Positions 1 through 64,000 of a stretch of DNA of 64,000 nucleotides are shown one piece after another. Source of the DNA: Patescibacteria group bacterium (GTDB taxonomy: Bacteria > Patescibacteriota > Microgenomatia > CAYGWK01); the NCBI GenBank assembly GCA_049322615.1, contig JBMORX010000010.1:89416-153415 (forward strand), given 5' to 3'. Within the stretch, counting starts at the first letter, position 1, and every line of letters starts with the position of its first letter. The translations under genes were made by a program, and so were the position numbers. The notes beneath the pieces are model-generated. The model did no database searches and was not told the origin of the DNA. It worked only from the letters and a program-made list of their open reading frames with translations.

Positions 1-3000
1 AGTACCTCCTGTACCAAAGGCTAAACTTCCAGAAGATAGGATTTCGTGCCTGCCAACAGCGACAGTCTCAATTTCGAAGTCCAAGGTTTCAGCACCCAGA
101 CTATTCTGTAGCCGCAAGGGATATTTGGAAGGACTTCCAGCCCCAGGGTCATCAACATTCAGCTTAAAACTTCCCGGCCCCGTCGTCCCGATGCCGACGT
201 TGCCTACCGTATTTACCGTCAAGGCCGGTGTCCAGGCATTAACTCCTGATTTGTAGTCTAGAGTTAAAAGTCCAGCATTTCTTGGTCTGACTGCTCCTCC
301 CGAAGCAAGATATAAATTCCCAGAAACCGAGGCATCTCCGGAGACATCAAGTTTAGCTAAAGGAGAAGTTGTCCCAATTCCAATCTGACTGCCGGTTTCG
401 TAGATTATCGAGTCGGTGAGGGTCGTTGAACCTGACCATTTCGGAATGTAATTTTGCGTTCCGGTTCCCGAAAGAGAGGAGGAAGTGCCCATGACAATCC
501 AGGAAGTTCCATTACAGTAGTACATCTTATCATCTGTGCCGTCATAGTATTGTTTGCCTTTATTTGAGGCGTTACAGGTCCCGGCATAGGCGGGAGCATT
601 GGGTCCAAAACCTAAAGTCCCTGAAATGGTGGCGTTACCGGCAATATCTAGTTTTTGGCTTGGAGAGGTCGTCCCGATGCCGACGTTGCCACTTTTGTCT
701 ACGACGCTTAACACGCCCCCATCGCTATTCTGCCATTGGGTAAGGTCTCCTGTCTGACCTGAAGTTCCTTTAATAATTAATGGTATAGATGCGGCACCAA
801 CTGCACTATCGGCGGTAATTATTGCTGCGTTAGGAAGAAAAGCCTTTCTGCTGCTGTAGGTTAAAACAGGATTTCCATCACTCACTGAGAGAAATCCACT
901 AGATGCATAAATTCCACCACCATTAAAGTAGCCAGTGCCCGCAACTTCCAATTTGTAGGTAGGCCCCGTCGTCCCGATGCCGATATTACCCGCCGAAGTG
1001 ACCACGAAGGCGGGCGTTGCCGTGCCTCCGCCAACGGAATTGCCAATCTGGAGAGAACCATTGTCATACAAATTAATCAAATGAGCCGTGCCACTGCCTC
1101 TGAATGTTAGATTTCCCGAGGCGGAGGCACTCCCGGCAATATCCAAGGTGGCCAATGGTGAAGTTGTTCCAATCCCAATCTGGGAACCGGTTTCGTAAAG
1201 AATCGAATCGGTTAAAGTGCTAGAGGTTGACCATTTGGGAATGTAGTTTTGTGTTCCCGAACCCGAGACCCCACTTGCTCCTGAAGCGACTGCCTTCCAA
1301 GAAGAACCATTACAATAGTAGTATTCGTCGGCAGCATTATCATAGTACATCTTTCCTTCAGCCGCAGCATTACAGGTGCCGGCATAAGCCTGAACTTGGG
1401 GACCTAAAGATAAAGTTCCGGAAATAGTGGCGTCTTCTGCCAAAGTCAGGTCATTGAGAATATAGGTATTATGAGCGACAATCCCATTAGCAACAAAATT
1501 ATGGGTTCCCTCAACCTCAATATCATAGACCTGCTCCTCGCCAACATACTCAATCGAGGCAATTTTCGCCCATTTGACTCGGCTGCCAATTCCTCCACCT
1601 CGGAGGAGCCCCTTCGGGTCACCATCCGAGGTGTCTGCTGTGGCAATTTCCATTCCCGGACGAAGATAGATGACCTTTGTCCACTCGGCGTTGACAAAAG
1701 AATTTTCTTCTGATAGATTATTCTTAATGAGAGGGGTTGATCCAATTTGGCTGTCAATAGTATCAGACCTATTTGTTAACTTGTCTGCCGGTTGGTTTGG
1801 AGTGGTACTTATCGTTCCTAATTTTGCTAAAGAGAAGGGAAGAAGAAAATTGTTGGTCTTGACAACCGATGTATTACTTGGTATATTTTCCTTAGGTGTG
1901 GCATTTGTTTTAAGAAAATTATTATGAGCTCCAAAGACAAAATTGATATTCTCGATGTTAACGCCAGAGCCGCTATTGCTTTTGGTTTGGCCGTAATCGC
2001 TTTGCTCTTGCTTTATATTGCTTTCCTTAAGTAAATCTTGCCAATTTCTCACTAAATATGGGTGATTTCCGGTTGTCCTTATTTGTCTTCCGTCTTCAGT
2101 CGTCAGTCTATAGACTGGTTTGACCCCCATATCCAACAATCCCTTGATTTTGGCCGGCTCAATTTTGCCAGTTTTTTCGTTTAAAGAAAGAACAAGTTCT
2201 CCACCTTTAATATCCTTGATCTGGACGAAGGAGATATTAGGTGATTTTTCTTTTTTGTTTTCGCTCTTAGTATCATAGTCTCTTAGTATCTTAGTATCTT
2301 CTGTTGCCACGATTGGTAAAAGACTGTCGCCAGTAACACACTGTCCCTCAACATGGAGTTTTTGGGCAGGACTCGTCGTCCCGATGCCGACGTTGCCGGT
2401 ATTGATCCAGGAATTGTTACCAGATGTACCAGTGAGTTTTACTAAAGCCGAGGAGGTAGCCGTTGCTCCAAGCAAAACATCATCAGTGATATTGGTGGGG
2501 GAGAGTGCTTGGGCATTTCTTTGCCAATAGCCCGAGGTTCCGGAAGAAGGAGAGTAGATGTTATTGGCATACAAAGCATTCCAATACAAAGATGAAGAAC
2601 CAAGGTTTCTTGTTCCTGTTGCTTCGGGAGTAATATCTCCAGCTACCTGGAGAGCTGATCCTGGATTAGTTAAGCCTATTCCCACATTACCAGAGCTGTT
2701 AACAAACAATCCTGTCGTCCCTGTGGCACCCCGTAGCCAGGCAGTTCCAGCAATCTCTAACTTAGCGCCTGGCGAAGTGGTGCCGATGCCGACGTTGCCG
2801 CTGCTTAATACTAAACTGTCAGACGTGGCGCTGGAATTGATTCTGAATGGATAAGCTCCAGACTGTTGGTTTTTGAAAGCCAGTCCATAGACAGGATTAT
2901 CTGTAGAAATAATCCTGAAATCTACATTAGGGTCTCTCATCAATTCTAAATAGTTATCAGTGCCGTTGCCATTGACTCTTAGGTTGCCTGTTATATCTAG

Positions 3001-6000
3001 TTTTTCACTTGGTGCCGTCGTCCCAATTCCCACATTCCCTAAATTATTAACCGTCAGAGCCGGTGTCCAGGCATTGACTCCGGATTTGTAGTCAAGAGTT
3101 AAAAGTCCAGCATTTCTTGGTCTGACTGCTCCTCCCGAAGCAAGATACAGATTTCCAGAAACTGAAGCATCTCCAGAAACATCAAGTTTAGCTAAAGGCG
3201 AGGTGGTCCCAATTCCAATCTGTCCGCCTGTTTCATAAATTATGGAATCGGTTAAAGATGAAGAAGTACTCCATTTGGGAAGGTAGTTTTGTGTTCCCGA
3301 ACCAGAAACCCCACTTGCTCCTGAAGCCACTGCCTTCCAAGAAGAACCATCACAATAGTAGTATTCATCTTGGGCATTGTCATAGTACATTTTCCCTTCA
3401 GAGGAAGCATCACAGGTTCCCGCATAGGCCTGAACTTGGGGTCCTAGAGCTAAAGTCCCAGAAATAGTGGCGTCTTCTGCCAAAGTCAGGTCATTGGCAA
3501 TATAGGTATTGTGAGCCACAATCCCGTTGGCAACAAAGTTGGCGGTATTGGCAATCTGAAGATCATAGACATGTTTTTTACCAGCAGGCTTGATAGAGAC
3601 AATTTTCTCCCACTTGACCCCGCTATATTCCTTAGCATTCGCCTTTTTAATACTATTCGTATACGGCTCATGCTGCGGATTTACGGGGTCTGCGCCCTGT
3701 ACCGAGAAGGGAACTTGGTGGTGGGGCTTGACATCACCTAATTTACTTGTGGTAGAATGATTATCGATGGGAGAGTTAAAAGGAGAACCCAAAGTATATT
3801 CGGAATTTTTCACTAACGGAGCAGTCGCTTGGCTTTCAGCTGGGGTAATTGCGCCCTTATTTGCCAGAACATTAGGAATGAAGGAGGTAATTGCTTCTTT
3901 GATTTCTATTTCTTCTTGTATATTGTTTTTAAAATTAGCCTCTGATTTTAGCAAGGAGGGTCGATGATTGCTGATAATATTTTGATTGCCTACAGTATTG
4001 GAGTGATTATGAGTAGTATTATAATTATTTATGCCTACTTTCGCTTGAAAAAGTGAGGAATTATGAGTATTGAGACTATTGTTTATATCTTGGCGATTAT
4101 TTTCGGGGTGATTGCTTTCTATATTGCCTTCTTCAAGGTGCGTTAAGTTGGCAACCGCTATTTCTTCCCTTTCTTTTAAGAAAATAACTTTCTTCCACCC
4201 ATCAGGCGTTAGGTACGGGTGATTTCCGGTGGTTTCGATCCTTTTGCCTGATTCGGTTTTTAACTCATAAACTTCCTGAATGCCTTTGTCCAGAGTTTTT
4301 TCCACTTTCTGCCAGGCAAATTCTCCAGTATTTTCGTTTAAGGACAAAACTCTGTCTCCAGGTTTAACATCCTTTATTTGTTTATTTGACATTTGACATT
4401 TGACATTTGACATTTGACATTGTGCTACAGGCACTAAGCTATCCTCGGCCACACATTCTCCTGCTACATGGAGTTTTTTGGAAGGCCCCGTCGTCCCGAT
4501 GCCGACGTTGCCGGTATTGATCCAGGAATTGTTACCAGATGTACCAGTGAGTTTTACTAAAGCCGAGGAGGTAGCCGTTGCTCCAAGCAAAACATCATCA
4601 GTGATATTGGTGGGGGAGAGTGCTTGGGCATTTCTTTGCCAATAGCCCGAGGTTCCGGAAGAAGGAGAGTAGATGTTATTGGCATACAAAGCATTCCAAT
4701 ACAAAGATGAAGAACCCAGGTTTCTTGTCCCCGTTGCCTCGGGAGTAATATCTCCAGCTACCTGTAATTTTGAACCAGGACTTGTCGTCCCGATGCCGAC
4801 GTTGCCGCTAATATACGTGTCCCCGTTACCTAAGATTGAAAGTCCTTTCCCAGTTGTATAATCTGAAAGTGTTACTGCATTATGAGTTGCATCACCTTCA
4901 CCCTTAATAATCCATTCTCCATAAGCAGCAGGCCCGATGAAATAATTATCCGAATCAGAGTGGCGAAAATAATCTACATATAGACTGCTCCAGTGACTTG
5001 TAGACAGACCCAAATGTCGGTTGGCGCCAGAAGGAAGGATATGACCTGCTGCTTGGATACTACCCAAAACATCCAGCTTTTGACCCGGATTCGTCGTCCC
5101 GATGCCGACATAACCTTGTTCGGTCATTACCATTCCCGTTGTCCAGGCATCGGCTCCAGATTTATAGGCAAGTTGGAGTGGTCCGTAGGCAGGTCTAATG
5201 GTTTGTCCTTGACCAATGGTTAGGGTTCCAGACATTGAAGCATTGCCGGTAGTTCCTTCAAAATAGAGTTTGGCAGAAGAAGTGGCGGTTCCCCCAATGG
5301 CGACTGATTCGTAAGTGTTGTTGGGATAAATAACTCCACTGGTCTTTGTCCAATATCCTGAAGTTCCACTCGAGCCGCCATAGATATTATTGACATAAAG
5401 ATTATTCCAGTAAAGTGAAGTAGAACCTAAATCGTAAGTGTTTCCAGAGGAGGGAATGAGATTTGAGGCGACGTTGGCGTTTAAAGTTAAGTTTCCGGCT
5501 AAGGTTAAGGCGTTAAGGTTACCAGTGCCAGAGGAATTGATATAATAGGTGGTTCCGCCGCCAACGCTGATTCCCGCTGATGAGACAATATAAGACGCTG
5601 ATTGTTCGCCGATATCCAAAGAAACACCGCCAGCGCCGGTAATATCGCCGCCGGAAACGGTAATATCACCAGTAAAATAAGAACCAGTGGTATTGGCCCG
5701 AAGAATACCGGCGGCTGAGGCATTGCCGCTATAGTCAACTGTAAACTTAGGAGAAGGCGTCGAGCCGGATTCAAGTTTTAAAAGATTTAAATTGGTATTA
5801 TTGTTGGCTACCGAGCCATATAAAAGAGTATTTGCTTCTCGACCGCCTGATGAGCCGAGATTAGCATCGGTGGCGCTTATCACATTTCCCGTCCCGCCTG
5901 ACAAAGTTAGGTTTAGCACTCCGGAGCCATCGGGTGCTATGGCAATATTGCCGTTGGTGCCGGTATCGGTCACAATCGAGAGCGCCTGACCTCTAATTTG

Positions 6001-6843
6001 AAAAGTGCCTGAAGTTGACCAAATCTTGGGCGAGGCAGAAGCGATAATTAAATTACCTGCCGGATTAATGGCCGGGACAGTTCGGACCGTCGCCCCCATG
6101 GTCGCCGTCGGCTCGGCATTGGTAGCTGAAGCCAGAGGAAATCCTTGCAACGTTTCCGCGTTTAAGGCATAACCGACAGTGGCGATTTGAATTCTTGGAG
6201 TGGCTTCGGAGTCTGAACCAACGGTTATCCCAAGCCAGACCGAGGCGTTTTCCGAAAAAACCGAAGAGGCAATCGCCCCTCCGCAATCAGAGCCCAAAAT
6301 GGTGTTAAAAATTCCATCCTCATCGGGGTCAATTGAGCAGGTGCCCGAATCCCAAAGAGTATTCCCGCCAGAGGAGGCATCATAAAGTCTAAATCTCATG
6401 TTGGTGGCGGTCGTAATCGGAGTATTTGCCGAGTCAGTCAGCCTGCCCTGAAAAGAAAGATAGCGGTTGGGGACAACCGGGGCGGCCGGATAGGCAAGTT
6501 TTTCCGGAGCCTTTTGGATAAACTGCTGGTAAATGCCAAAGCCTAAAGCCGCCAGAAAGATGATTAAGATTAGAAAGTTTAAATAAGTGAAGTAGGGAAG
6601 AGCACGGTAGGCGCGAAGCGGAAGCTTCGCTTTAGAAATTAGTAATTTGTAATTAGTAATTAGAGAAGCCTTTTGGATAAAAGGATTCTCTTTAAGGTAT
6701 CCTTCTCTCACTGCCCAGGAAAAGAACTTTCGCAGCGAGGATTCTTTTCTTTTAAGGCTTTTGGCAGAGGCCCCCCGCATTGCCAGGTATTGGCGGAAAG
6801 TTTTTAGGGTATTTTTATCTATTTTTTGCCAAAAATTAGTCAT
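1..6843 (-). CDS. Giant surface protein (>2,280 aa), partial: the C-terminus lies beyond the window start. Reading from its N-terminus, the domains are a phage-integrase N-terminal SAM-like (core-binding) domain, a transmembrane helix, and a long extracellular region of tail-fibre-like GNVGIGTTSP repeats. It carries two Hint/intein insertions.
   Basis: Start ATG at 6843..6841 overlaps the TGA of the upstream gene (ATGA). I translated the minus strand from 6843 to about 6430 (MTNFWQKIDKNTLKTFRQYLAMRGASAKSLKRKESSLRKFFSWAVREGYLKENPF..., then the TM helix YFTYLNFLILIIFLAALGFGIY), and 4500..660 and 420..1 continuously without stops. The recurring GGCAACGTCGGCATCGGGACGAC (GNVGIGTT) codons at 204, 690, 2397, 4512 and 5115 are all in the same frame relative to 6843. 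The ORF track misses it, probably because no stop lies inside the window. Confidence 0.78.
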   Translation of the reverse strand, partial: MTNFWQKIDKNTLKTFRQYLAMRGASAKSLKRKESSLRKFFSWAVREGYLKENPFIQKASLITNYKLLISKAKLPLRAYRALPYFTYLNFLILIIFLAALGFGIYQQFIQKAPEKLAYPAAPVVPNRYLSFQGRLTDSANTPITTATNMRFRLYDASSGGNTLWDSGTCSIDPDEDGIFNTILGSDCGGAIASSVFSENASVWLGITVGSDSEATPRIQIATVGYALNAETLQGFPLASATNAEPTATMGATVRTVPAINPAGNLIIASASPKIWSTSGTFQIRGQALSIVTDTGTNGNIAIAPDGSGVLNLTLSGGTGNVISATDANLGSSGGREANTLLYGSVANNNTNLNLLKLESGSTPSPKFTVDYSGNASAAGILRANTTGSYFTGDITVSGGDITGAGGVSLDIGEQSASYIVSSAGISVGGGTTYYINSSGTGNLNALTLAGNLTLNANVASNLIPSSGNTYDLGSTSLYWNNLYVNNIYGGSSGTSGYWTKTSGVIYPNNTYESVAIGGTATSSAKLYFEGTTGNASMSGTLTIGQGQTIRPAYGPLQLAYKSGADAWTTGMVMTEQGYVGIGTTNPGQKLDVLGSIQAAGHILPSGANRHLGLSTSHWSSLYVDYFRHSDSDNYFIGPAAYGEWIIKGEGDATHNAVTLSDYTTGKGLSILGNGDTYISGNVGIGTTSPGSKLQVAGDITPEATGTRNLGSSSLYWNALYANNIYSPSSGTSGYWQRNAQALSPTNITDDVLLGATATSSALVKLTGTSGNNSWINTGNVGIGTTGPSKKLHVAGECVAEDSLVPVAQCQMSNVKCQMSNKQIKDVKPGDRVLSLNENTGEFAWQKVEKTLDKGIQEVYELKTESGKRIETTGNHPYLTPDGWKKVIFLKEREEIAVANLTHLEEGNIESNHPENNRQDINNSLNTHNSSLFQAKVGINNYNTTHNHSNTVGNQNIISNHRPSLLKSEANFKNNIQEEIEIKEAITSFIPNVLANKGAITPAESQATAPLVKNSEYTLGSPFNSPIDNHSTTSKLGDVKPHHQVPFSVQGADPVNPQHEPYTNSIKKANAKEYSGVKWEKIVSIKPAGKKHVYDLQIANTANFVANGIVAHNTYIANDLTLAEDATISGTLALGPQVQAYAGTCDASSEGKMYYDNAQDEYYYCDGSSWKAVASGASGVSGSGTQNYLPKWSTSSSLTDSIIYETGGQIGIGTTSPLAKLDVSGDASVSGNLYLASGGAVRPRNAGLLTLDYKSGVNAWTPALTVNNLGNVGIGTTAPSEKLDITGNLRVNGNGTDNYLELMRDPNVDFRIISTDNPVYGLAFKNQQSGAYPFRINSSATSDSLVLSSGNVGIGTTSPGAKLEIAGTAWLRGATGTTGLFVNSSGNVGIGLTNPGSALQVAGDITPEATGTRNLGSSSLYWNALYANNIYSPSSGTSGYWQRNAQALSPTNITDDVLLGATATSSALVKLTGTSGNNSWINTGNVGIGTTSPAQKLHVEGQCVTGDSLLPIVATEDTKILRDYDTKSENKKEKSPNISFVQIKDIKGGELVLSLNEKTGKIEPAKIKGLLDMGVKPVYRLTTEDGRQIRTTGNHPYLVRNWQDLLKESNIKQEQSDYGQTKSNSGSGVNIENINFVFGAHNNFLKTNATPKENIPSNTSVVKTNNFLLPFSLAKLGTISTTPNQPADKLTNRSDTIDSQIGSTPLIKNNLSEENSFVNAEWTKVIYLRPGMEIATADTSDGDPKGLLRGGGIGSRVKWAKIASIEYVGEEQVYDIEVEGTHNFVANGIVAHNTYILNDLTLAEDATISGTLSLGPQVQAYAGTCNAAAEGKMYYDNAADEYYYCNGSSWKAVASGASGVSGSGTQNYIPKWSTSSTLTDSILYETGSQIGIGTTSPLATLDIAGSASASGNLTFRGSGTAHLINLYDNGSLQIGNSVGGGTATPAFVVTSAGNIGIGTTGPTYKLEVAGTGYFNGGGIYASSGFLSVSDGNPVLTYSSRKAFLPNAAIITADSAVGAASIPLIIKGTSGQTGDLTQWQNSDGGVLSVVDKSGNVGIGTTSPSQKLDIAGNATISGTLGFGPNAPAYAGTCNASNKGKQYYDGTDDKMYYCNGTSWIVMGTSSSLSGTGTQNYIPKWSGSTTLTDSIIYETGSQIGIGTTSPLAKLDVSGDASVSGNLYLASGGAVRPRNAGLLTLDYKSGVNAWTPALTVNTVGNVGIGTTGPGSFKLNVDDPGAGSPSKYPLRLQNSLGAETLDFEIETVAVGRHEILSSGSLAFGTGGT
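1468..2340 (-). other. Intein / Hint-domain insertion 1 (291 aa) within the giant protein. It runs from Cys1 (codon 2340..2338) to the terminal Asn of VAHN (codon 1470..1468), with Thr at +1.
   Basis: Translation reads ...NTGNVGIGTTSPAQKLHVEGQ|CVTGDSLLPIVATEDTKILRD...TTGNHPYLV...VYDIEVEGTHNFVANGIVAHN|TYILNDLTLAEDATISGTL. Textbook intein blocks are present: A (C-x-x-x-D-S-L), B (TTGNHPY) and F/G (NFVANGIVAHN), followed by T. The central linker has no LAGLIDADG or HNH motif. Confidence 0.75.
3508..4455 (-). other. Intein / Hint-domain insertion 2 (316 aa), at the homologous site of the duplicated module. It runs from Cys1 (codon 4455..4453) to Asn (codon 3510..3508), with Thr at +1.
   Basis: Translation reads ...GIGTTGPSKKLHVAGE|CVAEDSLVPVAQCQMSNVKCQMSNVKCQMSNKQ...TTGNHPYLT...HVYDLQIANTANFVANGIVAHN|TYIANDLTLAEDATISGTL. 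The central region is N/S/H-rich and low-complexity, with no endonuclease motifs. Confidence 0.75.
4387..4421. repeat. Perfect 5x TGACATT heptanucleotide tandem repeat inside intein 2 of the giant gene. It encodes the QMSNVKC repeats.
   Basis: Sequence at 4387-4421 is tgacatt x5. Seven is not a multiple of three, so a +/-1 unit change shifts the reading frame. Confidence 0.9.
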
Positions 6844-7490
6844 TTCTTCCTTTCTCGAAATTCGAGCCTTTTTTTAAAAAGATTTTCCGAATAGCCGCCT
6901 TCTTCGATAAATTTTCGTTCAAGAGAGCGGATCATTTGGTCTAAAAGATAATTTTCTTTAGAAATAAGAGTAATCATAAGGTTGGCGAAACTCTCGGGAG
7001 AGCCAGTCCAATAAGACCAATTAGTCAAATTAGACTCATTGGCAGAGACGCGGAGAGAGCGGATCTTTAAAACCCGGGGGTCGTTTTTCTCCCAAAGCGT
7101 AAGCCTCCTAAATCTTAAGAAATCCCGATAGTCTTCTAAAAGTTCTCCATAACTTGCCCGAGCCACCCCAGTAAGTTTTATGTTCATCTTTAGGCTTTTT
7201 TCTAGCGAGGCTTCGACGATATTTTGTTTTCCCGAGCGGTCGGCTTGGGCCATTTGCTCAACCGTCCGGCGGTATTTTGGTTCTGAAAGATATTTTTGGC
7301 AGAACTGGTGGTTAAGACTGGAGATAACCACTGCCTGTTGATAAACAATCAGGCTTTCATAACCCCCAGGCTTTGAGTTAGACTTATTTGACTTATTGGT
7401 CCAATTGGTCATATAATTAAAGTGCGGGCCACCAAAAAGCGGCAAATTTTTGGTCCCCCCAAATTTTTGTGCAGCCCTTGGGGCCCGCAC
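6840..7490 (-). CDS. Four-helix-bundle family protein with a C-terminal suffix (216 aa). It is one of three paralogs of this type.
   Basis: The ORF contains TVEQMAQADRSGKQNIVEA...YGELLEDYRDFLRFRRLTLWEKNDPRV... and ends EGGYSENLFKKRLEFRERKK. This matches the ORFs at 23619..24104 and 30651..31241 (both ending ENLFKKRL). Recognition as the CPR-expanded four-helix-bundle (S23 IVS-like) family is from memory. Confidence 0.55.
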   Translation of the reverse strand: MRAPRAAQKFGGTKNLPLFGGPHFNYMTNWTNKSNKSNSKPGGYESLIVYQQAVVISSLNHQFCQKYLSEPKYRRTVEQMAQADRSGKQNIVEASLEKSLKMNIKLTGVARASYGELLEDYRDFLRFRRLTLWEKNDPRVLKIRSLRVSANESNLTNWSYWTGSPESFANLMITLISKENYLLDQMIRSLERKFIEEGGYSENLFKKRLEFRERKK

Positions 7491-7494
7491 CCTT

Positions 7495-7986
7495 TTAAGT
7501 TGCTATCTCGGCCCAAGTTAAGAACGCTCTTATATCAGAAAGATAGTTTTTGATAGTGTTAGAACTAGTCTTTTCAGCCTCCAGATGCTTTCTAAACTCT
7601 TCAAGAATTTTTTCTTCTCCCGTTATTTTATTGCTAGATTGCTTAATTGCTACATTGCTTAATTGCTTGGTGGGATTTTCCGAGATCCATGCTTGGGAAA
7701 GACAAAATTTGCCAAAGGTTCGCAGAGTCGAAAGCCGACGATTGACGGTTGAGAGGGGAAGGGAATTGGCTAAAAGAAAACTTTTGTAACCCAAGATGAA
7801 TTCCTCCTTAAGGTAAAGCCTCATCAACTGGGGTTCATCGTCGTTGACCGGAAGATTCCGACTTCTCAAAGTTAATTCTAACCAGCCAAGAAAGTGGTTT
7901 AAATCAGAAAGATAATTTCTGACGGTTATCGAAGAGAAACCTTGAAGTTTAAGATAAGTTTTAAAAGAATTGGGCAGGCTCGACAT
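7495..7986 (-). CDS. Protein made of two tandem phage-integrase N-terminal SAM-like (core-binding) domains with no catalytic domain (163 aa).
   Basis: Two repeats of the XerC/D N-terminal pattern: NSFKTYLKLQGFSSITVRNYLSDLNHFLGWLEL and EEFRKHLEAEKTSSNTIKNYLSDIRAFLTWAEIAT. No R..HxxR..Y catalytic region follows. Confidence 0.5.
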   Translation of the reverse strand: MSSLPNSFKTYLKLQGFSSITVRNYLSDLNHFLGWLELTLRSRNLPVNDDEPQLMRLYLKEEFILGYKSFLLANSLPLSTVNRRLSTLRTFGKFCLSQAWISENPTKQLSNVAIKQSSNKITGEEKILEEFRKHLEAEKTSSNTIKNYLSDIRAFLTWAEIAT

Positions 7987-8689
7987 AAATTTAAAATTTA
8001 AAATGTAAAAAGTAAAATTGCACTTAAGGCAAAAATCAAAATAGCAGTTAACATTTCGGCAATTTGATAGCCAATTCCATTCGTGTCAATTCGTGTTGGC
8101 GACGCAACATTGTACGCCATCCAAGGTCTTAGGCGGTCTGCGCGTCGCTCATTCGTGTTAATTCGTGTTAATTTCCGCAAAAACCTCCAAAGACCCTTAC
8201 TAGGCTTAAGATTATACAGATTATACATACATTTACTACTATAAAAGAATTCTTGACTGGTTGTCAAGAGGCATTTTGATGTATTTAGAATAGGTCAATT
8301 TTTGCCCAAAATTAACATTTTCATAAAGTTTTCACTGGATAAAAATGGTACATCTGTCCCTAACTTAATATATCATAATATAACTTTGGGGAGGGAGAAG
8401 TTGATGATATTATTTGATTGATTTAATCTAAAATTCTAAATTCGAAATCCTAAATTCTAAACCCTCCTTCGCTTACGCTTCGGAAGGGCAAGCAAATTAT
8501 TTCCTTAAAAAAAATTGCCGTGCCACTCCGAAGCCCAAAGGGCGTAGGGTGGTTTAGAATTTAGATATTAGTGCTTAAAATTTTTCTACTATTTTTATCA
8601 CTTCGCTGCGCTCAGTGCTAGAGAAAAAACAGTAAAGATTTGCTCGGATTTATAGGCTCATTTAGCAAATCCGAATGCATCCCGCCTTC

Positions 8690-8750
8690 GCAAAAGCTTC
8701 GGCGGGCAAGCCGAATTTAAATAATCCGAATTAATCCGAATAGATTGACA
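8690..8750. repeat. CCGAAT-rich repeat element, copy 1. It contains ATCCGAATGCATCC ... CCGAATTTAAATAATCCGAATTAATCCGAATA and overlaps a putative promoter.
   Basis: A near-identical copy lies in inverted orientation at 60795-60870. A ttgaca at 8737-8742, a tatcat and a GAGGA RBS sit upstream of the ATG at 8788. Confidence 0.5.
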
Positions 8751-8787
8751 AGCGAATACCCTAAAGCATATCATAAAATAGAGGAAA

Positions 8788-9207
8788 ATGATCAAGAGGA
8801 TTTTAACCATTATTATTTTAGTTCTTCTAATCTTTGGGCTGATAATTGTCGTTTATCTGGTCCGTCAGCAAACAAAACTGCCTGGTCGAGCGACTACCCC
8901 CGGAGTTTTATCTTTAGAAAACTCTTATCTTTTTGCCTCGCCTCTGGTTGCTCGGGTTGGGGGTGGGGAAAAAATAACCATTTCCGCTTTTGTTTTGTCC
9001 GATCAGGGTTTGGGAATTCCTGGCGAGAAAGTGGTTTTATATTCTGCTCCCGCCCTTCAGGCTCTGACGATTCGGGATGAGACCGACTCTCGTGGTTTGG
9101 CGGTTTTTGAAATCACCTCGCAAACTTCCGGCTCATTTACTCTTTGGGCTACTGTGGCTGGAAAGGGGCAGATAAAACAACAAGTGACGGTTACATTTAC
9201 ACCGTAA
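8788..9207 (+). CDS. Small membrane-anchored protein with a beta-rich (Ig-like?) ectodomain, hypothetical.
   Basis: 139-aa ORF with an N-terminal TM helix (ILTIIILVLLIFGLIIVVYLV) and a GAGGA RBS. The overlapping ORF at 8745..9080 is in another frame and lacks an RBS. Confidence 0.45.
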   Translation: MIKRILTIIILVLLIFGLIIVVYLVRQQTKLPGRATTPGVLSLENSYLFASPLVARVGGGEKITISAFVLSDQGLGIPGEKVVLYSAPALQALTIRDETDSRGLAVFEITSQTSGSFTLWATVAGKGQIKQQVTVTFTP

Positions 9208-9218
9208 ACTAATCTTAA

Positions 9219-9611
9219 ATGTCAAATCTCAAAACTCAAAACCAAAACTTAAATCTTAAATCTAATTTAAAATATAGAGCATACAAATTTTCTTTAATGG
9301 TCATAAAATTTGTTAGTGGTTTTCCCGAAAAGAAGATTTACTGGATAATAGGTGATCAGCTTCTAAGAGCAGCCACTAGCATCGGAGCGAACATAATTGA
9401 GGCTCAAGCCTCGAGCTCAAAAAGAGAATTTATAAAGTATTACGAAATTGCTCTTAAGTCTGCCAATGAAACAAAATACTGGCTTTGCCTGTTAAGAGAT
9501 GGCAATTTAGTTAACAAAGAGGAGGTAGGCAGGATTTTAAAGGAGGCAGAAGAGATAAGTAATATGCTCGGCTCTAGCCTTTTAACCCTTAAGGGAAAGA
9601 AAAAGTTTTGA
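9219..9611 (+). CDS. Four-helix-bundle protein (classic short form, 130 aa).
   Basis: Contains QLLRAATSIGANIIEAQASSSKREFIKYYEIALKSANETKYWLCLLRD, which matches the S23 IVS / four-helix-bundle family pattern from memory. Confidence 0.65.
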   Translation: MSNLKTQNQNLNLKSNLKYRAYKFSLMVIKFVSGFPEKKIYWIIGDQLLRAATSIGANIIEAQASSSKREFIKYYEIALKSANETKYWLCLLRDGNLVNKEEVGRILKEAEEISNMLGSSLLTLKGKKKF

Positions 9612-9621
9612 CATTTTACAT

Positions 9622-10569
9622 TTAGTTTTGCCATTTGCGATTTGCCTTTTGAGTTTCTCTTCTAAGCATCACATAAGCAATAATGGCGATTATCAAAATC
9701 TCGGTTATTATAATTCCCTCGGGCGTAGTTAAAAACCTGACAAGCCACCAAAACAAGTTTGTCAGAAAAGCGATTATTTTCTCAATGAGCATTCTCCACC
9801 AAGACAAAACATCAAAAACCAAAGTCGTGCTTTTGGGAGAAGGATTGTTTAAGAAAATTGAGCCGACAAAAACCCGATTTTTGCCTAATTCTTCTGTTGG
9901 GAGATTAAATTGATAAAAACCATTTTGGTCGCTTAAAACCTTTGGTTTGGGAACTTCGGCGGCCAGGGCAGGAGTAATTAGTAATTGGTAATTAGTAATT
10001 AGGGGAAGACGGAAGCGGGCTTGCCCGCCCAAAGTCGCTCCGTGAGTCGTGTTCGAATAGAACCCAAAGACGAACGGTAAGACTGGGCGGGGTTTTTCTT
10101 CGAAAAGATAGGGGACAACCTCGGAATTTGGGGTGGTGTAGCCTTGGGCGGGAACTGTTTCTCCTTTGGCGATTTTTCCCTTCGACAAGCTCAGGGTCGG
10201 CGGCATGACGACCTCTTTGATTAAGATATCAAATTCCGGCGGTGGAGGAGCAAGACAAAGAGGGTGGGAGGAAATGTTTGAGACATCGGTGGCGATTAGA
10301 CAAAACGGTGTCAGGGTTCGGGGGAGGGCGATTCTGAAGGTAAACTTGCCTTGGTCATCGGCAGTGGTAATTCTTTTTATTACTTGTTCCATCGTCAATT
10401 CAACTTGGGCAAAGGGAGAAGTCCAGCCAGTCAGCTCAAGCCACCACCAGTAAGGAACAGTGGCCGTCACCTGGACGGATTCAGTCGCCAACGCCGGTCT
10501 ATTAAAGAAAGAAGAAAGGAGAAAGAAGAGAAAAGAAAGAAGTAATAAACAAAGTTTGTTGCTTCGCAC
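9622..10569 (-). CDS. Hypothetical surface or membrane protein with an N-terminal signal/TM segment and a C-terminal TM anchor (315 aa).
   Basis: N-terminus is MRSNKLCLLLLSFLFFLLSSFF (the same MRSNKLCL start as the rplA ORF extension). C-terminus is ...IITEILIIAIIAYVMLRRETQKANRK. Confidence 0.5.
   Translation of the reverse strand: MRSNKLCLLLLSFLFFLLSSFFNRPALATESVQVTATVPYWWWLELTGWTSPFAQVELTMEQVIKRITTADDQGKFTFRIALPRTLTPFCLIATDVSNISSHPLCLAPPPPEFDILIKEVVMPPTLSLSKGKIAKGETVPAQGYTTPNSEVVPYLFEEKPRPVLPFVFGFYSNTTHGATLGGQARFRLPLITNYQLLITPALAAEVPKPKVLSDQNGFYQFNLPTEELGKNRVFVGSIFLNNPSPKSTTLVFDVLSWWRMLIEKIIAFLTNLFWWLVRFLTTPEGIIITEILIIAIIAYVMLRRETQKANRKWQN
10023..10097 (+). ncRNA. Conserved structured RNA motif, copy A. 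A GC clamp stem (GCCCGCCC/GGGCGGGG plus a U-tract) encloses the core CGCTCCGTGAGTCGTGTTCGAATAGAACCCAAAGACGAACGGTAAGAC. It lies antisense inside ORF 9622..10569.
   Basis: The core shares a 15-nt identical block (GTGTTCGAATAGAAC) and flanking similarity with the 5' leader motif at 57128-57199. The inner helix co-varies (CCGT/ACGG here versus CCTT/AAGG there). Confidence 0.4.
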
Positions 10570-10577
10570 TTTCTTTT

Positions 10578-10596
10578 GACAGGGTCCGTCCCTGTC
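10578..10596. repeat. REP-like palindromic hairpin GACAGGGTCCGTCCCTGTC, copy 1, flanking the IS200-like tnpA.
   Basis: Perfect 7-bp stem with a TCCG loop. Identical copies lie at 10790-10808 and 11301-11319. Confidence 0.8.
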
Positions 10597-11281
10597 ACCC
10601 TTCGATTATAAGATTTCCCAGCATCTCTCTGGGATCTTCTTGATAATCTTCAATAAAACTTTGATAGGAGAGAATGTCTTTTAGCGAGGTGCGGCGAGCA
10701 GTCTTAAAGAAAGAGAGAATTGGTTCTGGATTAATCCAGATGGCTTTTTTCTTTCCTAAATAGTAGGGGTAACTTGAGTATGGCCAATTGACAGGGTCCG
10801 TCCCTGTCAACTCGGCGGGGTTAAGGTGAAGATAGCGAGAAAGATGAAGAAGATACGGTTCTTCAAGGACGAGTACCGCTTTGTAATTTCCCTGAAAAAG
10901 ATAACCATTTCGTTTGTATTTGCGGTTAAAATACATAGCATAATTTGTTAGGAGTCGCCTTAAAAGTTTAGTCATGCCGTTGGAGGTCTTTTGCGTCAGA
11001 AGAAGATGGAAATGGTTTGGCATAAGACAATAGGCGAGAAGTTGTAACTCTTGGCTTAAAGAGGAGGAGAAATCCCTTATTCTTGTTGGTTTAAAACCAG
11101 TAATTTCTCCAAGGGGATGGGTAAAGTTTGTTTTTGGGGGCGAAAGATAGAATTTTAAGAAATGGAGGAAAACTCGGTAGTCTTGGTCGTCAAGAAAAAT
11201 ATCTCGTTTTTCAATTCCGCGATTATAAACATGATAGTGGCCGTTTTCAATGTAGACCTTAATGCGGTTTTTGGCAGGCAT
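10595..11281 (-). mobile_element. tnpA: IS200/IS605-family (Y1 HUH, RAYT-like) transposase gene bracketed by cognate hairpins.
   Basis: 228-aa ORF with HYHVYNRG, the HUH motif MPNHFHLL, and GYLFQGNYKAV (catalytic Tyr). GACAGGGTCCGTCCCTGTC hairpins lie just outside both ends (10578-10596, 11301-11319), and a third lies in frame inside the ORF (10790-10808, encoding TGTDPV). Confidence 0.8.
10790..10808. repeat. REP-like hairpin copy 2 (inside the tnpA coding sequence).
   Basis: GACAGGGTCCGTCCCTGTC. Confidence 0.8.
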
Positions 11282-11300
11282 TCTTTTCTTAAGAATATCT

Positions 11301-11319
11301 GACAGGGTCCGTCCCTGTC
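11301..11319. repeat. REP-like hairpin copy 3.
   Basis: GACAGGGTCCGTCCCTGTC. Confidence 0.8.
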
Positions 11320-11328
11320 AAGGGGGAT

Positions 11329-12321
11329 TTAGGTGGTTTTCTCTTTGGGGGTCTCTTCTTCAAGTTCTTCTTTTTCTTTTTGGCGCCGGCGGAGAAAAAG
11401 GACAATAAGAATAGCGATGACAATCGCCAAGACTATCGCCAGGGCGATCCTGACTGGAAAAACAACAAAGTAGAGGGTGGCAAGCAAAACCTGACCGGTC
11501 GTTCCATAAGAAGCCGATAAATCTGCCCGATAGCGACCCAAAAGATATTTAGCGTTCCAGGTATTTTGATAGATAAAAGAGGCACTGGGAAAAATATTTC
11601 TTTCCTCAAGGGGCATAACCGTGGTTACTTTACCCAACATATTTCTGACCGTAATCGTCCCCTTTGGGGCAAGATGCAAATCAGAGAGATTTAAAATCTC
11701 CGTGGTGAACTTAACCGGTCCAAATTCTAAAAACTTTGGGGCGTCGAATAATTTGACTAAAGCCCGTTCTGTTACCGGTCCTTCAACCGTAAAATAAACC
11801 AAAGTTCCAACCACTTGCTGAATAGCGGTACCGGCCCCCGTACCCGCCCCAATTCGGGGGGGAGTCCCTTTTGACTGATATAAAACTCCGGCATAATGTC
11901 CTCCAGGTAGGGCATCCAAAGGAACGTTAGCGGAGACAACGATATTAACTGTTTGTTTTGGAGCAACTGCCACTGAAGTTGGGGAAAGTCTAATCCAGGA
12001 AGAAGCCGCCCAGCGACCAGAAACTTGGGCGCCGACAAACTCCGGAGTTCCGGCGGTATCCTTGACAATAAAATCCTTGGCAACGACGGCTAGGTAGGCA
12101 GTCTCGTCTCCTTCATTTCGAAATTGAATAGTTTTTTGAACAAACTCTCCGGGCTTGACTTTGACTTCTAAACGAGGAGGAATGGCGGTAAAAATCTGGG
12201 TCTGCGCCCGCGCGAAGCGCGGAATAAGCAAATAAGCAAATAAGCAAATGACAAATAAGCCAATAATAAGAAATTTGAAATTTGAAATTTGAAATTTGAA
12301 ATTGATTTGTTTATTTGACAT
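11329..12321 (-). CDS. C-terminally membrane-anchored surface protein B1 (330 aa). It has a signal peptide, a beta-rich ectodomain, a C-terminal TM helix and a charged tail.
   Basis: MSNKQINFKFQISNFKFLIIGLFVICLFAYLLIPRFARAQ... then IPPRLEVKVKPGEFVQKTIQFRNEGDETAYL... and a C-terminal ALAIVLAIVIAILIVLFLRRRQKEKEE. It is a paralog of 14433..15452. The architecture is reminiscent of DUF916-type anchor proteins of WxL loci (from memory, unverified). Confidence 0.6.
   Translation of the reverse strand: MSNKQINFKFQISNFKFLIIGLFVICLFAYLLIPRFARAQTQIFTAIPPRLEVKVKPGEFVQKTIQFRNEGDETAYLAVVAKDFIVKDTAGTPEFVGAQVSGRWAASSWIRLSPTSVAVAPKQTVNIVVSANVPLDALPGGHYAGVLYQSKGTPPRIGAGTGAGTAIQQVVGTLVYFTVEGPVTERALVKLFDAPKFLEFGPVKFTTEILNLSDLHLAPKGTITVRNMLGKVTTVMPLEERNIFPSASFIYQNTWNAKYLLGRYRADLSASYGTTGQVLLATLYFVVFPVRIALAIVLAIVIAILIVLFLRRRQKEKEELEEETPKEKTT
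12271..12298. repeat. 4x AAATTTG heptanucleotide tandem repeat within codons 6-16 of B1, followed by three 8-nt TTGCTTAT units that form the signal-peptide core.
   Basis: aaatttg x4 at 12271-12298 encodes the NFKFQISNFKF segment on the minus strand. Confidence 0.85.
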
Positions 12322-12339
12322 TTGTATTATTTGTTTATT

Positions 12340-13785
12340 CTAAAAGGTGGCTGTGGCAATATAAATTACATAATTCTCATAATCTCCCGCCGCCTGGGTT
12401 CCCGAGACAATAGCGCGGTAACAAACATAAGCCTGATCTAAATCAACTGGGGCACTCGCCGTCATGATTTGTTGAGCCGTTACTCCAAAAGGTCGGGCCA
12501 TAAAAGTGCCGCCGGTGTTATACCTTATGGCGCTTGGCACTGGTGTTCCGGTTTTATTCGCCAGGGCATAGCCAAAACCTTTATTGGTGGTAGAGGTCCA
12601 GTCGCCGGTCGTCGTTACCGTGCAGGTTCCACCGCAGGTGGTGTCGGCAATTGTCGGTGAACCTGACAAGCTCCAGGCAGTTAGGGCGGCACTTTCGGAA
12701 GCAGTCACCGAATAGCCTCCAACCGCATTAGTGGAAACCGACAAGACTTGGGCGGCATCGCTAAAGTCGGTGCTGAGAACGGTTCCTAGGGGAACAGTAT
12801 TAGGAGTGGTGGCAACGTCCGTGGTTTGACCGCAGACACTTTGACTGGCGGTTACCCCTGTCAGCATAAAAACCAAAGTGGGAGCAACGGTGGCGGTCAC
12901 CCGGACTGCCTCAATAACACTGACTTTTCCGAGAGTTTCGTCAACAGTAGCATATGATTGGTCAACTCCGTAGAGATGTCTAGTCCTGAAGGTATAGGTG
13001 TCGCCTGCGCCGGGACCATGTGAGGCTGAATAGCCAGAAGGGGAGGGATTGATAATTTTGTTACCTGCAGCCGTACCAATGATCATGGTCACCTGGGTCG
13101 CGCTCTGTCCGCTACCGGTATAGCGGCACTCAAAGGAGTGATAGTTAGTGCCGCCGACAGTGACGCCTGAACGAGTGGCGGTACCAGTACCGCTGTCGGC
13201 GAAAGTAATGTTTGATCCACCACCTGAGCAGGCAACGGTTGGGAGAGAGCCGGTGACAACATCAAAACCATTTTTATCAGGCAGACCATCTCCAGTTTCA
13301 GAGTCGGAAGCGGCGGGAATTAAGACCCTGAAGGCGCCATTAGCGATTTGTGAGTAAGGAGTAAATCTGAAGGTGTGAATCGCGGAAACGGTAGAAATCA
13401 CCGGATCGCCGTCTGAAGCGGCATTTGATAAACCAGCAGCCAAAACGACCCTGGTGTCGCTTTCAAGGGTTTTAACGGTCGTAATCGTGGCACCAGTACC
13501 TGAGCCGACCCTGATGCCATCATTAGTCATTAAAGTTCCCGAGCCAGTCGAGGTGTTATTAGTACCAAGACCAGAGGTTTTTAAAGTGATAACCGCCGAA
13601 CCAGCCGCTACCGCCCCACTAAGCTCGCCCCTAAAGGAAAGCCGACTATTAGAGATGGTGTCGGAAACTGAAGTTAATTGAGCGGAGTCAAGTTTCTTGG
13701 GAAACAAAAAAGCCAACCCGTAAAATTGGGCAGCCAGAAAAATCGCTAGACTAATTTTCGCGGCTAGTTTTGGTTTTTTAAACAT
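12340..13785 (-). CDS. Secreted Thr/Gly/Ser-rich surface protein A1 (481 aa) with a conserved C-terminal motif SGTQAAGDYENYVIYIATATF.
   Basis: Signal peptide MFKKPKLAAKISLAIFLAAQFYGLAFLFP and a long G/T/S-rich beta-type sequence. The C-terminal ~25 aa are nearly identical to the C-terminus of 15474..16268. Confidence 0.6.
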   Translation of the reverse strand: MFKKPKLAAKISLAIFLAAQFYGLAFLFPKKLDSAQLTSVSDTISNSRLSFRGELSGAVAAGSAVITLKTSGLGTNNTSTGSGTLMTNDGIRVGSGTGATITTVKTLESDTRVVLAAGLSNAASDGDPVISTVSAIHTFRFTPYSQIANGAFRVLIPAASDSETGDGLPDKNGFDVVTGSLPTVACSGGGSNITFADSGTGTATRSGVTVGGTNYHSFECRYTGSGQSATQVTMIIGTAAGNKIINPSPSGYSASHGPGAGDTYTFRTRHLYGVDQSYATVDETLGKVSVIEAVRVTATVAPTLVFMLTGVTASQSVCGQTTDVATTPNTVPLGTVLSTDFSDAAQVLSVSTNAVGGYSVTASESAALTAWSLSGSPTIADTTCGGTCTVTTTGDWTSTTNKGFGYALANKTGTPVPSAIRYNTGGTFMARPFGVTAQQIMTASAPVDLDQAYVCYRAIVSGTQAAGDYENYVIYIATATF

Positions 13786-13849
13786 TTTGCTGCTGTCAAT
13801 ATATACTTTATGTTAAGTATCACTCTATGTCAATATCTACTTTATGTCA

Positions 13850-13930
13850 AGACAAGATAGGTTATCAGGTAATCAGGGTATCAGAGATAGGATATCAGGG
13901 CATCTGGGTATCAGGAAATTTTTCTCCTAA
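13850..13930. repeat. Array of about six direct TATCAGG-type units with ~10-nt period (iteron-like).
   Basis: ggttatcaggtaatcagggtatcagagataggatatcagggcatctgggtatcagg. The inverse units (cctgat) are arrayed on the other side of the gene, at 14335-14425. Confidence 0.6.
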
Positions 13931-13945
13931 TCTCTGGATATCCTT

Positions 13946-14326
13946 TTATTGTTTTTCATTCTGTTGTTTCTCCCTGATATACCTGATATAAGCATTGATT
14001 CCTTTAATTAGTCCTTCATAGCGGTCAACTAATTCCTGACTTTTGGTGGTGGCAAGATATCTTTTGCCCTCCATTTTTCTTAAATGATTCTGGGTTTCTC
14101 CTGCTTCGCGTCTGGCTAAATAGAAAGATTTAATTTTATCGTTGTAGTAATAAGTGGAATACCCTTCAGCAATCGCATCGGGCACTGAGCCAGAAGAACG
14201 CTCTGCCTGGTCTGCTAATTTAAACTTTTCCTCTCTGGGCAGAGTTTTTGTAATGGTATGGACCTCCAACATCAGCTGATAAGCTTCCTGCCAAATTCTT
14301 AATTTTTCGAAAGTCGGCTTATTCAT
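13946..14326 (-). CDS. Four-helix-bundle protein (126 aa) flanked by the TATCAGG arrays.
   Basis: Contains ADQAERSSGSVPDAIAEGYS...FYLARREAGETQNHL, which matches the four-helix-bundle pattern. Confidence 0.6.
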   Translation of the reverse strand: MNKPTFEKLRIWQEAYQLMLEVHTITKTLPREEKFKLADQAERSSGSVPDAIAEGYSTYYYNDKIKSFYLARREAGETQNHLRKMEGKRYLATTKSQELVDRYEGLIKGINAYIRYIREKQQNEKQ

Positions 14327-14334
14327 GACTTAGA

Positions 14335-14425
14335 TTATTGGGTAATCAGGTTATCGGGGCATTAGGGCTTTCTCCTGATATCCCGCTATCCTGATTTTCT
14401 ATCCCTGATCTTCAGATTCCCTAAT
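14335..14425. repeat. Array of TAATCAGG/TTATCGGG units followed by inverted CCTGAT units.
   Basis: gggtaatcaggttatcggggcatt...cctgatatcccgctatcctgattttctatccctgatcttcagattccc. Confidence 0.55.
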
Positions 14426-14432
14426 ATCCTTC

Positions 14433-15452
14433 TTAGTATCTCCACATTCTCTTTTTAATCAATAAAACTATCGAGACAGCAATAAGAATGGCTAAAGATA
14501 ACTTTCCTGGTAGCGCCAAAAAAGAAGTGACGGCTGAGAGAGTCTGACTCCCTCCATCTTCTTCTAAACTAAATTCGACCTTGGCGCGGTAAGGACCTAA
14601 TAAGAAAGAAGTGGGAAGGGCGAAGTGCCGTGCGTCGCCAGAGGCTATGCCGGCGGCGCGAGAAGTGGGAGAAGCACTAGGAGTGGCAACTTGGATTTGT
14701 CTAATTGAACCCACCAAAACATTATCAGGAATAAGTTCTTGTTCATATTTTTGACCTAAAAGCCCTTCGATTTTAATTTTTCCAAAGGGTTTCCAAAATG
14801 CTCTTCCCGTATTTTTAACTCTCAAGAGAAACTCCGGTTTATCAAAAGAATCGATGATGGGAAGTGCGAAGTGTGAAGTGCGAAGTGTGAATTCGACGAT
14901 TTCGCCCCTTTTAACTGGCTTGCCCGAGCGGGAAACGGTCAGTAAGATGTTTGAGCCAATGACGCCTGCTCCCGAAGTAGTTGTGCCACCACCTCTTTCT
15001 TTTGGCTTTGTGGAGAAAAGAAAAGTAAAATAATAATCATCCTCACGAGTATTCTCGGGAATTTTTATTCGCAGGATTATTTGTTTTGACTCGCCTGATC
15101 TTAAAACAAAAGGTTGACCTAAAGCCAGATCGGCATTCTCAAAAGAAAACCAGCCTTTCGGAGGTCCGACCTCCTCGGAGGTCGGACCTCTTAAGGAAAC
15201 GTTTCCCAGTTCATCTCCCGGCTCAAAAGGCAAAATTTGGGTGTTAATAATGGTCTCGTCCCCAGAATTCTCAAGTTGATAGGCTTGAATGATTGATTTT
15301 CCAGGCATCATCATGACCTCTAATAAAGGGGGGTAGATGGAAAGGGAAAAGGTTTGGGCCCGCGCCTCTGGCGAATGAAAAAATAAAAATGAAAATATAA
15401 AAATTACAACTAAAAATCTTAAAATTTTTAATTTTACATTGTAATTTTTCAT
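14433..15452 (-). CDS. C-terminally anchored surface protein B2 (339 aa), paralog of B1.
   Basis: Signal peptide MKNYNVKLKILRFLVVIFIFSFLFFHSPEARAQ, then LSIYPPLLEVMMMPGKSIIQAYQLENSGDETI (the same motif as B1), and a C-terminal TM LSLAILIAVSIVLLIKKRMWRY. Confidence 0.6.
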   Translation of the reverse strand: MKNYNVKLKILRFLVVIFIFSFLFFHSPEARAQTFSLSIYPPLLEVMMMPGKSIIQAYQLENSGDETIINTQILPFEPGDELGNVSLRGPTSEEVGPPKGWFSFENADLALGQPFVLRSGESKQIILRIKIPENTREDDYYFTFLFSTKPKERGGGTTTSGAGVIGSNILLTVSRSGKPVKRGEIVEFTLRTSHFALPIIDSFDKPEFLLRVKNTGRAFWKPFGKIKIEGLLGQKYEQELIPDNVLVGSIRQIQVATPSASPTSRAAGIASGDARHFALPTSFLLGPYRAKVEFSLEEDGGSQTLSAVTSFLALPGKLSLAILIAVSIVLLIKKRMWRY

Positions 15453-15473
15453 TTTTAACTTTTAACTTTTAAT

Positions 15474-16268
15474 TTAGTAGGTTGGTGTTGCCACAAAAAT
15501 AATATAGTTCTCATAATCTCCCGCCGCCTGGCTTCCCGAGATATTGACTTTATAAGTAACCGTTCCCACCCTATTTTTGCCCACCTGGGAACTTGACATG
15601 ACTATGCTTGGGTCCTCTGAGGCTGCCAAAGAGGGAAAAGGACGAAAATAAGTAGAGTTGACAAAAGTCGCCGGAATATCTTGTCCTTGCATATTATAGC
15701 CAAAACCATACTTAGTATTATCTGTCCAAGGCTGGGCCGTGGTTTCATCGCAGGTTTGGGCTCCACCATTACAGGTAGTATCGGAAATAGTGGCTGTTCC
15801 TGCCAGGGTTTTTAAGGTATCACTTTCTCGGGCGGTCACCTGATAGCCGCCGGCGCCACCGGCGGAAACAGTTAAAGTATTGGTTTGGGTTGAGGGTGTC
15901 CCTGGAGTTAAAGTGCCAAAATCAATAGATAAATCAGAGATTGTAAACCGGAAAGGGATGATGGACTTAAGATACCAAAAACCGCTTCTTACCTTGTATC
16001 CAGTTGAAGTGTAGAGTCCGGGAGCAGTCTGCCCGCCGGTGACCCCAAGTTTATAACTTGAGGAAGTGGGTAGCCCGGCGCCCATATTGACATTGCCCAT
16101 CTGGATTTTATAAGAATCGGAAGATAAGTTCTCGGCGCGAGCGCCTCGAGTAATAAGCAAATAAGCAGAGCTTGTTGCTACGCAATAAGCAAATAAGCAA
16201 ATAAGCAAATAAGCAAATAATTTGAAATTTGAAATTTGAAATTGATTTGACATTTGCTTATTTGACAT
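15474..16268 (-). CDS. Secreted surface protein A2 (264 aa), paralog of A1, with the C-terminus SGSQAAGDYENYIIFVATPTY.
   Basis: The N-terminus MSNKQMSNQFQISNFKLFAYLLICLFAYCVATSSAYLLITRGARA is encoded largely by tandem 7/8-nt repeats. The body is Thr/Gly-rich. Confidence 0.6.
   Translation of the reverse strand: MSNKQMSNQFQISNFKLFAYLLICLFAYCVATSSAYLLITRGARAENLSSDSYKIQMGNVNMGAGLPTSSSYKLGVTGGQTAPGLYTSTGYKVRSGFWYLKSIIPFRFTISDLSIDFGTLTPGTPSTQTNTLTVSAGGAGGYQVTARESDTLKTLAGTATISDTTCNGGAQTCDETTAQPWTDNTKYGFGYNMQGQDIPATFVNSTYFRPFPSLAASEDPSIVMSSSQVGKNRVGTVTYKVNISGSQAAGDYENYIIFVATPTY
16221..16241. repeat. 3x TTTGAAA heptamer tract in the A2 5' coding region. It is flanked by 4x AATAAGCA octamers (16170-16210) and GACATTT heptamers (16244-16280) around the start codon.
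   Basis: Read directly at 16170-16280. Confidence 0.85.
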
Positions 16269-16291
16269 TTGACATTTGTAATATTTGTATA

Positions 16292-17008
16292 TTATCCTTC
16301 TATCTTTTCCTTCAGCCTCTCTCCTAGTTTCAAAAGTCTTTTAGCGCTCTCATGGATTTTCTGCAAATTTTCTTTTTGAAACTGGGAAAGCCGACCAACA
16401 TCAGCCAGTAAATTTGAAGAGGTATCTAAAATTTTTAAGACATGCTCTTTAAAAGTAAGACTAATCCATAAAAGAGTATCTTCTTCTTGCTGACCGACTT
16501 CCTTCTCAAGAGACTGTTTTTTAAGACTTAAAATTTTAATTAATTCCTTTTCCTCTAGCACTTTCAAATACTGTCTGCCAAAAAATAAAGCCAAAGGAGT
16601 AATCAGTAAAAGTCCAATAACCTGGAGGAAGGCGTTTAAATTTACAACTTGTTGATAAAAGAAAAAACATAAAGCCAGGGCAAAAATTAAAGTGACCAAG
16701 GGATCAAAAAGTAAAGAAAGACCAAAAAGCAAAATATAAATTAAGAAAAAGAGGGGAGAGGAAAGCCCGCCGGTCTGGCTGACCAAAAGTAAAGTGACCA
16801 AAGAAAGAATTAGTCCGTCTATTGCCATGGTTAAGCGTAATTTTTTCGCGGCAAAGAGATGATTTAAGAAATAGAAAATAACCAAGATGGCAATCAACTG
16901 AAGAGTGAAGGCTTGAAGGATTGGGCTTTGGGTCCAGGCAAAAGTTAAAAAAACTGCCGAGAGCAAAAAGAGAAGATGAGTCAAAAATTGGGCAGACATT
17001 AATACCAT
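16292..17008 (-). CDS. Polytopic membrane protein with a C-terminal coiled-coil-like tail, hypothetical.
   Basis: 238-aa ORF with about five hydrophobic helices and then a K/E-rich heptad-like tail. The overlapping ORF at 16704..17120 is in another frame. Confidence 0.45.
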   Translation of the reverse strand: MVLMSAQFLTHLLFLLSAVFLTFAWTQSPILQAFTLQLIAILVIFYFLNHLFAAKKLRLTMAIDGLILSLVTLLLVSQTGGLSSPLFFLIYILLFGLSLLFDPLVTLIFALALCFFFYQQVVNLNAFLQVIGLLLITPLALFFGRQYLKVLEEKELIKILSLKKQSLEKEVGQQEEDTLLWISLTFKEHVLKILDTSSNLLADVGRLSQFQKENLQKIHESAKRLLKLGERLKEKIEG

Positions 17009-17134
17009 TGTAAATAGAAAATAGTAAATTGTAAATAGTAACGTAGTAACGAGGTTGAACCTTGAATAGATGGAAATATCTATACAAATGGCATGAAATT
17101 TGTCGCTTGAATAATTGCAAGAACTTAGATAAAA

Positions 17135-19678
17135 TTGCGATTAATGGACAAACGGATTAAATATGAGCCAGCAAAGATAGAACCTAAATGGCAAAAAAAA
17201 TGGGAGAGAGCCAAAATCTTCAAAGCCACGGATTTTGCCAAAAAGAAAAAATACTACGCCTTGGTTGAATTTCCTTATCCATCTGGTGAAGGTCTTCATC
17301 TTGGTCATGCTTTTACCTGCACCATTTTAGATATTTTTGCCCGAAAAAAAAGAATGAGCGGGGAAAATGTTTTGTATCCCATGGGCTGGGATGCCTTTGG
17401 TTTGCCGACGGAAAATTATGCCATTCGGACAGGGATTCATCCGGCGGTGGCGACTAAAAAAAATACTGATCAGTTTCGAGCCCAGATGAAACGCTTGGCT
17501 TTTGCCTACAACTGGGAGCGGGAGATAAACACCACCGACCCAAACTATTACAAATGGACCCAGTGGATTTTTATTCAGATGTTTAAGCATGGCTTGGCTT
17601 ATAAAGCGGAAACACCGGTTGGTTGGTGTCCTTCCTGCAAGATTATTTTAGCCAATGAGGAAATCGTTGGGGGAAAATGCGAGAGATGTGGAGCGGTGGC
17701 TGAATACCGAAGACAGAAACAATGGCTTTTGCAGATTACCGCTTATGCCGATCGCTTAATTGACGAGCTTGACTTGGTTGATTATCCGGATTATGTCAAG
17801 ACGGCCCAAATAAACTGGATTGGCAAAACTTCTGGAGTGGTCATTGAGTATCCGGTGGTCGGTTCCAATTTAACCATTTCCTGTTACAGCACCCGGCCAG
17901 ATACGAATTTTGGAGCCACTTTTGTCGCCATTGCTCCGGAGCATCCCATCCTTCGCCAATTAAAAATTTCCGCCTTTGGCGGGAAAAACGAAAAATTAAA
18001 AATTGATTTAGAGAAATATATCGAAATGGCAAAAAAGAAATCAGAACTGGAGCGGACTGAACTGGCGAAAGAGAAGACAGGCGTTTTTACTGGTAATTAT
18101 GCCCTAAACCAACTTTCGGGAAAGAAAATGCCAATTTATGTTTCTGATTTTGTGGTTTTGACAGCGGGGACGGGAATTGTGGTTGGCGTGCCTGCTCATG
18201 ATCAGAGAGACTTTGAGTTTGCCAAAAAATATAACTTGGAAATTATCCCGGTTGTTAAACCCAAGAAAGGGGAGTGGGATTTTGCCAAAGGTCCATTTTT
18301 GGATATTGATGAAGCCACGGTTTTTAATTCCGATTTCCTAAATGGTCTACCGGCTTTGGAGGCAAAAGAAAAAATAATTGATTATCTGATGAAGAAAGGC
18401 TGGGGCAAAAAGGCAACTAATTATCATCTTCGCGACTGGATTTTCTCTCGGCAGCACTATTGGGGCGAGCCGATCCCCATGATTTATTGTCCCACTTGTG
18501 CCAGAAAGGGAATAAAACCGGAGGTGTCAATAGGCGTCCACCTTAGAGGTGGACTAGATAGGACACCTCGGGAGATGGCGGGCTGGTTTCCTGTTCCCGA
18601 AGAAGATTTACCAGTTAAGTTGCCAAAAGTTGAAAGATATAAGCCTTCAGAGAGCGGCGAATCGCCCTTGGCGAAAATTAAAGAATGGGTAGAGGTGGCT
18701 TGCCCAAAGTGTGGCAAAGCCGCCCGAAGGGAGACCGATACCATGCCCAATTGGGCGGGTTCCTCGTGGTATTTTTTAAGATATTGCGACCCAAAAAATC
18801 AAAAATGTCTGGCTGACCCCAAAAAACTTAGGTACTGGATGCCAGTTGATATCTATCTGGGCGGCGCCGAGCATACCACCTTGCATCTTTTATATTCTCG
18901 CTTTTGGCATAAGTTTTTAAATGACATTGGGGTGGCGCCCGGTAAAGAGCCTTATGCCGCCCGTCGTCAGCATGGAGTAATCTTAGGTGAAGATGGTTTT
19001 CGGATGAGCAAGTCACGGGGGAATGTTATCAATCCCGATGAGGTGATTTCTCAATTCGGGGTCGATACCTTAAGAGTTTATTTAATGTTTATGGGACCAT
19101 ACGAGTCAACGATGCCCTGGAGCAGCGAGGGAGTTGAGGGTTGCTTTCGCTTTTTAAAACGAGTTTGGCAATTAGTTCAAGAGAAAGTTCGATCTTTTAA
19201 AACGCCCAAACACCTTGAGGTTTCCCTTCATCAAACGATTAAAAAGGTTTCTGAAAATATTGAGGATTTGAAGTTTAACACCGCCTTAGCCAGGATGATG
19301 GAGTTTGTGAATCAATGGTCTAAGCCGGGAATGTTTTTGAACAAGAAAGAGGCAAAAGTTTTCCTGCAGCTTTTAGCCCCTTTTGCTCCTTATTTAAGTG
19401 AGGAATTATGGAGTCGTTTAGGCGGAAAATTTTCTATCCATACTTCTGCTTGGCCAAAATATGATAAAAAATTGATTGAGGAGGAGATAGTGACGGTTAT
19501 AGTTCAGATAAACGGCAAACTCCGGGATAAAATAGAAATGGGAAGTGAGAAATGCGGAGTGAGAAGTGAGATTGAGAGATTGGCGAGGGAGAGCGAGAAA
19601 ATTAAAAAATATCTTGCGGGCAAAAAGATCAAAAAAGTCATCTTCGTCCCCGGAAAACTAATAAATTTTGTACTCTAG
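17135..19678 (+). CDS. leuS: Leucyl-tRNA synthetase.
   Basis: 847 aa with HIGH motif (HLGHAF), PMGWDAFGLP, and KMSKS (RMSKSRGN). The length fits bacterial LeuRS. Confidence 0.95.
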   Translation: MRLMDKRIKYEPAKIEPKWQKKWERAKIFKATDFAKKKKYYALVEFPYPSGEGLHLGHAFTCTILDIFARKKRMSGENVLYPMGWDAFGLPTENYAIRTGIHPAVATKKNTDQFRAQMKRLAFAYNWEREINTTDPNYYKWTQWIFIQMFKHGLAYKAETPVGWCPSCKIILANEEIVGGKCERCGAVAEYRRQKQWLLQITAYADRLIDELDLVDYPDYVKTAQINWIGKTSGVVIEYPVVGSNLTISCYSTRPDTNFGATFVAIAPEHPILRQLKISAFGGKNEKLKIDLEKYIEMAKKKSELERTELAKEKTGVFTGNYALNQLSGKKMPIYVSDFVVLTAGTGIVVGVPAHDQRDFEFAKKYNLEIIPVVKPKKGEWDFAKGPFLDIDEATVFNSDFLNGLPALEAKEKIIDYLMKKGWGKKATNYHLRDWIFSRQHYWGEPIPMIYCPTCARKGIKPEVSIGVHLRGGLDRTPREMAGWFPVPEEDLPVKLPKVERYKPSESGESPLAKIKEWVEVACPKCGKAARRETDTMPNWAGSSWYFLRYCDPKNQKCLADPKKLRYWMPVDIYLGGAEHTTLHLLYSRFWHKFLNDIGVAPGKEPYAARRQHGVILGEDGFRMSKSRGNVINPDEVISQFGVDTLRVYLMFMGPYESTMPWSSEGVEGCFRFLKRVWQLVQEKVRSFKTPKHLEVSLHQTIKKVSENIEDLKFNTALARMMEFVNQWSKPGMFLNKKEAKVFLQLLAPFAPYLSEELWSRLGGKFSIHTSAWPKYDKKLIEEEIVTVIVQINGKLRDKIEMGSEKCGVRSEIERLARESEKIKKYLAGKKIKKVIFVPGKLINFVL

Positions 19679-19689
19679 TTTGCCCCCTT

Positions 19690-19720
19690 TTCTTAATTAC
19701 TGTGCCGTAATTAAGAAATC
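19690..19720. promoter_or_regulatory. Perfect inverted repeat CTTAATTAC-TGTGCC-GTAATTAAG (operator-like), copy 1. It is downstream of leuS and upstream of the TrpR-like gene.
   Basis: 9-bp arms with a 6-bp spacer. A second full copy lies at 20232-20262, and a half-site overlaps a TTGACT promoter-like box at 19742-19765. Confidence 0.5.
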
Positions 19721-19771
19721 AAGGAAAATTGCCCCTTGACTTAATTACTGTGCCGTATTTAAAGTAGAGCT

Positions 19772-20230
19772 ATGACAAAGCTTTCAAGATGGAAGGTGGA
19801 GCCGGAGAAAATGAACCTTTTCCTTGACGACTTTTGGTCGGCAGTGGCTTCGCTGGAATCAAAAGAGGAGGCGAGAATGTTTTTCAATCAGTTTTTAACC
19901 CATACAGAACGGAAGATGTTTGCCAAGAGATTTCAGATCGTGATGATGCTTCTTTTGGGTTACGATTATGCAACGATTAAAAATCGAGTTCGCGTTACCG
20001 ACCCCACCATTGCCAAAATGAACAACTGGATTGAAGAGAATAGAGAAGCCCTAATAAAAGTGGCTCAAAGAATTCTTTCCCTTAAAAAGAAAAAGGGTGA
20101 AGAAACTGAAGGGAGGGGGAATGGTGGACATATGCGTGGGGATTTGCTTTCCTCGGTAGTCAGCGAAGTCTCTAACATGGTGATTAGATCAGCGGCAAGA
20201 AGGAAAAAGAGATCCTCGCTTGCTAAATAA
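19772..20230 (+). CDS. TrpR-like (YerC/YecD family) DNA-binding protein.
   Basis: FLDDFWSAVASLESKEEARMFFNQFLTHTERKMFAKRFQIVMMLLLGYDYATIKNRVRVTDPTIAK matches the YerC/YecD Trp-repressor-like family, from memory. Confidence 0.55.
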   Translation: MTKLSRWKVEPEKMNLFLDDFWSAVASLESKEEARMFFNQFLTHTERKMFAKRFQIVMMLLLGYDYATIKNRVRVTDPTIAKMNNWIEENREALIKVAQRILSLKKKKGEETEGRGNGGHMRGDLLSSVVSEVSNMVIRSAARRKKRSSLAK

Positions 20231-20231
20231 T

Positions 20232-20262
20232 TTTTCTTAATTACTGTGCCGTAATTAAGAAA
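20232..20262. promoter_or_regulatory. Operator-like inverted repeat, copy 2 (TTCTTAATTACTGTGCCGTAATTAAGAA).
   Basis: Identical to copy 1. It sits between the TrpR-like gene and comEA. Confidence 0.5.
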
Positions 20263-20269
20263 ACAACGG

Positions 20270-20905
20270 ATGGAAGAGATTGATGTTAAATTAACTAACA
20301 AGGATATTGAGGGAAGATTTAATTGGGAGGCTTTCATTGAGAAACATAAGATTTCCTTAATTTTTGGACTTTTGGGATTGATTTTGGTGGGAGGTGGGTT
20401 CCTGCTTATTTTAAAACTGGGTCAGCCGGAAGATAAGATCGAGATTATTTCTTCGGAAACCTCCTCGGACACAATCCTGGCTGATATCGAAGGAGCGGTG
20501 CAAAAACCCGGAGTTTACAAACTTCAAACTGGCAGTCGACTTCAGGATTTGCTCGTGGCTGCTGGTGGACTCTCTTTAGAGGCGGATAGAAACTGGGCTG
20601 AGAAAATGCTTAATCGAGCGGAGAAGTTGACTGACGGAAAAAAAGTCTATATTCCGAAAAAAGGAGAAGCCCCACTTCGCCCTTCGGGCTCCGTTGGGGG
20701 CACGGGAAGCATTGGCGAGGGTAAGCAGGTAAACATTAATACCGCCAGCCAGTCCGAGCTGGAATCTCTTCGGGGAATCGGACCGGTAACGGCTCAAAAA
20801 ATTATTGATAGCCGTCCATACCGAGAAGTATCTGACCTCTTGACAAAAAAGATTTTAAAAAGTAATGTTTATCAGAGAATAGAGAATCAGTTAACAGTAT
20901 ACTAG
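20270..20905 (+). CDS. comEA: ComEA-like competence protein (membrane anchor plus C-terminal helix-hairpin-helix DNA-binding domain).
   Basis: N-terminal TM, then VNINTASQSELESLRGIGPVTAQKIIDSRPY (HhH). Confidence 0.75.
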   Translation: MEEIDVKLTNKDIEGRFNWEAFIEKHKISLIFGLLGLILVGGGFLLILKLGQPEDKIEIISSETSSDTILADIEGAVQKPGVYKLQTGSRLQDLLVAAGGLSLEADRNWAEKMLNRAEKLTDGKKVYIPKKGEAPLRPSGSVGGTGSIGEGKQVNINTASQSELESLRGIGPVTAQKIIDSRPYREVSDLLTKKILKSNVYQRIENQLTVY

Positions 20906-20918
20906 AATTGGAGATTAG

Positions 20919-21068
20919 TGGCTCGGGTAGGAATTTGTTGTTCGGTTTCGTCATGGCATCCCCCTTCGGGGGTCGCCCTCGGATTCAAGGTTTCAAAACT
21001 CAAGTTGTGTTCCGGAGTCCTCGGGCTTGCCAGGTGAAACCTTCACAAAAATTCTACCCTCGCCCTTA
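20919..21068 (+). repeat. R-element copy 1. This is a ~150-nt structured intergenic repeat with a closing helix P1 (GGGTAGGAATT/AATTCTACCC), the conserved TTGTTG.TCGGTTTC and AAACTCAAGTTGTGTTCC boxes, two variable hairpins, and the tail CCTCGCCCTTA.
   Basis: It aligns with the copies at 22306, 22529, 32621, 35128 (divergent) and 39995 (partial). The helix pairs differ in sequence but stay complementary. Confidence 0.7.
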
Positions 21069-21137
21069 TATGTTATGAATTTTTGCGTTTCTGCTTATTT
21101 TGCGTTTTTGCGTTTGCAAAGGAGGTGAGAAATATGT

Positions 21138-22301
21138 GTGATGACTGCAGAGAACACCATCCAGAACTTTATAATCCGGATGGGACCAGGAAAGAACAAC
21201 CCAAAGAAGAGGGTGAGCAACCAGCAGAAGAGTAAACTAAACTGGTTTTTGTTTTTGGTCTTTCTTTCTCTTTTGTTTCTATTGCGGCTTGGGACTTTTC
21301 TTAAGCCGCAATTTGTTTCCGGGACAAAAATTAAAATTACTGGAACCTTGCATCAGGAACCGAAAAGAACTGGTGGGCTGCAGAGGTTTTCTCTCGCTGG
21401 AATAAAAATCACCACCTGGAGATATCTGGAATATCATTATGGCGATAGGCTGGAGGCGGTGGGAATAGTCAAAGAGAACAATCTTGAGTTGCCTGAGATT
21501 AAGAAAGAAGAAAGAAGGGCGGAGAGAGGAGTTTTATTTTGGATTTACAGACTCCGGCAAAAAATTGAGGAAATTTACCGGCGGACCCTTCCTGAACCCC
21601 AGGCCAGCTTACTTTCGGGCGTTGTTTTGGGTTCGAAATCGGGGATGCCAGCCGATTTTTATGAAGCCTTGCGAAAAACTGGCACTCTCCATGTTGTCGT
21701 GGCTTCGGGCATGAATGTTTCTATTTTAGCCGGCACCTTGGTTTCTTTTTTAATTTTATTTATTTCCCGAAAGAAAGCTGTTATTTTAAGTTCTATTTTG
21801 ATATGGTTTTATGTGCTTTTGGCAGGAGGGGAGGCACCAGTGGTAAGGGCAGGGATTATGGGAACCCTGGCTTTTTTAGCTCAAGGGTTAGGTCGGGAAG
21901 AAGATGCTTGGCGGGGATTGGGGTTGGCCGCCGGGATTTTACTGTTTTTAAATCCTTTAAATATTACAGATTTAGGCTTTCAACTTTCTTTTTCGGCGAC
22001 TTTTGGAATTTTATTCTTCGGACCCCTGTTTAGCAGATTATTTGCTAGACTGCCAAAACAGATTCGTTCTGATTTAAGCCAAACTTTGGCAGCCCAAATT
22101 GTAACTTTACCAATTATAATTTTGAATTTTGGTTATTATTCTGCCCTTTCACCCTTGGTTAATGTTTTGGTGGTTTTCGTTTTGCCTTGGATTATGAGAT
22201 TGGGAATTTTGGTGGCGGTTGGCGGTCAAATTTTTGCCTGGCTGACTTTGCCTTTTTTGACTTATTTTGTCTGGGTTGTAAAATTGTTTTCAAGGATTTA
22301 A
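21138..22301 (+). CDS. comEC: ComEC/Rec2 competence channel domain (membrane part). The start is probably downstream of 21138.
   Basis: TGTLHVVVASGMNVSILAG...GGEAPVVRAGIMGTLAFLAQGLGRE... matches the ComEC competence domain. The ORF ends at the first R2/R3 element. Confidence 0.75.
   Translation: MMTAENTIQNFIIRMGPGKNNPKKRVSNQQKSKLNWFLFLVFLSLLFLLRLGTFLKPQFVSGTKIKITGTLHQEPKRTGGLQRFSLAGIKITTWRYLEYHYGDRLEAVGIVKENNLELPEIKKEERRAERGVLFWIYRLRQKIEEIYRRTLPEPQASLLSGVVLGSKSGMPADFYEALRKTGTLHVVVASGMNVSILAGTLVSFLILFISRKKAVILSSILIWFYVLLAGGEAPVVRAGIMGTLAFLAQGLGREEDAWRGLGLAAGILLFLNPLNITDLGFQLSFSATFGILFFGPLFSRLFARLPKQIRSDLSQTLAAQIVTLPIIILNFGYYSALSPLVNVLVVFVLPWIMRLGILVAVGGQIFAWLTLPFLTYFVWVVKLFSRI
22261..22291. 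repeat. 31-nt direct repeat CTTATTTTGTCTGGGTTGTAAAATTGTTTTC, copy 1 (the 3' end of the comEC-N ORF).
   Basis: An identical copy lies at 22489-22519. The pair brackets R-element copy 2. Confidence 0.85.
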
Positions 22302-22305
22302 CTTT

Positions 22306-22456
22306 GGCTCGGAGACGAACGTTTTGCTTGAGTTTAGAGATGACGTCCGATTAAATCGGACACGGCCTGCTTAGATGAAGATTTTAAGACTCAAGTTGTG
22401 TCCCGGGAGGCGCAGGCCTGTCACATTAAACTCTGCGCAAAAGTTGTCTCCTCGCC
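22306..22456 (+). repeat. R-element copy 2 (P1 is GGAGACGAAC/GTTGTCTCC).
   Basis: ggctcggagacgaacgttttgcttgagtttagagatgacgtccgattaaatcggacacggcc...aaactcaagttgtgtcccgggaggcgcaggcctgtcacattaaactctgcgcaaaagttgtctcctcgcc. Nearly identical to copy 4 at 32621. Confidence 0.75.
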
Positions 22457-22488
22457 ATCTTTAGAAGAAAAATTTATTTAATTTTTAT

Positions 22489-22519
22489 CTTATTTTGTCT
22501 GGGTTGTAAAATTGTTTTC
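22489..22519. repeat. 31-nt direct repeat, copy 2.
   Basis: Identical to 22261-22291. Confidence 0.85.
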
Positions 22520-22528
22520 GTAGGGATG

Positions 22529-22740
22529 TGGCTCGGGAATGAATTTGTTGCTTGGATTTAGTGATGGCTCCCGCCAATTAGGCGGGACCAGCTCGCGACT
22601 GGGTAATTCGAAACTCAAGTTGTGTTCCAGGGGGTCGCGGCTTGGAACGTCAGACGTTCCTTGCCACTTAAATCCGGCGCAAAAATTATTCCCTCGCCCT
22701 TAATTTCTTAATATCTTAGTCTCTTAATATCTTTTATTTT
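22529..22740 (+). repeat. R-element copy 3 (P1 is GGGAATGAATT/AATTATTCCC) plus the 3' tail CCTCGCCCTTAATTTCTTAATATCTTAGTCTCTTAATATCTT, which runs up to the ATG at 22741.
   Basis: Shares the same boxes. The tail is shared with copy 4 (32770-32811), which ends at the mreB ATG. Confidence 0.7.
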
Positions 22741-23622
22741 ATGAATCAAAAATTCAAATATTTCCTGGCTGTTTTAGGGTTAATCGCTGCTTTGTTGGCT
22801 GGAGCGATAACTTCCTTTCCCGACCAAAATCTTCATCTTGTCTTCTGTGATGTTGGTCAGGGAGATGCCACTCTTTTGGTTCGGGGGACAACCCAAGTTC
22901 TGGTTGATGGTGGTCCTTCGGATAAAGTCTTGGGCTGTCTTTCAAAACACTTGCCTTTTTGGGATAGAGATTTGGAGATGGTCATTTTAACTCACCCAGA
23001 ATCTGATCACCTAACTGGCTTGGTCTCTGTTATAGAAAGATATGGTGTGAAGCAGTTAATCAGTAATTCGCTGCTTGCCGATAGTGGGGTTTTTAGCAAA
23101 TTTAGGGAAAAAGTGATAGAAGAGAAAATTCCGGTTTTCTCCCCGAAATCTGGAGACAAAATTAAAATTGGCAACCTGGAAATTAAGATTTTATATCCTT
23201 TGGAGAAATTGGGAGAGGAAATTGTCTGGAAATCTTCGGAAACCCCCCAAGTTTTAGGGATTTCAACCTATCCTGGCAATTTTAATGAGACCGCCATCGT
23301 CTCCGAGATAAATTTTGGGAATTTCAAAGTTCTTTTAACCGGAGATATTGGGGTGGAGGAAGAAAATCAGCTTCAGACTGAGCCTGTCGAAGTCTTGAAA
23401 GTCGCTCATCATGGCAGCAAATACTCAACTTCTCAAGAATTCTTAGAGAAAATCTCGCCAGAACTGGCAATAATTTCCGTTGGCGCTACCAACCGCTACG
23501 GTCACCCGGCAAACGAAGTGCTGAAGAGATTAAGAAATTTAGATATTAAGATATTAAGAACAGACTTAGATGGGGAGATTGAGATTATAAGCGACGGAAA
23601 GGGTTGGAAGGTTAGAGATTAA
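22741..23622 (+). CDS. comEC: ComEC C-terminal metallo-beta-lactamase-fold domain, as a separate ORF.
   Basis: HLVFCDVGQGDATLLVRGTTQVLVDGGP...ILTHPESDHLTGL (MBL HxHxDH motif). The 440-bp gap back to the channel ORF is filled by R2 and R3. Confidence 0.75.
   Translation: MNQKFKYFLAVLGLIAALLAGAITSFPDQNLHLVFCDVGQGDATLLVRGTTQVLVDGGPSDKVLGCLSKHLPFWDRDLEMVILTHPESDHLTGLVSVIERYGVKQLISNSLLADSGVFSKFREKVIEEKIPVFSPKSGDKIKIGNLEIKILYPLEKLGEEIVWKSSETPQVLGISTYPGNFNETAIVSEINFGNFKVLLTGDIGVEEENQLQTEPVEVLKVAHHGSKYSTSQEFLEKISPELAIISVGATNRYGHPANEVLKRLRNLDIKILRTDLDGEIEIISDGKGWKVRD
23530..23558. repeat. Partial copy (inverted) of the CTTAATATCTTAATATC element, in frame within the comEC-C ORF (encodes LRNLDIKILRT).
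   Basis: gaaatttagatattaagatattaagaac. The reverse complement shares 18 nt with the 33-nt element in rnhB and fmt. Confidence 0.6.
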
Positions 23623-24104
23623 TTTTCCTGACGGAATTGCCGGCGTTTTTTGAAAAGATTCTCGCGGAAGCCGCCCTCTCGGATAAATTTTTTTCTTAGG
23701 GATTCGATTTGTTTTTCTAAAAGATAGGTGGTTCTCTGACAAAGCATTATCATAAGATTGGCCGCTAGCTCTGGATTGTGGGGGATATGGGGGAATTGGG
23801 GGAGATGGGGGAAGGGTTCCCTCACCACCCTCAAATCCCTCAACTTCCTCATTCTCGGGTCGTCTTTTGACCAAATTTCCAATCCTCTTTGTCTTAAGAA
23901 ATCCTCATAGTCTTCTTCTAATTCTTTAATTGACCCTTTAGAAATACCTAAGAATTTAATATAGCCCTCTAATTCATATCCTTCGACGATGTCTTGTTTT
24001 CCAGATCTTCCTGCTTGTGTCATCTGGTCTCTTTGGCGAAGGAGCTCGCGTCCAGGTAAAAATTTAGGACAGAATTCAGTGGTTAAGTCGTATATTTTAG
24101 ACAA
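23619..24104 (-). CDS. Four-helix-bundle protein with C-terminal suffix (161 aa).
   Basis: RDQMTQAGRSGKQDIVEG...EEDYEDFLRQRGLEIWSKDDPR...EGGFRENLFKKRRQFRQEN. Paralog of 6840..7490 and 30651..31241. Confidence 0.55.
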   Translation of the reverse strand: MSKIYDLTTEFCPKFLPGRELLRQRDQMTQAGRSGKQDIVEGYELEGYIKFLGISKGSIKELEEDYEDFLRQRGLEIWSKDDPRMRKLRDLRVVREPFPHLPQFPHIPHNPELAANLMIMLCQRTTYLLEKQIESLRKKFIREGGFRENLFKKRRQFRQEN

Positions 24105-24124
24105 AAATAATTTGGAGGTTTTTA

Positions 24125-24379
24125 TCAGAGATGTCCGTTGGGGTGGAAGTCAAGGGCGGTGTAGATAATTTCCGCATCTTCCCAATCCCGGCAGCATAAT
24201 TGGTGCTCTTCTTCTGGGTTTTGAGAATGGTGTCGGCGTTCAGCAAGTTTATTGGCAATTATATTGATTTCTGCTTCATCTTCCGGGGTCCAGGGACCAT
24301 GAGCCCGCATTTTCTCTTCTATAATCTCTCCCACCGAGCGGAGGGCAGAATCCTTTCCTTTGGGAGCTTCAATTGACAT
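24125..24379 (-). CDS. Hypothetical small protein (84 aa).
   Basis: ORF only, no recognisable motif. Confidence 0.3.
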   Translation of the reverse strand: MSIEAPKGKDSALRSVGEIIEEKMRAHGPWTPEDEAEINIIANKLAERRHHSQNPEEEHQLCCRDWEDAEIIYTALDFHPNGHL

Positions 24380-24452
24380 CTTTTGATGTAGTATTAATAC
24401 TAGAGAAAGAAACCATTGTTTGTCAAGAGGGAGGGTGATATAATCAAGAAAA

Positions 24453-26204
24453 ATGATTCGCGACCAGATTAAAAAAGATTTTGGAAAGGTTTTGGAAAAA
24501 CTGCGGATTTCCCCGGAGAAATTGGTTTTTGAGCACCCAGAAAATCCCGAATTTGGCGATTATTCGACGAATATTGCCCTAAAATTAAAAGTCAAAAGTC
24601 AAAAGTTAAAAGTTGCCAATCCTTTTGATTTGGCAAACAAAATTGTCAACACCTGGCGCTCTCAGGGATTGCCTGACTGGTTAGCCAAAATCCAGGTTGC
24701 TCCGCCGGGATTTATTAATTTGTGGCTAAAAGAAGACCTTCTTATCGGTCAACTTTCCCAAGTGCTAAGAGAAAAAGATGGATTCGGCAGGCTCGCCATT
24801 GGTAAGGGCAAAACCGTCATCGTTGACTATTCTTCGCCCAATATTGCCAAGCCTTTTGGTATCGGTCATCTTCGCTCAACCATTATTGGTCAGGCGCTTT
24901 ATAATCTTTATAAATTCTTGGGTTTTAAGGTTATCGGTGATAACCATTTGGGCGATTGGGGGACACAATTTGGGAAATTAATTTACCAAATTAAAAGTCA
25001 AAAATTAAAAGTTAAAAATTTGACGATTGAGGATTTGGAGAGACTCTACGTTGACTTTCATAAGAAGGCAGAAGAAAATCCCAAACTTGAGGATGAGGCA
25101 AGAGCCTGGTTTAAAAAACTTGAAGAAGGGGATAAAGAGGCGAGAAAAATCTGGCAAGCCTGTGTCGATATATCCCTCCGGGAATTTGCCCGAGTTTATA
25201 AACTTTTAGGCATAAAATTTGACGTTTCTTACGGCGAAAGTTTTTATGAAGGTAAAATGGCAGAGGTTGTCTTTGAAGCCAAGAAAAAGGGAATCGCCAA
25301 AGAAAGCCAAGGCGCCCTGATTATTCCCATCCCAGGAATGGAAACTCCTTTGATGCTTTTAAAATCTGATGGGGCGACCACCTACGAAACCCGGGAGTTG
25401 GCAACGATTAAATATAGAAAAAAGCGCTGGCACCCGGTTCTTGCGATTTGGGAAGTTGGAGCAGATCAAAAATTTCATTTTCTAAAGTCTTTTGCCGCCG
25501 CCGAACTACTTGGTTACGGAAAAATGCAGCAGTTTGTTCATGTTCCTCATGGTTTGATACGGTGGGTTTATGGCAAATTTTCCACCAGAAAAGGAGAGAC
25601 AATTCATTTGGAAGAGGTTTTAAGTGAGGCAATAAAGCGGGCGGAAAAGATAATTTCCGAATCGGAAACCAGTCGCGGACTTTCCAAAAAAGAGAAAAAA
25701 GAGGTCGCCGAAGCGGTTGGGGTTGGAGCAGTTGTCTATTTTGATCTATCTCATCAGCCGGAAACAGACATTATTTTTGACTGGGAGAAGATTTTTGTTT
25801 TGGAGGGCAATTCCGGACCGTATTTACAGTATACTTATGCTCGTTGCCAGTCGGTCTTGGCTAAAGCCAAACTTAAGCAATTTAGCAATCTAGCAATCGA
25901 GCAATCTAGCAATTTGAACCCGGAAGAATTATCAATTTTGCGCACCATTTACAAGTTTCCTGAAGTGGTTCAATCTTCAGCCGAGGCTTTCTCGCCAAAT
26001 CTGCTTTGCAATTTTCTTTTTGATTTGTGCCAAAAATATAATCTTTTTTACCAAAAACACCCGATCCTGAAACCGCAAAAACGCGGAAATTTAGCAGAAA
26101 CGCAGAAAATAAGAGAACTCCGACTTGGTTTAACCGCCGCCACTGGTCAGGTTTTGCAGAATGGATTGACGTTATTGGGAATAAAAACATTGGAGAGAAT
26201 GTAA
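24453..26204 (+). CDS. argS: Arginyl-tRNA synthetase.
   Basis: 583 aa with SSPNIAKPFGIGHLRSTIIGQALYNLYKF (class-I HIGH region of ArgRS). It contains two in-frame copies of an AAAAGTCAAAAGT-type repeat (24588-24612 and 24988-25018, peptide KSQKLKV) and a 4x ~8-nt AGCAATCT repeat (25880-25912). Confidence 0.93.
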   Translation: MIRDQIKKDFGKVLEKLRISPEKLVFEHPENPEFGDYSTNIALKLKVKSQKLKVANPFDLANKIVNTWRSQGLPDWLAKIQVAPPGFINLWLKEDLLIGQLSQVLREKDGFGRLAIGKGKTVIVDYSSPNIAKPFGIGHLRSTIIGQALYNLYKFLGFKVIGDNHLGDWGTQFGKLIYQIKSQKLKVKNLTIEDLERLYVDFHKKAEENPKLEDEARAWFKKLEEGDKEARKIWQACVDISLREFARVYKLLGIKFDVSYGESFYEGKMAEVVFEAKKKGIAKESQGALIIPIPGMETPLMLLKSDGATTYETRELATIKYRKKRWHPVLAIWEVGADQKFHFLKSFAAAELLGYGKMQQFVHVPHGLIRWVYGKFSTRKGETIHLEEVLSEAIKRAEKIISESETSRGLSKKEKKEVAEAVGVGAVVYFDLSHQPETDIIFDWEKIFVLEGNSGPYLQYTYARCQSVLAKAKLKQFSNLAIEQSSNLNPEELSILRTIYKFPEVVQSSAEAFSPNLLCNFLFDLCQKYNLFYQKHPILKPQKRGNLAETQKIRELRLGLTAATGQVLQNGLTLLGIKTLERM

Positions 26205-26220
26205 GGTTAGGAGAATCGGA

Positions 26221-26365
26221 AAAATTCGGAGGATCAGAACACTCAGAGAAATCAGTGTGTCAGAGAATCAGATAAATCAGAGGGTCAGAATGTCAGATTT
26301 TCTGAGTTTCTGGAACTCTGAAATTCTGGTTCTCTGAGTATTCCGAGTATTCTGAAATCTCTGAA
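26221..26365. repeat. Palindromic ATCAGA-array element, copy 1. About eight forward TCAGA units are followed by about seven inverted TCTGA units, with long hairpin potential.
   Basis: ggatcagaacactcagagaaatcagtgtgtcagagaatcagataaatcagagggtcagaatgtcagattttctgagtttctggaactctgaaattctggttctctgagtattccgagtattctgaaatctctgaa. The reverse complement of 51770-51890 aligns with it at high identity (estimated by eye). Confidence 0.8.
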
Positions 26366-26368
26366 AAT

Positions 26369-27637
26369 ATGGATTATAAAAAAACTATTCTTAAAAACGA
26401 CCTGCAACTTTTAACCGTCTCCATGCCTCATGTTGAATCGGTGACCGTCATGGTTGGGGTTGGGGCTGGCTCAAGATATGAGACCAAAAACCTAGTTGGT
26501 CTTTTCCATTTCCTCGAGCACATGGCTTTCAAGGGAACAAAAAAACGACCGTCGGCTTTGGCGATTTCTTCGGCAATTGATGGAGTTGGGGGAGAGTTTA
26601 ACGCTTCAACTGACAAAGAAATAACTTTATATTACGTTAAACTGGCGGCTAAACACCAAGAACTTGCTTTTGATATTTTGAGCGATATGCTGACCAATTC
26701 GCTTTTCAAAAGAGAAGAGATTGAGCGAGACCGGGGAGTGATTATTGAGGAACTAAATATGTTTGAGGATACGCCAATGAGGCGAATTTTAGATGTTTTT
26801 GTCAGGCTTCTTTATGGTGATAACCCAATGGGGTGGGATATTGGCGGCGAGAAGAAGACGATTAGGCAAATTAAAAGAGAAGACTTCTTAAATTTTCAAG
26901 AAAAACTTTATTACGCTAGTAATATGGCTTTGATTGTCGCTGGTAAGATTAACGAAAAAGAAATAAGAAGCCTGGCTAGTCAATATTTTTCTGGCTTAAG
27001 AAAAACCGGGCAAAAGCCATCAAAAGAGATAAAACTACAACAGGCGAGACCGCAGGTGAAACTGGTGAGCAAAAAAACCGAACAGGCTCATTTTTGTTTA
27101 GGGGTGCCTGGATTTTGGTATTCTCATCCGGACAGGTTTGTCATCGCCGTTTTGGCGGCAATTTTAGGCGGCGGGATGAGTTCAAGGCTATTTATCCAAG
27201 TTAGGGAGCGGCGAGGTTTGGCTTATTATGTTGCCTGCACGCCTGAATTTTTCCTCGATTCTGGCTTTTTGCTTGCCCGGGCCGGGGTAAAACTTGAAAA
27301 AATTGATGAGGCAATAAAAGTTTGTTTAGACCAATTTTTTGATTTAGGAAAAAAGAAAGTATCTCAAAAAGAACTTTCCAAAGCCAAAGAATACTTAAAA
27401 GGAGGTTTGATTTTGGCTTTAGAGGATTCAAAACAAGTGGCGGAACGCTATGTTGTTCAGGCACTTTTAGAGGAGAGAATCAGAACGCCGGAGGAGGTGA
27501 TGAAGTTAATTGATAAAGTAACGGTTGACGATGTTCAAAAAGTGGCTAAAGAAATTTTTCAACAAAAAAATTTAAATCTAGCGATTATTAGTCCCTACCG
27601 GGAGGAAAGCCGTTTTCGGAAGCTTTTAGGGCTTTAA
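26369..27637 (+). CDS. M16-family (insulinase/pitrilysin-like) zinc peptidase.
   Basis: HFLEHMAFKGT inverted zinc-binding motif HxxEH. 422 aa. Confidence 0.85.
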   Translation: MDYKKTILKNDLQLLTVSMPHVESVTVMVGVGAGSRYETKNLVGLFHFLEHMAFKGTKKRPSALAISSAIDGVGGEFNASTDKEITLYYVKLAAKHQELAFDILSDMLTNSLFKREEIERDRGVIIEELNMFEDTPMRRILDVFVRLLYGDNPMGWDIGGEKKTIRQIKREDFLNFQEKLYYASNMALIVAGKINEKEIRSLASQYFSGLRKTGQKPSKEIKLQQARPQVKLVSKKTEQAHFCLGVPGFWYSHPDRFVIAVLAAILGGGMSSRLFIQVRERRGLAYYVACTPEFFLDSGFLLARAGVKLEKIDEAIKVCLDQFFDLGKKKVSQKELSKAKEYLKGGLILALEDSKQVAERYVVQALLEERIRTPEEVMKLIDKVTVDDVQKVAKEIFQQKNLNLAIISPYREESRFRKLLGL

Positions 27638-27641
27638 ACTC

Positions 27642-27700
27642 ATAAAAAAACCGCCCGCAAGGTTTCGAGAATTTTTATACCCTGACGGGCGGTCATTTTG
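27642..27700 (+). terminator. Rho-independent terminator (possibly bidirectional).
   Basis: aaaaaaaccgcccgcaagg...ccctgacgggcggtcattttgtg. A GC stem (CCGCCCG/CGGGCGG) is followed by a T-run, and an A-run precedes it. Confidence 0.7.
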
Positions 27701-27723
27701 TGCCCCAATTTCCCTCTTTCTTA

Positions 27724-27900
27724 CTCTCCCAACTCGTACCAATGCGTAATTAGTTGGCGGAGGCGCCAGGGGAGCGATCCCTTTAGTTTAGCCCACTTTG
27801 GTGCCCCAAGCCACCAGAGAATCATTAGCGCACCGAGGATAAAGAGAGTAAAATAGACGAGCGGGCAAATCACGAAAAGTTGGAGTATTACCTCTGACAT
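27724..27900 (-). CDS. Small hydrophobic protein (58 aa, below the ORF-track cutoff).
   Basis: RC translation MSEVILQLFVICPLVYFTLFILGALMILWWLGAPKWAKLKGSLPWRLRQLITHWYELGE. Single TM helix. Confidence 0.3.
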
Positions 27901-28361
27901 TTTCTTCCTTCCTTACTTTAGTCGCTTTAGTCGAGAGAGCCATAACGCCAGAATGGCAACTATCGCTCCCACCAAAAGAAGCGTCCCGCAAAAGAAAGTA
28001 AAGACTTCATACTCCACCTCTCTTCCTCCTTCATTTTTTAAAGTTCCTCGCGGAAACCCGAGAAGCGCCCCTGCTTCTTCCACGAGTCAAATTTGCTGAA
28101 ATTATACCAAGGTTTAAGTAAAAGTCAAATTCGCCTAAATTCTGCACCTTCCACCTTTCAATTTTGTCGAGATTTACGAAAAAGTTAGAACCGAATTTCA
28201 AAGTTGTTAGCTCGCCTCGCTCCGCTCGGCTCGCAACTCCGGCGCGGCGCCCGCACCCGCCGCGCCTCCTAACGTGTCGACTCGAATGAGTCCGCCTTTG
28301 GCGGACTCAAAAGAAAACACAAAAATTTTAAAGAACTTTTATTAATCTCAAATGACCCATC

Positions 28362-28430
28362 CGGTGGACTCGGTAAGGATTGCTTCAACCGTCCGAATGG
28401 GTCATTAAAAAAGCAATCCTTCTTTAATAC
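28362..28430 (+). promoter_or_regulatory. Interleaved inverted repeats with pseudoknot-type topology (A B A' B'), upstream of the sugar-transferase gene.
   Basis: A=aatgacccat (28362-71), B=aaggattgctt (28378-88), A'=atgggtcatt (28404-13), B'=aagcaatcctt (28420-30). A GC-rich tract atypical for this window precedes it (28200-28290). Confidence 0.35.
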
Positions 28431-28493
28431 CGAGTCCAATAATAATATACAAATTTTCTTTGATAAAAACAATATCTATTTTTCGATTAGTTT

Positions 28494-29303
28494 TTGGTTG
28501 ATTACAGCAGGCTAAAACACTATAATATCACCATGCGCGAGAATGAACAGTGTATTACGCCAAATTTTACAACAAGAATTGACCAATGGTTGCGCCGAGA
28601 AGATACATGGTTGGCTAAAGGATTAAAAAGAATTAATTCCTTAGAAGGAGCAGAATATCGAATAAGTAAAACAAAACGAGTAACAGATGTAGCGATTGCA
28701 TTACCTATGGCCACCTTAGCTTCTCTACCAACAGGAATATTCCTAGTTGCGACTACAATTCAGAAACCAATCGGATATCCATTTTACTGGCAAGAAAGAC
28801 GCAAGACAAGAGATCAAACTATTAAAATTACAAAATTCCGTACCATGAGAATGAAATCAGATTCCGATCCTAATCTAACTTTGACACATGGTGCAGAATA
28901 TTCTCCAGAAGATGATCCTAGAAATACCCGTTTAGGAAAAATACTAAGAGCATTTGAGTTTGACGAATTACCACAACTATTTGAGGTTCTTTCTGGTAAG
29001 TTATCACTCATCGATATTAGAAGTATGGCAACACCAGATTTTAATATTGTCAGGGAACATAGACCAGAAACTTATGAGGAGTGGGAAAATGCCTATTTTG
29101 AAGGTATTCCTGGAGTTTTTTCTTTAAATTCGGCGATGAATAAGGATAGAAAACACATATTGAAACGTCAACACTTCGATATTTTTTATGCCGAGCATGC
29201 AAGTTTAGGATTAGATCTTTTCATTTTGTATCGAACGGGCCTAAAAATGATACGAAAAGCAAGTCAAAAATTAGGACTGACTGGTGGGAAATCTGTTGTT
29301 TAA
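28494..29303 (+). CDS. Sugar transferase of the Bac_transf family (polyprenyl-phosphate glycosyl-1-phosphate transferase, WbaP C-terminal-like).
   Basis: KFRTMR...DPRNTRLGKILRAFEFDELPQLFEVLSGKLSLI matches the bacterial sugar transferase signature. The start may be downstream of 28494. Confidence 0.78.
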   Translation: MVDYSRLKHYNITMRENEQCITPNFTTRIDQWLRREDTWLAKGLKRINSLEGAEYRISKTKRVTDVAIALPMATLASLPTGIFLVATTIQKPIGYPFYWQERRKTRDQTIKITKFRTMRMKSDSDPNLTLTHGAEYSPEDDPRNTRLGKILRAFEFDELPQLFEVLSGKLSLIDIRSMATPDFNIVREHRPETYEEWENAYFEGIPGVFSLNSAMNKDRKHILKRQHFDIFYAEHASLGLDLFILYRTGLKMIRKASQKLGLTGGKSVV

Positions 29304-29314
29304 ATCAAAAGATT

Positions 29315-30076
29315 TTAAACTTTCTTTCCTACCACTCCAATAAAATTTAGGCAGTGTCTAGCGAGCCAAGATCTTTGAAACCCAGAACTGGGTCTGAGAA
29401 AATTTGTTTTTCTTTCTTCGTCTCTTCTTTTTATATTATTTGACATTCTTCTTAAATCACTTCTTAAGCCTAACCCTAAAGATGGTCCAAACCCCCACCC
29501 GTACGAGGTTACAAACTCTAATCCAAGATTATCAAGTATTTCTTTGAGTTGACTTTCCGTATAATCTCTCTCCCAGCCAAAGGGCCATTTACCCAAACTC
29601 ATCAGCATTCTCTTGCTTATTGCCTGAAGGCTAAATAACTGTGGTACATCAATTAAAATGAAACCTCCTGGTTTTACTACCCTTTTTTGTTCTGAAATGA
29701 GAAGGTTTGGAGGTTGATAGTGTTCAATTAATCCCTGAGAAAAAACTAAGTCAAAACTATTATCGTTGAAAGGTAAGCTTTTTGCGTCGGCCATCACAAG
29801 AATAAGTTTTACCTTCCGTCTTTCAGCTAAGTTTCCAGAAACTGCCAAAGCCGTATTGCTAAAGTCTAATGCATAGCAATCAGCTCCCATCTTAGATAGG
29901 GCTACCGAATCACCAGCTTTTCCACATCCTACTTCCAACACTTTCTTTCCAGTGATATCACCATCCATAAGTTCATTAATACACTGTAATAAAGTGCTAT
30001 TGGTAACAGGAGCCCAATCCTTTCTTTGCCAAAATTGATCCCAAATTTCTGGTTTTGATTCATGATTAAAACTCAT
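29315..30076 (-). CDS. Class I SAM-dependent methyltransferase.
   Basis: VLEVGCGKAGDSVALSKMGADCYALDFS (motif I GxGxG plus acidic motif II). Confidence 0.75.
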   Translation of the reverse strand: MSFNHESKPEIWDQFWQRKDWAPVTNSTLLQCINELMDGDITGKKVLEVGCGKAGDSVALSKMGADCYALDFSNTALAVSGNLAERRKVKLILVMADAKSLPFNDNSFDLVFSQGLIEHYQPPNLLISEQKRVVKPGGFILIDVPQLFSLQAISKRMLMSLGKWPFGWERDYTESQLKEILDNLGLEFVTSYGWGFGPSLGLGLRSDLRRMSNNIKRRDEERKTNFLRPSSGFQRSWLARHCLNFIGVVGKKV

Positions 30077-30434
30077 AGCAACGTATTATATCAATCTAAT
30101 ACGAAAAAATCTAAAAATTATTATTTTCTATATAATGGAAATGCGTTATTATTATTTAGGGATTAGTGATAGAATAGGTATAATTATCAATAAAAAAATA
30201 GCGATTGCGAAGCAATCGCAAAATCGCGCGCGCAAAAAATAATTGCGAAGAATTAGCATTCTTCGCAAAACGTGTCGGCTCGAACTTCTTTTTATCTAAT
30301 CGGCAGCTCTCGGCAGAATATAAGCAGAGCTTGATTTTTCGCTTTGCTCAAAATTAAAAAGGGCTTTGCGGCGCTCCGTGCGGGCGGCGGCGCACGGAGC
30401 GCCTCCACCTCGACGGACTCTTTTTCTCTTTTTG

Positions 30435-30602
30435 TCGGAGAGCCGGGACTCGAACCCGGGACCTCCCCGTACAAATTTCGGACTTCTGGTCGGAGCGGTG
30501 AGAATTGGACTCACTACCTCTCGGTCCCGAACCGAGCGTTCTGCCGATGAACTACGCTCCGAAATTGTTACGGGGCAGCGCTACCAACTGCGCTACCCTC
30601 CG
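30435..30602 (-). tRNA. Composite tRNA locus. The outer tRNA has a canonical D arm (GCGCAGTTGGTAGCGC), T arm (CCGGGTTCGAGTCCCGG) and acceptor pairing (CGGAGGG/CTCTCCG). Its anticodon arm is replaced by a 17-bp extended stem capped by a ~75-nt tRNA-shaped insert.
   Basis: RC of 30435-30602 reads cggagggtagcgcagttggtagcgctgccccgtaacaatttcgg[agcgtag...ctccgacca]gaagtccgaaatttgtacggggaggtcccgggttcgagtcccggctctccga. The long stem CCCCGTAACAATTTCGG/CCGAAATTTGTACGGGG is nearly perfect. A possible mature anticodon loop TTTGTAC would give UGU (Thr) if the insert is removed. Confidence 0.55.
30487..30561 (-). tRNA. Inner tRNA-like element with a CGG anticodon (Pro-like), an encoded CCA, and an atypical T-loop (TCCAATT).
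   Basis: cggagcg-ta-gttc-atcggca-gaac-g-ctcgg-ttcggga-ccgag-aggta-gtgag-tccaatt-ctcac-cgctccg-a-cca. All four stems are perfect, but T54-Psi55 would read U-C, so it may be an intron or pseudo-tRNA rather than a functional tRNA. Confidence 0.4.
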
Positions 30603-30650
30603 AAATTATTATTATTTTAGCCCTTTTCGTGGTAAAATACAAATAAGAAC

Positions 30651-31241
30651 ATGCTGCCTAAATACAAATACCTTTTGACTTACCGTTATGCCGAAATTAT
30701 TCAGGACGGAACAAACGATTTTTGTCTAAGACACTTAAGTGACTTAAGAAACTTAAGAATTCCTACGAGGCGGACTGTCGAGCAGATGACGCAAAGCGGC
30801 CGGAGTCTGAAACAAAATATTATTGAGGCAGTAAGCGATAGTCTGACTTCGAAAAAAACCGAGATTAAACTTTTGGGAGTAGCCTACGGTTCGGTTGAAG
30901 AATTGATTGCCGATTTTGAAGATTTTTTAAGACAAAGAAACCTGCAAATTTGGCCGAAAACAGATAAGCGAGTCTTAATCTTTCGTCGACTTGGGTATCG
31001 CTTAAGTAACCTAAGTAACCTAAGTAACCTAAGTAACCTAAGTAACTTAGGAAACTTAAAAGAAAAACTAGTTTTACCGGAAAATCCCGAAGAAGCGGCC
31101 AATTTACTTTTGACTTTGTGTCACATGGAGAGTTATCTTTTAAGTTGTCAAATTAAAGCGGCGGAAGAAAAATTTATCAAAGAAGGCGGCTACACGGAAA
31201 ACTTGTTTAAAAAGCGCCTTGAAAGTAGAATACTTAAGTAA
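30651..31241 (+). CDS. Four-helix-bundle protein with suffix (196 aa). It contains an in-frame tandem repeat.
   Basis: RRTVEQMTQSGRSLKQNIIEA...EGGYTENLFKKRLESRILK. An internal 5x 12-nt repeat AAGTAACCTAAG (31002-31056) encodes LSNLSNLSNLSNLGNL. Confidence 0.55.
   Translation: MLPKYKYLLTYRYAEIIQDGTNDFCLRHLSDLRNLRIPTRRTVEQMTQSGRSLKQNIIEAVSDSLTSKKTEIKLLGVAYGSVEELIADFEDFLRQRNLQIWPKTDKRVLIFRRLGYRLSNLSNLSNLSNLSNLGNLKEKLVLPENPEEAANLLLTLCHMESYLLSCQIKAAEEKFIKEGGYTENLFKKRLESRILK
31002..31056. repeat. 5x 12-nt tandem repeat (CTTAAGTAACCT-type) inside the four-helix-bundle gene. Further CTTAAG-containing repeats lie at 30740-30770 and 31232-31265.
   Basis: cttaagtaacctaagtaacctaagtaacctaagtaacctaagtaacttagga. 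Confidence 0.85.
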
Positions 31242-31268
31242 CTTAAGTGACTTAAGTTACTTAGGATT

Positions 31269-31340
31269 GTCCCCGTAGCTCAACGGACAGAGCAAGGGTT
31301 TCCTAAACCCTCGATGCAGGTTCGATTCCTGCCGGGGACA
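31269..31340 (+). tRNA. tRNA-Arg (anticodon CCU).
   Basis: gtccccg-ta-gctc-aacggaca-gagc-a-agggt-ttcctaa-accct-cgat-gcagg-ttcgatt-cctgc-cggggac-a. All stems are perfect and the anticodon loop is TTCCTAA. Confidence 0.85.
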
Positions 31341-31343
31341 CTA

Positions 31344-32588
31344 CTAGCGAAGTGAGATGGCGTAGAGGTTTAAGGGTAAGTCTTTACCCAAGGCAGTTAA
31401 AATTAGAATTTTGTTGCCAGCCGGGAAGGGAAAGGCGAATGGAAATTCATAAGGACCAGAATAAACCACTGTCCTGTTTGTTCCATCGTATTCCATAATA
31501 ATAATTTTTTCCTTTTCAACCTGAATTAAATGCTTGCTGGTGGGAAACCAGGCAATGTTTGCTCCTTCAGCCGCTATCCAGAAATTCCGATCCTCTTTGA
31601 TATCGTAAACATAGGTTTGACCTACTTTGATGGTTCTTTCTTGTTTTTGGGTTGAGGCAGCCGGTAACGCTGGTATTAGATTTTCTGAAATATTGGCCGA
31701 GGCAGTGGCGGTGTAGAGAATTTTTGTCTCATCGGGAGCAAAAACTATATCTTGAGATGAGCCTTGAATGATTTTCAAGAGTTCTTGGGGAAGCTTTTTT
31801 AATTTCTGATCCCCTCTTTCCTTTGCCTCTTTCTCCCAAAGGCGTTGAATTGTCGTTAAGTTTGCGAAAACATCAACTAGTTGGGTGTTGGTCGTAAAGA
31901 CGCTCACGTCAACTAAAAAATTTTCTTCGGTTTTTCCAAGCTTTTCAGTCACGGCTAGGCCGTGCCTAGACGGGAGGCTGACGAGAATCTGTTTTGAATC
32001 TGGAGACCATTTATAGGTTGATTTTGAGAAATCTCTTCCATGGAGAACACTTCGGACAATCTGTCTTGGTTCTTTGGGCAACCATTGTTGTCCAAATGGA
32101 AGTTCGGATAGATCCAGGACCCAAAGACCATTCTTGTCAACTTCAGCCCCGGAGACACTATAGACAATTTTTGTTCCGTCTGGAGAAAAAACCGGGTTTT
32201 GCGCTCCGGTAAAGGTTAAAGCCTTAAGATCAGATACCTGGGGAAAAAGATAGGCATCGGTTTTAACCACCAGTTCTTTTTCAATTTTTAGGGTCTTCTT
32301 CCAGGGAATAAAGCCATCTTTTTTGATTTCCACCTCATAAGTTCCAGGAGAAAGTGAGATGGTGGTATTGGTGGCACTTTTTAATTGATTGTTGAGCCAG
32401 ACTTGGGCTCCGTCGGGGATTGAAGTGGCGACTAAAAGCCCGGTTGGAAGAAAGGTTTTTTTACCAAGATCTGGTTTGTACCCTTTGGCTAGTTGTATCA
32501 CCAAGTATGTTGAGCCTAAAATGGCAAAAACTATGGTGATAAAGATTAAAAATCGTTTTCCTATCATATTATGGACAAAGTATATCAT
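31344..32588 (-). CDS. Membrane-anchored protein with a PEGA-like domain and a TolB-like beta-propeller (PD40-type repeats).
   Basis: N-terminal TM, then TYEVEIKKDGFIPWKKTLKI (PEGA-like), then repeated SPDG..I.. motifs (FSPDGTKIVYSV, WSPDSKQILVSL, FAPDETKILYTA). Confidence 0.55.
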   Translation of the reverse strand: MIYFVHNMIGKRFLIFITIVFAILGSTYLVIQLAKGYKPDLGKKTFLPTGLLVATSIPDGAQVWLNNQLKSATNTTISLSPGTYEVEIKKDGFIPWKKTLKIEKELVVKTDAYLFPQVSDLKALTFTGAQNPVFSPDGTKIVYSVSGAEVDKNGLWVLDLSELPFGQQWLPKEPRQIVRSVLHGRDFSKSTYKWSPDSKQILVSLPSRHGLAVTEKLGKTEENFLVDVSVFTTNTQLVDVFANLTTIQRLWEKEAKERGDQKLKKLPQELLKIIQGSSQDIVFAPDETKILYTATASANISENLIPALPAASTQKQERTIKVGQTYVYDIKEDRNFWIAAEGANIAWFPTSKHLIQVEKEKIIIMEYDGTNRTVVYSGPYEFPFAFPFPAGNKILILTALGKDLPLNLYAISLR

Positions 32589-32620
32589 AAGTTGGTATAA
32601 TTGGGAAGTTTTTGGTTTGT

Positions 32621-32811
32621 TGGCTCGGAGACGAACGTTTTGCTTGAGTTTAGAGATGACGTCCCGCTTTGCGGGACACGGCCTGCTTAGATGAAGATTT
32701 CAAAACTCAAGTTGTGTTCCGGGAGGCGCAGGCCTGTCACATTAAACTCTGCGCAAAAGTTGTCTCCTCGCCCTTAATTTCTTAATATCTTAGTCTCTTA
32801 ATATCTTAAAA
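32621..32811 (+). repeat. R-element copy 4 plus its tail, directly abutting the mreB start codon.
   Basis: Near-identical to copy 2 (22306-22456) except for the P2 hairpin loop. The tail cctcgcccttaatttcttaatatcttagtctcttaatatcttaaaa is followed by the ATG at 32812. Confidence 0.75.
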
Positions 32812-33816
32812 ATGTTATCCAAGCGTCTCGGTATAGACTTAGGAACGGCGAATAGTGTCGTTTGGCTCGCCGGTCAGGGAATTGTTTTAAATGAGCCAAC
32901 GGTGGTGGCGGTTTCAATTGATGATGGTCGGGTGGTGGCGGTTGGTAACGAGGCAAAGACTATGCTTGGTCGGACACCAGGAAATATCGTTGCCTCCCGT
33001 CCCCTGAGGGACGGGGTCATTGCTGATTATGAGGTAACCCAAGCCCTTTTAGCCTACTTCATCCAAAAGGTTTGCGGTCGGGTTTTTATTTTTAAACCAG
33101 AAGTGATGATTTGTGTGCCCGCCGGGGTTACCCAGGTTGAACGAAGGGCAGTTTTGGATGCGACCATCGCTGCCGGAGCCCGGATAGCTTATCTTATTGA
33201 TGAGCCTTTGGCGGCCGCCATTGGGGCAAAAATCCCGATTGCTCATCCTTCAGGAAGTATGATTTTTGATTCTGGTGGAGGGGCGACTGAAGCAGCGGTA
33301 ATTTCTCTTGGGGGAGTGGTGGTTCATAAATCAATAAGAGTGGCGGGAAATAAAATTGATGAAGCAATTTCAGGCTTCTTGAGGAAAAAACACAATTTGA
33401 TTATTGGAGAACAGACAGCCGAGGAAGTCAAAATTAAAATAGGTTCAGCGACAGCTCTTCCGCGGGAAGAGACAATGGAAGTCAAAGGCAGAGATTCGAT
33501 TTTGGGGTTGCCTAAGACGGTTCAGATTAGTTCAACCGAGGTTACCGAAGCAGTCAGACCGGTGCTTCTTTCGATTGTCGGGATAGTCAAAGCAGTTTTG
33601 GAGGAGACTCCGCCGGAGCTTGCTTCTGATATTATTGATAAGGGAATTGTTATGAGTGGGGGAACAAGCCTTCTTCGAAATCTTGATAAACTAATGACTC
33701 AAGAAACTGGAGTTCCTTGTCATGTTGCCGAAGAACCAATGTTGTGTGTTGCTAGAGGTACGGGAATTGCTTTAGAAAATATCGATCTTTATAAGAGAAG
33801 TATCACTAAAAAATAA
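32812..33816 (+). CDS. mreB: Rod-shape-determining protein MreB (actin-like ATPase).
   Basis: GIDLGTANSVVW...DSGGGATE...MSGGTSLLRNLDKL. 334 aa. Confidence 0.93.
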   Translation: MLSKRLGIDLGTANSVVWLAGQGIVLNEPTVVAVSIDDGRVVAVGNEAKTMLGRTPGNIVASRPLRDGVIADYEVTQALLAYFIQKVCGRVFIFKPEVMICVPAGVTQVERRAVLDATIAAGARIAYLIDEPLAAAIGAKIPIAHPSGSMIFDSGGGATEAAVISLGGVVVHKSIRVAGNKIDEAISGFLRKKHNLIIGEQTAEEVKIKIGSATALPREETMEVKGRDSILGLPKTVQISSTEVTEAVRPVLLSIVGIVKAVLEETPPELASDIIDKGIVMSGGTSLLRNLDKLMTQETGVPCHVAEEPMLCVARGTGIALENIDLYKRSITKK

Positions 33817-34341
33817 CAAACCTTTGTTTTATTTTCGGGTTTATAGTGATTGGGAAGTAAGAAGTGGGAAGTGAGAAGTGGGAAGCGGAGAAATATGATT
33901 AAACAGATTTAGAAATTGAAGAATTGCCATGGTTAAAAAAATTGTTCGAAATCGCCGTTTTGCTCGTCATTGTAAAGAATAGATAATGACTTATAGGGTT
34001 TTAAGGAATTTTGGGAAATTTTTCTAAGAAATTTTTTTAGCCAAAATAACTATCGGATATTTAAAAACTTAAAAAAATTAGGTTTGATTTTATAAAAACC
34101 GACCAATGTTGCCCAAAAACCAAAATAAAATGTCTGGACAGACCTTGCAAATTCTTGGAGTGAGGATAACTAGCACTGAGCCTGCCGAAGTGCTAGAGTT
34201 CGTGGCACGGAACGTAGAAGCTTTGGCTTTTTACGTTCCACGTAAAGTCCCGCTAAGCGGGACAACGCCGCGTAAAGTCACGTGACCGCGACTACGCGGT
34301 TTTACGTGATGCCTACCGCGTTTTAAAAGGGAGAATTTCAG

Positions 34342-35109
34342 ATGAAAGCTGATATCTTGGGAGTAAAAATTGACAATTTGAAAGAGAAAGAGGTAATTTA
34401 CGCGGTGCGTAAAAAGATAGCCAAAAAAGAGAAATTTTGGATTGCTACCCCTAATCCGGAGATGATAGTTCTGGCGCAAAAAGATTTGCAATTTAAAAGA
34501 ATTTTAAATTCTGCTGATTTGGCTATTCCAGATGGAATAGGTTTAGTTTGGGCGGGAAGAATTTTGGGGAGAGAGATAAGAGAGCGGGTAAGTGGGGTGG
34601 ATTTAATGGAAAAACTTTGTCAGGTGGGAAGCCAAAATGGCTGGAGTGTTTATTTAATTGGGGGGAAGCCAGAGGTGGCGAAAACGGCGCTTGAGGTTTT
34701 AAAAAAGCGCTATCCGGGCTTGAAAGGCTGGGCGGAAACAGGACCTGAATTAGAAGTGGGAAGTGGGAAATGGGAAGTGGGAAGAAAGAAGGGCGGAGTG
34801 GGAAGTGGGAAGTGGATAGAGAAAATAAATCAAAAAGAACCCACAATCCTTTTTGTTGGTTTTGGCATGGGCAAGCAGGAAAGATGGGTGGCAAAATATT
34901 TTGATATATTAAATATTGGGGGAGCAATGGTGGTTGGGGGCGCTTTTGATTTTATTTCTGGAAGAGCGCTCCGAGCGCCGATCCTGATCCAGGACTTGGG
35001 TCTTGAGTGGCTTTGGAGGTTAATCCAGGAGCCTTGGCGGATTAAAAGACAGTTGGCACTTGGCAGATTTGTTTTTTTGGTTTTGAAAGAGAGACTTTCT
35101 TTACTATAA
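34342..35109 (+). CDS. WecB/TagA/CpsF-family glycosyltransferase (N-acetylmannosaminyltransferase-like).
   Basis: ADLAIPDGIGLVWAGRILG...YLIGGKPEV...FVGFGMGKQERW. An in-frame insert of GGGAAGT 7-nt repeats at 34746-34812 encodes LEVGSGKWEVGRKKGGVGSGKW. The same GGGAAGT/GAGAAGT repeats occur intergenically at 33845-33885. Confidence 0.78.
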   Translation: MKADILGVKIDNLKEKEVIYAVRKKIAKKEKFWIATPNPEMIVLAQKDLQFKRILNSADLAIPDGIGLVWAGRILGREIRERVSGVDLMEKLCQVGSQNGWSVYLIGGKPEVAKTALEVLKKRYPGLKGWAETGPELEVGSGKWEVGRKKGGVGSGKWIEKINQKEPTILFVGFGMGKQERWVAKYFDILNIGGAMVVGGAFDFISGRALRAPILIQDLGLEWLWRLIQEPWRIKRQLALGRFVFLVLKERLSLL

Positions 35110-35127
35110 TAATTTTCGCTAGGTATC

Positions 35128-35300
35128 GACTCGGAGACGAACGTTTTGCTTGAGTTTAGATTGGATTGTTAGATTATTTGCTAGGGTATAGGGGATGAGT
35201 TAAGGTGAAGTAGCGCGTTACGGCTACGTCAATGGGTGACGTTACCCATAAACCAATCCTTAACGCGCCGCGTCACCATCACCGTAACCGTAACCTTTAT
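35128..35300 (+). repeat. R-element copy 5 (the 5' half CTCGGAGACGAACGTTTTGCTTGAGTTTAG is conserved, the 3' part divergent).
   Basis: The first 34 nt match copies 2 and 4. The rest carries GTTAC/GTAAC-rich hairpins. Confidence 0.5.
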
Positions 35301-35407
35301 TTTCTTGCCAGCTTAGGTCTAGTTTTAGACAAGCTCTGCTTATTGCGAAGCATCAAGCTCTGCTTATACTTATAATATAATATAATAAGATATAAGTTGA
35401 GAAGGAA

Positions 35408-36022
35408 ATGAAAAAATTAATCAAGCAGGTATTAGGCGGAGACGAAGAGGCAACTTGCCTACTTTGTAATTTTCTTACCGCCAGGCTTAAGAAACTAATC
35501 TTTAGGAAAATTGATAATCCTTGCGATGCCGAGGAGGTTTTGCAAGACACTTTAATTTCCATTTTAGACTCTCTGCCACTTTTTAGGGGGAAATCCTCAT
35601 TTTTGACTTGGAGTTTGAGTATTGCCAGGCACGAGATTGTTGATTATTATCGGAAAAAGAAAATTAAGGCTATTTTGTTTTCCCATTTGCCATTTTTGGA
35701 AGATTTAGCAAGTATCGCTTTGGGTCCCCAGGAGTTGTTATTGAAAAAAGAGCTGACCCAAGAAATCAAAAAGGTTTTAGAGAAAGTCTCCGAAGGATAT
35801 CGGAAGATTTTGCGACTTAAATATATAGAAGGGTGCTCTGTTGCCGAGATAGCCAGAGAGATGGATTTAAGTCCTAAGGCAATCGAGTCCAGGCTCACGA
35901 GGGCAAGAGAGGCTTTCAAGTTGGCTTGGAGGGCGGCAAATGCCCCTTTGGCAACAGAGACAGTGACCAATGACAAATTACGAAGAAAAAGTAAAAAAAT
36001 TCTTGGTTTTGGCAGCCATTAA
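35408..36022 (+). CDS. ECF-type sigma-70 family RNA polymerase sigma factor.
   Basis: Region 2 (EEVLQDTLISILDSLPLFRGKSSFLTWSLSIARHEIVDYYRKK) and region 4 (YRKILRLKYIEGCSVAEIAREMDLSPKAIESRLTRAREAFK). Confidence 0.8.
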   Translation: MKKLIKQVLGGDEEATCLLCNFLTARLKKLIFRKIDNPCDAEEVLQDTLISILDSLPLFRGKSSFLTWSLSIARHEIVDYYRKKKIKAILFSHLPFLEDLASIALGPQELLLKKELTQEIKKVLEKVSEGYRKILRLKYIEGCSVAEIAREMDLSPKAIESRLTRAREAFKLAWRAANAPLATETVTNDKLRRKSKKILGFGSH

Positions 36023-36332
36023 AGAATCTTATTTGTTCTTGCGGAATCTCTATGGACTGCGGTATCATCCATTCAAAACCATTCGCCAGATTCGCCGAGA
36101 GAATGATTGGTCACAGACAATCCTCGTTTTAGGTTTACCAATTTATCTTTGGTTTGGAGGTTTGCTGTTTTCCCTAGGAGCAACTTTTTTCTTTTGGAAA
36201 ATTTGGCAGTGGGAAGAAGGACAGCTTCTCGTCTTTGGTTTATTTATTCTTTTCTCTTTAGGGGCAAGTTTGCTTTCGTTTTATATCTTATTTTGGTTTG
36301 GACAGTATTTTTTGAGATGTCAAAAGTTATAA
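35970..36332 (+). CDS. Small membrane protein overlapping the 3' end of the sigma gene. Putative anti-sigma factor.
   Basis: 120 aa with three TM helices. The call rests on position only, immediately downstream of and overlapping the ECF sigma. Confidence 0.4.
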   Translation: MTNYEEKVKKFLVLAAIKESYLFLRNLYGLRYHPFKTIRQIRRENDWSQTILVLGLPIYLWFGGLLFSLGATFFFWKIWQWEEGQLLVFGLFILFSLGASLLSFYILFWFGQYFLRCQKL

Positions 36333-36763
36333 GCAGGAATTTTTTAATTAAAACAAAAAAAGGACCGGAGTTTATTGATATCACCGAAAAGGTGGCAAAA
36401 ATTGTCGAAAAGTCGAAGGTTAAGCATGGGATGGTCCATATTTTTGCCAAACACACCACGGCGGCGATTAAGATTAATGAAAATGAGCCACTTTTAATCA
36501 CTGACATGGAGGAGTTTTTACTGAGGGTGGCTGCCCCAAACGGAGAGTACAATCATAATGATTTTAGGAGGAGAAAGACTAATATGTGCGAGGGAGAATG
36601 CGCCAACGGTCATTCTCATTGTCAGCATTTACTTTTATCAGCTTCAGAAACAGTGCCAATATTTGCAGGAAAACTTGGGCTTGGAACTTGGCAAAGTATT
36701 TTTTTGGTTGAGCTTGATCGGGCAAGAACAAGAGAAGTAGTCGTTCAGGTTTGGGGAGAGTAG
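36317..36763 (+). CDS. YjbQ-family (UPF0047, secondary thiamine-phosphate synthase-like) protein. Start refined to the internal Met of track ORF 36107..36763.
   Basis: MSKVISRNFLIKTKKGPEFIDITEKVAKIV...GMVHIFAKHTTAAIKINENEP...GKLGLGTWQSIFLVELDRARTREVVVQVWG matches the YjbQ pattern. The upstream part of the track ORF is a different gene, in another frame of the same strand. Confidence 0.78.
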   Translation: MSKVISRNFLIKTKKGPEFIDITEKVAKIVEKSKVKHGMVHIFAKHTTAAIKINENEPLLITDMEEFLLRVAAPNGEYNHNDFRRRKTNMCEGECANGHSHCQHLLLSASETVPIFAGKLGLGTWQSIFLVELDRARTREVVVQVWGE

Positions 36764-36821
36764 ACGAGGTTGAACCTCAAGTAGAGCGATAATTCCAGGC
36801 GTTTTAAGGGTTTTTAAGAAT

Positions 36822-37040
36822 TTATTCGGTTCCCTTGGTTTGGATGCCCAAAAGCCAGAGGACCGCCTCTTTGCGGTAGCGGCGGTCGCCGCGAGAGTTA
36901 ATCCGAATTGCGGGCAGTTTTCCTCTTTTGCCCCAGCGTTTAATCGTTAGGGGAGAGACCCGGAGAATCTCGGCTACCTCCCGGACGGTTAATAAATCAG
37001 GCAGGTCTTCAAGCGATAAAGGTTTCTTGGGGTCCGCCAT
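36822..37040 (-). CDS. Excisionase-family (MerR-like) helix-turn-helix DNA-binding protein.
   Basis: LLTVREVAEILRVSPLTIKRWGKRGKLPAIRI fits the Xis/excisionase HTH pattern. Confidence 0.6.
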   Translation of the reverse strand: MADPKKPLSLEDLPDLLTVREVAEILRVSPLTIKRWGKRGKLPAIRINSRGDRRYRKEAVLWLLGIQTKGTE

Positions 37041-37126
37041 AACTACCTCTTTCTCTAAACTAGAGTATCACAGTATAACGAAGTTTGTCAATACCCAAAA
37101 CTTATTTGCGGTTTTAAAATAGAGTC

Positions 37127-37645
37127 TTGTTTTATTGGGGGTGGAATTTTTATAATTGTGGTATGATGAACGCAGAACCAAGCGGAACAAAACGCGGAAC
37201 AACGCTGCTTTATCCCCATGAGTCTTATTTAATCCGGGGTGCCTATTTTGCTATCTATCAAAAGTTCCGCAATACCCAAAAAGAGTCTGTTTATCAAAAT
37301 GCCCTGCTCGAAGAGCTAAAACATAAAGGTTTGAAAATTGAAAGGGAAAAACAGTTGCCAATATATCATTTAGGGGTAAAAGTTGGTGTTTATACCCCTG
37401 ATTTATTGATCAATGGAGCAATTATTATCGAATTAAAGGCGAAGCCATTTCTTCATCAAGAAGACGTTAGACAGTTTTGGTATTACTTAAAAAACTCTCA
37501 ATTCAAGTTGGGATTCTTAGTGAATTTTGGTGAGCCAAACGGTGTCAAAATAGTCCGTCGTGTTTATGACACCGCCCGCCAGCGTAGTTCCGCGTCTAGT
37601 TCAGCGGCACGTCAAACGTGCCAGCCGCGTTTGACGGCGGCGTAG
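37127..37645 (+). CDS. GxxExxY-family protein (PD-(D/E)xK-like). The start is probably at the internal Met.
   Basis: ESYLIRGAYFAIYQKF...ESVYQNALLEELKHKGLKIEREKQLPIYHLGVKVGVYTPDLLINGAIIIELKAKP. Confidence 0.65.
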   Translation: MFYWGWNFYNCGMMNAEPSGTKRGTTLLYPHESYLIRGAYFAIYQKFRNTQKESVYQNALLEELKHKGLKIEREKQLPIYHLGVKVGVYTPDLLINGAIIIELKAKPFLHQEDVRQFWYYLKNSQFKLGFLVNFGEPNGVKIVRRVYDTARQRSSASSSAARQTCQPRLTAA

Positions 37646-37654
37646 TTCTGCGCC

Positions 37655-37700
37655 TTATTTAAGTTCAACTGTCGCCCCCGCTGCTTCTAATTTTTTCTTT
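37655..37700 (-). pseudogene. Duplicated fragment of the rplL 3' end, lying ~65 nt downstream of the intact rplL stop.
   Basis: RC gives gcaaagaaaaaattagaagcagcgggggcgacagttgaacttaaataa, encoding AKKKLEAAGATVELK*. The real C-terminus is [17 protein letters not shown]. Confidence 0.6.
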
Positions 37701-37764
37701 GCCACGTCAAACGTGGCTTCAGAAAATTCTGTTTTAGGAAGATAACCCTGCTTGAAGGGTGATA

Positions 37765-38220
37765 TTACTTCAATTCTACGATGGCCCCAGCGGTCTCTAA
37801 TTTTTTCTTCGCCTCTTCGGCCGTGGTTTTATTAACCCCAATTAAAACTTCTTTAGGAGTGCTTTCCACCAAATCTTTGGCTTCTTTAAGACCTAAAGTT
37901 TGATTTATTTCCCGAACTGCTTTGATAACCGAGATTTTATTCGCCCCTGGATTGGTTAAAACCACATTAAAAGTAGTTTGCCCTGGAGCTTCTTCTGTAG
38001 GTATAGCACCAGCCTGGGTAGGAGCAGCTTGCCCCGAAGGAGCGGGGACGACCTGAGGGGCAACTACGCCAAATTTTTCCTCCAAAGCCTTGACTAAATC
38101 TGCCAGTTCCAAAACTGACAGTTTTTCGATTTCCACAATCAAATCCTGAAGTTTTTTACTGGATTCTTTTGCGCCCTTTGCTTCTTTTTGCGTCTTTGCG
38201 TTTGCAGGTTCTTCTGCCAT
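37765..38220 (-). CDS. rplL: Ribosomal protein L7/L12, with an N-terminal K/E-rich extension.
   Basis: ...[16 protein letters not shown]...[57 protein letters not shown]. Confidence 0.9.
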
Positions 38221-38321
38221 ATTAATTCACCCCCTTTCATTAAATAAATTCAAAAATTAAATATCAAAAATCAAAATTACAGATTAAAATTTAAAAATTT
38301 TTGCATTTTGAATTGTCATTT

Positions 38322-38831
38322 TTAATTTTTCATTTTACATTTTGCATTTAAGACAAGAATTAATTTTTTGGTATTTGCTCCGAGGACATTTACAAATCTT
38401 TCTGAAGGAAACCTAAGCAGGGAAAGAAGATTAACTATTAATTCTTGTCTGCTGGGCAGGCTTCCTAATTTTTCCACTTCTTCCTTGGTTAGTGCTCTAT
38501 CTTCCCAAATACCAGATTTGAATGTTGGCAGACCTTGAGTTTTGGCAAAATCAAAAACACTTTTAATTGGCGCAAGCTCATCTTGATAAGCCAAAACAAG
38601 CGCGGTTGGACCAGAAAGTTCCAGTTCTGGTAATTTTTGTTCTTTTAAAGCAAGCTTAAGGAGGGTATTTTTGACCACCAAAAATTGCCCCCCAGCCTTT
38701 TTAACCAGCGTCCGAAGCTGGCTTATTTGGGGAACGGTAAGACCACGATAGTCTGTCAAAACAATACTTTTGGCTTGTTTTAAGCCTTCGGCTAAATTGG
38801 CGACAGCAAAAATTTTTTCCTGTTTCTTCAT
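38322..38831 (-). CDS. rplJ: Ribosomal protein L10.
   Basis: MKKQEKIFAVANLAEGLKQAKSIVLTDYRGLTVPQISQLRTLVKKAGGQFLVVKNTL. Confidence 0.9.
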   Translation of the reverse strand: MKKQEKIFAVANLAEGLKQAKSIVLTDYRGLTVPQISQLRTLVKKAGGQFLVVKNTLLKLALKEQKLPELELSGPTALVLAYQDELAPIKSVFDFAKTQGLPTFKSGIWEDRALTKEEVEKLGSLPSRQELIVNLLSLLRFPSERFVNVLGANTKKLILVLNAKCKMKN

Positions 38832-39063
38832 AATCGCTGATTAGCGCTGATAAAAAATCGCCTCTACCGAGGCGAATTCTGCGTTTCTGCTTTTTCCGCG
38901 TTTCTGCGGTTGCAGTCCTCGGTAGTCCTCGCTTTGCTCGGACTGAAGTCCTTTTTGCGAGATTATCTTCGGTTTTCAGGGCTTTACCCTGAGCTTGCCG
39001 AAGGGCTACTGTCTTAGGTCTTCTTGCATTCTACATTCTTAATTACGAATTGTCAAGTTAGTG

Positions 39064-39110
39064 TTTTTGTTTTGTTTTGTTTTGTTTTGTTTTGTTTTGT
39101 TTTGTTTTGT
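39064..39110. repeat. (TTTTG)x9 pentanucleotide microsatellite in the rplJ upstream region.
   Basis: gtttttgttttgttttgttttgttttgttttgttttgttttgt. Confidence 0.9.
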
Positions 39111-39138
39111 ATCCCAGAGTAGTCTGTTATTGTCTCCT

Positions 39139-39187
39139 ATCCCTAAACACAAACTCTTGCTATAGCTTGACTTTGTGTTTATGAAAA
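39139..39187. repeat. CACA..TTCTTGCTATAGC..TGTG hairpin element, copy 1. It is the left flank of the cassette inserted between rplA and rplJ.
   Basis: acacaaactcttgctatagcttgactttgtgtt. A direct repeat lies at 39893-39935 and an inverted copy at 49868-49905. Confidence 0.7.
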
Positions 39188-39208
39188 GTTATGGTTAATT
39201 TATAATTT

Positions 39209-39895
39209 ATGAAGGTTAGAAAGATAAAGCAGAGAAAAGAAAGAAAGCCGTCTGAGTATAAATTAGCCCTTAGGGATGTTGATTGGGAGAAAGTGGCAAA
39301 AATTTTTGAGCCAGAAAAAGAATCAATTATTAATTCTTTAAAAAAAGAAATTGATAGGTATCCCTACAGTAGGGAAATACTTTATCTTTTAGCGGCTGGG
39401 GTTTTTCTTGGAGGGACAATCATTTTTCCCTGTTTTCCCGCCGCCGTAGCCCCACTTTTAGGTGAATGGGACAAATATCACCGAGGAAGACTAAGCCAGA
39501 CAATTAAAAGATTTAAAAAACAAAAATTGGTAGAGATTGAGGAAGAAAATGGACAGCAAATAGTTAAAATTACCGAAAAGGGGAGAACGCGGGCTTTGAA
39601 ATACAAACTTGATGAGATGAAAATAAAAAAGCCAAATGTTTGGGATAAGAAATGGAGAATTGTCATTTTTGATATTTTCGAAAAGAAAAAGTGGTTTAGA
39701 GAAATTTTTAGGGCAAGACTTAAACAACTTGGTCTCTTTCGCCTCCAGGATTCAGTTTTTGTTTTTCCTTACCCTTGTTTTGAGGAAATTGAATTCCTTC
39801 GTCAGATCTATGGAGTTCCACTTGAGGTAAGGTATGTTATAGCAGAAAAAATTGAAGACGAGGGAGATTTGAAAAGCCAGTTTAACCTTTCATAG
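39209..39895 (+). CDS. Hypothetical protein with a PaaX-like C-terminal region, encoded on the opposite strand inside the ribosomal cluster.
   Basis: 228 aa. ...KKWRIVIFDIFEKKKWFREIFRARLKQLGLFRLQDSVFVFPYP resembles the PaaX-type repressor C-terminal segment (from memory, weak). Confidence 0.4.
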   Translation: MKVRKIKQRKERKPSEYKLALRDVDWEKVAKIFEPEKESIINSLKKEIDRYPYSREILYLLAAGVFLGGTIIFPCFPAAVAPLLGEWDKYHRGRLSQTIKRFKKQKLVEIEEENGQQIVKITEKGRTRALKYKLDEMKIKKPNVWDKKWRIVIFDIFEKKKWFREIFRARLKQLGLFRLQDSVFVFPYPCFEEIEFLRQIYGVPLEVRYVIAEKIEDEGDLKSQFNLS

Positions 39896-39935
39896 ACACA
39901 AATTCTTGCTATAGCATAATTTTGTGTTTATGAAG
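39893..39935. repeat. CACA..TGTG hairpin element, copy 2 (the right flank, a direct repeat of copy 1).
   Basis: gacacaaattcttgctatagcataattttgtgtttatgaag. Confidence 0.7.
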
Positions 39936-39994
39936 TGAGTGAGGATGGGCAGGGAAAATCAATTACCTGTTCATTGAATTGAATATAAGCTTGG

Positions 39995-40100
39995 GGTGGA
40001 GATGAATTTTTGTTTTTTGGGTTCGGGAACGAATTTTTGCTTGGATTTAAAAATGGTTCCCGCCGATTCGGGGACCTACTGGCTTAAGTTAGTTTTCAAT
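39995..40100 (+). repeat. R-element copy 6 (partial or degenerate).
   Basis: ggggtggagatgaatttttgtt...gggaacgaatttttgcttggatttaaaaatggttcccgccgattcggggacc. Shares the 5' boxes and the P2-type hairpin. Confidence 0.45.
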
Positions 40101-40106
40101 TATAAA

Positions 40107-40994
40107 TTATAGATTATCAATGGCTACCTTAACTGCCGGTCCCATTGTTCCCTTAATAACCGCTTTTTTGATATTTTTTGTTCCCACTGCCGAAAGATAA
40201 GTTTTTAGATTCTCTTCCAGTTCTTTTTCAGGCTGGGAAATTTTACCAAAGACAGCGTGGACTAAAGGAGCATTTTGTTCTGTTTTAAAAGAGACTGATG
40301 TCTTTTGAAATCTTTTGATGGCTTCCTCTGGCTTATCGGTGATGGTGCCATTTTTTGGATTGGGCATCAAGCCTTTGGGACCAAGTAATTTGGCAAATTG
40401 GACTAATTTGGGCATAAAAGCTGGAGTCGCCAACAATATATCAAAATCTATCTTCCCCACCTCAATCTTCTTTAATGTCTCCTCGTTGGCAATTTCAATC
40501 CTTCTTGCCTTGCCGGCAAAATAGGGGAGAGAAACATCGCCTGAGATTCCGGTTTTTCCGGTGACCAGGTGGAGTTCCGCTGCTCCATCAAAACGAGCGA
40601 AGGAGGTTTCCTTAAGAAGCCTTATTGCTTCGGAAAGGGGGTAGGATTTGCTTGGGTCAATCTTAACTTTAGCGGCGAGATACTTTTTACCTCGGATTTT
40701 GGGTGGCTTGACTTCTTTTAATTTTGCTTCTTTCTGCGTCTCTGCTTGCTTTTGCGTCTCCGCGGTTACGGGTTCGGCCGTGATCGCCACCACTCTTTCG
40801 CCACCCTTTAAGCCAGGAACACGCACTCTCTGAGTGCCCTTTTCCTCTTTCAGGGATTTCTTGTGCTCTTTTTTTGGTTTTCCTTCTTCGCCTAGGATGG
40901 CGACTCTTTTTTTACCCACGTTCCCTCCGGTCAAATTAAAAATTAAAAATGAAAAATTAAAAACGACAAATAAGCAAAGCTTGTTGCTTCGCAA
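40107..40994 (-). CDS. rplA: Ribosomal protein L1. The ORF carries a long N-terminal extension, and the true start is probably downstream, near KIRGKKYLAAKV.
   Basis: ...IRGKKYLAAKVKIDPSKSYPLSEAIRLLKETSFARFDGAAELHLV... matches the L1 N-terminus. The first 22 codons (MRSNKLCLFVVFNF...) are encoded by the recurring AATAAGCAAAGCTTGTTGCTTCGCAT element. Confidence 0.8.
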   Translation of the reverse strand: MRSNKLCLFVVFNFSFLIFNLTGGNVGKKRVAILGEEGKPKKEHKKSLKEEKGTQRVRVPGLKGGERVVAITAEPVTAETQKQAETQKEAKLKEVKPPKIRGKKYLAAKVKIDPSKSYPLSEAIRLLKETSFARFDGAAELHLVTGKTGISGDVSLPYFAGKARRIEIANEETLKKIEVGKIDFDILLATPAFMPKLVQFAKLLGPKGLMPNPKNGTITDKPEEAIKRFQKTSVSFKTEQNAPLVHAVFGKISQPEKELEENLKTYLSAVGTKNIKKAVIKGTMGPAVKVAIDNL

Positions 40995-41078
40995 TAAAAA
41001 TCTTAAAAATTTTTAATTTTACATTGTAATTTTTATTTTTTATTTCGCTAGAAACAAGCTTGCTTATATTTTCATTTT

Positions 41079-41501
41079 TCATTTTATTGTTACTCCCATC
41101 GACCTGGCCGTGCCCTCAACAATCCTTTCGGCTGCCTCCAAATCTTCAGTATTTAAATCTTTCATTTTCTCTTGGGCAATTTTTTGGACTTGTTCTCGCG
41201 TTAGCACTCCAACTTCCTCTCTGCCAGTTGCTCCTGAACCCTTTTCTAAAGCCAAGGTTTTTTTAATCATATCCGCCACTGGCGGAAGCTTGGTAACAAA
41301 AGAAAAAGTTCGATCCTCATAAACCGTAATCACCACGGGAATGATGTTTCCCTTCATTTGGGCAGTTTTTTCGTTGTAGGCTTTGACAAAATCCATAATT
41401 GGCAGTCCATGTGAGCCGAGTGCTGGACCAACCGGCGGCGCCGGAGTGGCTTCACCAGCCGGAAGATTAAGCTTGATGATGGTTTTTACTTTCTTAGGCA
41501 T
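41079..41501 (-). CDS. rplK: Ribosomal protein L11.
   Basis: [46 protein letters not shown]. Confidence 0.95.
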
Positions 41502-41535
41502 ATAACTTTTATAAAAATTATAATGATTATAAATT

Positions 41536-42150
41536 TTATATTTTCGCTACTTGGAGAAAATCCAACTCGACTGGTGTTTCTCTGCCAAAGATTGAAACCA
41601 AAACTCTCAGTTTCCCTTTTTCCTCATCAATGGCTTCAATCGAGCCTAAAAATTCGGCAAAAGGTCCATCAATGATTTTAACTGCCTCGCCTACGGAAAA
41701 CTTGGTTTTGAATTTCGGTGCCTCCAAAGCCATGAATTTTTGGATTGCTTTAACTTCTTCATCAGAAATCGGGGTAGGATTGTTGCCAACGCCAACAAAT
41801 CCCGTCACTCCCTGGGTTGTCCGGACCGTCAGCCAGCTCTCATCACCCAAAATCATTTTGACGAGTAAATAGCCAGGGAAAATTTTTTCGGTCACATTTT
41901 GCTTTTTACCGCTTCTTATTTGGACTGTTTCCTGGGTTGGGATTAAGATTTCTAAAACTTTATTAGCCAGTCCCATGGTTTCGACCCGCTGCCTTAGTGC
42001 CTGGGAAACTTTAGCCTCATGTCCTGAATAGGTATGAACCACGTACCAACGAGCTTGGGGGTCAGCCGATTTGGTAATGACAATATGATTTTTCAGTTTT
42101 TCTTCCTTTTTTGGTTCTTCGGTTTTTTCGTTTTTCAGTTTTTTAGTCAT
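41536..42150 (-). CDS. nusG: Transcription termination/antitermination factor NusG.
   Basis: [20 protein letters not shown] (NGN) ... [37 protein letters not shown] (KOW). Confidence 0.9.
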
Positions 42151-42154
42151 AGTT

Positions 42155-51890: not shown

Positions 51891-52055
51891 TAGTCTGCTC
51901 GATTCCTTATGTTCTGTATGCTTCCGACACCTTCGACAATATTTCCGTAAGACCAGTTTTTCTGGTGTATTAATTTTTGATTTTGTCGTTATATAATTTT
52001 GCGATTTGCACTCTTGGCAGACTAAAGCCAAAAGTGGTCTTTGAATCTCTGCCAT
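51885..52055 (-). CDS. rpmG: Ribosomal protein L33 (start refined to the internal Met of track ORF 51885..52151).
   Basis: MAEIQRPLLALVCQECKSQNYITTKSKINTPEKLVLRKYCRRCRKHTEHKE fits the L33 C4 zinc-ribbon pattern. The upstream 96 nt of the track ORF is a tandem copy of the AATAAGCAAAGCTTGTTGC element. Confidence 0.8.
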   Translation of the reverse strand: MAEIQRPLLALVCQECKSQNYITTKSKINTPEKLVLRKYCRRCRKHTEHKESSRLK

Positions 52056-52155
52056 GTTGTTTATTATAGCAAAAAATTGTGATAAAATAAACAAAGTTTG
52101 TTGCTTTGCAATAAGCGGAGCTTGTTGTTGCGCAATAAACAAATTTGGCATTGAG

Positions 52156-52761
52156 ATGGACTTGCCTATAGAAAAAGTAAAAGATTTGTATTACAAAGAG
52201 GGATTAAGCGCAAGAGAGGTTGGAGAAAAGATTGGCGCTTCGGTTTGGCAAGTAATAAAATTTATGAAGAAAAATAACTTGCCTCGCCGAGATCAATCAG
52301 AAACTCACCGCCTAGCCTTTTTGAGCGCTCCGCCCTCTTTTAAGCCAAAAAGAACTTTAACAACTCAAGAAGAACAGCTGAAAATAGCTGGACTTATGCT
52401 TTATTGGGGCGAAGGAGCAAAAACAACCGACAGTACCGTAGATCTTGCCAACAGTGACCCCTTAATGATTAAATTATTTTTAAGGATGCTTCGCGAGATT
52501 TATGGGGTTAAAGAAGAACGGTTAAGAATTTTACTTTATTGCTATGCTAATCAAGATGTCAAAGAATTAATAAATTATTGGGTTGGAATTGCAAGAATAC
52601 CCCAAAAGCAATTCTCTAAGCCCTATATCCGGCAAGATTTTTTGGAAGGAAAGAAAAACAAGATGCCTTATGGGCTTATTCATGTTCGGTATAGCGACAA
52701 AAAGCTGGTAGCAACAATTAAAAACGATATTGAGAAATTACTTAAAATATTTATAGGCTAG
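52156..52761 (+). CDS. Hypothetical HTH-containing protein (201 aa), possibly LAGLIDADG-like (start refined to internal Met).
   Basis: LSAREVGEKIGASVWQVIKFMKKNNL (HTH-like). IAGLMLYWGEGAKT weakly resembles a LAGLIDADG motif. Confidence 0.35.
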   Translation: MDLPIEKVKDLYYKEGLSAREVGEKIGASVWQVIKFMKKNNLPRRDQSETHRLAFLSAPPSFKPKRTLTTQEEQLKIAGLMLYWGEGAKTTDSTVDLANSDPLMIKLFLRMLREIYGVKEERLRILLYCYANQDVKELINYWVGIARIPQKQFSKPYIRQDFLEGKKNKMPYGLIHVRYSDKKLVATIKNDIEKLLKIFIG

Positions 52762-52839
52762 GGTAGCGAAGTGGCTAAACGCACCTCTCTGTAAAAGAGG
52801 CGCCGCAAGGCTTCGGGGGTTCGAATCCCTCCCCTAGCA
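52757..52839 (+). tRNA. tRNA-Tyr (anticodon GUA), class II with a long variable arm.
   Basis: gctaggg-ta-gcg-aagtggctaaa-cgc-a-cctct-ctgtaaa-agagg-cgccgcaaggcttc-ggggg-ttcgaat-ccctc-ccctagc-a. Confidence 0.85.
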
Positions 52840-52845
52840 CCTTCG

Positions 52846-52916
52846 GCCGCCTTAGCTTAGTGGTAAAGCGGTGGTTTTGTAAACCATTGACGTCAGTTCG
52901 ATTCTGACAGGCGGCT
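52846..52916 (+). tRNA. tRNA-Thr (anticodon UGU).
   Basis: gccgcct-ta-gctt-agtggta-aagc-g-gtggt-tttgtaa-accat-tgac-gtcag-ttcgatt-ctgac-aggcggc-t. Confidence 0.85.
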
Positions 52917-52935
52917 CAAAAAACACCACTGAACT

Positions 52936-53364
52936 CTACTTTTTCTTGGCTTTAACGCTAATCTTTTTTGATTTGGCGCCTGGGGAAATGGGTGCCTTGA
53001 CGGTTAAAACCCCATCCTCAAGTTCGGCTGAAAGTTTTGTGGCATCGATGGCTCGAGGTAGGGTGGTGGTGTAATCAAAAGCGGCCATCCTTTGTGCCCG
53101 GTAAACAACCTTCTTTCGTTTCTTCTCTTCCTCTGTCTCTTCGACTTTACCACGGATTCTTAAAACTCCGTCCTCGAAGGTGACCTCAATTTTATCCTCG
53201 GGCACACCGGGAACAGCGGCTTTAACAACCACCTCATTTTCCGTTTCATAAACATCCAAACCTCTGGTCTCGGTTAGCTCTGGCCACTCCTCCTCTTCTT
53301 CGAGCCATCGCCAACGAGGAAAAACTCCCCAAGGTGTCCAACGAATAATCGCCATTTTTATCAC
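52936..53364 (-). CDS. Hsp20/alpha-crystallin-family small heat-shock protein.
   Basis: LDVYETENEVVVKAAVPGVPEDKIEVTFEDGVLRIRGKVEE...TLPRAIDATKLSAELEDGVLTVKAP. Confidence 0.85.
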   Translation of the reverse strand: MIKMAIIRWTPWGVFPRWRWLEEEEEWPELTETRGLDVYETENEVVVKAAVPGVPEDKIEVTFEDGVLRIRGKVEETEEEKKRKKVVYRAQRMAAFDYTTTLPRAIDATKLSAELEDGVLTVKAPISPGAKSKKISVKAKKK

Positions 53365-53517
53365 CTCCTTCCGTGTTTCAGTCCTTTCAGCGCTTCAGTG
53401 TTATCCAGCCTCCTATTCGGTTTCAGAATCTGGCACCCTATTATTTTGACTGCTAATTTATTTTAGGAAATCTGGCAAATCCTTGTCAAGTCCTAGTTTA
53501 TGATAAAATTTTAAGGG

Positions 53518-54495
53518 ATGAAAACAGTTCTCTTGGTTTTATTGTTTTTTCTGGTTTTAGGGGCACTTGTGGCATTACTTTTAAACCAGCCCCAAAAGCT
53601 TTTGTCTCCTTTTGTTGGTGTTTCCGAAAAACCAAAGATACTGGAAAAATATAGTTTTGAAAATTTGCGTAGGCGGGAATATCAGGGGAGTGAGATAAAG
53701 CTTGAGAAAGTGATCAAAGAAGAATCTGCCTACACCTCCTGGCTTTTTTCCTATCTTTCTGATGGCAAAAAAATAACGGGAATGGCTAACCTTCCTAAAA
53801 GAAAAGGTAAACTGCCGGTGGTGGTTATGCTTCGGGGATATGTAGAGGATGAGGTTTATTTTACTGGCTTAGGAACAAGAAAAGCGGCCGGATTTTTTGC
53901 GGAAAATGGTTTTATCACTTTGGCTCCTGATTTTTTAGGTTTTGCTGGCTCTTCTCCCTCAAGTTTAGATATTTTAGAGGCAAGATTTTACCGACCAGTG
54001 GAAGTTTTGAATTTGCTGGCTTCAGTCAAAACTCTGGCGAAGGCTGACCCAGAAAAAATTTTTCTTTGGGGACATTCTAATGGTGGTCAGATTGCTCTTT
54101 CGGTTTTGGAAATTAGCCAAAAGCCTTACCCTACAACTCTATGGGCGCCAGTGACTCGCGGTTTTCCTCAATCAGTTTTAGATTATATGGGTGAGCTTGA
54201 CGACCAAGGCAAAAAGGTGAAGGCGGCGATTGAAGAATTTTTAAAGATTTATAATCCTGAAAAGTTTTCAATTACCAATTATTTTGCCGATATCCAAGCC
54301 CCACTTCAGGTTCATCAGGGAATGGCTGATGAGTATATCAAAACCGGCTGGATCGATGAGTTTGTGTCGAGGATGGAATCCTTAGATAAAAAAGTGACCT
54401 ACTTTAAATATCCCCGCAATGATCATAACTTAAAACAAAGTTGGGATTTGGTTGTCGCCCGAGATTTAGAGTTTTTTCGAAAGAATCTAAAATAG
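53518..54495 (+). CDS. Alpha/beta-hydrolase (S9 / dienelactone-hydrolase-like) with an N-terminal membrane anchor.
   Basis: Nucleophile elbow GHSNGG (GxSxG), later MADEY and a histidine in RNDHNL. Confidence 0.65.
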   Translation: MKTVLLVLLFFLVLGALVALLLNQPQKLLSPFVGVSEKPKILEKYSFENLRRREYQGSEIKLEKVIKEESAYTSWLFSYLSDGKKITGMANLPKRKGKLPVVVMLRGYVEDEVYFTGLGTRKAAGFFAENGFITLAPDFLGFAGSSPSSLDILEARFYRPVEVLNLLASVKTLAKADPEKIFLWGHSNGGQIALSVLEISQKPYPTTLWAPVTRGFPQSVLDYMGELDDQGKKVKAAIEEFLKIYNPEKFSITNYFADIQAPLQVHQGMADEYIKTGWIDEFVSRMESLDKKVTYFKYPRNDHNLKQSWDLVVARDLEFFRKNLK

Positions 54496-54855
54496 AATCT
54501 TTTTGCATTGAAATCGTGAGGTGCTATAATTAAAAAGATGGGAAGTCCCGAAAGCAAGAAGCAGGAAACCCCGGCAGAGATCTTTGGTCGAGCACTCGCC
54601 GGTTCAATTCCACCCACAATTCTTGATTGCTTTGGATCTATGGTTGAACAGTTAGGCTGGCGGACCTTTCTTGCTCAGGAGGATAAGGTGAGCCCCCCTG
54701 CATCTTCCGGAGGAGCAGGAAAAATAGTTTACCCTGAGTTTGCCGAAGGGCCTCAAAAGCCAAAATTTCCTCCTAGTTTACCCTGCCTGCCCGTCTCTGG
54801 AGGGAGCCTGTCGAAGGGCCAAAATTTCCCCCGAAAAATCTGTTAGAATGAAATT

Positions 54856-55185
54856 ATGGCTTGGAAAGTAAAATTTTTTCAGACAAAAAGAGGGGATTAT
54901 CCAGTAAAAGAATTTATTGAAAAACTTGAAAAGAAGACATATACACGAGCATTGAAATCAATAACTTTGCTTTCTAATTTCGGACCCTTTGTGAGGATGC
55001 CATATTCAAAGAAAATTGCCCCACACCTCTATGAATTAAGAATTAAAGGAGCAGAATCAATCAGAATTCTTTATGTTCAGGTTAATCAGGTTTACTATCT
55101 GGTCCACATTTTTAAGAAAAAGACAGACAAAATTCCCATGCGAGAGATAAAAACTGCTCTTGACAGAGCAAAAGAATTAAGATAA
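54856..55185 (+). CDS. HigB/Gp49-like type II toxin (RelE/ParE superfamily).
   Basis: MAWKVKFFQTKRGDYPVKEFIEKLEKKT...LYELRIKGAESIRILYVQVNQVYYLVHIFKKKTDKIP. It is paired with the downstream XRE HTH gene. Confidence 0.55.
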   Translation: MAWKVKFFQTKRGDYPVKEFIEKLEKKTYTRALKSITLLSNFGPFVRMPYSKKIAPHLYELRIKGAESIRILYVQVNQVYYLVHIFKKKTDKIPMREIKTALDRAKELR

Positions 55186-55197
55186 CATATATGTTAT

Positions 55198-55491
55198 ATG
55201 AGAAGAAAACATCTTGACTTTGAACAATATAAAAAAGAAGTTTTTCTAAAAGACCCAGAGGTAAAAGCTGAGTATGATAGGCTTCAGCCTGAATTTGCCG
55301 TGATTGAGGCGATTTTAAGGGCCAGATTGAAAAGAGGAGTTACCCAGAAAAAATTAGCCCAGAGGCTGAAAACCAAACAGTCGGCTATTTCCCGGCTGGA
55401 ATCAGGAACGGCCAATCCTTCTTTAAATTTCTTAAAGCGCCTGGCCGAGGCTTTGGATTCCCGTCTGGAAATTCGTTTAATACCGAAATAG
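55198..55491 (+). CDS. XRE-family HTH antitoxin (HigA-like).
   Basis: GVTQKKLAQRLKTKQSAISRLESGTANPSLNFLKRLAEAL. Confidence 0.65.
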   Translation: MRRKHLDFEQYKKEVFLKDPEVKAEYDRLQPEFAVIEAILRARLKRGVTQKKLAQRLKTKQSAISRLESGTANPSLNFLKRLAEALDSRLEIRLIPK

Positions 55492-55721
55492 CCTCTTTTG
55501 AACTATAAGTCAAAACTCAAACCTAAAAATTGAAAATTGAATCGATTTTTTGCCTAGGCAGAAAAAATAAATTAATCAACCAATTTTAAGGCTAGATAAA
55601 GTCTTATAATATTAACTGAAGATTAGAGAATCGAAGGGCCTCAAAAACCAAAATTTTCCCGCTTTTAAATTTGCCCCGAGAAATTTGACTTTTGGTACTC
55701 CGCGTGCTATTTTAATGCGCA

Positions 55722-56174
55722 ATGGCAGGAATAGAAACACTTTGCTCAAAACAGGAAATTCAAAATGGAGGACTTCCTGTGCCGCATTTACCTATTTTGG
55801 AGACTGCAGGACTGATTGACGCAATGGGAGAAAACTGGGGAATTCCTCAAGGAGCGAGAGAACCAAGGGAGCTGATCAAACCCTGGCTTGAATTTTGTAA
55901 TAATGTAATCGAGGGCAGGAAGATAATCAGATGCTTTAGGAGAAGAGGCGAGCTTAAATTAGACTTTGTTGCTCTTGGCGCCTGGAACTACGCAAAAAGA
56001 GTTTTAGGAGGAAATTTTAAAGAGAGAACAGAACAAATCAAAGCAGCCAAGAGAGCATTTAGCGTCCTTTTAGGGAAAAAAGAGAGAAAAGGGATGAGAC
56101 CAGAAGATCCTAATGAAGCAAGAAAATTGGTTAGCGTATTTGAAGAACGTCTTCTTACCCGCATGACTATTTAA
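55722..56174 (+). CDS. Hypothetical protein (150 aa).
   Basis: ORF only. It is flanked by the CGCTTTTAAATTTGCCCC repeats (55662-55680, 56191-56209, and a third at 56882-56900). Confidence 0.35.
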   Translation: MAGIETLCSKQEIQNGGLPVPHLPILETAGLIDAMGENWGIPQGAREPRELIKPWLEFCNNVIEGRKIIRCFRRRGELKLDFVALGAWNYAKRVLGGNFKERTEQIKAAKRAFSVLLGKKERKGMRPEDPNEARKLVSVFEERLLTRMTI

Positions 56175-56233
56175 TTCTCTTAATTTCTTCCGCTTTTAAA
56201 TTTGCCCACAGATTTTGTGGTAAAATCAATCCA

Positions 56234-56878
56234 GTGGCAGCTTCTAATAAAATCTTTAAGCTTTATCTTGATTTTCTTCAAAAACATGGCTCTCCGGAAA
56301 AATTCTGGCCGCAATGGTGTGCTTTGAGAAAATCGCCAAAACAAAGAGAGTTGATCGCCATTGGGGCGATTTTAACCCAGAGAACAAGTTGGCACAATGC
56401 TGATTTGTCTTTACGCAATCTAAAGAAGGCCGGTTTACTTTCTCTAAAGAAGGTTAGTGATTTAGACAATTATAACCAGCTTAGAGAATTAATCAGACCG
56501 GCAGGCTTCTACCAGAGTAAGCCTCGACGCCTTTATGATTTTTGTTCTTTTATTATCAAAGAATATAGCAGTTTGGAAAAGTTTATGAAAGAGGATTTAA
56601 AGATTGCTCGAGAAAAATTACTTTCACTTTATGGCATTGGCCCAGAGACAGCCGACACCATTCTTTTATACGCCTTGGACAGGCTAAGTTTTGTGATTGA
56701 CGAGTACACTAAGAGGCTAGTTAAAAAAAGAGGGTTAGCCACAAGTTTTACTTATGATTATCTTAAAGATTTTTTTGAGAGAAACTTACCTCAGGAAGTT
56801 AAGGCCTACCAGGAGTTCCACGCCTTAATAATTGTTGAAGAAAAAGGTAAAGCAAGTTCGATAATGAAGAGGGTCTAG
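56234..56878 (+). CDS. HhH-GPD superfamily DNA glycosylase (endonuclease III-like, with no C-terminal FeS cluster).
   Basis: LLSLYGIGPETADTILLYAL (helix-hairpin-helix plus Gly/Pro loop) followed by VIDEY (catalytic Asp). Confidence 0.65.
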   Translation: MAASNKIFKLYLDFLQKHGSPEKFWPQWCALRKSPKQRELIAIGAILTQRTSWHNADLSLRNLKKAGLLSLKKVSDLDNYNQLRELIRPAGFYQSKPRRLYDFCSFIIKEYSSLEKFMKEDLKIAREKLLSLYGIGPETADTILLYALDRLSFVIDEYTKRLVKKRGLATSFTYDYLKDFFERNLPQEVKAYQEFHALIIVEEKGKASSIMKRV

Positions 56879-57090
56879 ACTCCCGCTTTTAAATTTGCCC
56901 CGTCCTTTGCTCTTCTTGACAAAATTCCGCACGTGCCAGATTTTGTCAAGAGGATACGATTACCCCTAGCCTTGCATATTTTATGCCGATCGGCTCAAAA
57001 TAAGTAGTAGGAGCACCGAGGAAGAAGTTTAAGAAATCTTAAAATTTTCCGGGAAGATTTGATTATTTTAATCTATTAGTATATAATACG

Positions 57091-57128
57091 ACCTAGATTT
57101 AGCCTCTGCGTAAGCAGAGGCTTTTCTT
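57091..57128 (+). terminator. Rho-independent terminator.
   Basis: agcctctgcgtaagcagaggcttttctttg. Perfect 9-bp stem with a GTAA loop, followed by a T-run. Confidence 0.8.
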
Positions 57129-57199
57129 TGCCCTCCTAAGATCGCCCCTTGAGCCGTGTTCGAATAGAACTGAGAAGGCGAAAGGGAAGATCAGGAGGG
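57128..57199 (+). promoter_or_regulatory. Structured 5' leader (conserved RNA motif, copy B). The anti-SD CCCTCCT (57131-57137) pairs with the SD AGGAGGG (57193-57199) and encloses the core CGCCCCTTGAGCCGTGTTCGAATAGAACTGAGAAGGCGAAAGGGAAGATC.
   Basis: The SD is 10 nt upstream of the ATG at 57210. The core is homologous to 10031-10080, with compensatory changes. Confidence 0.5.
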
Positions 57200-57209
57200 T
57201 TGATGGCTT

Positions 57210-57929
57210 ATGAGAGAACAAATTCTTGCTTTAGTAACTCTTGCTTCGACCACGCTAAGCGTGGTTTCTTCGGCCGTGGGACCACTGGTTTCTCCTGTGC
57301 CTGAAGTTCAGGTTTTGGCAGAGCACACTTTAGATTTAGGGACAAGAAACAAAAATCCCTTTGTTAATGAAGTTTTCGCGGATAATATTCTTCTGGCGCT
57401 TCATTATTTTAAAGGAGATGCAGATGGTTTTAAACTGGATCCGGAGAAATCCGGACCAGGTAATATTAACTGGGAAAAAGTCAGGGAGCCATTTGAGTCT
57501 GTCTTGGTTTTACAGGCAGGAGAAATTTTTGCCTTTCATGGTTTTCTTCTTAGGGAGTATCAAGGTTTGAATGTCAAAACTGGCAAGACAAAATACACCC
57601 ATAGCGAAGGATATAAAACCGTTGGGGGACTTCCGGGAAACGGCGTTTGTCATCTTGCCTCTCTTATAAACTGGACTGCCTCTGGGGCCAGCCTCGCTCT
57701 AGACGGCGAGTCTAGGCGGACTGGACTTGAAGTGGTTTCCAAAGTGAACCACAACTTTCTTCCTGTTCCTGGTGTACCTCGCGAGTTTGGTACTTCAATC
57801 CGATACAGTCCAAATGGGGCAAGAAACAGTCAAAATCAAAATCTTTATATTAGAAATAATTTAGGCATCCCGATTACTTTTGTTTTTAGAGCTAATTCTT
57901 CCTCGGTTACTCTGATGATTGTTCAGTAG
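57210..57929 (+). CDS. Secreted hypothetical protein (239 aa).
   Basis: Signal peptide MREQILALVTLASTTLSVVSSAVGPLVSP. No recognised motif. Confidence 0.45.
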   Translation: MREQILALVTLASTTLSVVSSAVGPLVSPVPEVQVLAEHTLDLGTRNKNPFVNEVFADNILLALHYFKGDADGFKLDPEKSGPGNINWEKVREPFESVLVLQAGEIFAFHGFLLREYQGLNVKTGKTKYTHSEGYKTVGGLPGNGVCHLASLINWTASGASLALDGESRRTGLEVVSKVNHNFLPVPGVPREFGTSIRYSPNGARNSQNQNLYIRNNLGIPITFVFRANSSSVTLMIVQ

Positions 57930-58261
57930 AAAAAAGTATTTTAACTTGACAAAGTGTGTTTTATGTGTTATACTATGAGCCATAATTAAGAGACCTGCTC
58001 TTTAAATTATAAATTATAGAGAACTTCTAAATTTTCCGAGAATCCTTATTCTTTTTCCGAGATTTTAATTACCTTTTCTTTCTGTTCTTTAAATGATGAC
58101 AGAAAGAAGCGGTAATTCGCTTCAGCACATTAAATAAAAAAAGGAGGTGGAACGGAGCCGGGTAAGGGACACTTGCCCGAAGCGGAGCGGAGTCGACTGC
58201 CGAGACACCCCGAACCGCAAGGCGGGGAAATGGATAAGGCAGAGGGTTAAGGGAGGCAAAA

Positions 58262-58597
58262 ATGGCACTCCTACTAAATGCAACGCCCCACCAGATAAAT
58301 CTGGTGGATGCGGATGGGAAGACCATCCGCACGATCGAACCGTCTGGAGTGGTGGCTCGTTGCACCGCCACCCAAACGGAGGTCGGTCAGATCGAAGGAA
58401 TACCGATCGTGAAGTCGGTGTTCTCCGAGGTCACCGGCCTGCCCGAGCCGGATGGCGAGACGGTCTACATCGTCTCGTCTCTGGTAGCCCAGGCCCTGGC
58501 GGGTAAGCGCGAGGTGGTATCCCCTGACACCGGTCCCACTGCGCTGCGCACTCCGGATGGCAAGATCGCCGGAGTTCGCCGCTTCCAGAAGTTTTAG
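58262..58597 (+). CDS. Hypothetical protein (111 aa) in the GC-rich island.
   Basis: Strong RBS. ORF MALLLNATPHQINLVDADGKTIRTIEPSGVVARCTATQTEVGQ... Confidence 0.5.
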   Translation: MALLLNATPHQINLVDADGKTIRTIEPSGVVARCTATQTEVGQIEGIPIVKSVFSEVTGLPEPDGETVYIVSSLVAQALAGKREVVSPDTGPTALRTPDGKIAGVRRFQKF

Positions 58598-58632
58598 GGA
58601 GCGGAAAATTCTGAGCTTTTAAGGAGGACGAA

Positions 58633-58836
58633 ATGGCTACGCACGAGCTGTCCCTGGTTGCTTCGGGCGATTTTATCGATCGCCTGAAGATGTTGGGGAT
58701 CACCCCTCAGGTTGAAGGGTTTTCCGTCCCCTGTGAACTTTGTGGGGGCCACGGTTGCTCCTTCTGCGATGAGGGCCAGTTTGACACCGGCACTATCCGT
58801 TGGGAAGGGCCGGAGTACGAGGGAGGAGGAGTCTGA
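58633..58836 (+). CDS. Small Cys-rich (zinc-binding?) protein (67 aa) in the island.
   Basis: CELCGGHGCSFCDEGQ. Strong RBS. Its stop abuts the next ATG (TGATG). Confidence 0.5.
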   Translation: MATHELSLVASGDFIDRLKMLGITPQVEGFSVPCELCGGHGCSFCDEGQFDTGTIRWEGPEYEGGGV

Positions 58837-59099
58837 TGGAGATCTTAATAAGAAGGAGAAGAAGTCACCCAGTAGTGACCTGCCCGGCCTGCGGAAACTT
58901 AAACCCGCAGATCGAAGGGTGGTGCGTTTTCTGTGGCGCACCACTCGCCGGGTTAACCCCTGAACCTCGGCGCCGTCTCGCACGACTTGCGTGCGGGCAC
59001 GAGGTGGAAGGGCCGGAGGTGCCCATCGGCGCCAGCGTCTGGTGTCCTCTGTGTCCGGCAGAGGAGAACGCCATGACGCAGGTGGTGTATCTCCTTTAG
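58836..59099 (+). CDS. Small zinc-ribbon protein (87 aa) in the island. The start is taken at the Met of MEILIRRRR.
   Basis: CPACGNLNPQIEGWCVFCG ... CGHEVEGPEVPIGASVWCPLCPAEE (two CxxC pairs twice). Confidence 0.5.
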   Translation: MEILIRRRRSHPVVTCPACGNLNPQIEGWCVFCGAPLAGLTPEPRRRLARLACGHEVEGPEVPIGASVWCPLCPAEENAMTQVVYLL

Positions 59100-59406
59100 G
59101 CCGCCCCGGCGATCCCACGTCCCAAGGAAAAGCTCAAGACTACCGACTCGCAAGAGTAGGTGCTGTTGATGGTGCGTAAGGTCGAAAGACACTTACCTAG
59201 GAACAGCTTAATGTGTACATACTAGCTCAGGGACACCTAAAGCGGATTAAGTGGAGAATGGAAGAGATAGTTTAAATGCAATTATCCTCATTCTTCTATT
59301 CTTTGCTTGACAATTCTGCCCAGGGGGGAGAAAGAAGAGTCTCTTTAAAAGAGCTCTCAATTTCCTCCCTGGGCTGTCGAAATTATTTCGGGAGGCTTAA
59401 TAGAAT

Positions 59407-60297
59407 TTATCTTTCAAGGTAAGAGAAAATGTATTCTTTTAATGATTCTAGTATTTGTTTATCTTTAAGTTTTTGAGTTGCCCTCTTTAAAGCATTCAAC
59501 GATTTTATTTTTTTAGCATTAATTAGCTTTTTAATCTTTTGGGGAGCGATCCCTTTGGCTTGAGCAAGTGCCTGGGTCATTTCAATAAGCTGGATAAGAG
59601 AGGCTTTGGGTACTTGGGAAATTGGCATTTTTTGGTGTTTTGCTAAATGAACTAAACCTTTAGGATAAGTAAGCTTGACCCTCTTCTTTTTGAAAATCTC
59701 ATTAAGGCAGATTTCCGCGCCAAGTCTGGCTTCTTTGATTTTATTAAGATGAGGAAGGAGGTCTTTTTTAAAGTAAGCCCGAAAGCCAGTAAACCTCCAA
59801 AAGGGATCGGGAAGCCGGCTAGTGGTAGTTCCCAAAACGGCATCGGCTTGACCCTTGATTAATGGCTTTGTTAAAGTTTTTATATGGCTATTTTTGACAT
59901 TTAGGTGATGAGCGTCCATAAAAATAACGAGTTCACCCCTGGCTTTTTCTACTCCTGTGGCCATGGCGTAGCCTTTACCTTGATTTTTCTTGTAAGAAAT
60001 AATTTTAATCTTATCCTGCCAGCTTGAGGATTTAAGAATTTCTAAAGTTTTATCGGTTGAGCCATCATTGACGACAATAATTTCTGAAACAGCCCTACAG
60101 GGGAGAAGCGATTCAATCACCTTAGCTATCCATCTTTCCTCATTAAAGCAAGGAATGATGATAGAGGTTTGGGGAGTTGTCATAATTTTCATAAGTTGTA
60201 TAATAGCACAAGATGGACAAATATTTTTGGGTCTTTGCTCTTTTGATGCTATCTTGCGTGTTCTGGGCTTTCTGGGAGTCGGCAGCCGAGGGACCAT
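59407..60297 (-). CDS. Family-2 glycosyltransferase (dolichyl-phosphate mannosyltransferase-like).
   Basis: SIIIPCFNEERWIAKVIESL...EIIVVNDGSTDKTLEIL (GT2 DxD region). Confidence 0.8.
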   Translation of the reverse strand: MVPRLPTPRKPRTRKIASKEQRPKNICPSCAIIQLMKIMTTPQTSIIIPCFNEERWIAKVIESLLPCRAVSEIIVVNDGSTDKTLEILKSSSWQDKIKIISYKKNQGKGYAMATGVEKARGELVIFMDAHHLNVKNSHIKTLTKPLIKGQADAVLGTTTSRLPDPFWRFTGFRAYFKKDLLPHLNKIKEARLGAEICLNEIFKKKRVKLTYPKGLVHLAKHQKMPISQVPKASLIQLIEMTQALAQAKGIAPQKIKKLINAKKIKSLNALKRATQKLKDKQILESLKEYIFSYLER

Positions 60298-60385
60298 ATG
60301 GTGGAGCGAGAAAATTCTACGGGTTCAGATTAAAAATTAAGGGCATTACGATCACTTTCGATACCATTTCTTTGTTCTTTTAGCC

Positions 60386-60649
60386 ATGATTCCGACCTTT
60401 TTGATGGCGATTTGGGTGGCTTCGGGTTTTGATCCCAGGATGAGTAAAATCCTGCTCGGCTCTTTTCCAATAATGATCGTTTTTGAAGATTTTTTATGGT
60501 TTTTAGTTAACCCTTTTTATGGCTATAAAAACTTTCTACCCCAAAAAGCAAAGTGGGCTCTGGGTCCCTGGTTTATTTTCGGCCCAATACACTTTCCAAT
60601 TCTTTACCTCCCTGCTTTACTGTTGGGGATAGCTATTCTTCTTATTTGA
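60386..60649 (+). CDS. Small membrane protein (87 aa), hypothetical.
   Basis: Hydrophobic ORF that abuts the tRNA. Confidence 0.3.
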   Translation: MIPTFLMAIWVASGFDPRMSKILLGSFPIMIVFEDFLWFLVNPFYGYKNFLPQKAKWALGPWFIFGPIHFPILYLPALLLGIAILLI

Positions 60650-60721
60650 GCCGAGGAGCGGGCTCGAACCGCCGACCTAGTCATTACCAATGACTTGCTC
60701 TACCAGCTGAGCTACCTCGGC
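60650..60721 (-). tRNA. tRNA-Thr (anticodon GGU).
   Basis: gccgagg-ta-gctc-agctggta-gagc-a-agtca-ttggtaa-tgact-aggtc-ggcgg-ttcgagc-ccgct-cctcggc. A TATAAT box lies ~25 nt upstream. Confidence 0.85.
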
Positions 60722-60794
60722 ACTTCGTCACTGCGTTCCTCAGTGTAAACACTTCTTTATTATACCTGATTTTTTAAAAAAAAGAAAAGGGGTT

Positions 60795-60870
60795 GCTATT
60801 GCGCAGCAACAAGCTTTGCTTATTCGGATTAATTCGGATAATTTAAATTCGGATGCATTCGGATATTAAA
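60795..60870. repeat. CCGAAT-rich repeat element, copy 2 (inverted relative to 8690-8750). It lies upstream of the tRNA-Thr promoter.
   Basis: cttattcggattaattcggataatttaaattcggatgcattcggatatt. Confidence 0.5.
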
Positions 60871-60871
60871 A

Positions 60872-61050
60872 ACCCTGCCGGGTAGGATACCTTGAGGATT
60901 TTTCCCCGAATAATCAAGTGGGAACCCTGTCCCTCATAGCTTCATGCGACGGGGGAACTCCGGGTCAACCCTTCGGGATACTCGGTGAGGAAAAAGCTCC
61001 TCAAAGCAAGACCCCTCCTCGGCAGGATGTCTTCAAAATAGCAAAATTTT
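60872..61050 (-). ncRNA. Candidate structured ncRNA (~180 nt) downstream of the M50 protease gene. It has a long imperfect closing helix, internal hairpins including a UUCG tetraloop, and a 3' U-tract on the minus strand. Identity unknown (6S-like architecture?).
   Basis: On the minus strand, 5' cctgccgaggagg...ttgagga...ttttcc pairs with ggaaaaa...tcctcaa...cctacccggcagg, followed by gttttt. The interior holds gggaaccctgtccc and cccttcggg hairpins. No ORF. Confidence 0.35.
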
Positions 61051-61082
61051 AGCCTAAAGTCAATAGTGCTTAATGTAAAAAA

Positions 61083-61748
61083 CTATAACAATGGGGTGCC
61101 TGGAAGGAGAAGCCAGAGGATGAAATTAATAATCGGAGAAACAATGAGGGAAACAAGAGAAAAACCAAAAAATGGAAAAAGAAGGAAAAGGATAATTAGG
61201 AGACTGTATTGGGAAAGAATTTGGTCCCACTCTTCGGCTTGCTTTTGGGGTAAAAAGCCAATTAAAATTTTGCCGCCATCCAAAGGATGAACAGGAAGGA
61301 GATTAAAGACTCCAAGCATGACATTTAAGGCAATAATTGGTTCGATAAACAAATTAAAAATTAAAAATGACCCGCCTGCCGGCGAGGCAGGAAAATTAAA
61401 AATTGAAAGAAATCGAAGGAGAAGAGATAGAAGAGTGGCTAAAATAAGGTTTGAAGCCGGACCGGCCAGAGAAATTAAAGCCGCGTCCCGGCGAGGATTG
61501 CGGAGATTAAAAGGATCAAAAGGAACTGGTTTTCCCCAGCCAAAGCGAAATAAAAGAAGAGCCAAGGTTCCAAAGGGATCAAGGTGGGCGAGGGGATTTA
61601 AAGTTAGTCTGCCCATGAGTCTGGCGGTTGGGTCCCCCAGGCGGTCAGCGGTCCAGGCATGAGAGAATTCATGAATAGTAATGGCGACCAAAAGAGCAAC
61701 GAGCCAGATTAGAAAGGATAAGGGATTGGTAAAAAGAGTATCAAGCAT
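61083..61748 (-). CDS. Site-2 protease family (M50) zinc metalloprotease.
   Basis: HEFSHAWTADRLGD (HExxH) and LPVHPLDGGKIL (the LDG motif). Polytopic membrane protein. Confidence 0.85.
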   Translation of the reverse strand: MLDTLFTNPLSFLIWLVALLVAITIHEFSHAWTADRLGDPTARLMGRLTLNPLAHLDPFGTLALLLFRFGWGKPVPFDPFNLRNPRRDAALISLAGPASNLILATLLSLLLRFLSIFNFPASPAGGSFLIFNLFIEPIIALNVMLGVFNLLPVHPLDGGKILIGFLPQKQAEEWDQILSQYSLLIILFLLFPFFGFSLVSLIVSPIINFILWLLLPGTPLL

Positions 61749-61900
61749 TAGAAATGAAAAACTAAAATATAAAAAATAAGCAAGCTTGTTGCTAGCGCAA
61801 TAAAAATGACAATGTAAAATTTAAAAATTTTGAGATTTTTGATTGTAATTTTTCATTTTTCATTTTGCATTTTTAATTTCCGTTTGTTATAGTATACCAT

Positions 61901-62239
61901 ATGGCTAGATGTTTTTTATGCGGTAAGGGAAGAGTGATTTCAACAATCGGAAAACACCGGAGGGGTGTGGCTGGTGGGCAATGGAAGAAAAAAGCCCCAA
62001 AAAGCCGAAAAATCTTTAAACCTAATCTCCACAAATTTCAGGGGAAAATGTATTGTACGAAATGTCTGCGTCGCGTAAAATCCGCCAAAGGCGGATCACG
62101 CGACTGGCCCGTGGTCCGCCAGCCGGCGGACTTTACGGGCAGGAAAGTTAAAAAAGAAGTAGCACAAGAATCAAAAGTACCACGAGTATCACAGGAAGAG
62201 GTACAGACAACAGAATCTTCTGCTCCCAAATCTACCTGA
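61901..62239 (+). CDS. rpmB: Ribosomal protein L28 with a C-terminal K/E/Q-rich extension.
   Basis: MARCFLCGKGRVISTIGKHRRGVAGGQWKKKAPKSRKIFKPNLHKF...RVKSAKG fits L28. It contains the hairpin gtcgcgtaaaatccgccaaaggcggatcacgcgac, which shares 13+7 nt with the intergenic hairpin at 49765. Confidence 0.7.
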   Translation: MARCFLCGKGRVISTIGKHRRGVAGGQWKKKAPKSRKIFKPNLHKFQGKMYCTKCLRRVKSAKGGSRDWPVVRQPADFTGRKVKKEVAQESKVPRVSQEEVQTTESSAPKST

Positions 62240-62268
62240 TTATTAGATTGTTACCGGGGAAACTTTTT

Positions 62269-62442
62269 CAAGTTTGCTGATTCTTTCTTCGTGGTTTTCT
62301 AGAAGATTTTAGGAATTTTTCTACCTTCTTCCAACAATCCAGACAAAAATCTTTATATTTTAGTTGACTGTCTAGTCCCATGATGCAGACATGGGAGTTA
62401 GTTTTCCGACCACAAACATCACAAAATTTCACTGTTGTCATT
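62269..62442 (-). CDS. Small zinc-ribbon protein (57 aa, below the ORF-track cutoff).
   Basis: RC translation MTTVKFCDVCGRKTNSHVCIMGLDSQLKYKDFCLDCWKKVEKFLKSSRKPRRKNQQT (two CxxC pairs). Confidence 0.35.
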
Positions 62443-62649
62443 GTTTTAGTCTCCAGGCTTACTTACGGAGGCTCTTAAAAATTAGAACGCCGGCAATAAT
62501 AGCTAAAATATATGCAGTAATGATAAGATAAGGATTAGCGTTTCCTGACATCTTATCTCACTTTCTAAGAAAGAGAAACCAAACAATGATTAAAACAATG
62601 CTACTAACAATAGCAGCGAAAAGATAAGTATTAACAACGTTCCATTCAA

Positions 62650-62859
62650 TCATGATTTAACTCTTTTTACTAACGATAAAGAAACTATTGAGAATGCTCC
62701 TGCCATAGCTAACGATACAACAAAACTTGCCAGAAAGTCAAGGATATTTTGCGGATGGGCAAATAACGGCGAAATTGCTCCCGCAGAAAACCAGGCAACA
62801 GCGATATTACCGGTAATTTCCGAGGCTGCCTTAAGTTGACCAGAAGAAAATCTCCTCAT
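62650..62859 (-). CDS. Small membrane protein (69 aa). Two further ~30-aa hydrophobic mini-ORFs lie at about 62465-62560 and 62560-62652 on the same strand.
   Basis: ORF with two TM helices. The mini-ORFs are MSGNANPYLIITAYILAIIAGVLIFKSLRK and MIEWNVVNTYLFAAIVSSIVLIIVWFLFLRK. Confidence 0.3.
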   Translation of the reverse strand: MRRFSSGQLKAASEITGNIAVAWFSAGAISPLFAHPQNILDFLASFVVSLAMAGAFSIVSLSLVKRVKS

Positions 62860-62904
62860 AAAGATAATAATAACATAGGAATTTAGTATTAAGTCAAGGA
62901 TTAA

Positions 62905-63840
<936 letters not shown>

Positions 63841-63850
63841 TCGGGTAAAT

Positions 63851-64000
63851 TAGGATGGAATAATTTCGATTTCCGTAAAAACATCCTTACCGTCTTTAGA
63901 CCTTTCAAGTTTATATAGCCTTCCTTTCTGTTTGAGAATCCGGTCAATAAATAGGATCCCATCGAGGTGATCAAGTTCGTGTTGGAAAAATGAAGCCTCT
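63851..64000 (-). CDS. def: Peptide deformylase, C-terminal part (the gene continues beyond the window end).
   Basis: RC translation ...EASFFQHELDHLDGILFIDRILKQKGRLYKLERSKDGKDVFTEIEIIPS* contains the HExxH-containing motif 3 (QHELDHLDGILF). Confidence 0.8.

Follow-up and report, generated by a model that had tools for sequence, protein, structure and literature searches.

The described surface fibres closest to the one analysed here are the mosaic adhesive trimer (MAT) fibres of Bdellovibrio bacteriovorus, e.g. Bd2133 (PDB 8OND), together with phage S74-type tail fibres. MAT fibres occur on a bacterium living on other bacteria, and their capping loop, V-G-G/N-pi-x-x-P-x-x-x-L (PMC10769870), corresponds to GNVGIGTTxPxxKL in the present protein. 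Both have a β-helical shaft (predicted here) with recurrent capping loops, a likeness that includes direct sequence matches, and in both the tips vary among family members. The present fibre differs in being at least twice as long, in having inteins and in belonging to a monoderm-like CPR envelope; no match to the Peptidase_S74 chaperone was found in the available 2,281 aa, the C-terminus lying beyond the window. A transmembrane (TM) anchor and predicted cytoplasmic core-binding (CB) domains replace the MAT N-terminal domain, and this CB-CB-TM-β-sandwich order differs in kind, when compared by architecture, from the MAT N-terminal surface-binding domain.

Three further elements have known counterparts. 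CB (SAM-like) domains are those of tyrosine recombinases (compared with XerD 1A0P, lambda Int 2OXO/1Z1B and 3NRW), whose catalytically inactive relatives MrpR (8A0A) and SroF (9RD5) serve as DNA-binding regulators; here, in contrast, a TM helix and a giant ectodomain follow two tandem copies that lack any catalytic domain, and the second copy is divided between two polypeptides. Class 1 mini-inteins such as those of Ssp DnaB (1MI8) and Spl DnaX (7CFV) share with the two inteins described below Cys1, TxxH, HN, the +1 Thr and the Hint fold HMMs, whereas the host here, in place of an enzyme of replication or repair, is a putative structural fibre outside the cell, and long low-complexity linkers take the place of the endonuclease. 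Intervening sequences (IVS) of 23S/16S rRNA genes encode 23S_rRNA_IVP four-helix-bundle proteins, also in CPR (PMC11270868). As in those, a member of the same protein family has inserted into, and fragmented, a host gene beside a stable stem, IVS-type insertions being tolerated because the fragments still assemble; here, however, the host gene is protein-coding, the ORF lies downstream of the stem and not inside it, and the slot also takes NYN, SNase and DUF3800 genes.

We analysed a 64-kb window (the whole stretch of DNA considered, 64,000 nucleotides). We consider it probable that its start holds the 5′ part of a chromosomal Microgenomates (CPR/Patescibacteria) operon encoding a giant membrane-anchored, tail-fibre-like fibre, with a split core-binding anchor, a junction hairpin, an inserted four-helix-bundle gene and two inteins.

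The operon and its inserted gene

The 5′ part of the operon comprises:

1..6843, minus strand: giant fibre gene, 5′ part (2,281 codons; C-terminus beyond the window)
6840..7412, minus strand: four-helix-bundle gene (Avd/23S_rRNA_IVP family with TIGR04258 suffix), 190 aa from the ATG at 7412
7407..7494, minus strand: conserved junction hairpin, directly after the stop of the upstream ORF
7495..7986, minus strand: upstream ORF, 163 aa, with CB domain 1 and helices 1-2 of CB domain 2
8238..8267, minus strand: promoter-like site TTGACA-18-TATAGT upstream of the operon (11/12 consensus, a consensus match only)

Translation of positions 1-6843 gave a minus-strand frame free of stops from the ATG at 6843 to the window edge, 2,281 codons, for which the chance calculated with the window composition is ~5e−61. 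This agrees with the single open frame and the protein of more than 2,280 aa claimed in an initial annotation, and neither stop nor frameshift interrupts 4500-6430, a stretch that had been spot-checked at that stage. The remark that the ORF track misses the gene is correct but trivial, because ORFs running off an end are omitted from that listing. The same annotation overlooked the two inteins, the intervening four-helix-bundle gene and the conserved hairpin. Database homologs of the giant gene number 90. Its 5′ third is corroborated by a single short public contig, possibly from the same sample, exact-protein look-ups for the C-terminus having returned just one 3.6-Kbp contig; a 228-nt exact repeat within the gene, with copies 2,115 nt apart, leaves room for a mis-assembled repeat order or copy number. 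With a basic N-terminus, a single TM helix and a tail-fibre-like ectodomain, the product reads, as first proposed, as a giant surface protein.

The TGA of the ORF at 6840-7412 overlaps the giant's ATG (ATGA). Its match to TIGR04258 (54.6 bits, cut-off 40) places it in the four-helix-bundle family, with TIGR02436 (23.4, cut-off 24) and PF05635 (23.6, cut-off 33.8; 6e−5) just below cut-off; clear homologs in the equivalent slot of other loci match PF05635 at 1e−37. Across ~160 related loci, the slot after the hairpin is a hotspot for small genes of the four-helix-bundle, NYN, SNase and DUF3800 families. We propose that small nucleic-acid-directed genes have landed repeatedly in the short leader between the hairpin and the start codon of the giant gene, and that at this locus an Avd/23S-IVS-type gene took over the leader and start position and would be translationally coupled to the giant gene.

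Alternatively, the four-helix-bundle gene, like the NYN, SNase and DUF3800 genes of relatives, could be a functional accessory of the fibre operon and not a selfish insertion, with a product that might bind or process the RNA of the junction hairpin. The shared orientation of the inserts, their position right behind the hairpin and their uniformly nucleic-acid-directed character fit such a role, as does the coupling seen here, but most loci carry no insert, the closest relative (L005) included, and the cargo is unrelated between lineages. Moreover, the family is dispersed in the window (five copies, among them two paralogs of the 6840-7412 gene), and the inserts lie between duplicated giant 5′ ends that look like insertion scars; an accessory role thus appears rather unlikely, and we retain recurrent insertion as the preferred reading. 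A diversity-generating retroelement as context for the Avd-like gene was rejected, since no reverse-transcriptase-like ORF (YxDD motif) was found among window ORFs of at least 200 aa. The ACACGAAT motif proved confined to the 5′ leader of the operon and was dropped as a marker for four-helix-bundle genes.

The fibre and its two inteins

Downstream of the CB module, the giant protein contains:

6514..6618, minus strand: single TM helix, aa 76-110, hydrophobic core aa 87-105 (helix 239-273 of the joined AF2 model)
6178..6465, minus strand: first ectodomain module, the family-defining β-sandwich (LSFQGRLTD...TPRIQIATVGYALNAETLQG), pLDDT 95-97
157..5115, minus strand: fibre shaft, with 11 capping-loop motifs, 3 Cys-containing YYC(N/D)G modules and two inteins within
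3508..4455, minus strand: intein 1, aa 797-1112, 316 aa, C1...TTGNHP...VAHN↓T (the arrow marks the junction)
1468..2340, minus strand: intein 2, aa 1502-1792, 291 aa, at the same insertion site as intein 1 in a duplicated extein context

Aa 87-105 are the only N-terminal Kyte-Doolittle peak, strongly hydrophobic and modelled within a long helix, in line with the one TM helix expected at the outset. The first 84 aa hold 19 K+R against 4 D+E, and an N-in/C-out orientation is predicted by the positive-inside rule. The β-sandwich, which matches only generic Ig-like/prealbumin-like folds, holds the most conserved columns of the family. In the shaft, whose repeats fall into families D1-D4, the capping-loop motif G-N-V-G-I-G-T-T-x-P-x-x-K-L occurs 11 times in 2,281 aa and the YYC(N/D)G(S/T)SW module 3 times. 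The protein matches PHROG tail-fibre families (3.8e−35, 2e−23 and 1e−17) and Bdellovibrio Bd2133/8OND (1.9e−8), and HMMER alignments to the MAT fibres Bd2133, 8OL4 and 8OJN run through the capping-loop motif, as in MAT/S74-type β-helix shafts; the tail-fibre-like GNVGIGTTSP/YYCNGTSW repeats of the initial annotation are thus confirmed. We picture a long β-helical, presumably trimeric shaft with recurrent capping loops and variable tips, which would resemble Bdellovibrio MAT fibres and phage S74-type fibres.

Profile searches returned Intein_splicing PF14890 at 141.4 bits (cut-off 35.8), and TIGR01445 at 49.4 bits (24.5) and TIGR01443 at 61.3 bits (15.6) in two stretches each; the Ssp DnaB mini-intein 1MI8 matches intein 1 at 1.3e−15. 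The two inteins read CVAEDS...TTGNHP...VAHN↓T and CVTGDS...TTGNHP...VAHN↓T, with all class 1 residues present (Cys1, block B TxxH, C-terminal His-Asn and +1 Thr), and together account for 607 of the 2,281 residues. Intein 1 lacks an endonuclease domain and contains an N/S/T-rich linker of 170-190 aa. At the protein level, identity is 28% between the inteins but 93.6% and 88.2% between their 110-aa flanks. Both directly follow capping-loop motifs, and insertion at a repeated structural motif accounts for several intein sites in one protein. Intein-free homologs are continuous across the site (KLHVIG↓TAGFSNTVTL in L014, KLDVAG↓(N/D)A(S/T)IS in L080 and L023), as is the window's own third module, intein-free at this position (KLDIAGN↓ATISG). 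From these features, two class 1 mini-inteins would have to splice out to yield a continuous shaft.

The two Hint modules might instead be bacterial-intein-like (BIL) autoprocessing domains, cleaving the fibre or generating variants after export. BIL domains are reportedly found, classically, in secreted, variable, repetitive proteins such as this one, splicing outside the cell would be unusual, and weak matches to Hint (27.3 bits, cut-off 29.7) and PT-HINT (26.7, cut-off 27.7) exist. Both of these lie below cut-off, however, against 141 bits for Intein_splicing; the HN↓T junction is canonical, without the non-canonical C-terminal junction of BIL/PT-HINT domains, the nearest solved relatives are the DnaB/DnaX mini-inteins, and the continuity of the exteins in intein-free homologs likewise speaks for splicing. 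We consider BIL domains improbable and favour genuine inteins.

The junction hairpin and the divided core-binding domain

The hairpin consists of a GC-rich outer stem, an inner stem with a G-rich loop and a U-rich TTTAATTATA tail (MFE −39.6 kcal/mol, z = −3.6; covariance model R1, 76.6 bits, E = 4e−14). It is present in 57 loci, once each and on the same strand, and the model score is strand-asymmetric (~67 vs ~16 bits). Covariation was observed; the MAFFT/RNAalifold alignment recovered only the outer stem, and the inner stems were seen in single-sequence folds. In Rfam searches the window yielded only tRNAs at gathering score, and 6700-8300 gave no credible match even at E up to 10. Like intercistronic intrinsic terminators or attenuators, the hairpin has a GC-rich stem immediately downstream of a stop codon and, beyond it, a U-rich tract (in 36 of 45 hairpins, 5 or more of the 8 nt following the stem are T); it differs in being ~60-110 nt long and branched, uncalled by a terminator scan, with a conserved G-rich loop and tail sequence. 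We infer that its most likely role is attenuation or processing between the cistrons, which would uncouple expression of the small and giant products.

Several other roles were discarded. Stop-codon readthrough or recoding does not fit gap lengths spread evenly modulo 3 (~14, 19 and 15 loci), most in-frame gaps holding stops. For the G-rich loop as a Shine-Dalgarno (SD) sequence of the downstream gene, an SD-like G-run is present in 47/47 distinct hairpins and an SD at only 4/42 downstream starts, a contrast that is uninformative because ordinary window genes have an SD no more often than random (10/52 vs 0.19). A dispersed REP/MITE or Y1-transposase substrate is rejected by the single copy in the 64-kb window and in each related locus, and a group I/II intron or known ribozyme by the lack of an Rfam match and by the junction offering only ~85 nt of non-coding DNA.

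A DNA-level recombination site (attC-like or Xer-like) capturing gene cassettes would explain an imperfect palindrome beside a cassette hotspot, next to proteins derived from recombinase DNA-binding domains. We find this doubtful, as no hairpin follows the inserted genes, contrary to attC after cassettes, no catalytic recombinase is encoded in the cluster, and the strand asymmetry fits an RNA element; an element acting in the transcript remains our preferred interpretation.

The hairpin lies at the break of a protein domain, whose second part is:

6676..6843, minus strand: helices 3-4 of the second CB (SAM-like) domain, giant aa 1-56, very basic N-terminus

The similarity of this segment to SAM-like domains, first noticed from the sequence alone, survives HMM searches (Phage_int_SAM_5, 27.1 bits; Phage_int_SAM_1, 25.5 bits; cut-off 22.3) and identifies a tyrosine recombinase CB four-helix domain. 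Only the second half of the profile is covered, though, with aa 1-56 aligning to positions 40-83/83 of Phage_int_SAM_1 and 41-92 of XerC, and the sequence then runs through a linker into the TM helix. Conversely, the second SAM-like match of the upstream ORF, which is in the same reading frame, covers only the first ~35 profile positions. When the ORFs are joined, the second CB domain is modelled complete by AF2 (pLDDT >90) and the sequence aligns without gap problem to uninterrupted homologs; an unsplit form is present in many relatives. A single ancestral gene has come to be divided between the two ORFs. No Phage_integrase match (R-K-H-R-H/W-Y active site) was obtained with either ORF in profile searches, and no homolog, split or unsplit, has the catalytic domain, so the database label 'site-specific integrase' is wrong. 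An apparent split in L002 was left out of the true splits because a 1-nt frameshift of a long-read assembly probably accounts for it.

The initial annotation was right to see an XerC/D-type SAM-like N-domain lacking a catalytic domain, but the giant ORF holds just half of it, and the two further stand-alone copies claimed for the upstream gene turn out to be one complete domain plus the first half of another. The unusual fusion also stands, although it is not unique to the window, since it defines a large Microgenomates family.

The ancestral gene would have encoded two tandem CB domains, a linker, the TM helix, the β-sandwich and the long shaft, the CB domains probably being cytoplasmic and devoid of a catalytic domain. 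In this lineage the gene appears to have split inside the second domain, leaving helices 1-2 upstream and helices 3-4 in the giant ORF, and the domain would need reassembly from two polypeptides. To our knowledge, stand-alone CB domains tethered to a membrane have no known function; speculatively, binding of nucleic acid or of a partner at the fibre base is the most likely task of the cytoplasmic module.

Could the upstream ORF and the half domain be debris of a decayed integrase, the split functionless and the N-terminal fragment a pseudogene? An inserted gene does separate the halves here, and the split coincides with a mobile-gene hotspot. This is quite unlikely, given that catalytic domains are absent throughout the family, that the upstream ORF, invariably next to the fibre gene, is both unbroken and conserved (41-67% identity, 42 invariant columns), and that coupled stop/start arrangements persist in several lineages. 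Very improbable, too, is the original proposal of a single fusion (complete SAM-like domain, TM helix and repeats) next to an unrelated gene with two extra SAM-like domains: SAM-like matches exist in both ORFs, and the TM helix and repeats are confirmed, but the partial profile matches, the alignment to uninterrupted homologs and the single joined fold refute its details.

We tentatively entertain the possibility that the hairpin-marked break is a dedicated, heritable 'cassette slot', a protein-gene counterpart of rRNA intervening sequences: a structured RNA at a natural domain split, where IVS-type four-helix-bundle genes and small nucleases would repeatedly insert, take the native leader and start, and be co-expressed with the giant fibre.

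Distribution and significance

Upstream of the operon lies a block of envelope genes, interrupted in this window by two further genes:

8788..13785, no single strand: syntenic envelope-gene block (Big_1 protein, p315, p330, p481)
8788-9207, plus strand: Big_1 protein (Big_1 match)
9219-9611: short four-helix-bundle gene, interrupting the block
9622-10569, minus strand: p315
10595-11281: Y1 transposase, interrupting the block
11329-12321, minus strand: p330
12340-13785, minus strand: p481

In ~40/80 loci the fibre gene is preceded by this block. All its members have signal or TM segments, and relaxed Pfam searches gave just faint Ig-like hints. Relatives of the fibre, which usually carry the label 'site-specific integrase, partial', number 190 among GTDB species representatives (Microgenomates) and exceed 369 in JGI metagenomes. 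This is a widespread Microgenomates family, syntenic with envelope genes and apparently undescribed so far.

That the gene encodes the tail fibre of a prophage or tailocin, and so belongs to a viral element instead of a cellular surface structure, is very improbable: the strong PHROG matches, the nearby Y1 transposase and the inteins (which, with selfish genes, are common in phages) point that way, but the protein has an N-terminal TM anchor and cytoplasmic module, the envelope-gene synteny is conserved across many Microgenomates lineages, complete genomes included, and the viral scan was essentially empty, with one marginal IMG/VR match, while the neighbouring 10 kb examined yielded no further structural genes of phages.

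The cellular fibre reading corrects a systematic mis-annotation, hundreds of fibre genes being labelled as partial site-specific integrases. Judging from sequence, it also places canonical inteins in a putative extracellular structural protein, at a repeated structural motif. The hairpin is a conserved structured RNA outside Rfam, beside a hotspot of 23S-IVS-type gene insertion into a protein-coding operon that bears on the spread of the enigmatic four-helix-bundle genes; if the element also sets the ratio of the split-anchor halves, it would represent a cis-regulatory RNA of a new class, specific to the surface-fibre operons of CPR bacteria. A life attached to host cells is presumed for these bacteria, and we know of no attachment structures in Microgenomates. 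Analogy makes attachment to a host cell the most likely role of the fibre. A widespread syntenic cluster is defined whose main product, being membrane-anchored and tail-fibre-like, is a concrete candidate for host recognition.

Divided N-terminal module of the giant fibre gene

The giant ORF, the 5′ part of a fibre gene, reads through 2,281 sense codons without a stop from the ATG at 6843 to the window edge (translation of 1-6843, minus strand), as the initial annotation had described; given the window composition (GC 0.42), a frame of this length would be open by chance with probability ~5e-61. The 4500-6430 stretch, previously only spot-checked, contains neither stop nor frameshift in translation, and the ORF is indeed missing from the ORF list, solely because the list drops ORFs running off an end. 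The proposed SAM-like similarity of the N-terminus passed the Pfam thresholds (Phage_int_SAM_5, 27.1 bits; Phage_int_SAM_1, 25.5 bits; cut-off 22.3), but the match spans only profile positions 40-83 of 83 (XerC 41-92) and is thus not a full domain. The upstream ORF (7495-7986, minus strand), thought to encode two stand-alone copies, actually carries a full SAM-like domain at aa 7-97, followed at aa 126-160 by just the first ~35 positions of another. It ends in ...ILEEFRKHLEAEKTSSNTIKNYLSDIRAFLTWAEIAT*, the giant ORF starts with MTNFWQKIDKNTLKTFRQYLAMRGASAKSLKRKESSLRKFFSWAVREGYLKENP, and both share one reading frame: the N-terminal module is divided between the two ORFs.

With the joined upstream and giant query, we retrieved 90 proteins, nearly all from Microgenomates/Patescibacteria. 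Many are single polypeptides covering 97-100% of the query, and the homologs align in the order two contiguous domains, linker, TM helix and conserved ectodomain start (LSFQGRLTD...TPRQQIATVGYALNSETLQG); many homologs begin exactly at the start position of the giant ORF. Family proteins are labelled 'site-specific integrase, partial' in the database. A catalytic recombinase domain is missing from the giant ORF, as first reported, and also from the upstream ORF and from every homolog, so these proteins are not recombinases. Residues 1-84 of the giant protein contain 19 K+R versus 4 D+E, which by the positive-inside rule predicts a cytoplasmic N-terminus with the remainder outside.

We found 190 relatives among GTDB species representatives and inspected 80 of their loci (L-numbers below denote fibre-gene loci in other genomes or metagenomes). 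Some are fused, some are split into two genes that have an SD of their own and a stop/start overlap (L009, L011, L012), and others are split with a short spacer (L014, L015, L029) or with larger spacers or inserted genes. L002 was rejected as a true split, its apparent split being probably a frameshift error. JGI metagenomes gave at least 369 relatives; in 80 further loci inspected, the upstream ORF stops 1-9 codons past helix 2 in 75 and is fused in 3. As judged from these loci, the gene split is conserved within the family.

Junction hairpin and insertion slot

A nested hairpin (7413-7493; MFE -39.6 kcal/mol, z = -3.6), single copy within the window, lies directly 3′ of the upstream stop, and L004 has a similar one (z = -4.3) whose stem differs in sequence. 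No Rfam family matched it. A covariance model derived from 19 of these hairpins found exactly one per locus in 57 loci, all on the coding strand and just past the upstream stop; nothing else matched on either strand of ~970 kb. The model gives the window copy 76.6 bits (E = 4e-14) and reverse-strand echoes ~16 bits. Pairing of the 8-bp outer stem holds in 86.8% of cells versus 73.7% in shuffles (0/500 reach 86.8%) and 34-48% when slid, with compensatory double changes in 6/8 pairs and a covariation score of 0.388 versus 0.04-0.10. A G-rich run (GGGGGGAG, GGAGGGGA or GGGGAGGAG) is present in all 47 distinct copies, in the loop in most single-sequence folds, and a conserved U-rich tail, TTTAATTATAcAAC, follows the stem, with at least 5 T within 8 nt in 36/45 hairpins. 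Readthrough fusion across the hairpin was excluded; the best inference is a putative intercistronic attenuator or processing element. The loop was also considered as a possible ribosome-binding site, a reading that the general SD usage neither supports nor counts against: SD-like tetramers occur 4-18 nt before the start in 10 of 52 window ORFs, the same as in random 15-mers (0.19), with start calls being mechanical, and translation in this organism appears to rely little on Shine-Dalgarno sequences.

The slot between the two ORFs here also holds a four-helix-bundle (4HB) gene, ORF 6840-7490, of the Avd/23S_rRNA_IVP family with a TIGR04258 suffix domain. The gene most likely begins at ATG 7412, since the preceding 78 nt are the hairpin, which does not code in relatives, and it ends in a TGA that overlaps the ATG of the giant ORF. 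L005, the closest relative (identity 69% over the N-terminus of the giant ORF and 59-83% over the neighbours), has the hairpin and lacks the insert. The window contains three long 'suffix' type and two short 4HB genes, and two transposases:

6840-7490, minus strand: 23S_rRNA_IVP/Avd 4HB gene
9219-9611, plus strand: 23S_rRNA_IVP/Avd 4HB gene
13946-14326, minus strand: 23S_rRNA_IVP/Avd 4HB gene
23619-24104, minus strand: 23S_rRNA_IVP/Avd 4HB gene
30651-31241, plus strand: 23S_rRNA_IVP/Avd 4HB gene
10595-11281, minus strand: IS200-like Y1 transposase
42468-43175, minus strand: IS200-like Y1 transposase

One long 4HB copy is flanked by tRNA-Pro and tRNA-Arg, and the closest relative locus is without the three that lie nearest to the fibre gene. 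No reverse transcriptase (YxDD motif) was found among window ORFs of at least 200 aa. In CPR bacteria, 23S_rRNA_IVP ORFs are known from intervening sequences of rRNA genes and lack a functional characterization (PMC11270868); their kinship with Avd has been noted (PMC10053308).

Across 161 loci (900 kb), 12/13 long 4HB genes, 4/7 short 4HB, 5/6 NYN and 2/2 DUF3800 genes are located in the slot, whose cargo per Pfam comprises 23S_rRNA_IVP/bAvd, NYN, SNase and DUF3800. All inserts are co-oriented with the operon, the conserved leader (…ATTATAcAAC…AAAAGCAAGTCA-ATG) leads into whichever gene stands first, and the first residues of inserts often echo the N-terminus of the giant protein (MTNW/MTNFW in the window; MSMKITKGK/MEITKGK in L006). 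The first ~15 fibre codons (MEITKTKIFAYQ...) recur as degenerate duplicates ahead of the real start at L125:2748-3191, L125:3172- and L133:3350-3805, looking like scars that insertion or excision left in the slot. In the leader that separates hairpin and fibre start, tandem repeats of ~31-35 nt occur at L121:3561-3654 and L150/L153:3566-3649; even near-identical loci such as L150 and L151 differ in their copy number.

Elsewhere, the operon 5′ leader (8079-8168, minus strand) has four copies of ACACGAAT, a motif found nowhere else in the window, in two tandem pairs around a GC-rich imperfect palindrome (~8097-8150); the overlapping mechanical ORF 7998-8267 is probably not a gene. At 47912-47987 (minus strand), ARAGORN reports a tRNA whose anticodon has four bases (ctta) and to which it assigns no amino acid; the Rfam tRNA score there, 54.7 bits, is the lowest of the seven.

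Inteins and the tail-fibre-like ectodomain

Two Hint modules in the giant ORF score far above intein thresholds:

Intein 1: aa 797-1112, nt 4455-3508, minus strand; Cys1, TTGNHP (block B), VAHN then Thr
Intein 2: aa 1502-1792, nt 2340-1468, minus strand; Cys1, TTGNHP (block B), VAHN then Thr

In both, an N/S/T-rich linker of 170-190 aa replaces the endonuclease; among solved structures, the Ssp DnaB mini-intein comes closest (1.3e-15). Near the N-terminus of intein 1 (aa 12-25; 4390-4430, minus strand), a 6-7-aa stretch is duplicated in tandem (CQMSNVK-CQMSNK), with two extra cysteines. Both inteins immediately follow a capping loop (…KLHVAGE|C, …KLHVEGQ|C), at a site that is continuous in intein-free homologs and in the window's own third module; homologs have inteins there and at two other sites. 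The inteins share 28% identity, versus 93.6% and 88.2% for the ~110 aa on each side (93% and 83% in DNA), with a 228-nt exact repeat and unrelated more distal flanks. This mosaic suggests either that gene conversion between exteins halts at the inteins or that a duplicated site was invaded on separate occasions; it also flags an assembly risk.

Pfam gave no match to the ectodomain. With inteins removed, PHROG tail-fibre families matched (phrog_9942, 3.8e-35 over six stretches; phrog_18345, 2e-23; phrog_3269, 1e-17), bearing out its tail-fibre-like character. The only significant solved relatives are the Bdellovibrio MAT fibres Bd2133/8OND (1.9e-8), 8OL4 and 8OJN, trimeric beta-helices with capping loops V-G-G/N-pi-x-x-P-x-x-x-L, which are kin to phage S74 fibres and predator-exposed, with swappable adhesive tips (PMC10769870). 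The window motif GNVGIGTTxPxxKL (11 copies) aligns with these loops. Complete family members have 1,480-1,860 aa and differing C-terminal tips; L015 and L032 have in common a distinct tip (...LYVKSK..G.FT(V/I)GF...DTDV.FNWWI...), without counterpart in the other complete members L037 and L077, a pattern that fits swappable tips.

Cellular setting and family

The fibre gene is syntenic with the envelope block p481-p330-p315-Big_1 in ~40/80 loci and essentially absent from 2.9 M viral contigs, which argues for a predicted cellular surface structure. Paralogous envelope genes without a Pfam family occupy 9622-17008 (minus strand) and are candidates for a surface-assembly system; synteny of their first set with the fibre gene is seen at roughly half of the loci. 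In p330 and p339, a signal peptide precedes an Ig-like body and a C-terminal TM with basic tail; p481 and p264 have a common C-terminal module ending ...AAGDYENY(V/I)I(Y/F)(I/V)AT(A/P)T(F/Y). L005, L007, L009 and about 30 other loci are on MAG contigs with discordant titles despite a Microgenomates-type cluster, many being 'uncultured Gammaproteobacteria' or 'uncultured Pseudomonadales' and a few 'Bathyarchaeia', 'Spirochaetia' or 'Melioribacter', most likely taxonomic mislabels or bin contamination.

The initial interpretation was thus partly right and missed the split, insertion, hairpin and inteins. The searchable literature appears to contain no description of the family. The fibre would be tail-fibre/MAT-like with a recombinase-derived, gene-split membrane anchor, the individual kinds being already known, accompanied by predicted canonical inteins in an extracellular fibre and a putative uncatalogued structured RNA beside a gene-insertion hotspot.

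Follow-up and report, generated by a model that had tools for sequence, protein, structure and literature searches.

On the minus strand of the window, as the whole 64,000-nucleotide stretch of Patescibacteria DNA analysed here is called, an open frame runs from 6873 to 1 and off the left edge, with no stop codon across the 6.8 kb of host frame. Translation likely starts at the Met codon at 6843, a choice backed by the N-termini of the homologues L012 and L015. The database protein P0198, whose residues 1-2281 are identical to the window ORF and whose total length is 5631 aa, shows the complete predicted host product to comprise 5631 aa with five inteins. The features of the visible part are as follows, a slash marking a splice junction or its counterpart here and below.

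1..6843, minus strand: N-terminal part of the host gene, 2281 codons; the gene extends past the window's left edge
6676..6828, minus strand: SAM-like unit of the phage-integrase N-terminal type, cytoplasmic, at the host N-terminus (PF13102, PF02899)
6532..6600, minus strand: one predicted transmembrane helix, LPYFTYLNFLILIIFLAALGFGI, with a K/R-rich stretch ahead (hydropathy scan)
4489..4716, minus strand: N-extein tract ahead of intein 1, DNA 100% identical to 2374-2601
4456..4503, minus strand: host repeat motif GIGTTGPSKKLHVAGE, up to the N-splice junction of intein 1
3508..4455, minus strand: intein 1, 316 aa, lineage A (Cys1, TTGNHPYL, VYDLQIANTANF, terminal HN)
3637..4113, minus strand: linker of intein 1, ~159 aa, Asn/Ser/His-rich, predicted disordered, after the W.KV strand
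3505..3507, minus strand: +1 Thr codon (C-extein nucleophile) of intein 1
2374..2601, minus strand: N-extein tract ahead of intein 2, DNA 100% identical to 4489-4716
2341..2388, minus strand: host repeat motif GIGTTSPAQKLHVEGQ, up to the N-splice junction of intein 2
1468..2340, minus strand: intein 2, 291 aa, lineage B (Cys1, TTGNHPYL, VYDIEVEGTHNF, terminal HN)
1708..1995, minus strand: linker of intein 2, about 96-113 aa, predicted disordered, between block B and the W.KV strand
1465..1467, minus strand: +1 Thr codon of intein 2
610..681, minus strand: intein-free paralogous junction copy, GIGTTSPSQKLDIAGN/ATISGTLG, with the same Cys-pair module after it

The SAM-like unit exceeds the cut-off of 22.3 bits that applies to both of its models (PF13102, 28.4 bits; PF02899, 27.1 bits), and the helix at 6532..6600 is the only N-terminal segment scoring above 1.8 in the hydropathy scan. 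A single transmembrane helix after a K/R-rich sequence points to an N-in/C-out anchor, which would leave the remainder of the protein outside the cell. Alongside this helix the host protein contains paired Cys residues, and its homologues include proteins with a Peptidase_S74 fibre chaperone domain. The GIGTT motif recurs without an intein in 11 copies in the visible host, and entire homologues devoid of inteins exist. A Pfam search of the C-terminal exteins found no domain; downstream of the inteins lie fibre repeats.

The initial annotation had proposed two intein/Hint insertions of 316 and 291 aa at homologous sites of a repeated module. Their boundaries and lengths hold to the base, but on the minus strand, and when the modules are aligned both insertions, each preceded by GIGTT.P..KLHV.G., fall in exactly the same column. 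As it described, each element begins with Cys after KLHV(E/A)G(Q/E) and ends in NFVANGIVAHN ahead of Thr-Tyr-Ile, the junctions reading ...KLHVAGE/CVAEDS...NFVANGIVAHN/TYIANDLTLAEDATISGTL for intein 1 and ...KLHVEGQ/CVTGDS...NFVANGIVAHN/TYILNDLTLAEDATISGTL for intein 2. The block A, B (TTGNHPYL), F and G motifs and the +1 Thr that it listed are all found, blocks F/G reading VYD...NFVANGIVAHN in both inteins, with one exception that it missed: the block-F His of "THNF" is present only in intein 2 and is replaced by Ala ("TANF") in intein 1. The HMM search that it recommended returned scores above the cut-offs of PF14890 (Intein_splicing, 35.8 bits), TIGR01445 (24.5 bits) and TIGR01443 (15.6 bits) for intein 1 (76.5, 29.0 and 26.5 bits, respectively) and for intein 2 (80.5, 32.9 and 39.3 bits), far above what chance would give.

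The proposed Hint fold is likewise predicted for both elements, with DnaB mini-inteins as the nearest structures. The AF2 model of intein 1 has a core pLDDT >93 and its top Foldseek match is the Ssp DnaB intein (1mi8, TM 0.89), while that of intein 2 has a core pLDDT >90 and 4o1r (TM 0.88) as top match; in a phmmer search of the PDB, intein 2 likewise retrieves the NpuDnaB intein first (E 4.9e-21). Npu DnaB (4o1r) and Ssp DnaB (1mi8) are thus the best sequence and fold matches of the window inteins. They share with them the features common to DnaB mini-inteins, i.e., Cys1, the block-B TxxH, the "..HNFVAN.I..HN" signature and a HINT core of ~140-150 residues. Both elements display the traits of class-1 inteins (HINT fold, Cys1, block-B Thr-x-x-His, +1 Thr, scores above the HMM thresholds) and constitute in-frame insertions at a conserved host site that is also found without an intein. 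Unlike DnaB inteins, they reside in a giant, probably extracellular, repeat protein instead of a replicative helicase, use a +1 Thr, carry disordered linkers of 100-160 aa at two insertion points, and occur in up to five copies per polypeptide. We consider it probable, as a single joint reading, that the window encodes two canonical class-1 mini-inteins with a DnaB-type HINT core and long, disordered, nuclease-free linkers, and that they are hosted by a giant fibre protein, anchored in the membrane, of a Patescibacteria (CPR) bacterium.

Residues 115-273 of intein 1 and 116-211 of intein 2 have pLDDT <50, the linker of intein 1 has no Pfam match and hence no detected nuclease domain, and neither LAGLIDADG/HNH nor any other homing-endonuclease Pfam family was found in the window inteins or in 64 relatives, in agreement with the lack of such motifs noted in the initial annotation. 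Since no nuclease is detectable, the window inteins have probably lost their mobility and are passed on together with the gene.

The two elements belong to a large family. Among species-representative genomes it comprises 442 genomic stretches, and hundreds of giant ORFs share the same junction, most carriers being ultra-small symbiotic lineages (CPR, DPANN) together with Omnitrophota and Elusimicrobia. The host ORFs are in frame in dozens of independent assemblies, reach at least 6963 aa and contain up to five inteins per protein. A 64-member alignment shows no variation at Cys1, the block-B Thr and His, the block-F Asp or the terminal His-Asn, and the +1 Thr is present in 62/62 complete inteins from genome loci, in both window inteins and at 62/63 database junctions. 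The block-F His is conserved in at least 90% of the family and absent from inteins 1 and 3 of this host. Some relatives contain a nested NYN nuclease domain, and one homologue (L016) carries both an intein and Peptidase_S74, a domain that is also present in intein-free homologues. A search of the literature found no description of an intein group in a surface-protein repeat motif.

Other HINT classes fit less well. The Hedgehog-type Hint model (PF01079) matches intein 1 only, at 24.8 bits against a cut-off of 29.7. The PT-HINT model (PF07591) scores 25.0 bits for intein 1, below its cut-off of 27.7, and does not match intein 2, and no toxin lies downstream; of the 64 family members, 27 reach E ≤ 0.001 with PF07591. 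PT-HINT domains of polymorphic toxins resemble the present elements in lying within very large secreted proteins, but they precede and release a C-terminal toxin, whereas fibre repeats flank the inteins on both sides here and the ligation residues are kept. The initial annotation had likened the pair to bacterial intein-like (BIL) domains, and the likeness stands for the host alone: BIL domains too are HINT folds in variable, non-housekeeping, often secreted bacterial proteins, and a non-enzymatic, repeat-rich and probably extracellular host is the niche described for them. Should the elements act in a BIL-like manner, cleavage at one or both ends without ligation would cut the precursor or create variability, and the missing block-F His of intein 1 and the weak, sub-threshold matches to PT-HINT and Hint models would agree with this. 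However, ligation of the flanks is beyond A-type BILs and the C-terminal motif is missing from B-type BILs (PMC7765530), and BIL domains without a C'-flanking nucleophile are described in the title of a paper cited there (PMC7765530). By contrast, both window elements pass the intein-specific models, and the family retains the +1 Thr in 62/62 complete inteins and the His-Asn in 64/64, a conservation needed only for ligation. In addition, solved BIL structures rank far below DnaB inteins among the structural matches (2lwy is at rank 35), and the inteins sit in the most conserved motif, not in a hypervariable segment, of a host that is itself a variable repeat protein. Assignment to BIL type A or B was rejected because the +1 nucleophile and the C-terminal motif are both conserved, and BIL-like action is quite improbable.

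As canonical mini-inteins, both would be expected to excise themselves post-translationally through the usual four-step reaction. An N-S acyl shift at Cys1, aided by the block-B Thr-x-x-His, would be followed by trans-esterification onto the +1 Thr, by cyclisation of the terminal Asn with the help of the penultimate His and the block-F Asp, and by an O-N shift. Ligation would give ...KLHVAGE + TYIANDL... and ...KLHVEGQ + TYILNDL..., restoring a continuous repeat, and the predicted ligated-junction peptides are LHVAGETYIANDLTLAEDATISGTLALGPQVQAYAGTCDASSEGK and LHVEGQTYILNDLTLAEDATISGTLSLGPQVQAYAGTCNAAAEGK. That splicing takes place, and where, is what we infer. Among the usual +1 nucleophiles Thr is the weakest, and the loss of the block-F His suggests that the C-terminal step of intein 1 may be slow or impaired. 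Given the N-terminal signal-anchor, the inteins would probably come out on the external side of the membrane; to our knowledge, splicing outside the cytoplasm has no natural precedent.

The elements might instead be dead relics, unreactive former inteins tolerated as globular inserts with floppy loops in the mature fibre. They lack a nuclease, about half of each consists of a long low-complexity linker, intein 1 has Ala for the block-F His, and a repeat-built fibre might accommodate insertions. Yet every residue directly engaged in the chemistry is kept in both elements, and the cores are predicted with pLDDT >90. Across 64 relatives whose identity has fallen to ~40%, moreover, the catalytic residues do not vary, which argues for continued selection on activity. 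We regard inactivity as unlikely.

The presence of two copies at paralogous sites had been ascribed to either duplication of a module together with its intein or homing between the sites, an alternative that proved too simple for this pair. The extein flanks of inteins 1 and 2 are 95% and 89% identical, including 228 nt without a difference, and the insertion point is the same, as a recent tandem duplication of one intein-bearing module would predict; inteins 2 and 4 of the same protein, whose splicing-half cores are 96% and 93% identical, do have this appearance. The window inteins themselves do not. Their cores are only 37% identical (family median, 41%), of the 63 relatives of intein 2, intein 1 is placed 59th, and intein 2 has higher identity (63%) to inteins from other genomes. 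At the DNA level the two are about 54% identical, with 38% identity at third positions, and DNA of the same age cannot be 100% identical over a 228-nt extein tract yet ~54% identical in the adjoining intein. Their linkers, furthermore, occupy different positions in the fold. Cores at 37% identity within flanks at 89-95% effectively exclude a recent joint duplication for inteins 1 and 2, which we hold to be very improbable, whereas duplication together with the intein would fit inteins 2 and 4, outside the window pair, and movement of inteins between motif copies fits some of the relatives.

Another reading is a false tandem, in which the 228-nt repeat tract led the assembler to join two strain variants; when the same sample was assembled from short reads (Logan, SRR32167786), the gene was broken off after 688 aa, near the start of the repeated tract. 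Nevertheless, the second repeat copy is linked by unique sequence to the C-extein of intein 1, so that only the linear order fits; the independent database protein has an identical 2281-aa prefix and extends to 5631 aa; and multi-intein ORFs occur in many independent assemblies. An assembly artefact is hardly credible. Diverged inteins in near-identical flanks point to two old lineages at the same type of site whose exteins were homogenised later. Lineages A and B would represent old branches of a large intein clade that is at home in giant surface proteins, at the motif G[IV]GTT.P..KLHVEGQ/T, and the extein modules around them would be continually homogenised by recombination. Lineage A also occurs in Shapirobacteria, in the closest homologues of the host (L020 and L012). 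Intein-bearing copies have 12 extra C-extein residues (TYI.NDLTLAED) in comparison with intein-free copies (KLDIAGN/ATISGTL), which indicates that insertion was not clean.

Surveys overwhelmingly find inteins in proteins of replication, repair and nucleotide metabolism (61.5% and 21.7% of the bacterial cases; PMC4760082), and models of intein persistence rest on this pattern, whereas the present clade has its home in a short repeat motif of giant surface fibres. The haloarchaeal MCM gene, too, holds several inteins, at four insertion sites (PMC10643990). There, however, distinct sites of a replication gene each hold their own endonuclease-bearing intein, whereas here related inteins occupy one repeated motif of a structural protein and no known endonuclease is present in any of the five. 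The same host family contains another self-processing module, the Peptidase_S74 chaperone of tail fibres and endosialidases, which differs in fold and chemistry, is C-terminal and is cleaved off, while the inteins are predicted to be spliced out. The family raises the questions of how inteins survive in a non-essential, fast-evolving and repeated target, whether natural protein splicing can follow export, whether the nested NYN (PIN-like) domain is a new class of homing nuclease, and whether several related inteins in one chain cross-react. For protein engineering, it also offers many small Thr+1 inteins that may be mutually orthogonal.

The five inteins of the full protein belong to the same two lineages, in the order A-B-A-B-B along the chain. 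Inteins 2 and 4 have identical junction residues (KLHVEGQ/.../TYILNDLTLAED) and long floppy linkers between their splicing halves, and with halves so nearly identical an N-half from one intein could associate with the C-half of its partner. There is a slim chance that they cross-splice in this way, removing ~1250 aa of extein in a protein-level form of alternative splicing in which inteins would not be mere passengers. If so, one gene could yield fibres differing in length and module content, possibly outside the cell, and the A-B-A-B-B alternation would reflect selection for, or against, cross-talk.

The linkers of the two window inteins also differ in their distribution. No relative with a linker resembling that of intein 1 was found. 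The linker of intein 2 is not NYN-like, is recognisable in L003 and L004, and is 55% identical to that of the WWE3 protein P0001, in which the cores are 63-67% identical; such conservation across genomes, unexpected for junk, hints at a possible extra function.

The host of the two inteins in the window is an open reading frame on the minus strand that extends from position 6873 to position 1, where it exits the window; its probable start Met at 6843 overlaps with the stop codon of the ORF before it and agrees with the N-termini of homologues in loci L012 and L015. The coordinates and lengths of both insertions are exactly those of the initial annotation, the strand being minus, and alignment of the two modules places the insertion in an identical column, which bears out the homologous sites proposed there. 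An exhaustive profile search recovered P0198, a database protein of 5631 aa that is identical to the window ORF over its first 2281 residues, and the complete host therefore has five inteins. A word-indexed protein search returned no match longer than ~1.7 times the query, and giant proteins surfaced only in the exhaustive search. The gene spans ~17 kb in all and runs 3350 codons past the left edge of the window (P0198 residues 2282-5631), and the Logan contig ends within it. The five inteins sum to 1484 aa (26% of the precursor) and occupy 5 of the 30 GIGTT motifs of the full protein.

Inteins of the giant host protein (a slash marks a splice junction)
Intein 1: window 4455..3508, minus strand; P0198 residues 797-1112; 316 aa, KLHVAGE/CVAEDS...NFVANGIVAHN/TYIANDLTLAED
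Intein 2: window 2340..1468, minus strand; P0198 residues 1502-1792; 291 aa, KLHVEGQ/CVTGDS...NFVANGIVAHN/TYILNDLTLAED
Intein 3: P0198 residues 2624-2912, past the left edge of the window
Intein 4: P0198 residues 3044-3348, past the left edge of the window
Intein 5: P0198 residues 4170-4452, past the left edge of the window

Intein identity was confirmed for both window segments by profile scores, with 76.5 bits for intein 1 and 80.5 bits for intein 2 against Pfam Intein_splicing (cut-off 35.8); the curated cut-offs of TIGR01445 and TIGR01443 are exceeded as well, and neither segment reaches the cut-offs of the Hedgehog Hint and pretoxin-HINT (PT-HINT) models. In sequence, the solved proteins nearest to them are DnaB mini-inteins, those of Npu and Ssp (E 4.9e-21). 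With family alignments as input, AlphaFold models reach pLDDT > 90 in the cores of both inteins and fall below 50 at residues 115-273 of intein 1 and 116-211 of intein 2, and Foldseek ranks DnaB inteins top (TM 0.88-0.89), with solved bacterial intein-like (BIL) domain structures far below. Both retain Cys1, TTGNHPYL in block B, Asp in block F, His-Asn at the terminus and Thr at +1, and the sole deviation among catalytic residues is block-F His to Ala in intein 1. A six-frame scan of the 64 kb revealed no further inteins. BIL domains of the A type are unable to ligate their flanks and those of the B type lack the C-terminal motif (PMC7765530), and a title cited in that article speaks of BILs without a C'-flanking nucleophile. 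Judged by this description, the window segments are inteins and not BIL domains: they pass the intein HMMs and keep the +1 Thr and the terminal His-Asn, and the host type alone resembles the BIL situation named in the initial annotation. Membership of the BIL, PT-HINT and Hedgehog classes was tested in each case and rejected. Residues 12-25 of intein 1 (window 4381-4422, minus strand) form a small tandem duplication (QCQMSNVK/CQMSNK, the slash here parting the two copies) that contributes two additional cysteines, Cys13 and Cys20; since these lie near the catalytic Cys1, a redox influence on splicing of intein 1 is conceivable.

The presence of two copies at paralogous sites had been ascribed to either duplication of a module with its intein or homing between sites, and the window pair argues against a recent event of the first kind. 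In the upstream flanks, 9 positions differ within the first 33 nt and the next 228 nt match perfectly (4489-4716 = 2374-2601); the downstream flanks show 46 differences in 300 nt, whereas the inteins themselves are 46% identical at the protein level in the N part, 20% in the linker and 61% in the C part, with third-codon-position identity close to random. Over the core columns of the 64-sequence intein alignment (A3), their identity is 37%, against a family median of 41%, and intein 1 has its linker after the W.KV strand of the fold, intein 2 ahead of that strand. Since the flanks are far more alike than the inteins, the pair is not a recent module-plus-intein duplication; on sequence comparison, it is two old intein lineages at equivalent sites, whose exteins were homogenised later, the conversion tract ending 33 nt before the junction. 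An intein of L002 shares 63% identity with intein 2, and one of a WWE3 bacterium 59% with the linker counted in; the nearest relatives of intein 1 (47-50%) are inteins that begin with CVA(E/W) and come from the Shapirobacteria loci L012 and L020 and from L019, and the L020 host is the nearest homologue of the window host.

Within the full protein, inteins 1 and 3, both without the block-F His, form lineage A, and inteins 2, 4 and 5 form lineage B. Duplication does fit part of this set: the cores of inteins 2 and 4 are 96% and 93% identical and their C-flanks 94% identical, with unrelated linkers and differing N-flanks, and a real duplication or conversion of an "intein plus C-module" unit follows from this distribution of likeness. 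Movement also finds support among multi-intein relatives: flanks are more alike than inteins in L043 and L029, and inteins more alike than flanks in L035 (inteins 1 and 3, 81% vs. 40% and 28%), L039 and L070, a pattern that is the signature of putative movement between copies of the motif. In L012:10001-12358, just one extein, of 23 aa (TYISGNVGIGTTSPLQKLHVEGQ), lies between a lineage A and a lineage B intein, and comparable inter-intein exteins of 23-29 aa occur in database proteins P0009 and P0105.

A search with intein 2 returned 254 proteins (E<=1e-5), nearly all from Patescibacteria, DPANN archaea, Omnitrophota, Elusimicrobiota and a few other groups, and most of them on short contigs, as repeats would predict; the clear logo of their junctions reads GTT.P.QKLHVEGQ/C...AHN/TYISGNVGIGTT.P. 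In GTDB (one genome per species), 442 stretches encode a relative, and by record title we count 49 of the 80 loci fetched as CPR lineages. These loci contain 62 complete inteins in stop-free ORFs, each ORF bearing one to three of them and the longest spanning at least 6963 aa. The +1 Thr is present in all 62 and the GIGTT...KLHV junction in ~45; a few other junctions recur (...LLTVNNTGQ/C and ...KDLTVDGQ/C). Judged from the family sequences, purifying selection acts on the splicing chemistry family-wide. Among the best 136 new matches of the exhaustive search, 59 proteins carry one intein, 23 carry two, four carry three, and the window's own protein carries five. Intein-free proteins often share KLHV.G followed by variable sequence, and the host repeat's most conserved element is thus immediately followed by the intein. 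A family subtype (L025, L037, L060, L070; also L033, L036, L056, L068, L078, L079) is interrupted at a third point of the HINT core, where a variable insertion separates block F (HNFVAGH...) from the final FGGI.AHN/T; the terminal HN was not found within 90 aa in five cases.

Homing endonucleases are normally located between the splicing halves. No LAGLIDADG or HNH domain was detected in the 64 members, and the window inteins contain no detected endonuclease family, as the initial annotation had noted. Six of the 64 genomic members and several database matches (the NYN-bearing relatives P0022, P0025, P0032, P0034 and P0067) carry a Pfam NYN domain, a PIN-like nuclease (74-86 bits, cut-off 24.2), nested between the splicing halves at the GIGTT junction with invariant acidic residues; this domain is a candidate homing nuclease of a new kind. 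Another nested domain of ~200 aa (LFRFE.DQS.RIEEL...IDIEYPGYE...IGKKSPAH.AAYGV), found in P0040, P0058, P0077 and the first intein of L047, has no match in Pfam or PDB sequences. The window inteins contain neither. Linker 2 (window 1708-1995, minus strand), predicted to be disordered, is conserved in at least three other genomes; a segment of it (NIENINF.F..HNN.LK....KLGTI.T.P..PADKLTN) is shared with inteins of a WWE3 bacterium (P0001), L003 and L004, that of L003 occupying another site in its host. The reading of linker 2 as a decayed NYN nuclease was rejected (hhalign probability 0.1%).

A common DNA homing site at the junctions was rejected, as no constraint is seen at the third codon positions of 25 junctions, and junction conservation is therefore at the protein level. 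A phage origin or vehicle was likewise rejected: of 373 viral relatives, 80 loci were kept, nearly all with classical hosts and terminase-, helicase- or polymerase-like junctions, L082 alone having the GIGTT junction. GC content is 40-41% in the inteins vs. 46-49% in the exteins; GC3 is similar (38-39 vs. 38-44), and base composition gives no clear signal of recent transfer. The tRNA genes are spread along the window in the pattern expected of a cellular genome.

The host begins with a short SAM-like unit and a single hydrophobic helix preceded by K/R residues (a signal-anchor at residues 82-104), followed by Gly/Thr/Ser-rich repeats punctuated by GNVGIGTT.P..KL.V.G, and its extein cysteines are paired at a spacing of 18-20 residues. 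Pfam found no match in the exteins, including the C-terminal 1179 aa. A Peptidase_S74 tail-fibre chaperone domain forms the C-terminal end of intein-free homologues and of the intein-bearing L016. From the helix anchor, repeats, paired cysteines and S74-bearing homologues, a membrane-anchored extracellular fibre is the best reading of the host. The L016 locus (2371-5127, Brennerbacteria) encodes a complete 919-aa host with an intein and the self-cleaving C-terminal S74 domain, and this fibre protein thus holds two unrelated self-processing modules.

Given their observed identity, residues, fold and open frame, we infer that splicing occurs, and where: most likely, each of the five sites would undergo standard class-1 protein splicing, yielding a mature fibre of 4147 aa, with predicted ligated junction peptides LHVAGETYIANDLTLAEDATISGTLALGPQVQAYAGTCDASSEGK and LHVEGQTYILNDLTLAEDATISGTLSLGPQVQAYAGTCNAAAEGK for the window inteins. 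The signal-anchor and co-translational export would place the inteins beyond the membrane, an unusual location for natural inteins. Caution about splicing is warranted by the missing block-F His of lineage A, by Thr as the nucleophile, and by 12 extra C-extein residues in intein-bearing modules relative to intein-free copies (KLDIAGN/ATISGTL).

Bacterial intein hosts act mostly in replication and repair (61.5%) or nucleotide metabolism (21.7%) (PMC4760082). The fold and chemistry of the present inteins were already known; the host class, the repeated-motif target, the number of copies in one protein, CPR and DPANN as the phylogenetic home, and an NYN domain nested in inteins appear to be new. 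In open-access full text, no description was found of NYN-containing inteins or of inteins in giant or surface proteins of CPR, DPANN or Omnitrophota, of which an earlier one may exist elsewhere, and the giant-gene preprints do not mention inteins. The finding is of high interest to both intein and CPR biologists.

Many giant host proteins (L012, L015, L023, L027, L031, L035, L039, L043, L070 and other loci) open with a small HTH (MerR/excisionase-like) or SAM-like domain of nucleic-acid-binding type on the cytoplasmic side, and one transmembrane helix comes next; this architecture is recurrent and odd for surface fibres. A 163-aa SAM-like ORF (7986..7495, minus strand) and the N-terminus of the giant ORF are collinear with one continuous ORF of L031. 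The ORF separating them (216 aa, 7490..6840, minus strand), a four-helix bundle with a weak 23S_rRNA_IVP match whose stop overlaps the ATG of the giant gene, looks like an insertion that split the gene. Elsewhere in the window, a tRNA at 47912-47987 (minus strand; Rfam tRNA score 54.7 bits; encoded CCA end) has an 8-nt anticodon loop (CUCUUAAA), to which ARAGORN assigns the four-base anticodon "ctta."

What the first reader, a model, noticed from the sequence alone, without database searches (positions are those of the whole stretch)
4387..4421. Heptanucleotide repeat tracts in coding regions, candidate contingency loci
Perfect tandem 7-nt repeats sit inside ORFs. TGACATT x5 lies in intein 2 of the giant gene. 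AAATTTG x4 (12271-12298) and TTTGAAA x3 (16221-16241) form the signal-peptide codons of two surface proteins. GTCTTCT x4 (63049-63076) lies in fmt. Seven is not a multiple of three, so gain or loss of a single unit shifts the frame and would switch the gene on or off by slipped-strand mispairing. The same units (GACATTT, GAAATTT) also recur around the start codons and promoters of the surface-protein genes (12299-12330, 16244-16280). Phase variation of this kind is not something I know to be described for CPR-type genomes.
Basis: partly seen in the sequence, partly recalled or inferred. Interest (0 to 1): 0.75.

Follow-up and report, generated by a model that had tools for sequence, protein, structure and literature searches.

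The report
Pervasive 7–8-base tandem arrays inside genes
The four perfect 7-base repeat tracts are real, but they are only the cleanest of more than fifty short tandem arrays scattered through this small candidate-phyla-radiation genome, including loops of essential enzymes, so they look like a genome-wide slippage habit filtered by selection rather than dedicated on/off switches.

Summary
All four heptamer tracts exist where stated and are far beyond chance: 8 perfect arrays against 0.04 expected, and 54 TRF arrays against 1.1. They are not special loci. The window carries 0.84 arrays per kb, mostly of period 7, 8, 14 or 16. That is about six times the mean of 80 control loci. Arrays lie in intergenic DNA, in signal-peptide codons and in variable loops of essential proteins: LeuRS, ArgRS (3), RNase HII (3), Fmt (2), WecG and both inteins. 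Twenty-two of 29 in-gene arrays have non-triplet periods, yet none sits at a frame-shifted gene junction. Most arrays are degenerate. In 14 of 22, the consensus unit would create stop codons if iterated perfectly. Relatives carry different arrays in the same loops. Some imperfect arrays recur between unrelated genes, for example 33/33 nt shared by Fmt and RNase HII. The best reading is a genome-wide slippage or template-switch process producing long-motif simple sequence repeats, filtered by selection for open frames. A contingency function is not supported for the intein or fmt tracts. It is untested, though conceivable, for the two secreted-protein genes. Read-level copy-number data are needed.

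The parts
4384..4421 (-). Perfect heptamer array ATTTGAC x5.4 (coding strand AAATGTC). It encodes AQCQMSNVKCQMSN in a loop of the N-terminal splicing domain of intein A.
3508..4455 (-). Mini-intein A of the giant ORF (Cys1 ... VAHN|T), host of the heptamer array.
2265..2300 (-). Octamer array TCTTAGTA x4.5 in the equivalent loop of intein B (1468-2340). It encodes DTKILRDYDTK.
1..6843 (-). Giant surface-protein ORF, running off the window. It has an N-terminal Phage_int_SAM-like domain, a TM helix and two inteins. It also holds array 6632-6663 (TTAGTAA x4.6, encoding LITNYKLLIS).
12270..12303 (-). Perfect heptamer array GAAATTT x4.9, forming the n-region codons (NFKFQISNFKF) of the signal peptide of secreted protein 11329-12321.
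12223..12266 (-). Octamer array AATAAGCA x5.6 (coding strand TGCTTATT), encoding the hydrophobic core IGLFVICLFAYLLI of the same signal peptide.
11329..12321 (-). Secreted DUF916-like protein (NCBI MFZ5366531.1, annotated with the same start). Orthologues share the mature N-terminus AQTQIFTAIPPRLE behind hypervariable signal peptides.
16219..16243 (-). Perfect heptamer array AATTTGA x3.6, forming n-region codons (QFQISNFK) of secreted protein 15474-16268. A degenerate continuation with GACATTT units runs to 16282 across the start codon.
16184..16220 (-). Perfect octamer array AATAAGCA x4.6, encoding LFAYLLICLFAY, the signal-peptide core.
15474..16268 (-). Secreted protein. Orthologues in L083 and L084 also have signal peptides, and the L084 one is also array-encoded.
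63042..63078 (-). Heptamer array GTCTTCT x5.1 (perfect 63048-63078; coding strand AGAAGAC). It encodes QKTEDRRQKTVR, about 7 residues longer than the hairpin loop of E. coli FMT.
63601..63638 (-). Octamer array (coding strand CTTAATAT family) in Fmt, encoding FLNILISQYPNI. Positions 63601-63633 are 33/33 nt identical to RNase HII 46559-46591.
   Evidence: (I14)
62905..63840 (-). Methionyl-tRNA formyltransferase gene.
46559..46593 (+). CTTAATAT-family array in RNase HII (LNILISQYPNI). With 46513-46543 it forms an insertion of about 24 aa between conserved blocks. A third array lies at 46308-46342.
24580..24614 (+). ArgRS array 1 (TAAAAGT x5.1, KLKVKSQKLKV). Arrays 2 (24988-25020) and 3 (25876-25913) lie in two other variable loops.
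19534..19565 (+). LeuRS array (period 14, GAAGTG family). It occupies a variable loop with no length change against 29 homologues.
34753..34815 (+). GAAGTGG x9 array in the WecG/TagA glycosyltransferase, an insertion of about 13 aa.
22699..22733 (+). CTTAATAT-family array immediately upstream of the ATG of the MBL-fold gene. The identical imperfect array at 32773-32809 precedes mreB.
   Evidence: (D10, D20)
31003..31046 (+). Perfect 9-mer array TAAGTAACC x4.9 (SNLSNLSN...) in an IVP-like ORF. This is a triplet-period example.
39065..39110 (.). Perfect intergenic pentamer array TTTTG x9.2.

Best explanation
The tracts are the youngest, still perfect members of a genome-wide population of long-motif simple sequence repeats with units mainly of 7 and 8 nt. 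This Patescibacteria (CPR) genome generates them by slipped-strand mispairing or short-range template switching.

Inferred steps:
- Arrays arise everywhere, both by local expansion of native seeds and by ectopic copying between arrays of the same unit family.
- Selection removes arrays that shift the frame, introduce stop codons or hit constrained residues.
- Survivors therefore accumulate in intergenic DNA, in 5' ends and signal-peptide codons, and in variable surface loops of proteins, including essential ones, where they are translated as short insertions or replacements.
- They then decay by point mutation.

On this view the four tracts are mutational hazards. Any change of one or two units would be a null mutation. 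They are not evolved switches.

Shown: abundance, location, frame integrity, degeneracy, recurrence in the same loops in relatives, and shared imperfect arrays.

Inferred: the slippage or template-switch mechanism and the absence of adaptive switching.
For: Excess over chance and over other genomes: 54 arrays against 1.1 expected. Density is 0.84/kb against a mean of 0.147, median 0.089 and maximum 0.61 per kb in 80 control loci totalling 1.41 Mb. Periods 7, 8, 14 and 16 make up 67% of arrays, against 33% in the controls.

Distribution fits a mutation-plus-selection filter. Density is 1.49/kb in non-coding DNA, 1.41/kb in the first 120 nt of genes and 0.55/kb in gene interiors. All three are far above the 0.017/kb chance level.

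In-gene arrays sit in alignment-variable loops of LeuRS, ArgRS, RNase HII, WecG, Fmt and both inteins.

Of 29 in-gene arrays, 22 have non-triplet periods, yet none lies at a frameshifted ORF junction. In 14 of 22, the consensus unit would give stop codons if perfectly iterated, and the real copies carry the changes that remove them. All perfect in-gene arrays use stop-free units.

A native seed is visible in ArgRS loop 3: the LAI motif is shared with orthologue L085. Relatives carry different arrays in the same LeuRS and ArgRS loops and in orthologous signal peptides. The trait is patchy among relatives, from 0 to 0.35/kb.

Literature: heptamers are the over-represented long SSR class in bacteria, and polymerase slippage has been proposed as the cause (PMC4692102).
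Against: Single-unit slippage cannot build a 7- or 8-nt array inside an essential gene without passing through frame-shifted intermediates. Multi-unit events, templated patches or some form of tolerance must therefore be invoked, and none of these is shown.

Identical imperfect arrays in unrelated genes (33/33 nt between Fmt and RNase HII) and genome-specific unit families with 5 copies per 64 kb need an inter-locus copying step beyond simple slippage.

Arrays persist at the N-termini of the orthologous secreted-protein genes in a relative with 67% LeuRS identity. This could reflect function rather than mere tolerance.

No population data were available, so stability of the unit number is assumed, not shown.
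Confidence: 0.62

Rival explanations
1. True contingency loci, restricted to the two secreted-protein genes. The heptamer tracts right after the ATG change by slippage and switch the signal-peptide-bearing proteins on and off, as in neuO or opa. The arrays elsewhere are unrelated background.
For: The tracts are perfect, lie within the first 20 codons, and a change of one or two units truncates the products to 27-71 aa. The genes belong to a conserved cell-surface cluster. Orthologues have hypervariable, repeat-like signal peptides. The relative L084 also has heptamer arrays at these N-termini. There is precedent for a heptanucleotide switch in 5' coding sequence (PMC13001214).
Against: There are only 3.6-4.9 copies, against 3-53 (most commonly 20) in neuO. 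All array-bearing genes of the cluster are ON in both genomes seen, whereas 66% of neuO alleles are OFF. Identical array types occur in essential genes, so their presence is not diagnostic. Signal peptides are simply very tolerant of sequence.
Confidence: 0.15
2. Active spread of array cassettes. Pre-formed arrays of about 30-40 nt are copied between loci, by templated insertion, ectopic gene conversion or an element-encoded activity such as the Y1 transposases or IVP-gene elements. They are not grown in place.
For: The imperfect sequence CTTAATATCTTAATATCTCAATATCCTAATATC occurs 33/33 nt in both Fmt and RNase HII. Near-identical arrays occur twice in ArgRS, in the giant ORF and ORF 9622-10569, and in ArgRS and ORF 7495-7986. 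The intein tract plus its flank is 96% identical to the 5' end of a secreted-protein gene (D19). The LeuRS array replaces a loop without length change. Unit families are genome-specific. Two Y1_Tnp genes and five IVP-like genes lie in the window.
Against: Units are very diverse, with more than 20 different heptamers. No target-site duplications or shared flanks are seen beyond the arrays. A native seed is visible in ArgRS. The shared reading frame is forced, because only one phase of these arrays is stop-free. No enzyme is linked to the arrays.
Confidence: 0.15
3. Assembly or sequencing artefact in a metagenome-assembled genome.
For: The source is a MAG. Short-read assemblers mishandle repeats. 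The Logan contig of the same run breaks near repeats.
Against: An independent Logan assembly reproduces 17106-19717, including the LeuRS array, at 100%. Its 3' break is explained by a repeated hairpin. All in-gene arrays preserve long ORFs with homologous sequence on both sides. Arrays are shorter than read length.
Confidence: 0.02

Closest known systems
Long-motif simple sequence repeats (5-11 nt units, heptamers most common) over-represented in some bacterial genomes (Mrazek et al. 2007, as summarised in PMC4692102); examples are GGGAATC repeats in Xanthomonas and GGGGA(T/C)T repeats in Nostoc
   Same: Tandem units of 7-8 nt, with a genome-wide statistical excess. Several loci share a unit. 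Length and sequence turn over between relatives. Polymerase slippage has been proposed as the cause, rather than a specific physiological role.
   Different: The described cases are mainly intergenic and occur in large genomes. Here 59% of array bases lie in coding sequence of a small CPR genome, including essential genes, and there are many unit families rather than one G-rich one.
Cyanobacterial STRR heptanucleotide repeats (Calothrix/Nostoc; own knowledge, mentioned in PMC4692102)
   Same: Species-specific heptamer families dispersed in many short tandem arrays.
   Different: STRRs are described as intergenic, and translation of arrays inside conserved proteins has not been described. Membership is not claimed.
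neuO of E. coli K1: heptanucleotide (AAGACTC)n in the 5' coding region, ON only when n is divisible by 3 (PMC13001214)
   Same: A 7-nt unit in the first codons of a gene. The frame logic is identical.
   Different: neuO has 3-53 repeats (most commonly 20), and 66% of genomes are OFF, with measured intra-culture heterogeneity. Here there are 3.6-5.4 copies, no OFF allele, no polymorphism data, and the same arrays also occur in essential genes.
Neisseria opa genes: CTCTT repeats in signal-peptide codons (own knowledge)
   Same: The repeat tract lies inside the signal-peptide coding region of surface proteins.
   Different: Same differences as for neuO. opa switching is experimentally established.
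Borg tandem repeats that create amino-acid repeats (PMC9879509)
   Same: Pervasive, rapidly evolving, lineage-specific tandem repeats. About half lie in ORFs without disrupting them, and they add variable or disordered segments to proteins.
   Different: In Borgs all in-ORF units are divisible by three. Here 22 of 29 in-gene arrays have non-triplet periods, so each array is read in all three phases.
Slippage-driven low-complexity insertions in Plasmodium falciparum housekeeping proteins, and in-frame Rickettsia palindromic elements (own knowledge)
   Same: DNA-level repeat processes insert translated filler into tolerant loops of conserved, even essential, proteins.
   Different: The organisms, unit structure and sizes differ. 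RPEs are palindromic elements of 100-150 bp, not tandem 7-8-mers.

Membership tests
SSR contingency locus (phase variation) | Repeat tract in an ORF or promoter whose unit length is not a multiple of three, so that unit gain or loss changes expression | tested here: met
   7-nt units inside ORFs. Simulated changes of one or two units truncate the products, and a change of three units restores the frame.
SSR contingency locus (phase variation) | Unit-number polymorphism within populations or among close strains | not testable with these tools
   No reads are available. The nearest relative has 74% LeuRS identity. The only second assembly covers 17106-19717 and is identical.
SSR contingency locus (phase variation) | Both ON and OFF alleles found among genomes or loci | tested here: not met
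   No array lies at a junction of frame-shifted ORF halves. All array-bearing genes of the secreted-protein cluster are intact here and in L084. The sample is small: two genomes.
SSR contingency locus (phase variation) | Tracts concentrated in surface, host-interaction or restriction-modification genes and avoided in essential genes | tested here: not met
   Equivalent arrays lie in LeuRS, ArgRS, RNase HII, Fmt, WecG and inteins. Two of the four cited tracts are in secreted proteins.
SSR contingency locus (phase variation) | Long, perfect tract maintained so that slippage is frequent | tested here: inconclusive
   The four tracts are perfect but have only 3.6-5.4 copies. Most arrays are 70-95% matched. 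No rate data exist for such tracts in this organism.
Genome-wide long-motif SSRs (5-11 nt units) | Tandem iteration of units of 5-11 nt | tested here: met
   Periods 7, 8 and 9, and their doubles 14 and 16, dominate.
Genome-wide long-motif SSRs (5-11 nt units) | Statistical over-representation across the genome rather than at a few loci | tested here: met
   54 arrays against 1.1 expected, and 0.84/kb against 0.147/kb in controls. Only 64 kb of the genome was seen.
Genome-wide long-motif SSRs (5-11 nt units) | Predominantly intergenic location, as described for the Xanthomonas and Nostoc heptamers | tested here: not met
   Density is 2.2 times higher in non-coding DNA, but 59% of array bases and 34 of 54 arrays lie in coding sequence.
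Borg-type tandem repeats giving amino-acid repeats | In-ORF repeat units divisible by three | tested here: not met
   22 of 29 in-gene arrays have non-triplet periods.

The most novel reading that the evidence does not exclude
Arrays of 7-8 nt are propagated in this lineage as ORF-compatible cassettes by an active templated copying process. Their unit-by-unit growth inside essential genes is tolerated because frameshifts are partly suppressed in translation, for example by the tRNA at 47912-47987, whose 8-nt anticodon loop (CUCUUAAA) is of the kind that reads four bases. If so, the genome would couple a hyper-slippery repeat system to a natural frameshift-suppressing tRNA.
Probability: 0.06. 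Interest if true: 0.85.

Novelty: new variant of a known kind. Interest (0 to 1): 0.42.

Why it matters
CPR/Patescibacteria have tiny genomes and reduced DNA-repair repertoires. This window suggests that such a genome can devote about 5% of its sequence to 7-8-nt tandem arrays and translate many of them inside essential proteins.

If confirmed genome-wide, four things follow:
- It gives a natural system for studying how non-triplet microsatellites arise and survive in coding DNA.
- It shows how signal peptides and loop insertions can be minted from repeats.
- It raises the question of whether reduced repair drives protein-sequence innovation in symbionts.
- It warns annotators that perfect non-triplet repeats in ORFs are not, on their own, evidence of phase variation.

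Real phase variation in a CPR episymbiont's surface proteins would still be of interest. It can be tested cheaply with the existing reads.

Tried and rejected
1. Exact-protein look-ups for four window proteins found nothing. Only LeuRS was on record, on a 2.6-kb Logan contig identical to the window. No second allele was obtained.

2. The genome-contig scan with LeuRS gave relatives of 61% identity or less. The 5.8-billion-protein search gave 74% or less. Strain-level comparison of unit numbers is therefore impossible.

3. I asked whether the Logan contig ends signal heterogeneity. The 3' end coincides with a repeated hairpin, CTTAATTACTGTGCCGTAATTAAG, so they are uninformative.

4. A scan for OFF alleles, meaning frame-shifted ORF pairs abutting an array, gave three candidates. 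All are trivial: adjacent genes, an antisense frame, and an upstream ORF with no homology.

5. I considered that the secreted-protein arrays might be 5' UTR rather than signal peptide, because of the upstream 24-nt motif. I rejected this because orthologues all carry signal peptides ending AxA before a conserved mature N-terminus, and NCBI annotates the same start.

6. The shared reading frame of shared arrays was considered as evidence for copying. It is discounted because only one phase is stop-free.

It gave 12 hits, none of them a tRNA.

8. Rfam found only tRNAs.

9. The promoter and terminator consensus scan was uninformative.

10. The Mrazek 2007 paper is not held in the library, so it is cited through PMC4692102.
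Full report
OBSERVATION

The four tracts are present as described.
- ATTTGAC x5.4 at 4384-4421.
- GAAATTT x4.9 at 12270-12303.
- AATTTGA x3.6 at 16219-16243.
- CTGTCTT x4.4 at 63048-63078 (5.1 copies at 96% over 63042-63078).

A scan for perfect repeats finds eight arrays of at least three copies in the window, against 0.04 expected from third-order Markov sequences. TRF gives 106 non-redundant arrays. Of these, 54 score 45 or more, against 1.1 expected. Periods 7 (13 arrays), 8 (11) and 14 (10) dominate, and periods 3, 6 and 12 are nearly absent. Arrays cover 5.3% of the 64 kb.

CONTEXT

The window comes from an NCBI metagenome-assembled genome labelled 'Patescibacteria group bacterium'. LeuRS is MFZ5366537.1 and the locus tags begin ACOZBZ_. 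An independent Logan assembly of run SRR32167786 reproduces 17106-19717 exactly.

The tract at 4384-4421 lies in the minus-strand giant ORF (1-6843). It sits 11-23 residues after Cys1 of a mini-intein and encodes AQCQMSNVKCQMSN. The paralogous second intein carries a different array, TCTTAGTA x4.5 at 2265-2300, in the same loop.

The tracts at 12270 and 16219 encode the polar n-region right after the ATG of two secreted proteins. The hydrophobic cores of those signal peptides are encoded by 8-mer arrays of AATAAGCA (LFAYLLIC...). These signal peptides are genuine. NCBI annotates the same start. Forty-odd orthologues all show a hypervariable leader ending in AxA, followed by the conserved mature N-terminus QTQIFTAIPPRLE. 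Orthologues of the second protein in L083 and L084 also have leaders.

The fmt tract encodes QKTEDRRQKTVR. This is a hairpin-loop segment of the C-terminal domain, about 7 residues longer than in E. coli FMT.

THE ARRAYS ARE NOT CONFINED TO PLAUSIBLE SWITCH GENES

Pfam and PDB comparisons place arrays inside several conserved proteins.
- LeuRS: one array in a variable loop, with exactly the same length as in 29 homologues.
- ArgRS: three arrays in three variable loops, with net changes of -2 to +4 residues against orthologues.
- RNase HII: three arrays, two of which form an insertion of about 24 residues.
- WecG/TagA: GAAGTGG x9, about 13 extra residues.
- Fmt: a second array, encoding FLNILISQYPNI.
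- Arrays also lie in or next to the leaders of ribosomal-protein and nusG genes.

Using a curated gene table, array density is 1.49/kb in non-coding DNA, 1.41/kb in the first 120 nt of genes and 0.55/kb in gene interiors. The chance level is 0.017/kb. Eighty control loci around LeuRS genes (1.41 Mb of CPR and Firmicutes sequence) average 0.147/kb, with median 0.089 and maximum 0.61. The window has 0.84/kb.

SIGNATURES OF SELECTION ON THE ARRAYS

Of 29 arrays lying wholly inside genes, 22 have non-triplet periods, so each is read in all three phases. Even so, no array lies at a junction of two frame-shifted ORF halves.

For 14 of the 22, the consensus unit would create stop codons if perfectly iterated. 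The actual copies carry exactly the substitutions that remove those stops. For example, the TAA that a perfect CTTAATAT array would create is CAA in the real sequence. All perfect in-gene arrays use units that are stop-free in the coding direction. Most arrays are degenerate, at 70-95% matches.

This is what is expected if arrays arise indiscriminately and only frame-preserving, stop-free outcomes in tolerant sites persist.

RELATIVES

Synteny around LeuRS is conserved in contigs whose LeuRS is 67-71% identical. Their array densities are 0, 0.07, 0.26 and 0.35 per kb.

L084 has its own array in the same LeuRS loop and heptamer arrays in the signal peptides of the orthologous secreted proteins. 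L083 has its own array in ArgRS loop 3. The same tolerant positions therefore collect different arrays in different lineages. In ArgRS loop 3 the unit contains an ancestral motif: LAI, shared with L085. This points to local expansion from a native seed.

INTER-LOCUS COPYING

Some imperfect arrays recur.
- The 33-nt sequence CTTAATATCTTAATATCTCAATATCCTAATATC is identical in RNase HII and Fmt (I14).
- An identical but different variant precedes the start codons of the MBL-fold gene and mreB, as part of a larger repeated element.
- Near-identical arrays occur twice in ArgRS (KSQKLKVK), in the giant ORF and ORF 9622-10569 (LITNY[K/Q]LLI), and in ArgRS and ORF 7495-7986.
- The intein tract with its flank is 96% identical to the 5' end of gene 15474-16268 (D19).

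The unit families CTTAATAT, GAAGTGG, TTATTTGC, AGCAATCT and TAAGTAACC are absent from 1.47 Mb of other loci.

The shared reading frame is not independent evidence of copying, because only one phase of these arrays is open. The sequence identity, however, does require copying. Ectopic conversion or templated repair between arrays is the simplest inference.

ASSESSMENT OF THE CONTINGENCY-LOCUS READING

The frame logic is correct, and a direct precedent exists. neuO of E. coli K1 has a heptanucleotide tract in the 5' coding region and is ON only when the copy number is divisible by three. Copy numbers range from 3 to 53, and 66% of sequenced alleles are OFF (PMC13001214).

Here the tracts have 3.6-5.4 copies. 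Every array-bearing gene is ON in the two genomes available. The same arrays sit in essential genes. For the intein and fmt tracts an adaptive switch is implausible. For the two secreted proteins it remains possible but untested, and I give it about 0.15.

The defining test is unit-number polymorphism. It could not be run, because no reads are available and no relative exceeds 74% LeuRS identity.

COMPARISON WITH WHAT IS KNOWN

[quoted passage not shown] So are heptamer families in Xanthomonas, Nostoc and Calothrix (PMC4692102). Those cases are mainly intergenic.

Borg elements show pervasive tandem repeats that add disordered segments to proteins, but all in-ORF units there are multiples of three (PMC9879509).

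I found no paper that links Patescibacteria with tandem repeats or phase variation.

What differs here is the density of non-triplet arrays translated inside conserved, even essential, proteins of a small CPR genome, together with the sharing of array variants between unrelated genes. I rate this a new variant of a known kind and of moderate interest.

OPEN PUZZLE

A 7- or 8-nt array cannot grow one unit at a time inside an essential gene without lethal intermediates. Possible ways around this are multi-unit events, templated patches copied from arrays that grew in non-coding DNA, or transient tolerance of frameshifts.

In that context the tRNA at 47912-47987 is worth noting. It has an 8-nt anticodon loop, CUCUUAAA. 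Expanded loops characterise +1 frameshift-suppressor tRNAs such as SufJ (PMC4238358). None of 54 tRNAs in the other loci has such a loop, and a metagenome scan for its anticodon arm found no other tRNA. It may equally be an assembly indel or a pseudogene. The link to the arrays is speculation.

Noticed in passing
window 47912-47987 (-): A tRNA gene with an 8-nt anticodon loop, CUCUUAAA, which looks like Lys-CUU with one extra A. ARAGORN reports a 4-base anticodon 'ctta', and Rfam scores it as tRNA at 54.7 bits with one extra loop nucleotide. Loops of this kind are typical of +1 frameshift-suppressor tRNAs. None of 54 tRNAs in the other fetched loci has one. A metagenome scan for the anticodon arm gave 12 hits, none of them a tRNA. 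It could be an assembly indel or a pseudogene.
   Followed up: partly
window 22300-22460, 22524-22702, 32616-32776 (partial copies at 20987-21040, 35126-35170, 40017-40061): A repeated element of about 165 nt that folds into a long hairpin-like structure. RNAalifold predicts 56 pairs, of which 11 show compensatory double changes, six of them in a 26-bp closing helix. There is no Rfam match at E<=1. Two copies end at a CTTAATAT array directly before the start codons of the MBL-fold gene and mreB. It is a candidate structured leader, non-coding RNA or hairpin-type mobile element.
   Followed up: partly
window 10544-10567, 16160-16183, 30319-30342, 35345-35368, 40969-40992, 52086-52133, 60801-60824: A 24-nt motif, GCGAAGCAACAAGCTTTGCTTATT (dyad AAGCA-N8-TGCTT), present in 8 copies. 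Most lie 20-70 nt upstream of start codons in gene orientation (L1, L33, a sigma factor and secreted-protein genes). Its 3' end equals the TGCTTATT array unit. It may be a promoter or operator element and the seed of the 8-mer arrays.
   Followed up: partly
window 6840-7490, 9219-9611, 13946-14326, 23619-24104, 30651-31241; 10595-11281 and 42468-43175: Five genes resembling 23S-rRNA-IVP (four-helix-bundle) proteins and two IS200-like Y1 transposase genes lie within 64 kb. Several are inserted between genes that are adjacent in relatives, and they are flanked by arrays. They look like cargo of small selfish elements.
   Followed up: no
window 26222-26312 and 51794-51884: A 91-nt dispersed inverted repeat, 92% complementary, itself built of short tandem units of period 8, 17 and 25. 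One copy lies in the ArgRS-M16 spacer and the other in the tRNA-Trp-rpmG spacer. A further pair lies at 8711-8742 and 60821-60852 (97%).
   Followed up: no
window 19692-19715, 19740-19763, 20236-20259: A repeated REP-like hairpin, CTTAATTAC-TGTGCC-GTAATTAAG, after the LeuRS gene and the next gene. It coincides with the end of the Logan contig. Its arms resemble the CTTAAT/AATTAAGA array units.
   Followed up: partly
window 13794-13850: A 17-nt-period array (TGTCAATATCTACTTTA x3.4) upstream of secreted-protein gene 12340-13785. On the gene strand each unit carries TTGACA, with TAAAGT or TAGAGT 17 nt downstream, so it forms tandem overlapping promoter-like sites.
   Followed up: no
window 40107-40994 and 41536-42150: The ribosomal protein L1 and NusG ORFs have long N-terminal extensions or leaders, about 75 and 30 codons before the conserved domains, that contain arrays. 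It is unclear whether these are translated.
   Followed up: no
L084 11395-11434 and 12401-12447; L083 10923-10986: Relatives with 67-68% LeuRS identity carry their own, unrelated arrays in the same LeuRS and ArgRS loops as the window genome.
   Followed up: yes

Follow-up and report, generated by a model that had tools for sequence, protein, structure and literature searches.

A dispersed family of ~70-nt structured hairpins in Microgenomates

Results

Three copies of one hairpin in a 64-kb window

The DNA analyzed here, called the window throughout, is a stretch of 64,000 nt from a Patescibacteria group bacterium (GCA_049322615.1, JBMORX010000010.1:89416-153415). It carries three copies of a hairpin element, found inside an open reading frame (ORF) for a secreted protein, upstream of a VanW-like gene and inside a mini-intein, together with two genes of the Y1_Tnp type (Table 1).

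Table 1. Hairpin copies and associated features of the window
Feature	Position	Strand	Remarks
Hairpin element, copy 1	10024..10091	+	P1 CCCGCCCA/UGGGCGGG; core 10043-10074
Hairpin element, copy 2	57130..57200	+	P1 GCCCUCCU/AGGAGGGU; core 57150-57182
Hairpin element, copy 3	3616..3690	-	P1 GACCCCG/CGGGGUC, P5 AUAC/GUAU; model match
Possible 5' extension of copy 3	3691..3732	-	GTCAAG, ~30-nt GC hairpin, then GCGCA
ORF315, host gene of copy 1	9622..10569	-	315-aa secreted, membrane-anchored protein; no Pfam match
Mini-intein 1 (C…VAHN|T), host of copy 3	3508..4455	-	Pfam Intein_splicing/PT-HINT on the hits
Sigma-70-like promoter TTGATT-17-TATAAT	57059..57087	+	Upstream of copy 2; TATAAT kept in orthologues
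GC hairpin and U-run	57101..57122	+	Shared by the three element-free orthologous leaders
VanW-like gene	57210..57929	+	Downstream of copy 2
Y1_Tnp gene (IS200/RAYT-like HUH)	10595..11281	-	Candidate trans-acting factor only
Second Y1_Tnp-like gene	42474..43121	-	34% identical to the first; candidate only

An earlier note on this DNA had described a conserved, structured RNA motif at the sites of copies 1 and 2, with compensatory changes in its outer stem and inner helix. The shared core is borne out: TGAGYCGTGTTCGAATAGAAC…GNCGAA, or in a longer form TGAG-Y-CGTGTTCGAATAGAAC…G-N-CGAA, matches exactly at both sites, and 0 of 100 shuffles match; the similarity far exceeds chance. Copies 1 and 2 adopt the same hairpin fold (-35.1 kcal/mol, z -3.7, and -36.2 kcal/mol, z -4.8, respectively), and the changes between them are indeed compensatory: P1 is CCCGCCC/GGGCGGG in copy 1 and GCCCUCCU/AGGAGGGU in copy 2, the inner helix is CCGU/ACGG in one and CCCUU/AAGGG in the other, and P4 covaries as GUC/GAC versus GCC/GGC. 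In copy 3, which the earlier note had missed, P5 has changed with compensation as well, from GUUC/GAAC to AUAC/GUAU.

All three window copies form one irregular hairpin with helices P1-P5 and near-invariant, purine-rich loops. From its foot, the hairpin consists of P1 (7-8 bp, CCNCC/GGNGG), an A-rich 5' bulge (J1/2 AAA), P2, an internal loop GC/UAAG adjoined by a U·U or A-U, and P3; above P3 follow a near-invariant U-A pair, a tandem G·A/A·G, P4 (GNC/GNC), an asymmetric loop GU/UGAAAA, and P5, which is closed by C-G and capped by the apical loop GAAUA (C-GAAUA-G).

A widespread family with covariation in every helix

A degenerate pattern scan with fixed P5 over one-genome-per-species contigs gave 46 loci, mostly from Levy-, Roizman-, Gottesman- and Curtissbacteria and often several to a genome. 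Some metagenome-assembled genomes (MAGs) bear other labels; as L005, labeled Gammaproteobacteria, and L035, from a Levyibacteriota MAG, are almost identical, at least some of these labels are unreliable. A metagenome scan in which P5 was left free gave at least 120 loci. We built a covariance model from the genome-locus copies and ran it on the window and on other loci, where it recovers divergent copies in further loci and finds 90 copies in the 80 metagenome loci searched; within the window it scores copies 1, 2 and 3 at 82.1, 92.7 and 64.8 bits, respectively, with E~1e-15 for copy 3. Altogether ~140 further copies were collected beyond the window, from Microgenomates MAGs and metagenomes, and matches in viral contigs numbered 0. 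A filter-free model search of the 64-kb window returned nothing between 15 and 64 bits. Each genome holds 1-4 copies with the exact core; the fixed-P5 scan of a complete 1.14-Mb Levybacteria chromosome found one locus (L006). With stem identities of 0.61 within and 0.62 between genomes, copies of the same genome are no more alike than copies of different genomes, so that nothing points to recent bursts within a genome. Inverted doublets occur (L030, L079, L112) and are rare.

With more genomes the covariation persists, family-wide, and is strong in two alignments. In the genome-set alignment 84.6% of cells are paired, with 170 double-sided changes versus 61±7 in shuffles, and the paired fraction drops to 26-47% in slid-register controls. 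The independent metagenome alignment has 91.0% of cells paired and 396 double-sided changes versus 118±8.5 in shuffles; these changes fall in 21 of 24 pairs, with all five helices compensated. P5 is 99.7% paired in this alignment and all four of its pairs covary, and in eight copies C-G replaces the U-A pair next to the tandem G·A. Across the class-level clade of Microgenomates the loops are near-invariant and the helices vary; a few relatives keep the outer part of the hairpin and have P4/P5 swapped for a plain GC hairpin. The five-helix fold is thus very well supported by covariation.

The earlier note had also proposed an Rfam scan. Rfam 15 has no family at either site (copies 1 and 2) at the gathering threshold, with chance-level matches only at E≤10; the core sequence appears in no paper of the literature searched, and searches for structured or palindromic repeats of Microgenomates or Patescibacteria returned nothing relevant. 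Hammerhead cores, K-turns, C/D boxes, boxA/boxB, T-loops and group II domain V (which has GAGCCGU in common with the element) were set aside by inspection, their pairing being incompatible with the covariation-supported one or their defining nucleotides missing, and none has an Rfam match. We report that the element is an undescribed ~70-nt dispersed structured family of Microgenomates, within the candidate phyla radiation (CPR).

Copies 1 and 2 are absent from orthologous loci

Copy 1 lies antisense inside ORF315, as the earlier note had seen, and it is in frame there, in a hypervariable linker. In 20 orthologues of this 315-aa protein (49-73% identical) exactly the 22 element-encoded residues are lacking, and synteny around the ORF is conserved. 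An alternative 72-nt register fits the junction of copy 1 equally well. This copy had been taken for an intrinsic terminator on the opposite strand, a reading that does not hold up: the T-run 3' of it is the complement of conserved Glu-Glu-Lys (EEK) codons, which element-free orthologues also have, and a terminator scan called none at this site.

Copy 2 separates a conserved leader hairpin of the VanW-like gene from its ATG. The GC hairpin with its U-run, which had been described as a strong terminator ahead of the copy, is real, and it is a conserved leader feature downstream of a promoter: three VanW-like orthologues (L051-L053; 56-66% identical) have TATAAT, the GC hairpin and U-run, ~10 nt and then the ATG, with neither the element nor any GGAGG/Shine-Dalgarno (SD) sequence in their leaders. 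A tool scan likewise reports a promoter-like site at 57059-57087 and the hairpin at 57101-57122. In the window, 11 nt separate GGAGG (57194-57198) from the downstream ATG at 57210, and in the predicted fold of copy 2 this GGAGG pairs within P1. Because the orthologous leaders lack both the element and GGAGG, the supposed SD and the whole hairpin are a lineage-specific insertion, which may incidentally affect translation in this one genome.

Copy 3 and other locations of the element

Copy 3 is sense and in frame in the mini-intein, at the end of a non-conserved linker of ~190 residues; the intein lies in a giant surface-protein ORF, open from 6873 down to 1. For an empty-site comparison of this intein no close orthologue was found. 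The GTCAAG of the possible 5' extension of copy 3 recurs at 3618-3613, and the arrangement of GTCAAG, GC hairpin and GCGCA also stands upstream of copies at L008, L020, L026 and L045.

Elsewhere the element lies in stable-RNA genes and operons. A class-A RNase P RNA at L011 (72.9 bits, E 4e-22) has the element as its P3 stem-loop. L002 and L015 both have a copy in the 23S-5S spacer, but a conserved segment of this spacer precedes the copy in one locus and follows it in the other, so the two insertions are independent; several other copies lie between co-oriented tRNA genes. Six of 141 copies (4%) are in frame in long ORFs without introducing stops, in five different proteins and in five of the six cases antisense. 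Open frames within the element number 1.82 in antisense and 1.19 in sense, versus 1.26 and 0.89, respectively, in shuffles. The copies at L024 and L029 end 10-12 nt before a start codon.

The idea that the 3' arm of P1 is a pre-existing target was hinted at by one of the ORF315 junction registers and by the RNase P P3 case, and was dropped because it is contradicted at the site of copy 2, where the orthologues have no GGAGG-like sequence.

Context, boundaries and strand

Copies have no fixed relation to protein genes. Among 134 non-redundant copies, 37 lie in tandem, 12 in convergent and 11 in divergent contexts, and in the tandem ones the element has the same orientation as the genes 19 times and the opposite one 18 times; about half of the copies are antisense to both neighbors. 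No neighbor family recurs among 258 neighboring proteins, which are products of unrelated housekeeping genes. Next to stable-RNA genes the element has a sense bias of 12 to 3 (p≈0.035).

The flanks beyond P1 carry at most 0.25 bits per position, from which we conclude that the unit ends at P1 (5'-RYCC…GGRY-3'). The flank profile holds no promoter, U-run or target motif; 3' of the element it is rich in A, and T stands at 0.12-0.27 over positions +1 to +4. Target-site duplications (TSDs) are not apparent, as the longest flanking direct repeat averages 2.75 nt versus 2.63±0.21 nt for mismatched flanks. Flanking duplications are seen at L037 (38 nt) and L042 (~23 nt), and the GTCAAG repeats are likewise confined to subsets of copies.

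The wobble count of P1, 61 G·U versus 27 A·C, favors the + strand as the folded strand; the inner helices have no such asymmetry (26 versus 24). When GC skew is oriented by the element, it tends weakly to the negative side (42 to 66, or 61:39), with two of the three window copies against the trend, and replication-strand bias was dropped as an explanation since it is weak.

Probable movement and conservation in place

Nearly identical elements occur in unrelated surroundings. The copies at L013 and L016, from different genomes, are 99% identical with no similarity in the 400-nt flanks on each side, and five more pairs with element identities of 82-90% have unrelated flanks. At orthologous loci the relation is reversed, the element being more conserved than its surroundings: 92.8% identity versus 63-65% for the flanking coding sequence at L091/L109 (orthologous S1-domain genes, where a compensatory P4 swap alters an amino acid), 97% versus 72-85% at L108/L110, and 99% versus 81% at L024/L029. 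This excess of element over flank conservation implies selection in place or concerted evolution, and a purely selfish, dead-on-arrival insertion would not show it.

Candidate partner genes

The 1.26 Mb of loci contain eight Y1_Tnp genes, found by tblastn with the Y1 proteins of the window, and none of the eight is flanked by copies; the nearest distances from a copy to such a gene are 498, 1430 and 3029 nt. The Y1_Tnp gene adjacent to ORF315 is in conserved synteny in relatives, and no REP-like palindromes surround the Y1 genes of the window. IVP/Avd-like genes, which might have pointed to a DGR link, have copies 270-840 nt away in four loci and were set aside because the intervening content differs. 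No autonomous partner lies between paired copies, where the enclosed genes are unrelated (e.g., L33).

Discussion

We consider it probable that the family is a non-autonomous mobile hairpin element, similar to REP/REPIN elements or to Rickettsia palindromic elements (RPEs) in its behavior and different from them in its architecture. The + strand would fold as a single strand, either ssDNA or RNA; the conserved loops would be read by a putative trans-acting enzyme, and helices P1-P5 would need only to pair. This putative enzyme may copy or move the hairpin to new sites with neither a fixed target nor a target-site duplication, and an HUH/Y1-type enzyme is the only candidate mobilizing factor that we see. 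Copies could then survive wherever an extra stable hairpin is tolerated, in intergenic regions, in the spacers of rRNA and tRNA operons and in peripheral helices of RNAs, and protein linkers may be permissive too when the frame stays open.

REPINs are hairpins with compensatory changes and a random extragenic distribution, whose tandem clusters duplicate flanking sequence (Bertels & Rainey, 2011; PMC3116915). The element resembles them as a short, non-coding, dispersed hairpin unit of ssDNA or RNA, with compensatory changes and gene-random intergenic placement, in that some copies have duplicated flanks (here L037 and L042), and in the presence of a syntenic Y1-transposase homologue in the same genome. 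In REPINs, however, the REP 16-mer ends are conserved and the middle is variable, whereas here conservation lies in an apical 33-nt core and in the internal loops, and the basal helices vary. REPINs are lineage-specific, with tens to hundreds per genome forming a near-identical population, whereas this family has one class-wide core, ~1-4 exact copies per genome and no greater identity of stems within genomes than between them. RAYT genes are flanked by REPINs, unlike the Y1 genes here, and REPINs are extragenic, whereas some copies here lie in ORFs and one in RNase P RNA.

RPEs are elements of ~150 bp in ten families, and about half of the copies in R. conorii lie in ORFs (MITE review, PMC10969869). 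Like the element, they are palindromic repeats found both in intergenic DNA and in frame in unrelated protein genes, where they add a peptide in tolerant regions, and their hosts also have small, streamlined genomes. Compared by description, the element differs from RPEs in being ~70 nt long, in forming a single family, and in having few copies in ORFs, mostly antisense. The hosts belong to unrelated taxa, Alphaproteobacteria for RPEs and Patescibacteria for the element. RPEs occur in RNA genes too. To our knowledge, no multi-helix structure with invariant loops and heavy covariation has been reported for them. Apical conservation, the absence of RAYT flanking, low copy number and one class-wide core thus set the element apart from the defining features of both REPINs and RPEs.

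Classical miniature elements (MITEs), such as Correia/NEMIS, ERIC, BOX and RUP, are likewise small, non-autonomous and RNA-foldable, with only incidental effects on their neighbors. They have terminal inverted repeats that match a parent IS and a TSD of fixed length, whereas here the ends are only RYCC…GGRY and there is no TSD. P1 amounts to 7-8-bp inverted ends of weak consensus, no parent IS was found in the loci analyzed, and no gene is enclosed by paired copies as an autonomous partner would be. The ends of IS200/IS605 elements and of their miniature derivatives (PATEs) share with the element imperfect, irregular hairpins that are read as ssDNA, the lack of a TSD and a stem pairing that matters more than its sequence. 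Those elements, however, carry a pair of dissimilar subterminal hairpins, insert on the 3' side of a conserved tetra- or pentanucleotide and are strongly biased to the lagging-strand template, whereas the present element is a single hairpin that lacks a target motif and is only weakly biased in strand.

The favored reading has to be weighed against several others. A host-functional structured RNA module, or a family of small stable RNAs, is unlikely in our view. In this reading a conserved protein or RNase would bind the RNA hairpin of the + strand, which would act in processing, stability or an RNP, each locus being under purifying selection with occasional duplication, much like tRNA or C/D-box sRNA genes, which are dispersed and in many cases transcribed together with stable RNAs. 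Near-invariant loops throughout the class with five covarying helices would suit such a role, as would the excess of element over flank conservation with a compensatory swap inside a coding region, the sense bias in rRNA, tRNA and RNase P contexts, the excess of G·U over A·C in P1, the unpaired positions, rich in purines like those of functional RNAs, and the rarity of decayed copies in the window search. Against it stand the random orientation to protein genes, with about half of the copies antisense to both neighbors, copies that have no associated promoter or terminator signal, in-frame copies in ORFs that are mostly antisense, a patchy distribution at low copy number with orthologous loci that lack the element, a near-identical variant in unrelated contexts, and inner helices without wobble asymmetry. 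More broadly, an additional role of the hairpin in the host, or its identity as a family of small-RNA genes, is a real possibility because of the conservation at orthologous sites and the sense bias next to stable-RNA genes, even if we regard it as unlikely overall.

That the window's own RAYT-like Y1 transposases mobilize the family as a REP/REPIN-type element, acting on ssDNA hairpins at the replication fork, appears improbable. Consistent with it are the Y1_Tnp genes of the window, one of them syntenic in relatives as domesticated RAYTs are, as well as the lack of TSDs, the inverted doublets, the weak replication-strand bias and some flank-duplicating arrangements like those of REPIN clusters. 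Yet no Y1 gene is flanked by copies, conservation is apical where that of REPINs is terminal, the foot of the hairpin has no conserved tetranucleotide, copy number is low, doublets are rare, and the strand bias is one that most window copies oppose. The earlier note read copy 2 as a translational riboregulator or RNA thermometer that hides the SD of the VanW-like gene in P1 by pairing with an anti-SD, and this we judge very improbable. The paired GGAGG at SD distance and the similarly placed copies at L024 and L029 agree with that proposal, but the orthologues keep the layout of promoter, hairpin and ATG without the element or an SD; a VanW-like homologue in L040 (41% identical) does not adjoin the only copy of that locus; the family has no association with gene orientation or with a gene, and also occurs in ORFs, rRNA spacers and RNase P; and a hairpin of -36 kcal/mol with an 8-bp GC-rich P1 seems, from the predicted fold, too stable to melt physiologically. 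What stands of the proposed motif is a conserved, structured and covarying unit; regulation of the neighboring gene is not supported as its function. Hardly credible, finally, is a role of the hairpins as transcription terminators, whether bidirectional or factor-dependent: a GC-clamped, stable stem between genes and the T-run after copy 1 would fit, whereas the 3' flanks are rich in A and not in T, the family is not enriched between convergent genes, copies lie inside ORFs, in RNase P RNA and right before start codons, and the T-run itself belongs to pre-existing EEK codons at a site where the scan calls no terminator.

A bolder version of the mobile-element reading, which we offer tentatively, is that the element is a structure-specified replicator or a domesticated module: a ~70-nt single-strand fold whose loops would be read by a putative Microgenomates factor, and which would be mobile without terminal repeats, target motif or TSD and yet under purifying selection where it has landed. 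If true, this would mean either a host-level role in DNA or RNA (e.g., processing, priming or protein recruitment) or a new mechanism of transposition or retro-insertion, and selection would hold even for a copy antisense in an essential-looking S1-domain gene, as for the P3 of RNase P.

CPR genomes are small and poorly understood, and neither Rfam nor the literature searched yielded a dispersed family of structured repeats from them. The family is also a caution for motif-discovery pipelines, as covariation together with a neighboring SD can mimic a riboswitch-like leader. Copies of the element show where proteins, an intein, RNase P RNA and rRNA operons tolerate insertions, and the hairpin is a defined substrate with which to look for the enzyme that reads it. 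Its combination of mobility and strong conservation in place bears on how REPIN-like elements are seen, as parasites or as long-term partners of their hosts.

Genes beside copies of the element

In one locus, L007, the minus strand of 3200-3400 carries, immediately 3' of the hairpin element, a sequence resembling the 5' half of a tRNA (GGAGATGTGCCGGAGCGGTTGAAC…); the 3' end that matches it (…TCCTCCATCTCCGCCC) follows after ~170 nt that include a complete tRNA-Ser. This region could be a tRNA gene split by a large insertion. We also identified an inverted pair of element copies around a ribosomal protein gene (see the table). At L042 (~6420-6570), a ~23-nt direct duplication on both sides of the element covers the initiation codon of the peptidyl-tRNA hydrolase gene together with its first seven codons. 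Here, the element apparently inserted within the initial part of this ORF, duplicating its start. Large insertions also occur within Microgenomates 23S rRNA genes, in L015 (134-353 and 480-2108) and L002 (1-1920); the L015 gene harbors a ~800-nt insertion, plus a group I intron match upstream.

Coordinates of the features described in the window and in the compared loci (L-numbers)
Feature	Position	Strand	Remarks
Inverted pair of element copies around ribosomal protein L33 gene (809-985)	L112 662-1069		adjoins tRNA-Thr
23S_rRNA_IVP gene (Avd-like four-helix-bundle)	9219-9611	+	between Big_1 gene and ORF315
Y1_Tnp gene (IS200/RAYT-like)	window 10595-11281; L047 81-785; L048 2263-2967	- (window)	
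Inverted repeat, 91 nt	arms 26222-26312 and 51794-51884		92% complementary; 25 kb between arms
VanW-like gene leader	window 57059-57212; L051 2440-2505; L052 2450-2503; L053 2455-2503		
Repetitive giant surface-protein ORF	1-6873	-	>2,290 codons; continues past window edge
Mini-inteins (n=2)	3508-4455 and 1468-2340	-	within giant ORF
Tandem 7-9-mer repeats, examples	12212-12257, 16173-16226, 23518-23568, 31003-31061, 34753-34824, 46503-46595		intergenic
TAATTAG/TAATTGG heptamer repeats	9972-10003		inside ORF315 linker; encode LITNYQLLIT

IVP and Y1_Tnp genes and a long inverted repeat in the window

The 23S_rRNA_IVP gene neighboring ORF315, which encodes a secreted, membrane-anchored protein, was not found at the syntenic loci L047-L050 and is therefore a lineage-specific insertion. 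Elsewhere, in L037, L044/L046 and L120, copies of the element have IVP genes 270-840 nt away, and the two are not arranged in a uniform way across these loci. In related genomes, the Y1_Tnp gene (64-81% identity) occupies the same place in the operon, upstream of the ORF315 homologue, and it is absent in L049 and L050; it looks domesticated, rather than an active IS. One arm of the long inverted repeat directly adjoins a tRNA gene (51691-51761).

Leader of the VanW-like gene

In all four genomes, the leader runs from a -10 box through a GC hairpin and U-run that resemble a terminator to the ATG, which follows after only 7-13 nt, and a Shine-Dalgarno sequence is absent from this arrangement in each of them. 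This looks like a compact layout in which the terminator of the upstream gene sits inside the very short leader of the downstream one.

Surface-protein inteins and tandem repeats

Both mini-inteins of the giant ORF interrupt the same repeat motif, KLHV[A/E]G[E/Q]|C … VAHN|TYI, and both harbor long low-complexity linkers in the position usually occupied by a homing endonuclease. Close to its N-terminus, the same ORF carries a stretch, LITNYKLLIS, that resembles the peptide encoded by the ORF315 heptamers. Tandem 7-9-mers are very frequent across the window, in intergenic regions throughout. ORF315 orthologues carry heptamer-repeat versions of differing length at the same position, and these length differences suggest that the linker is slippage-prone and possibly phase-variable.
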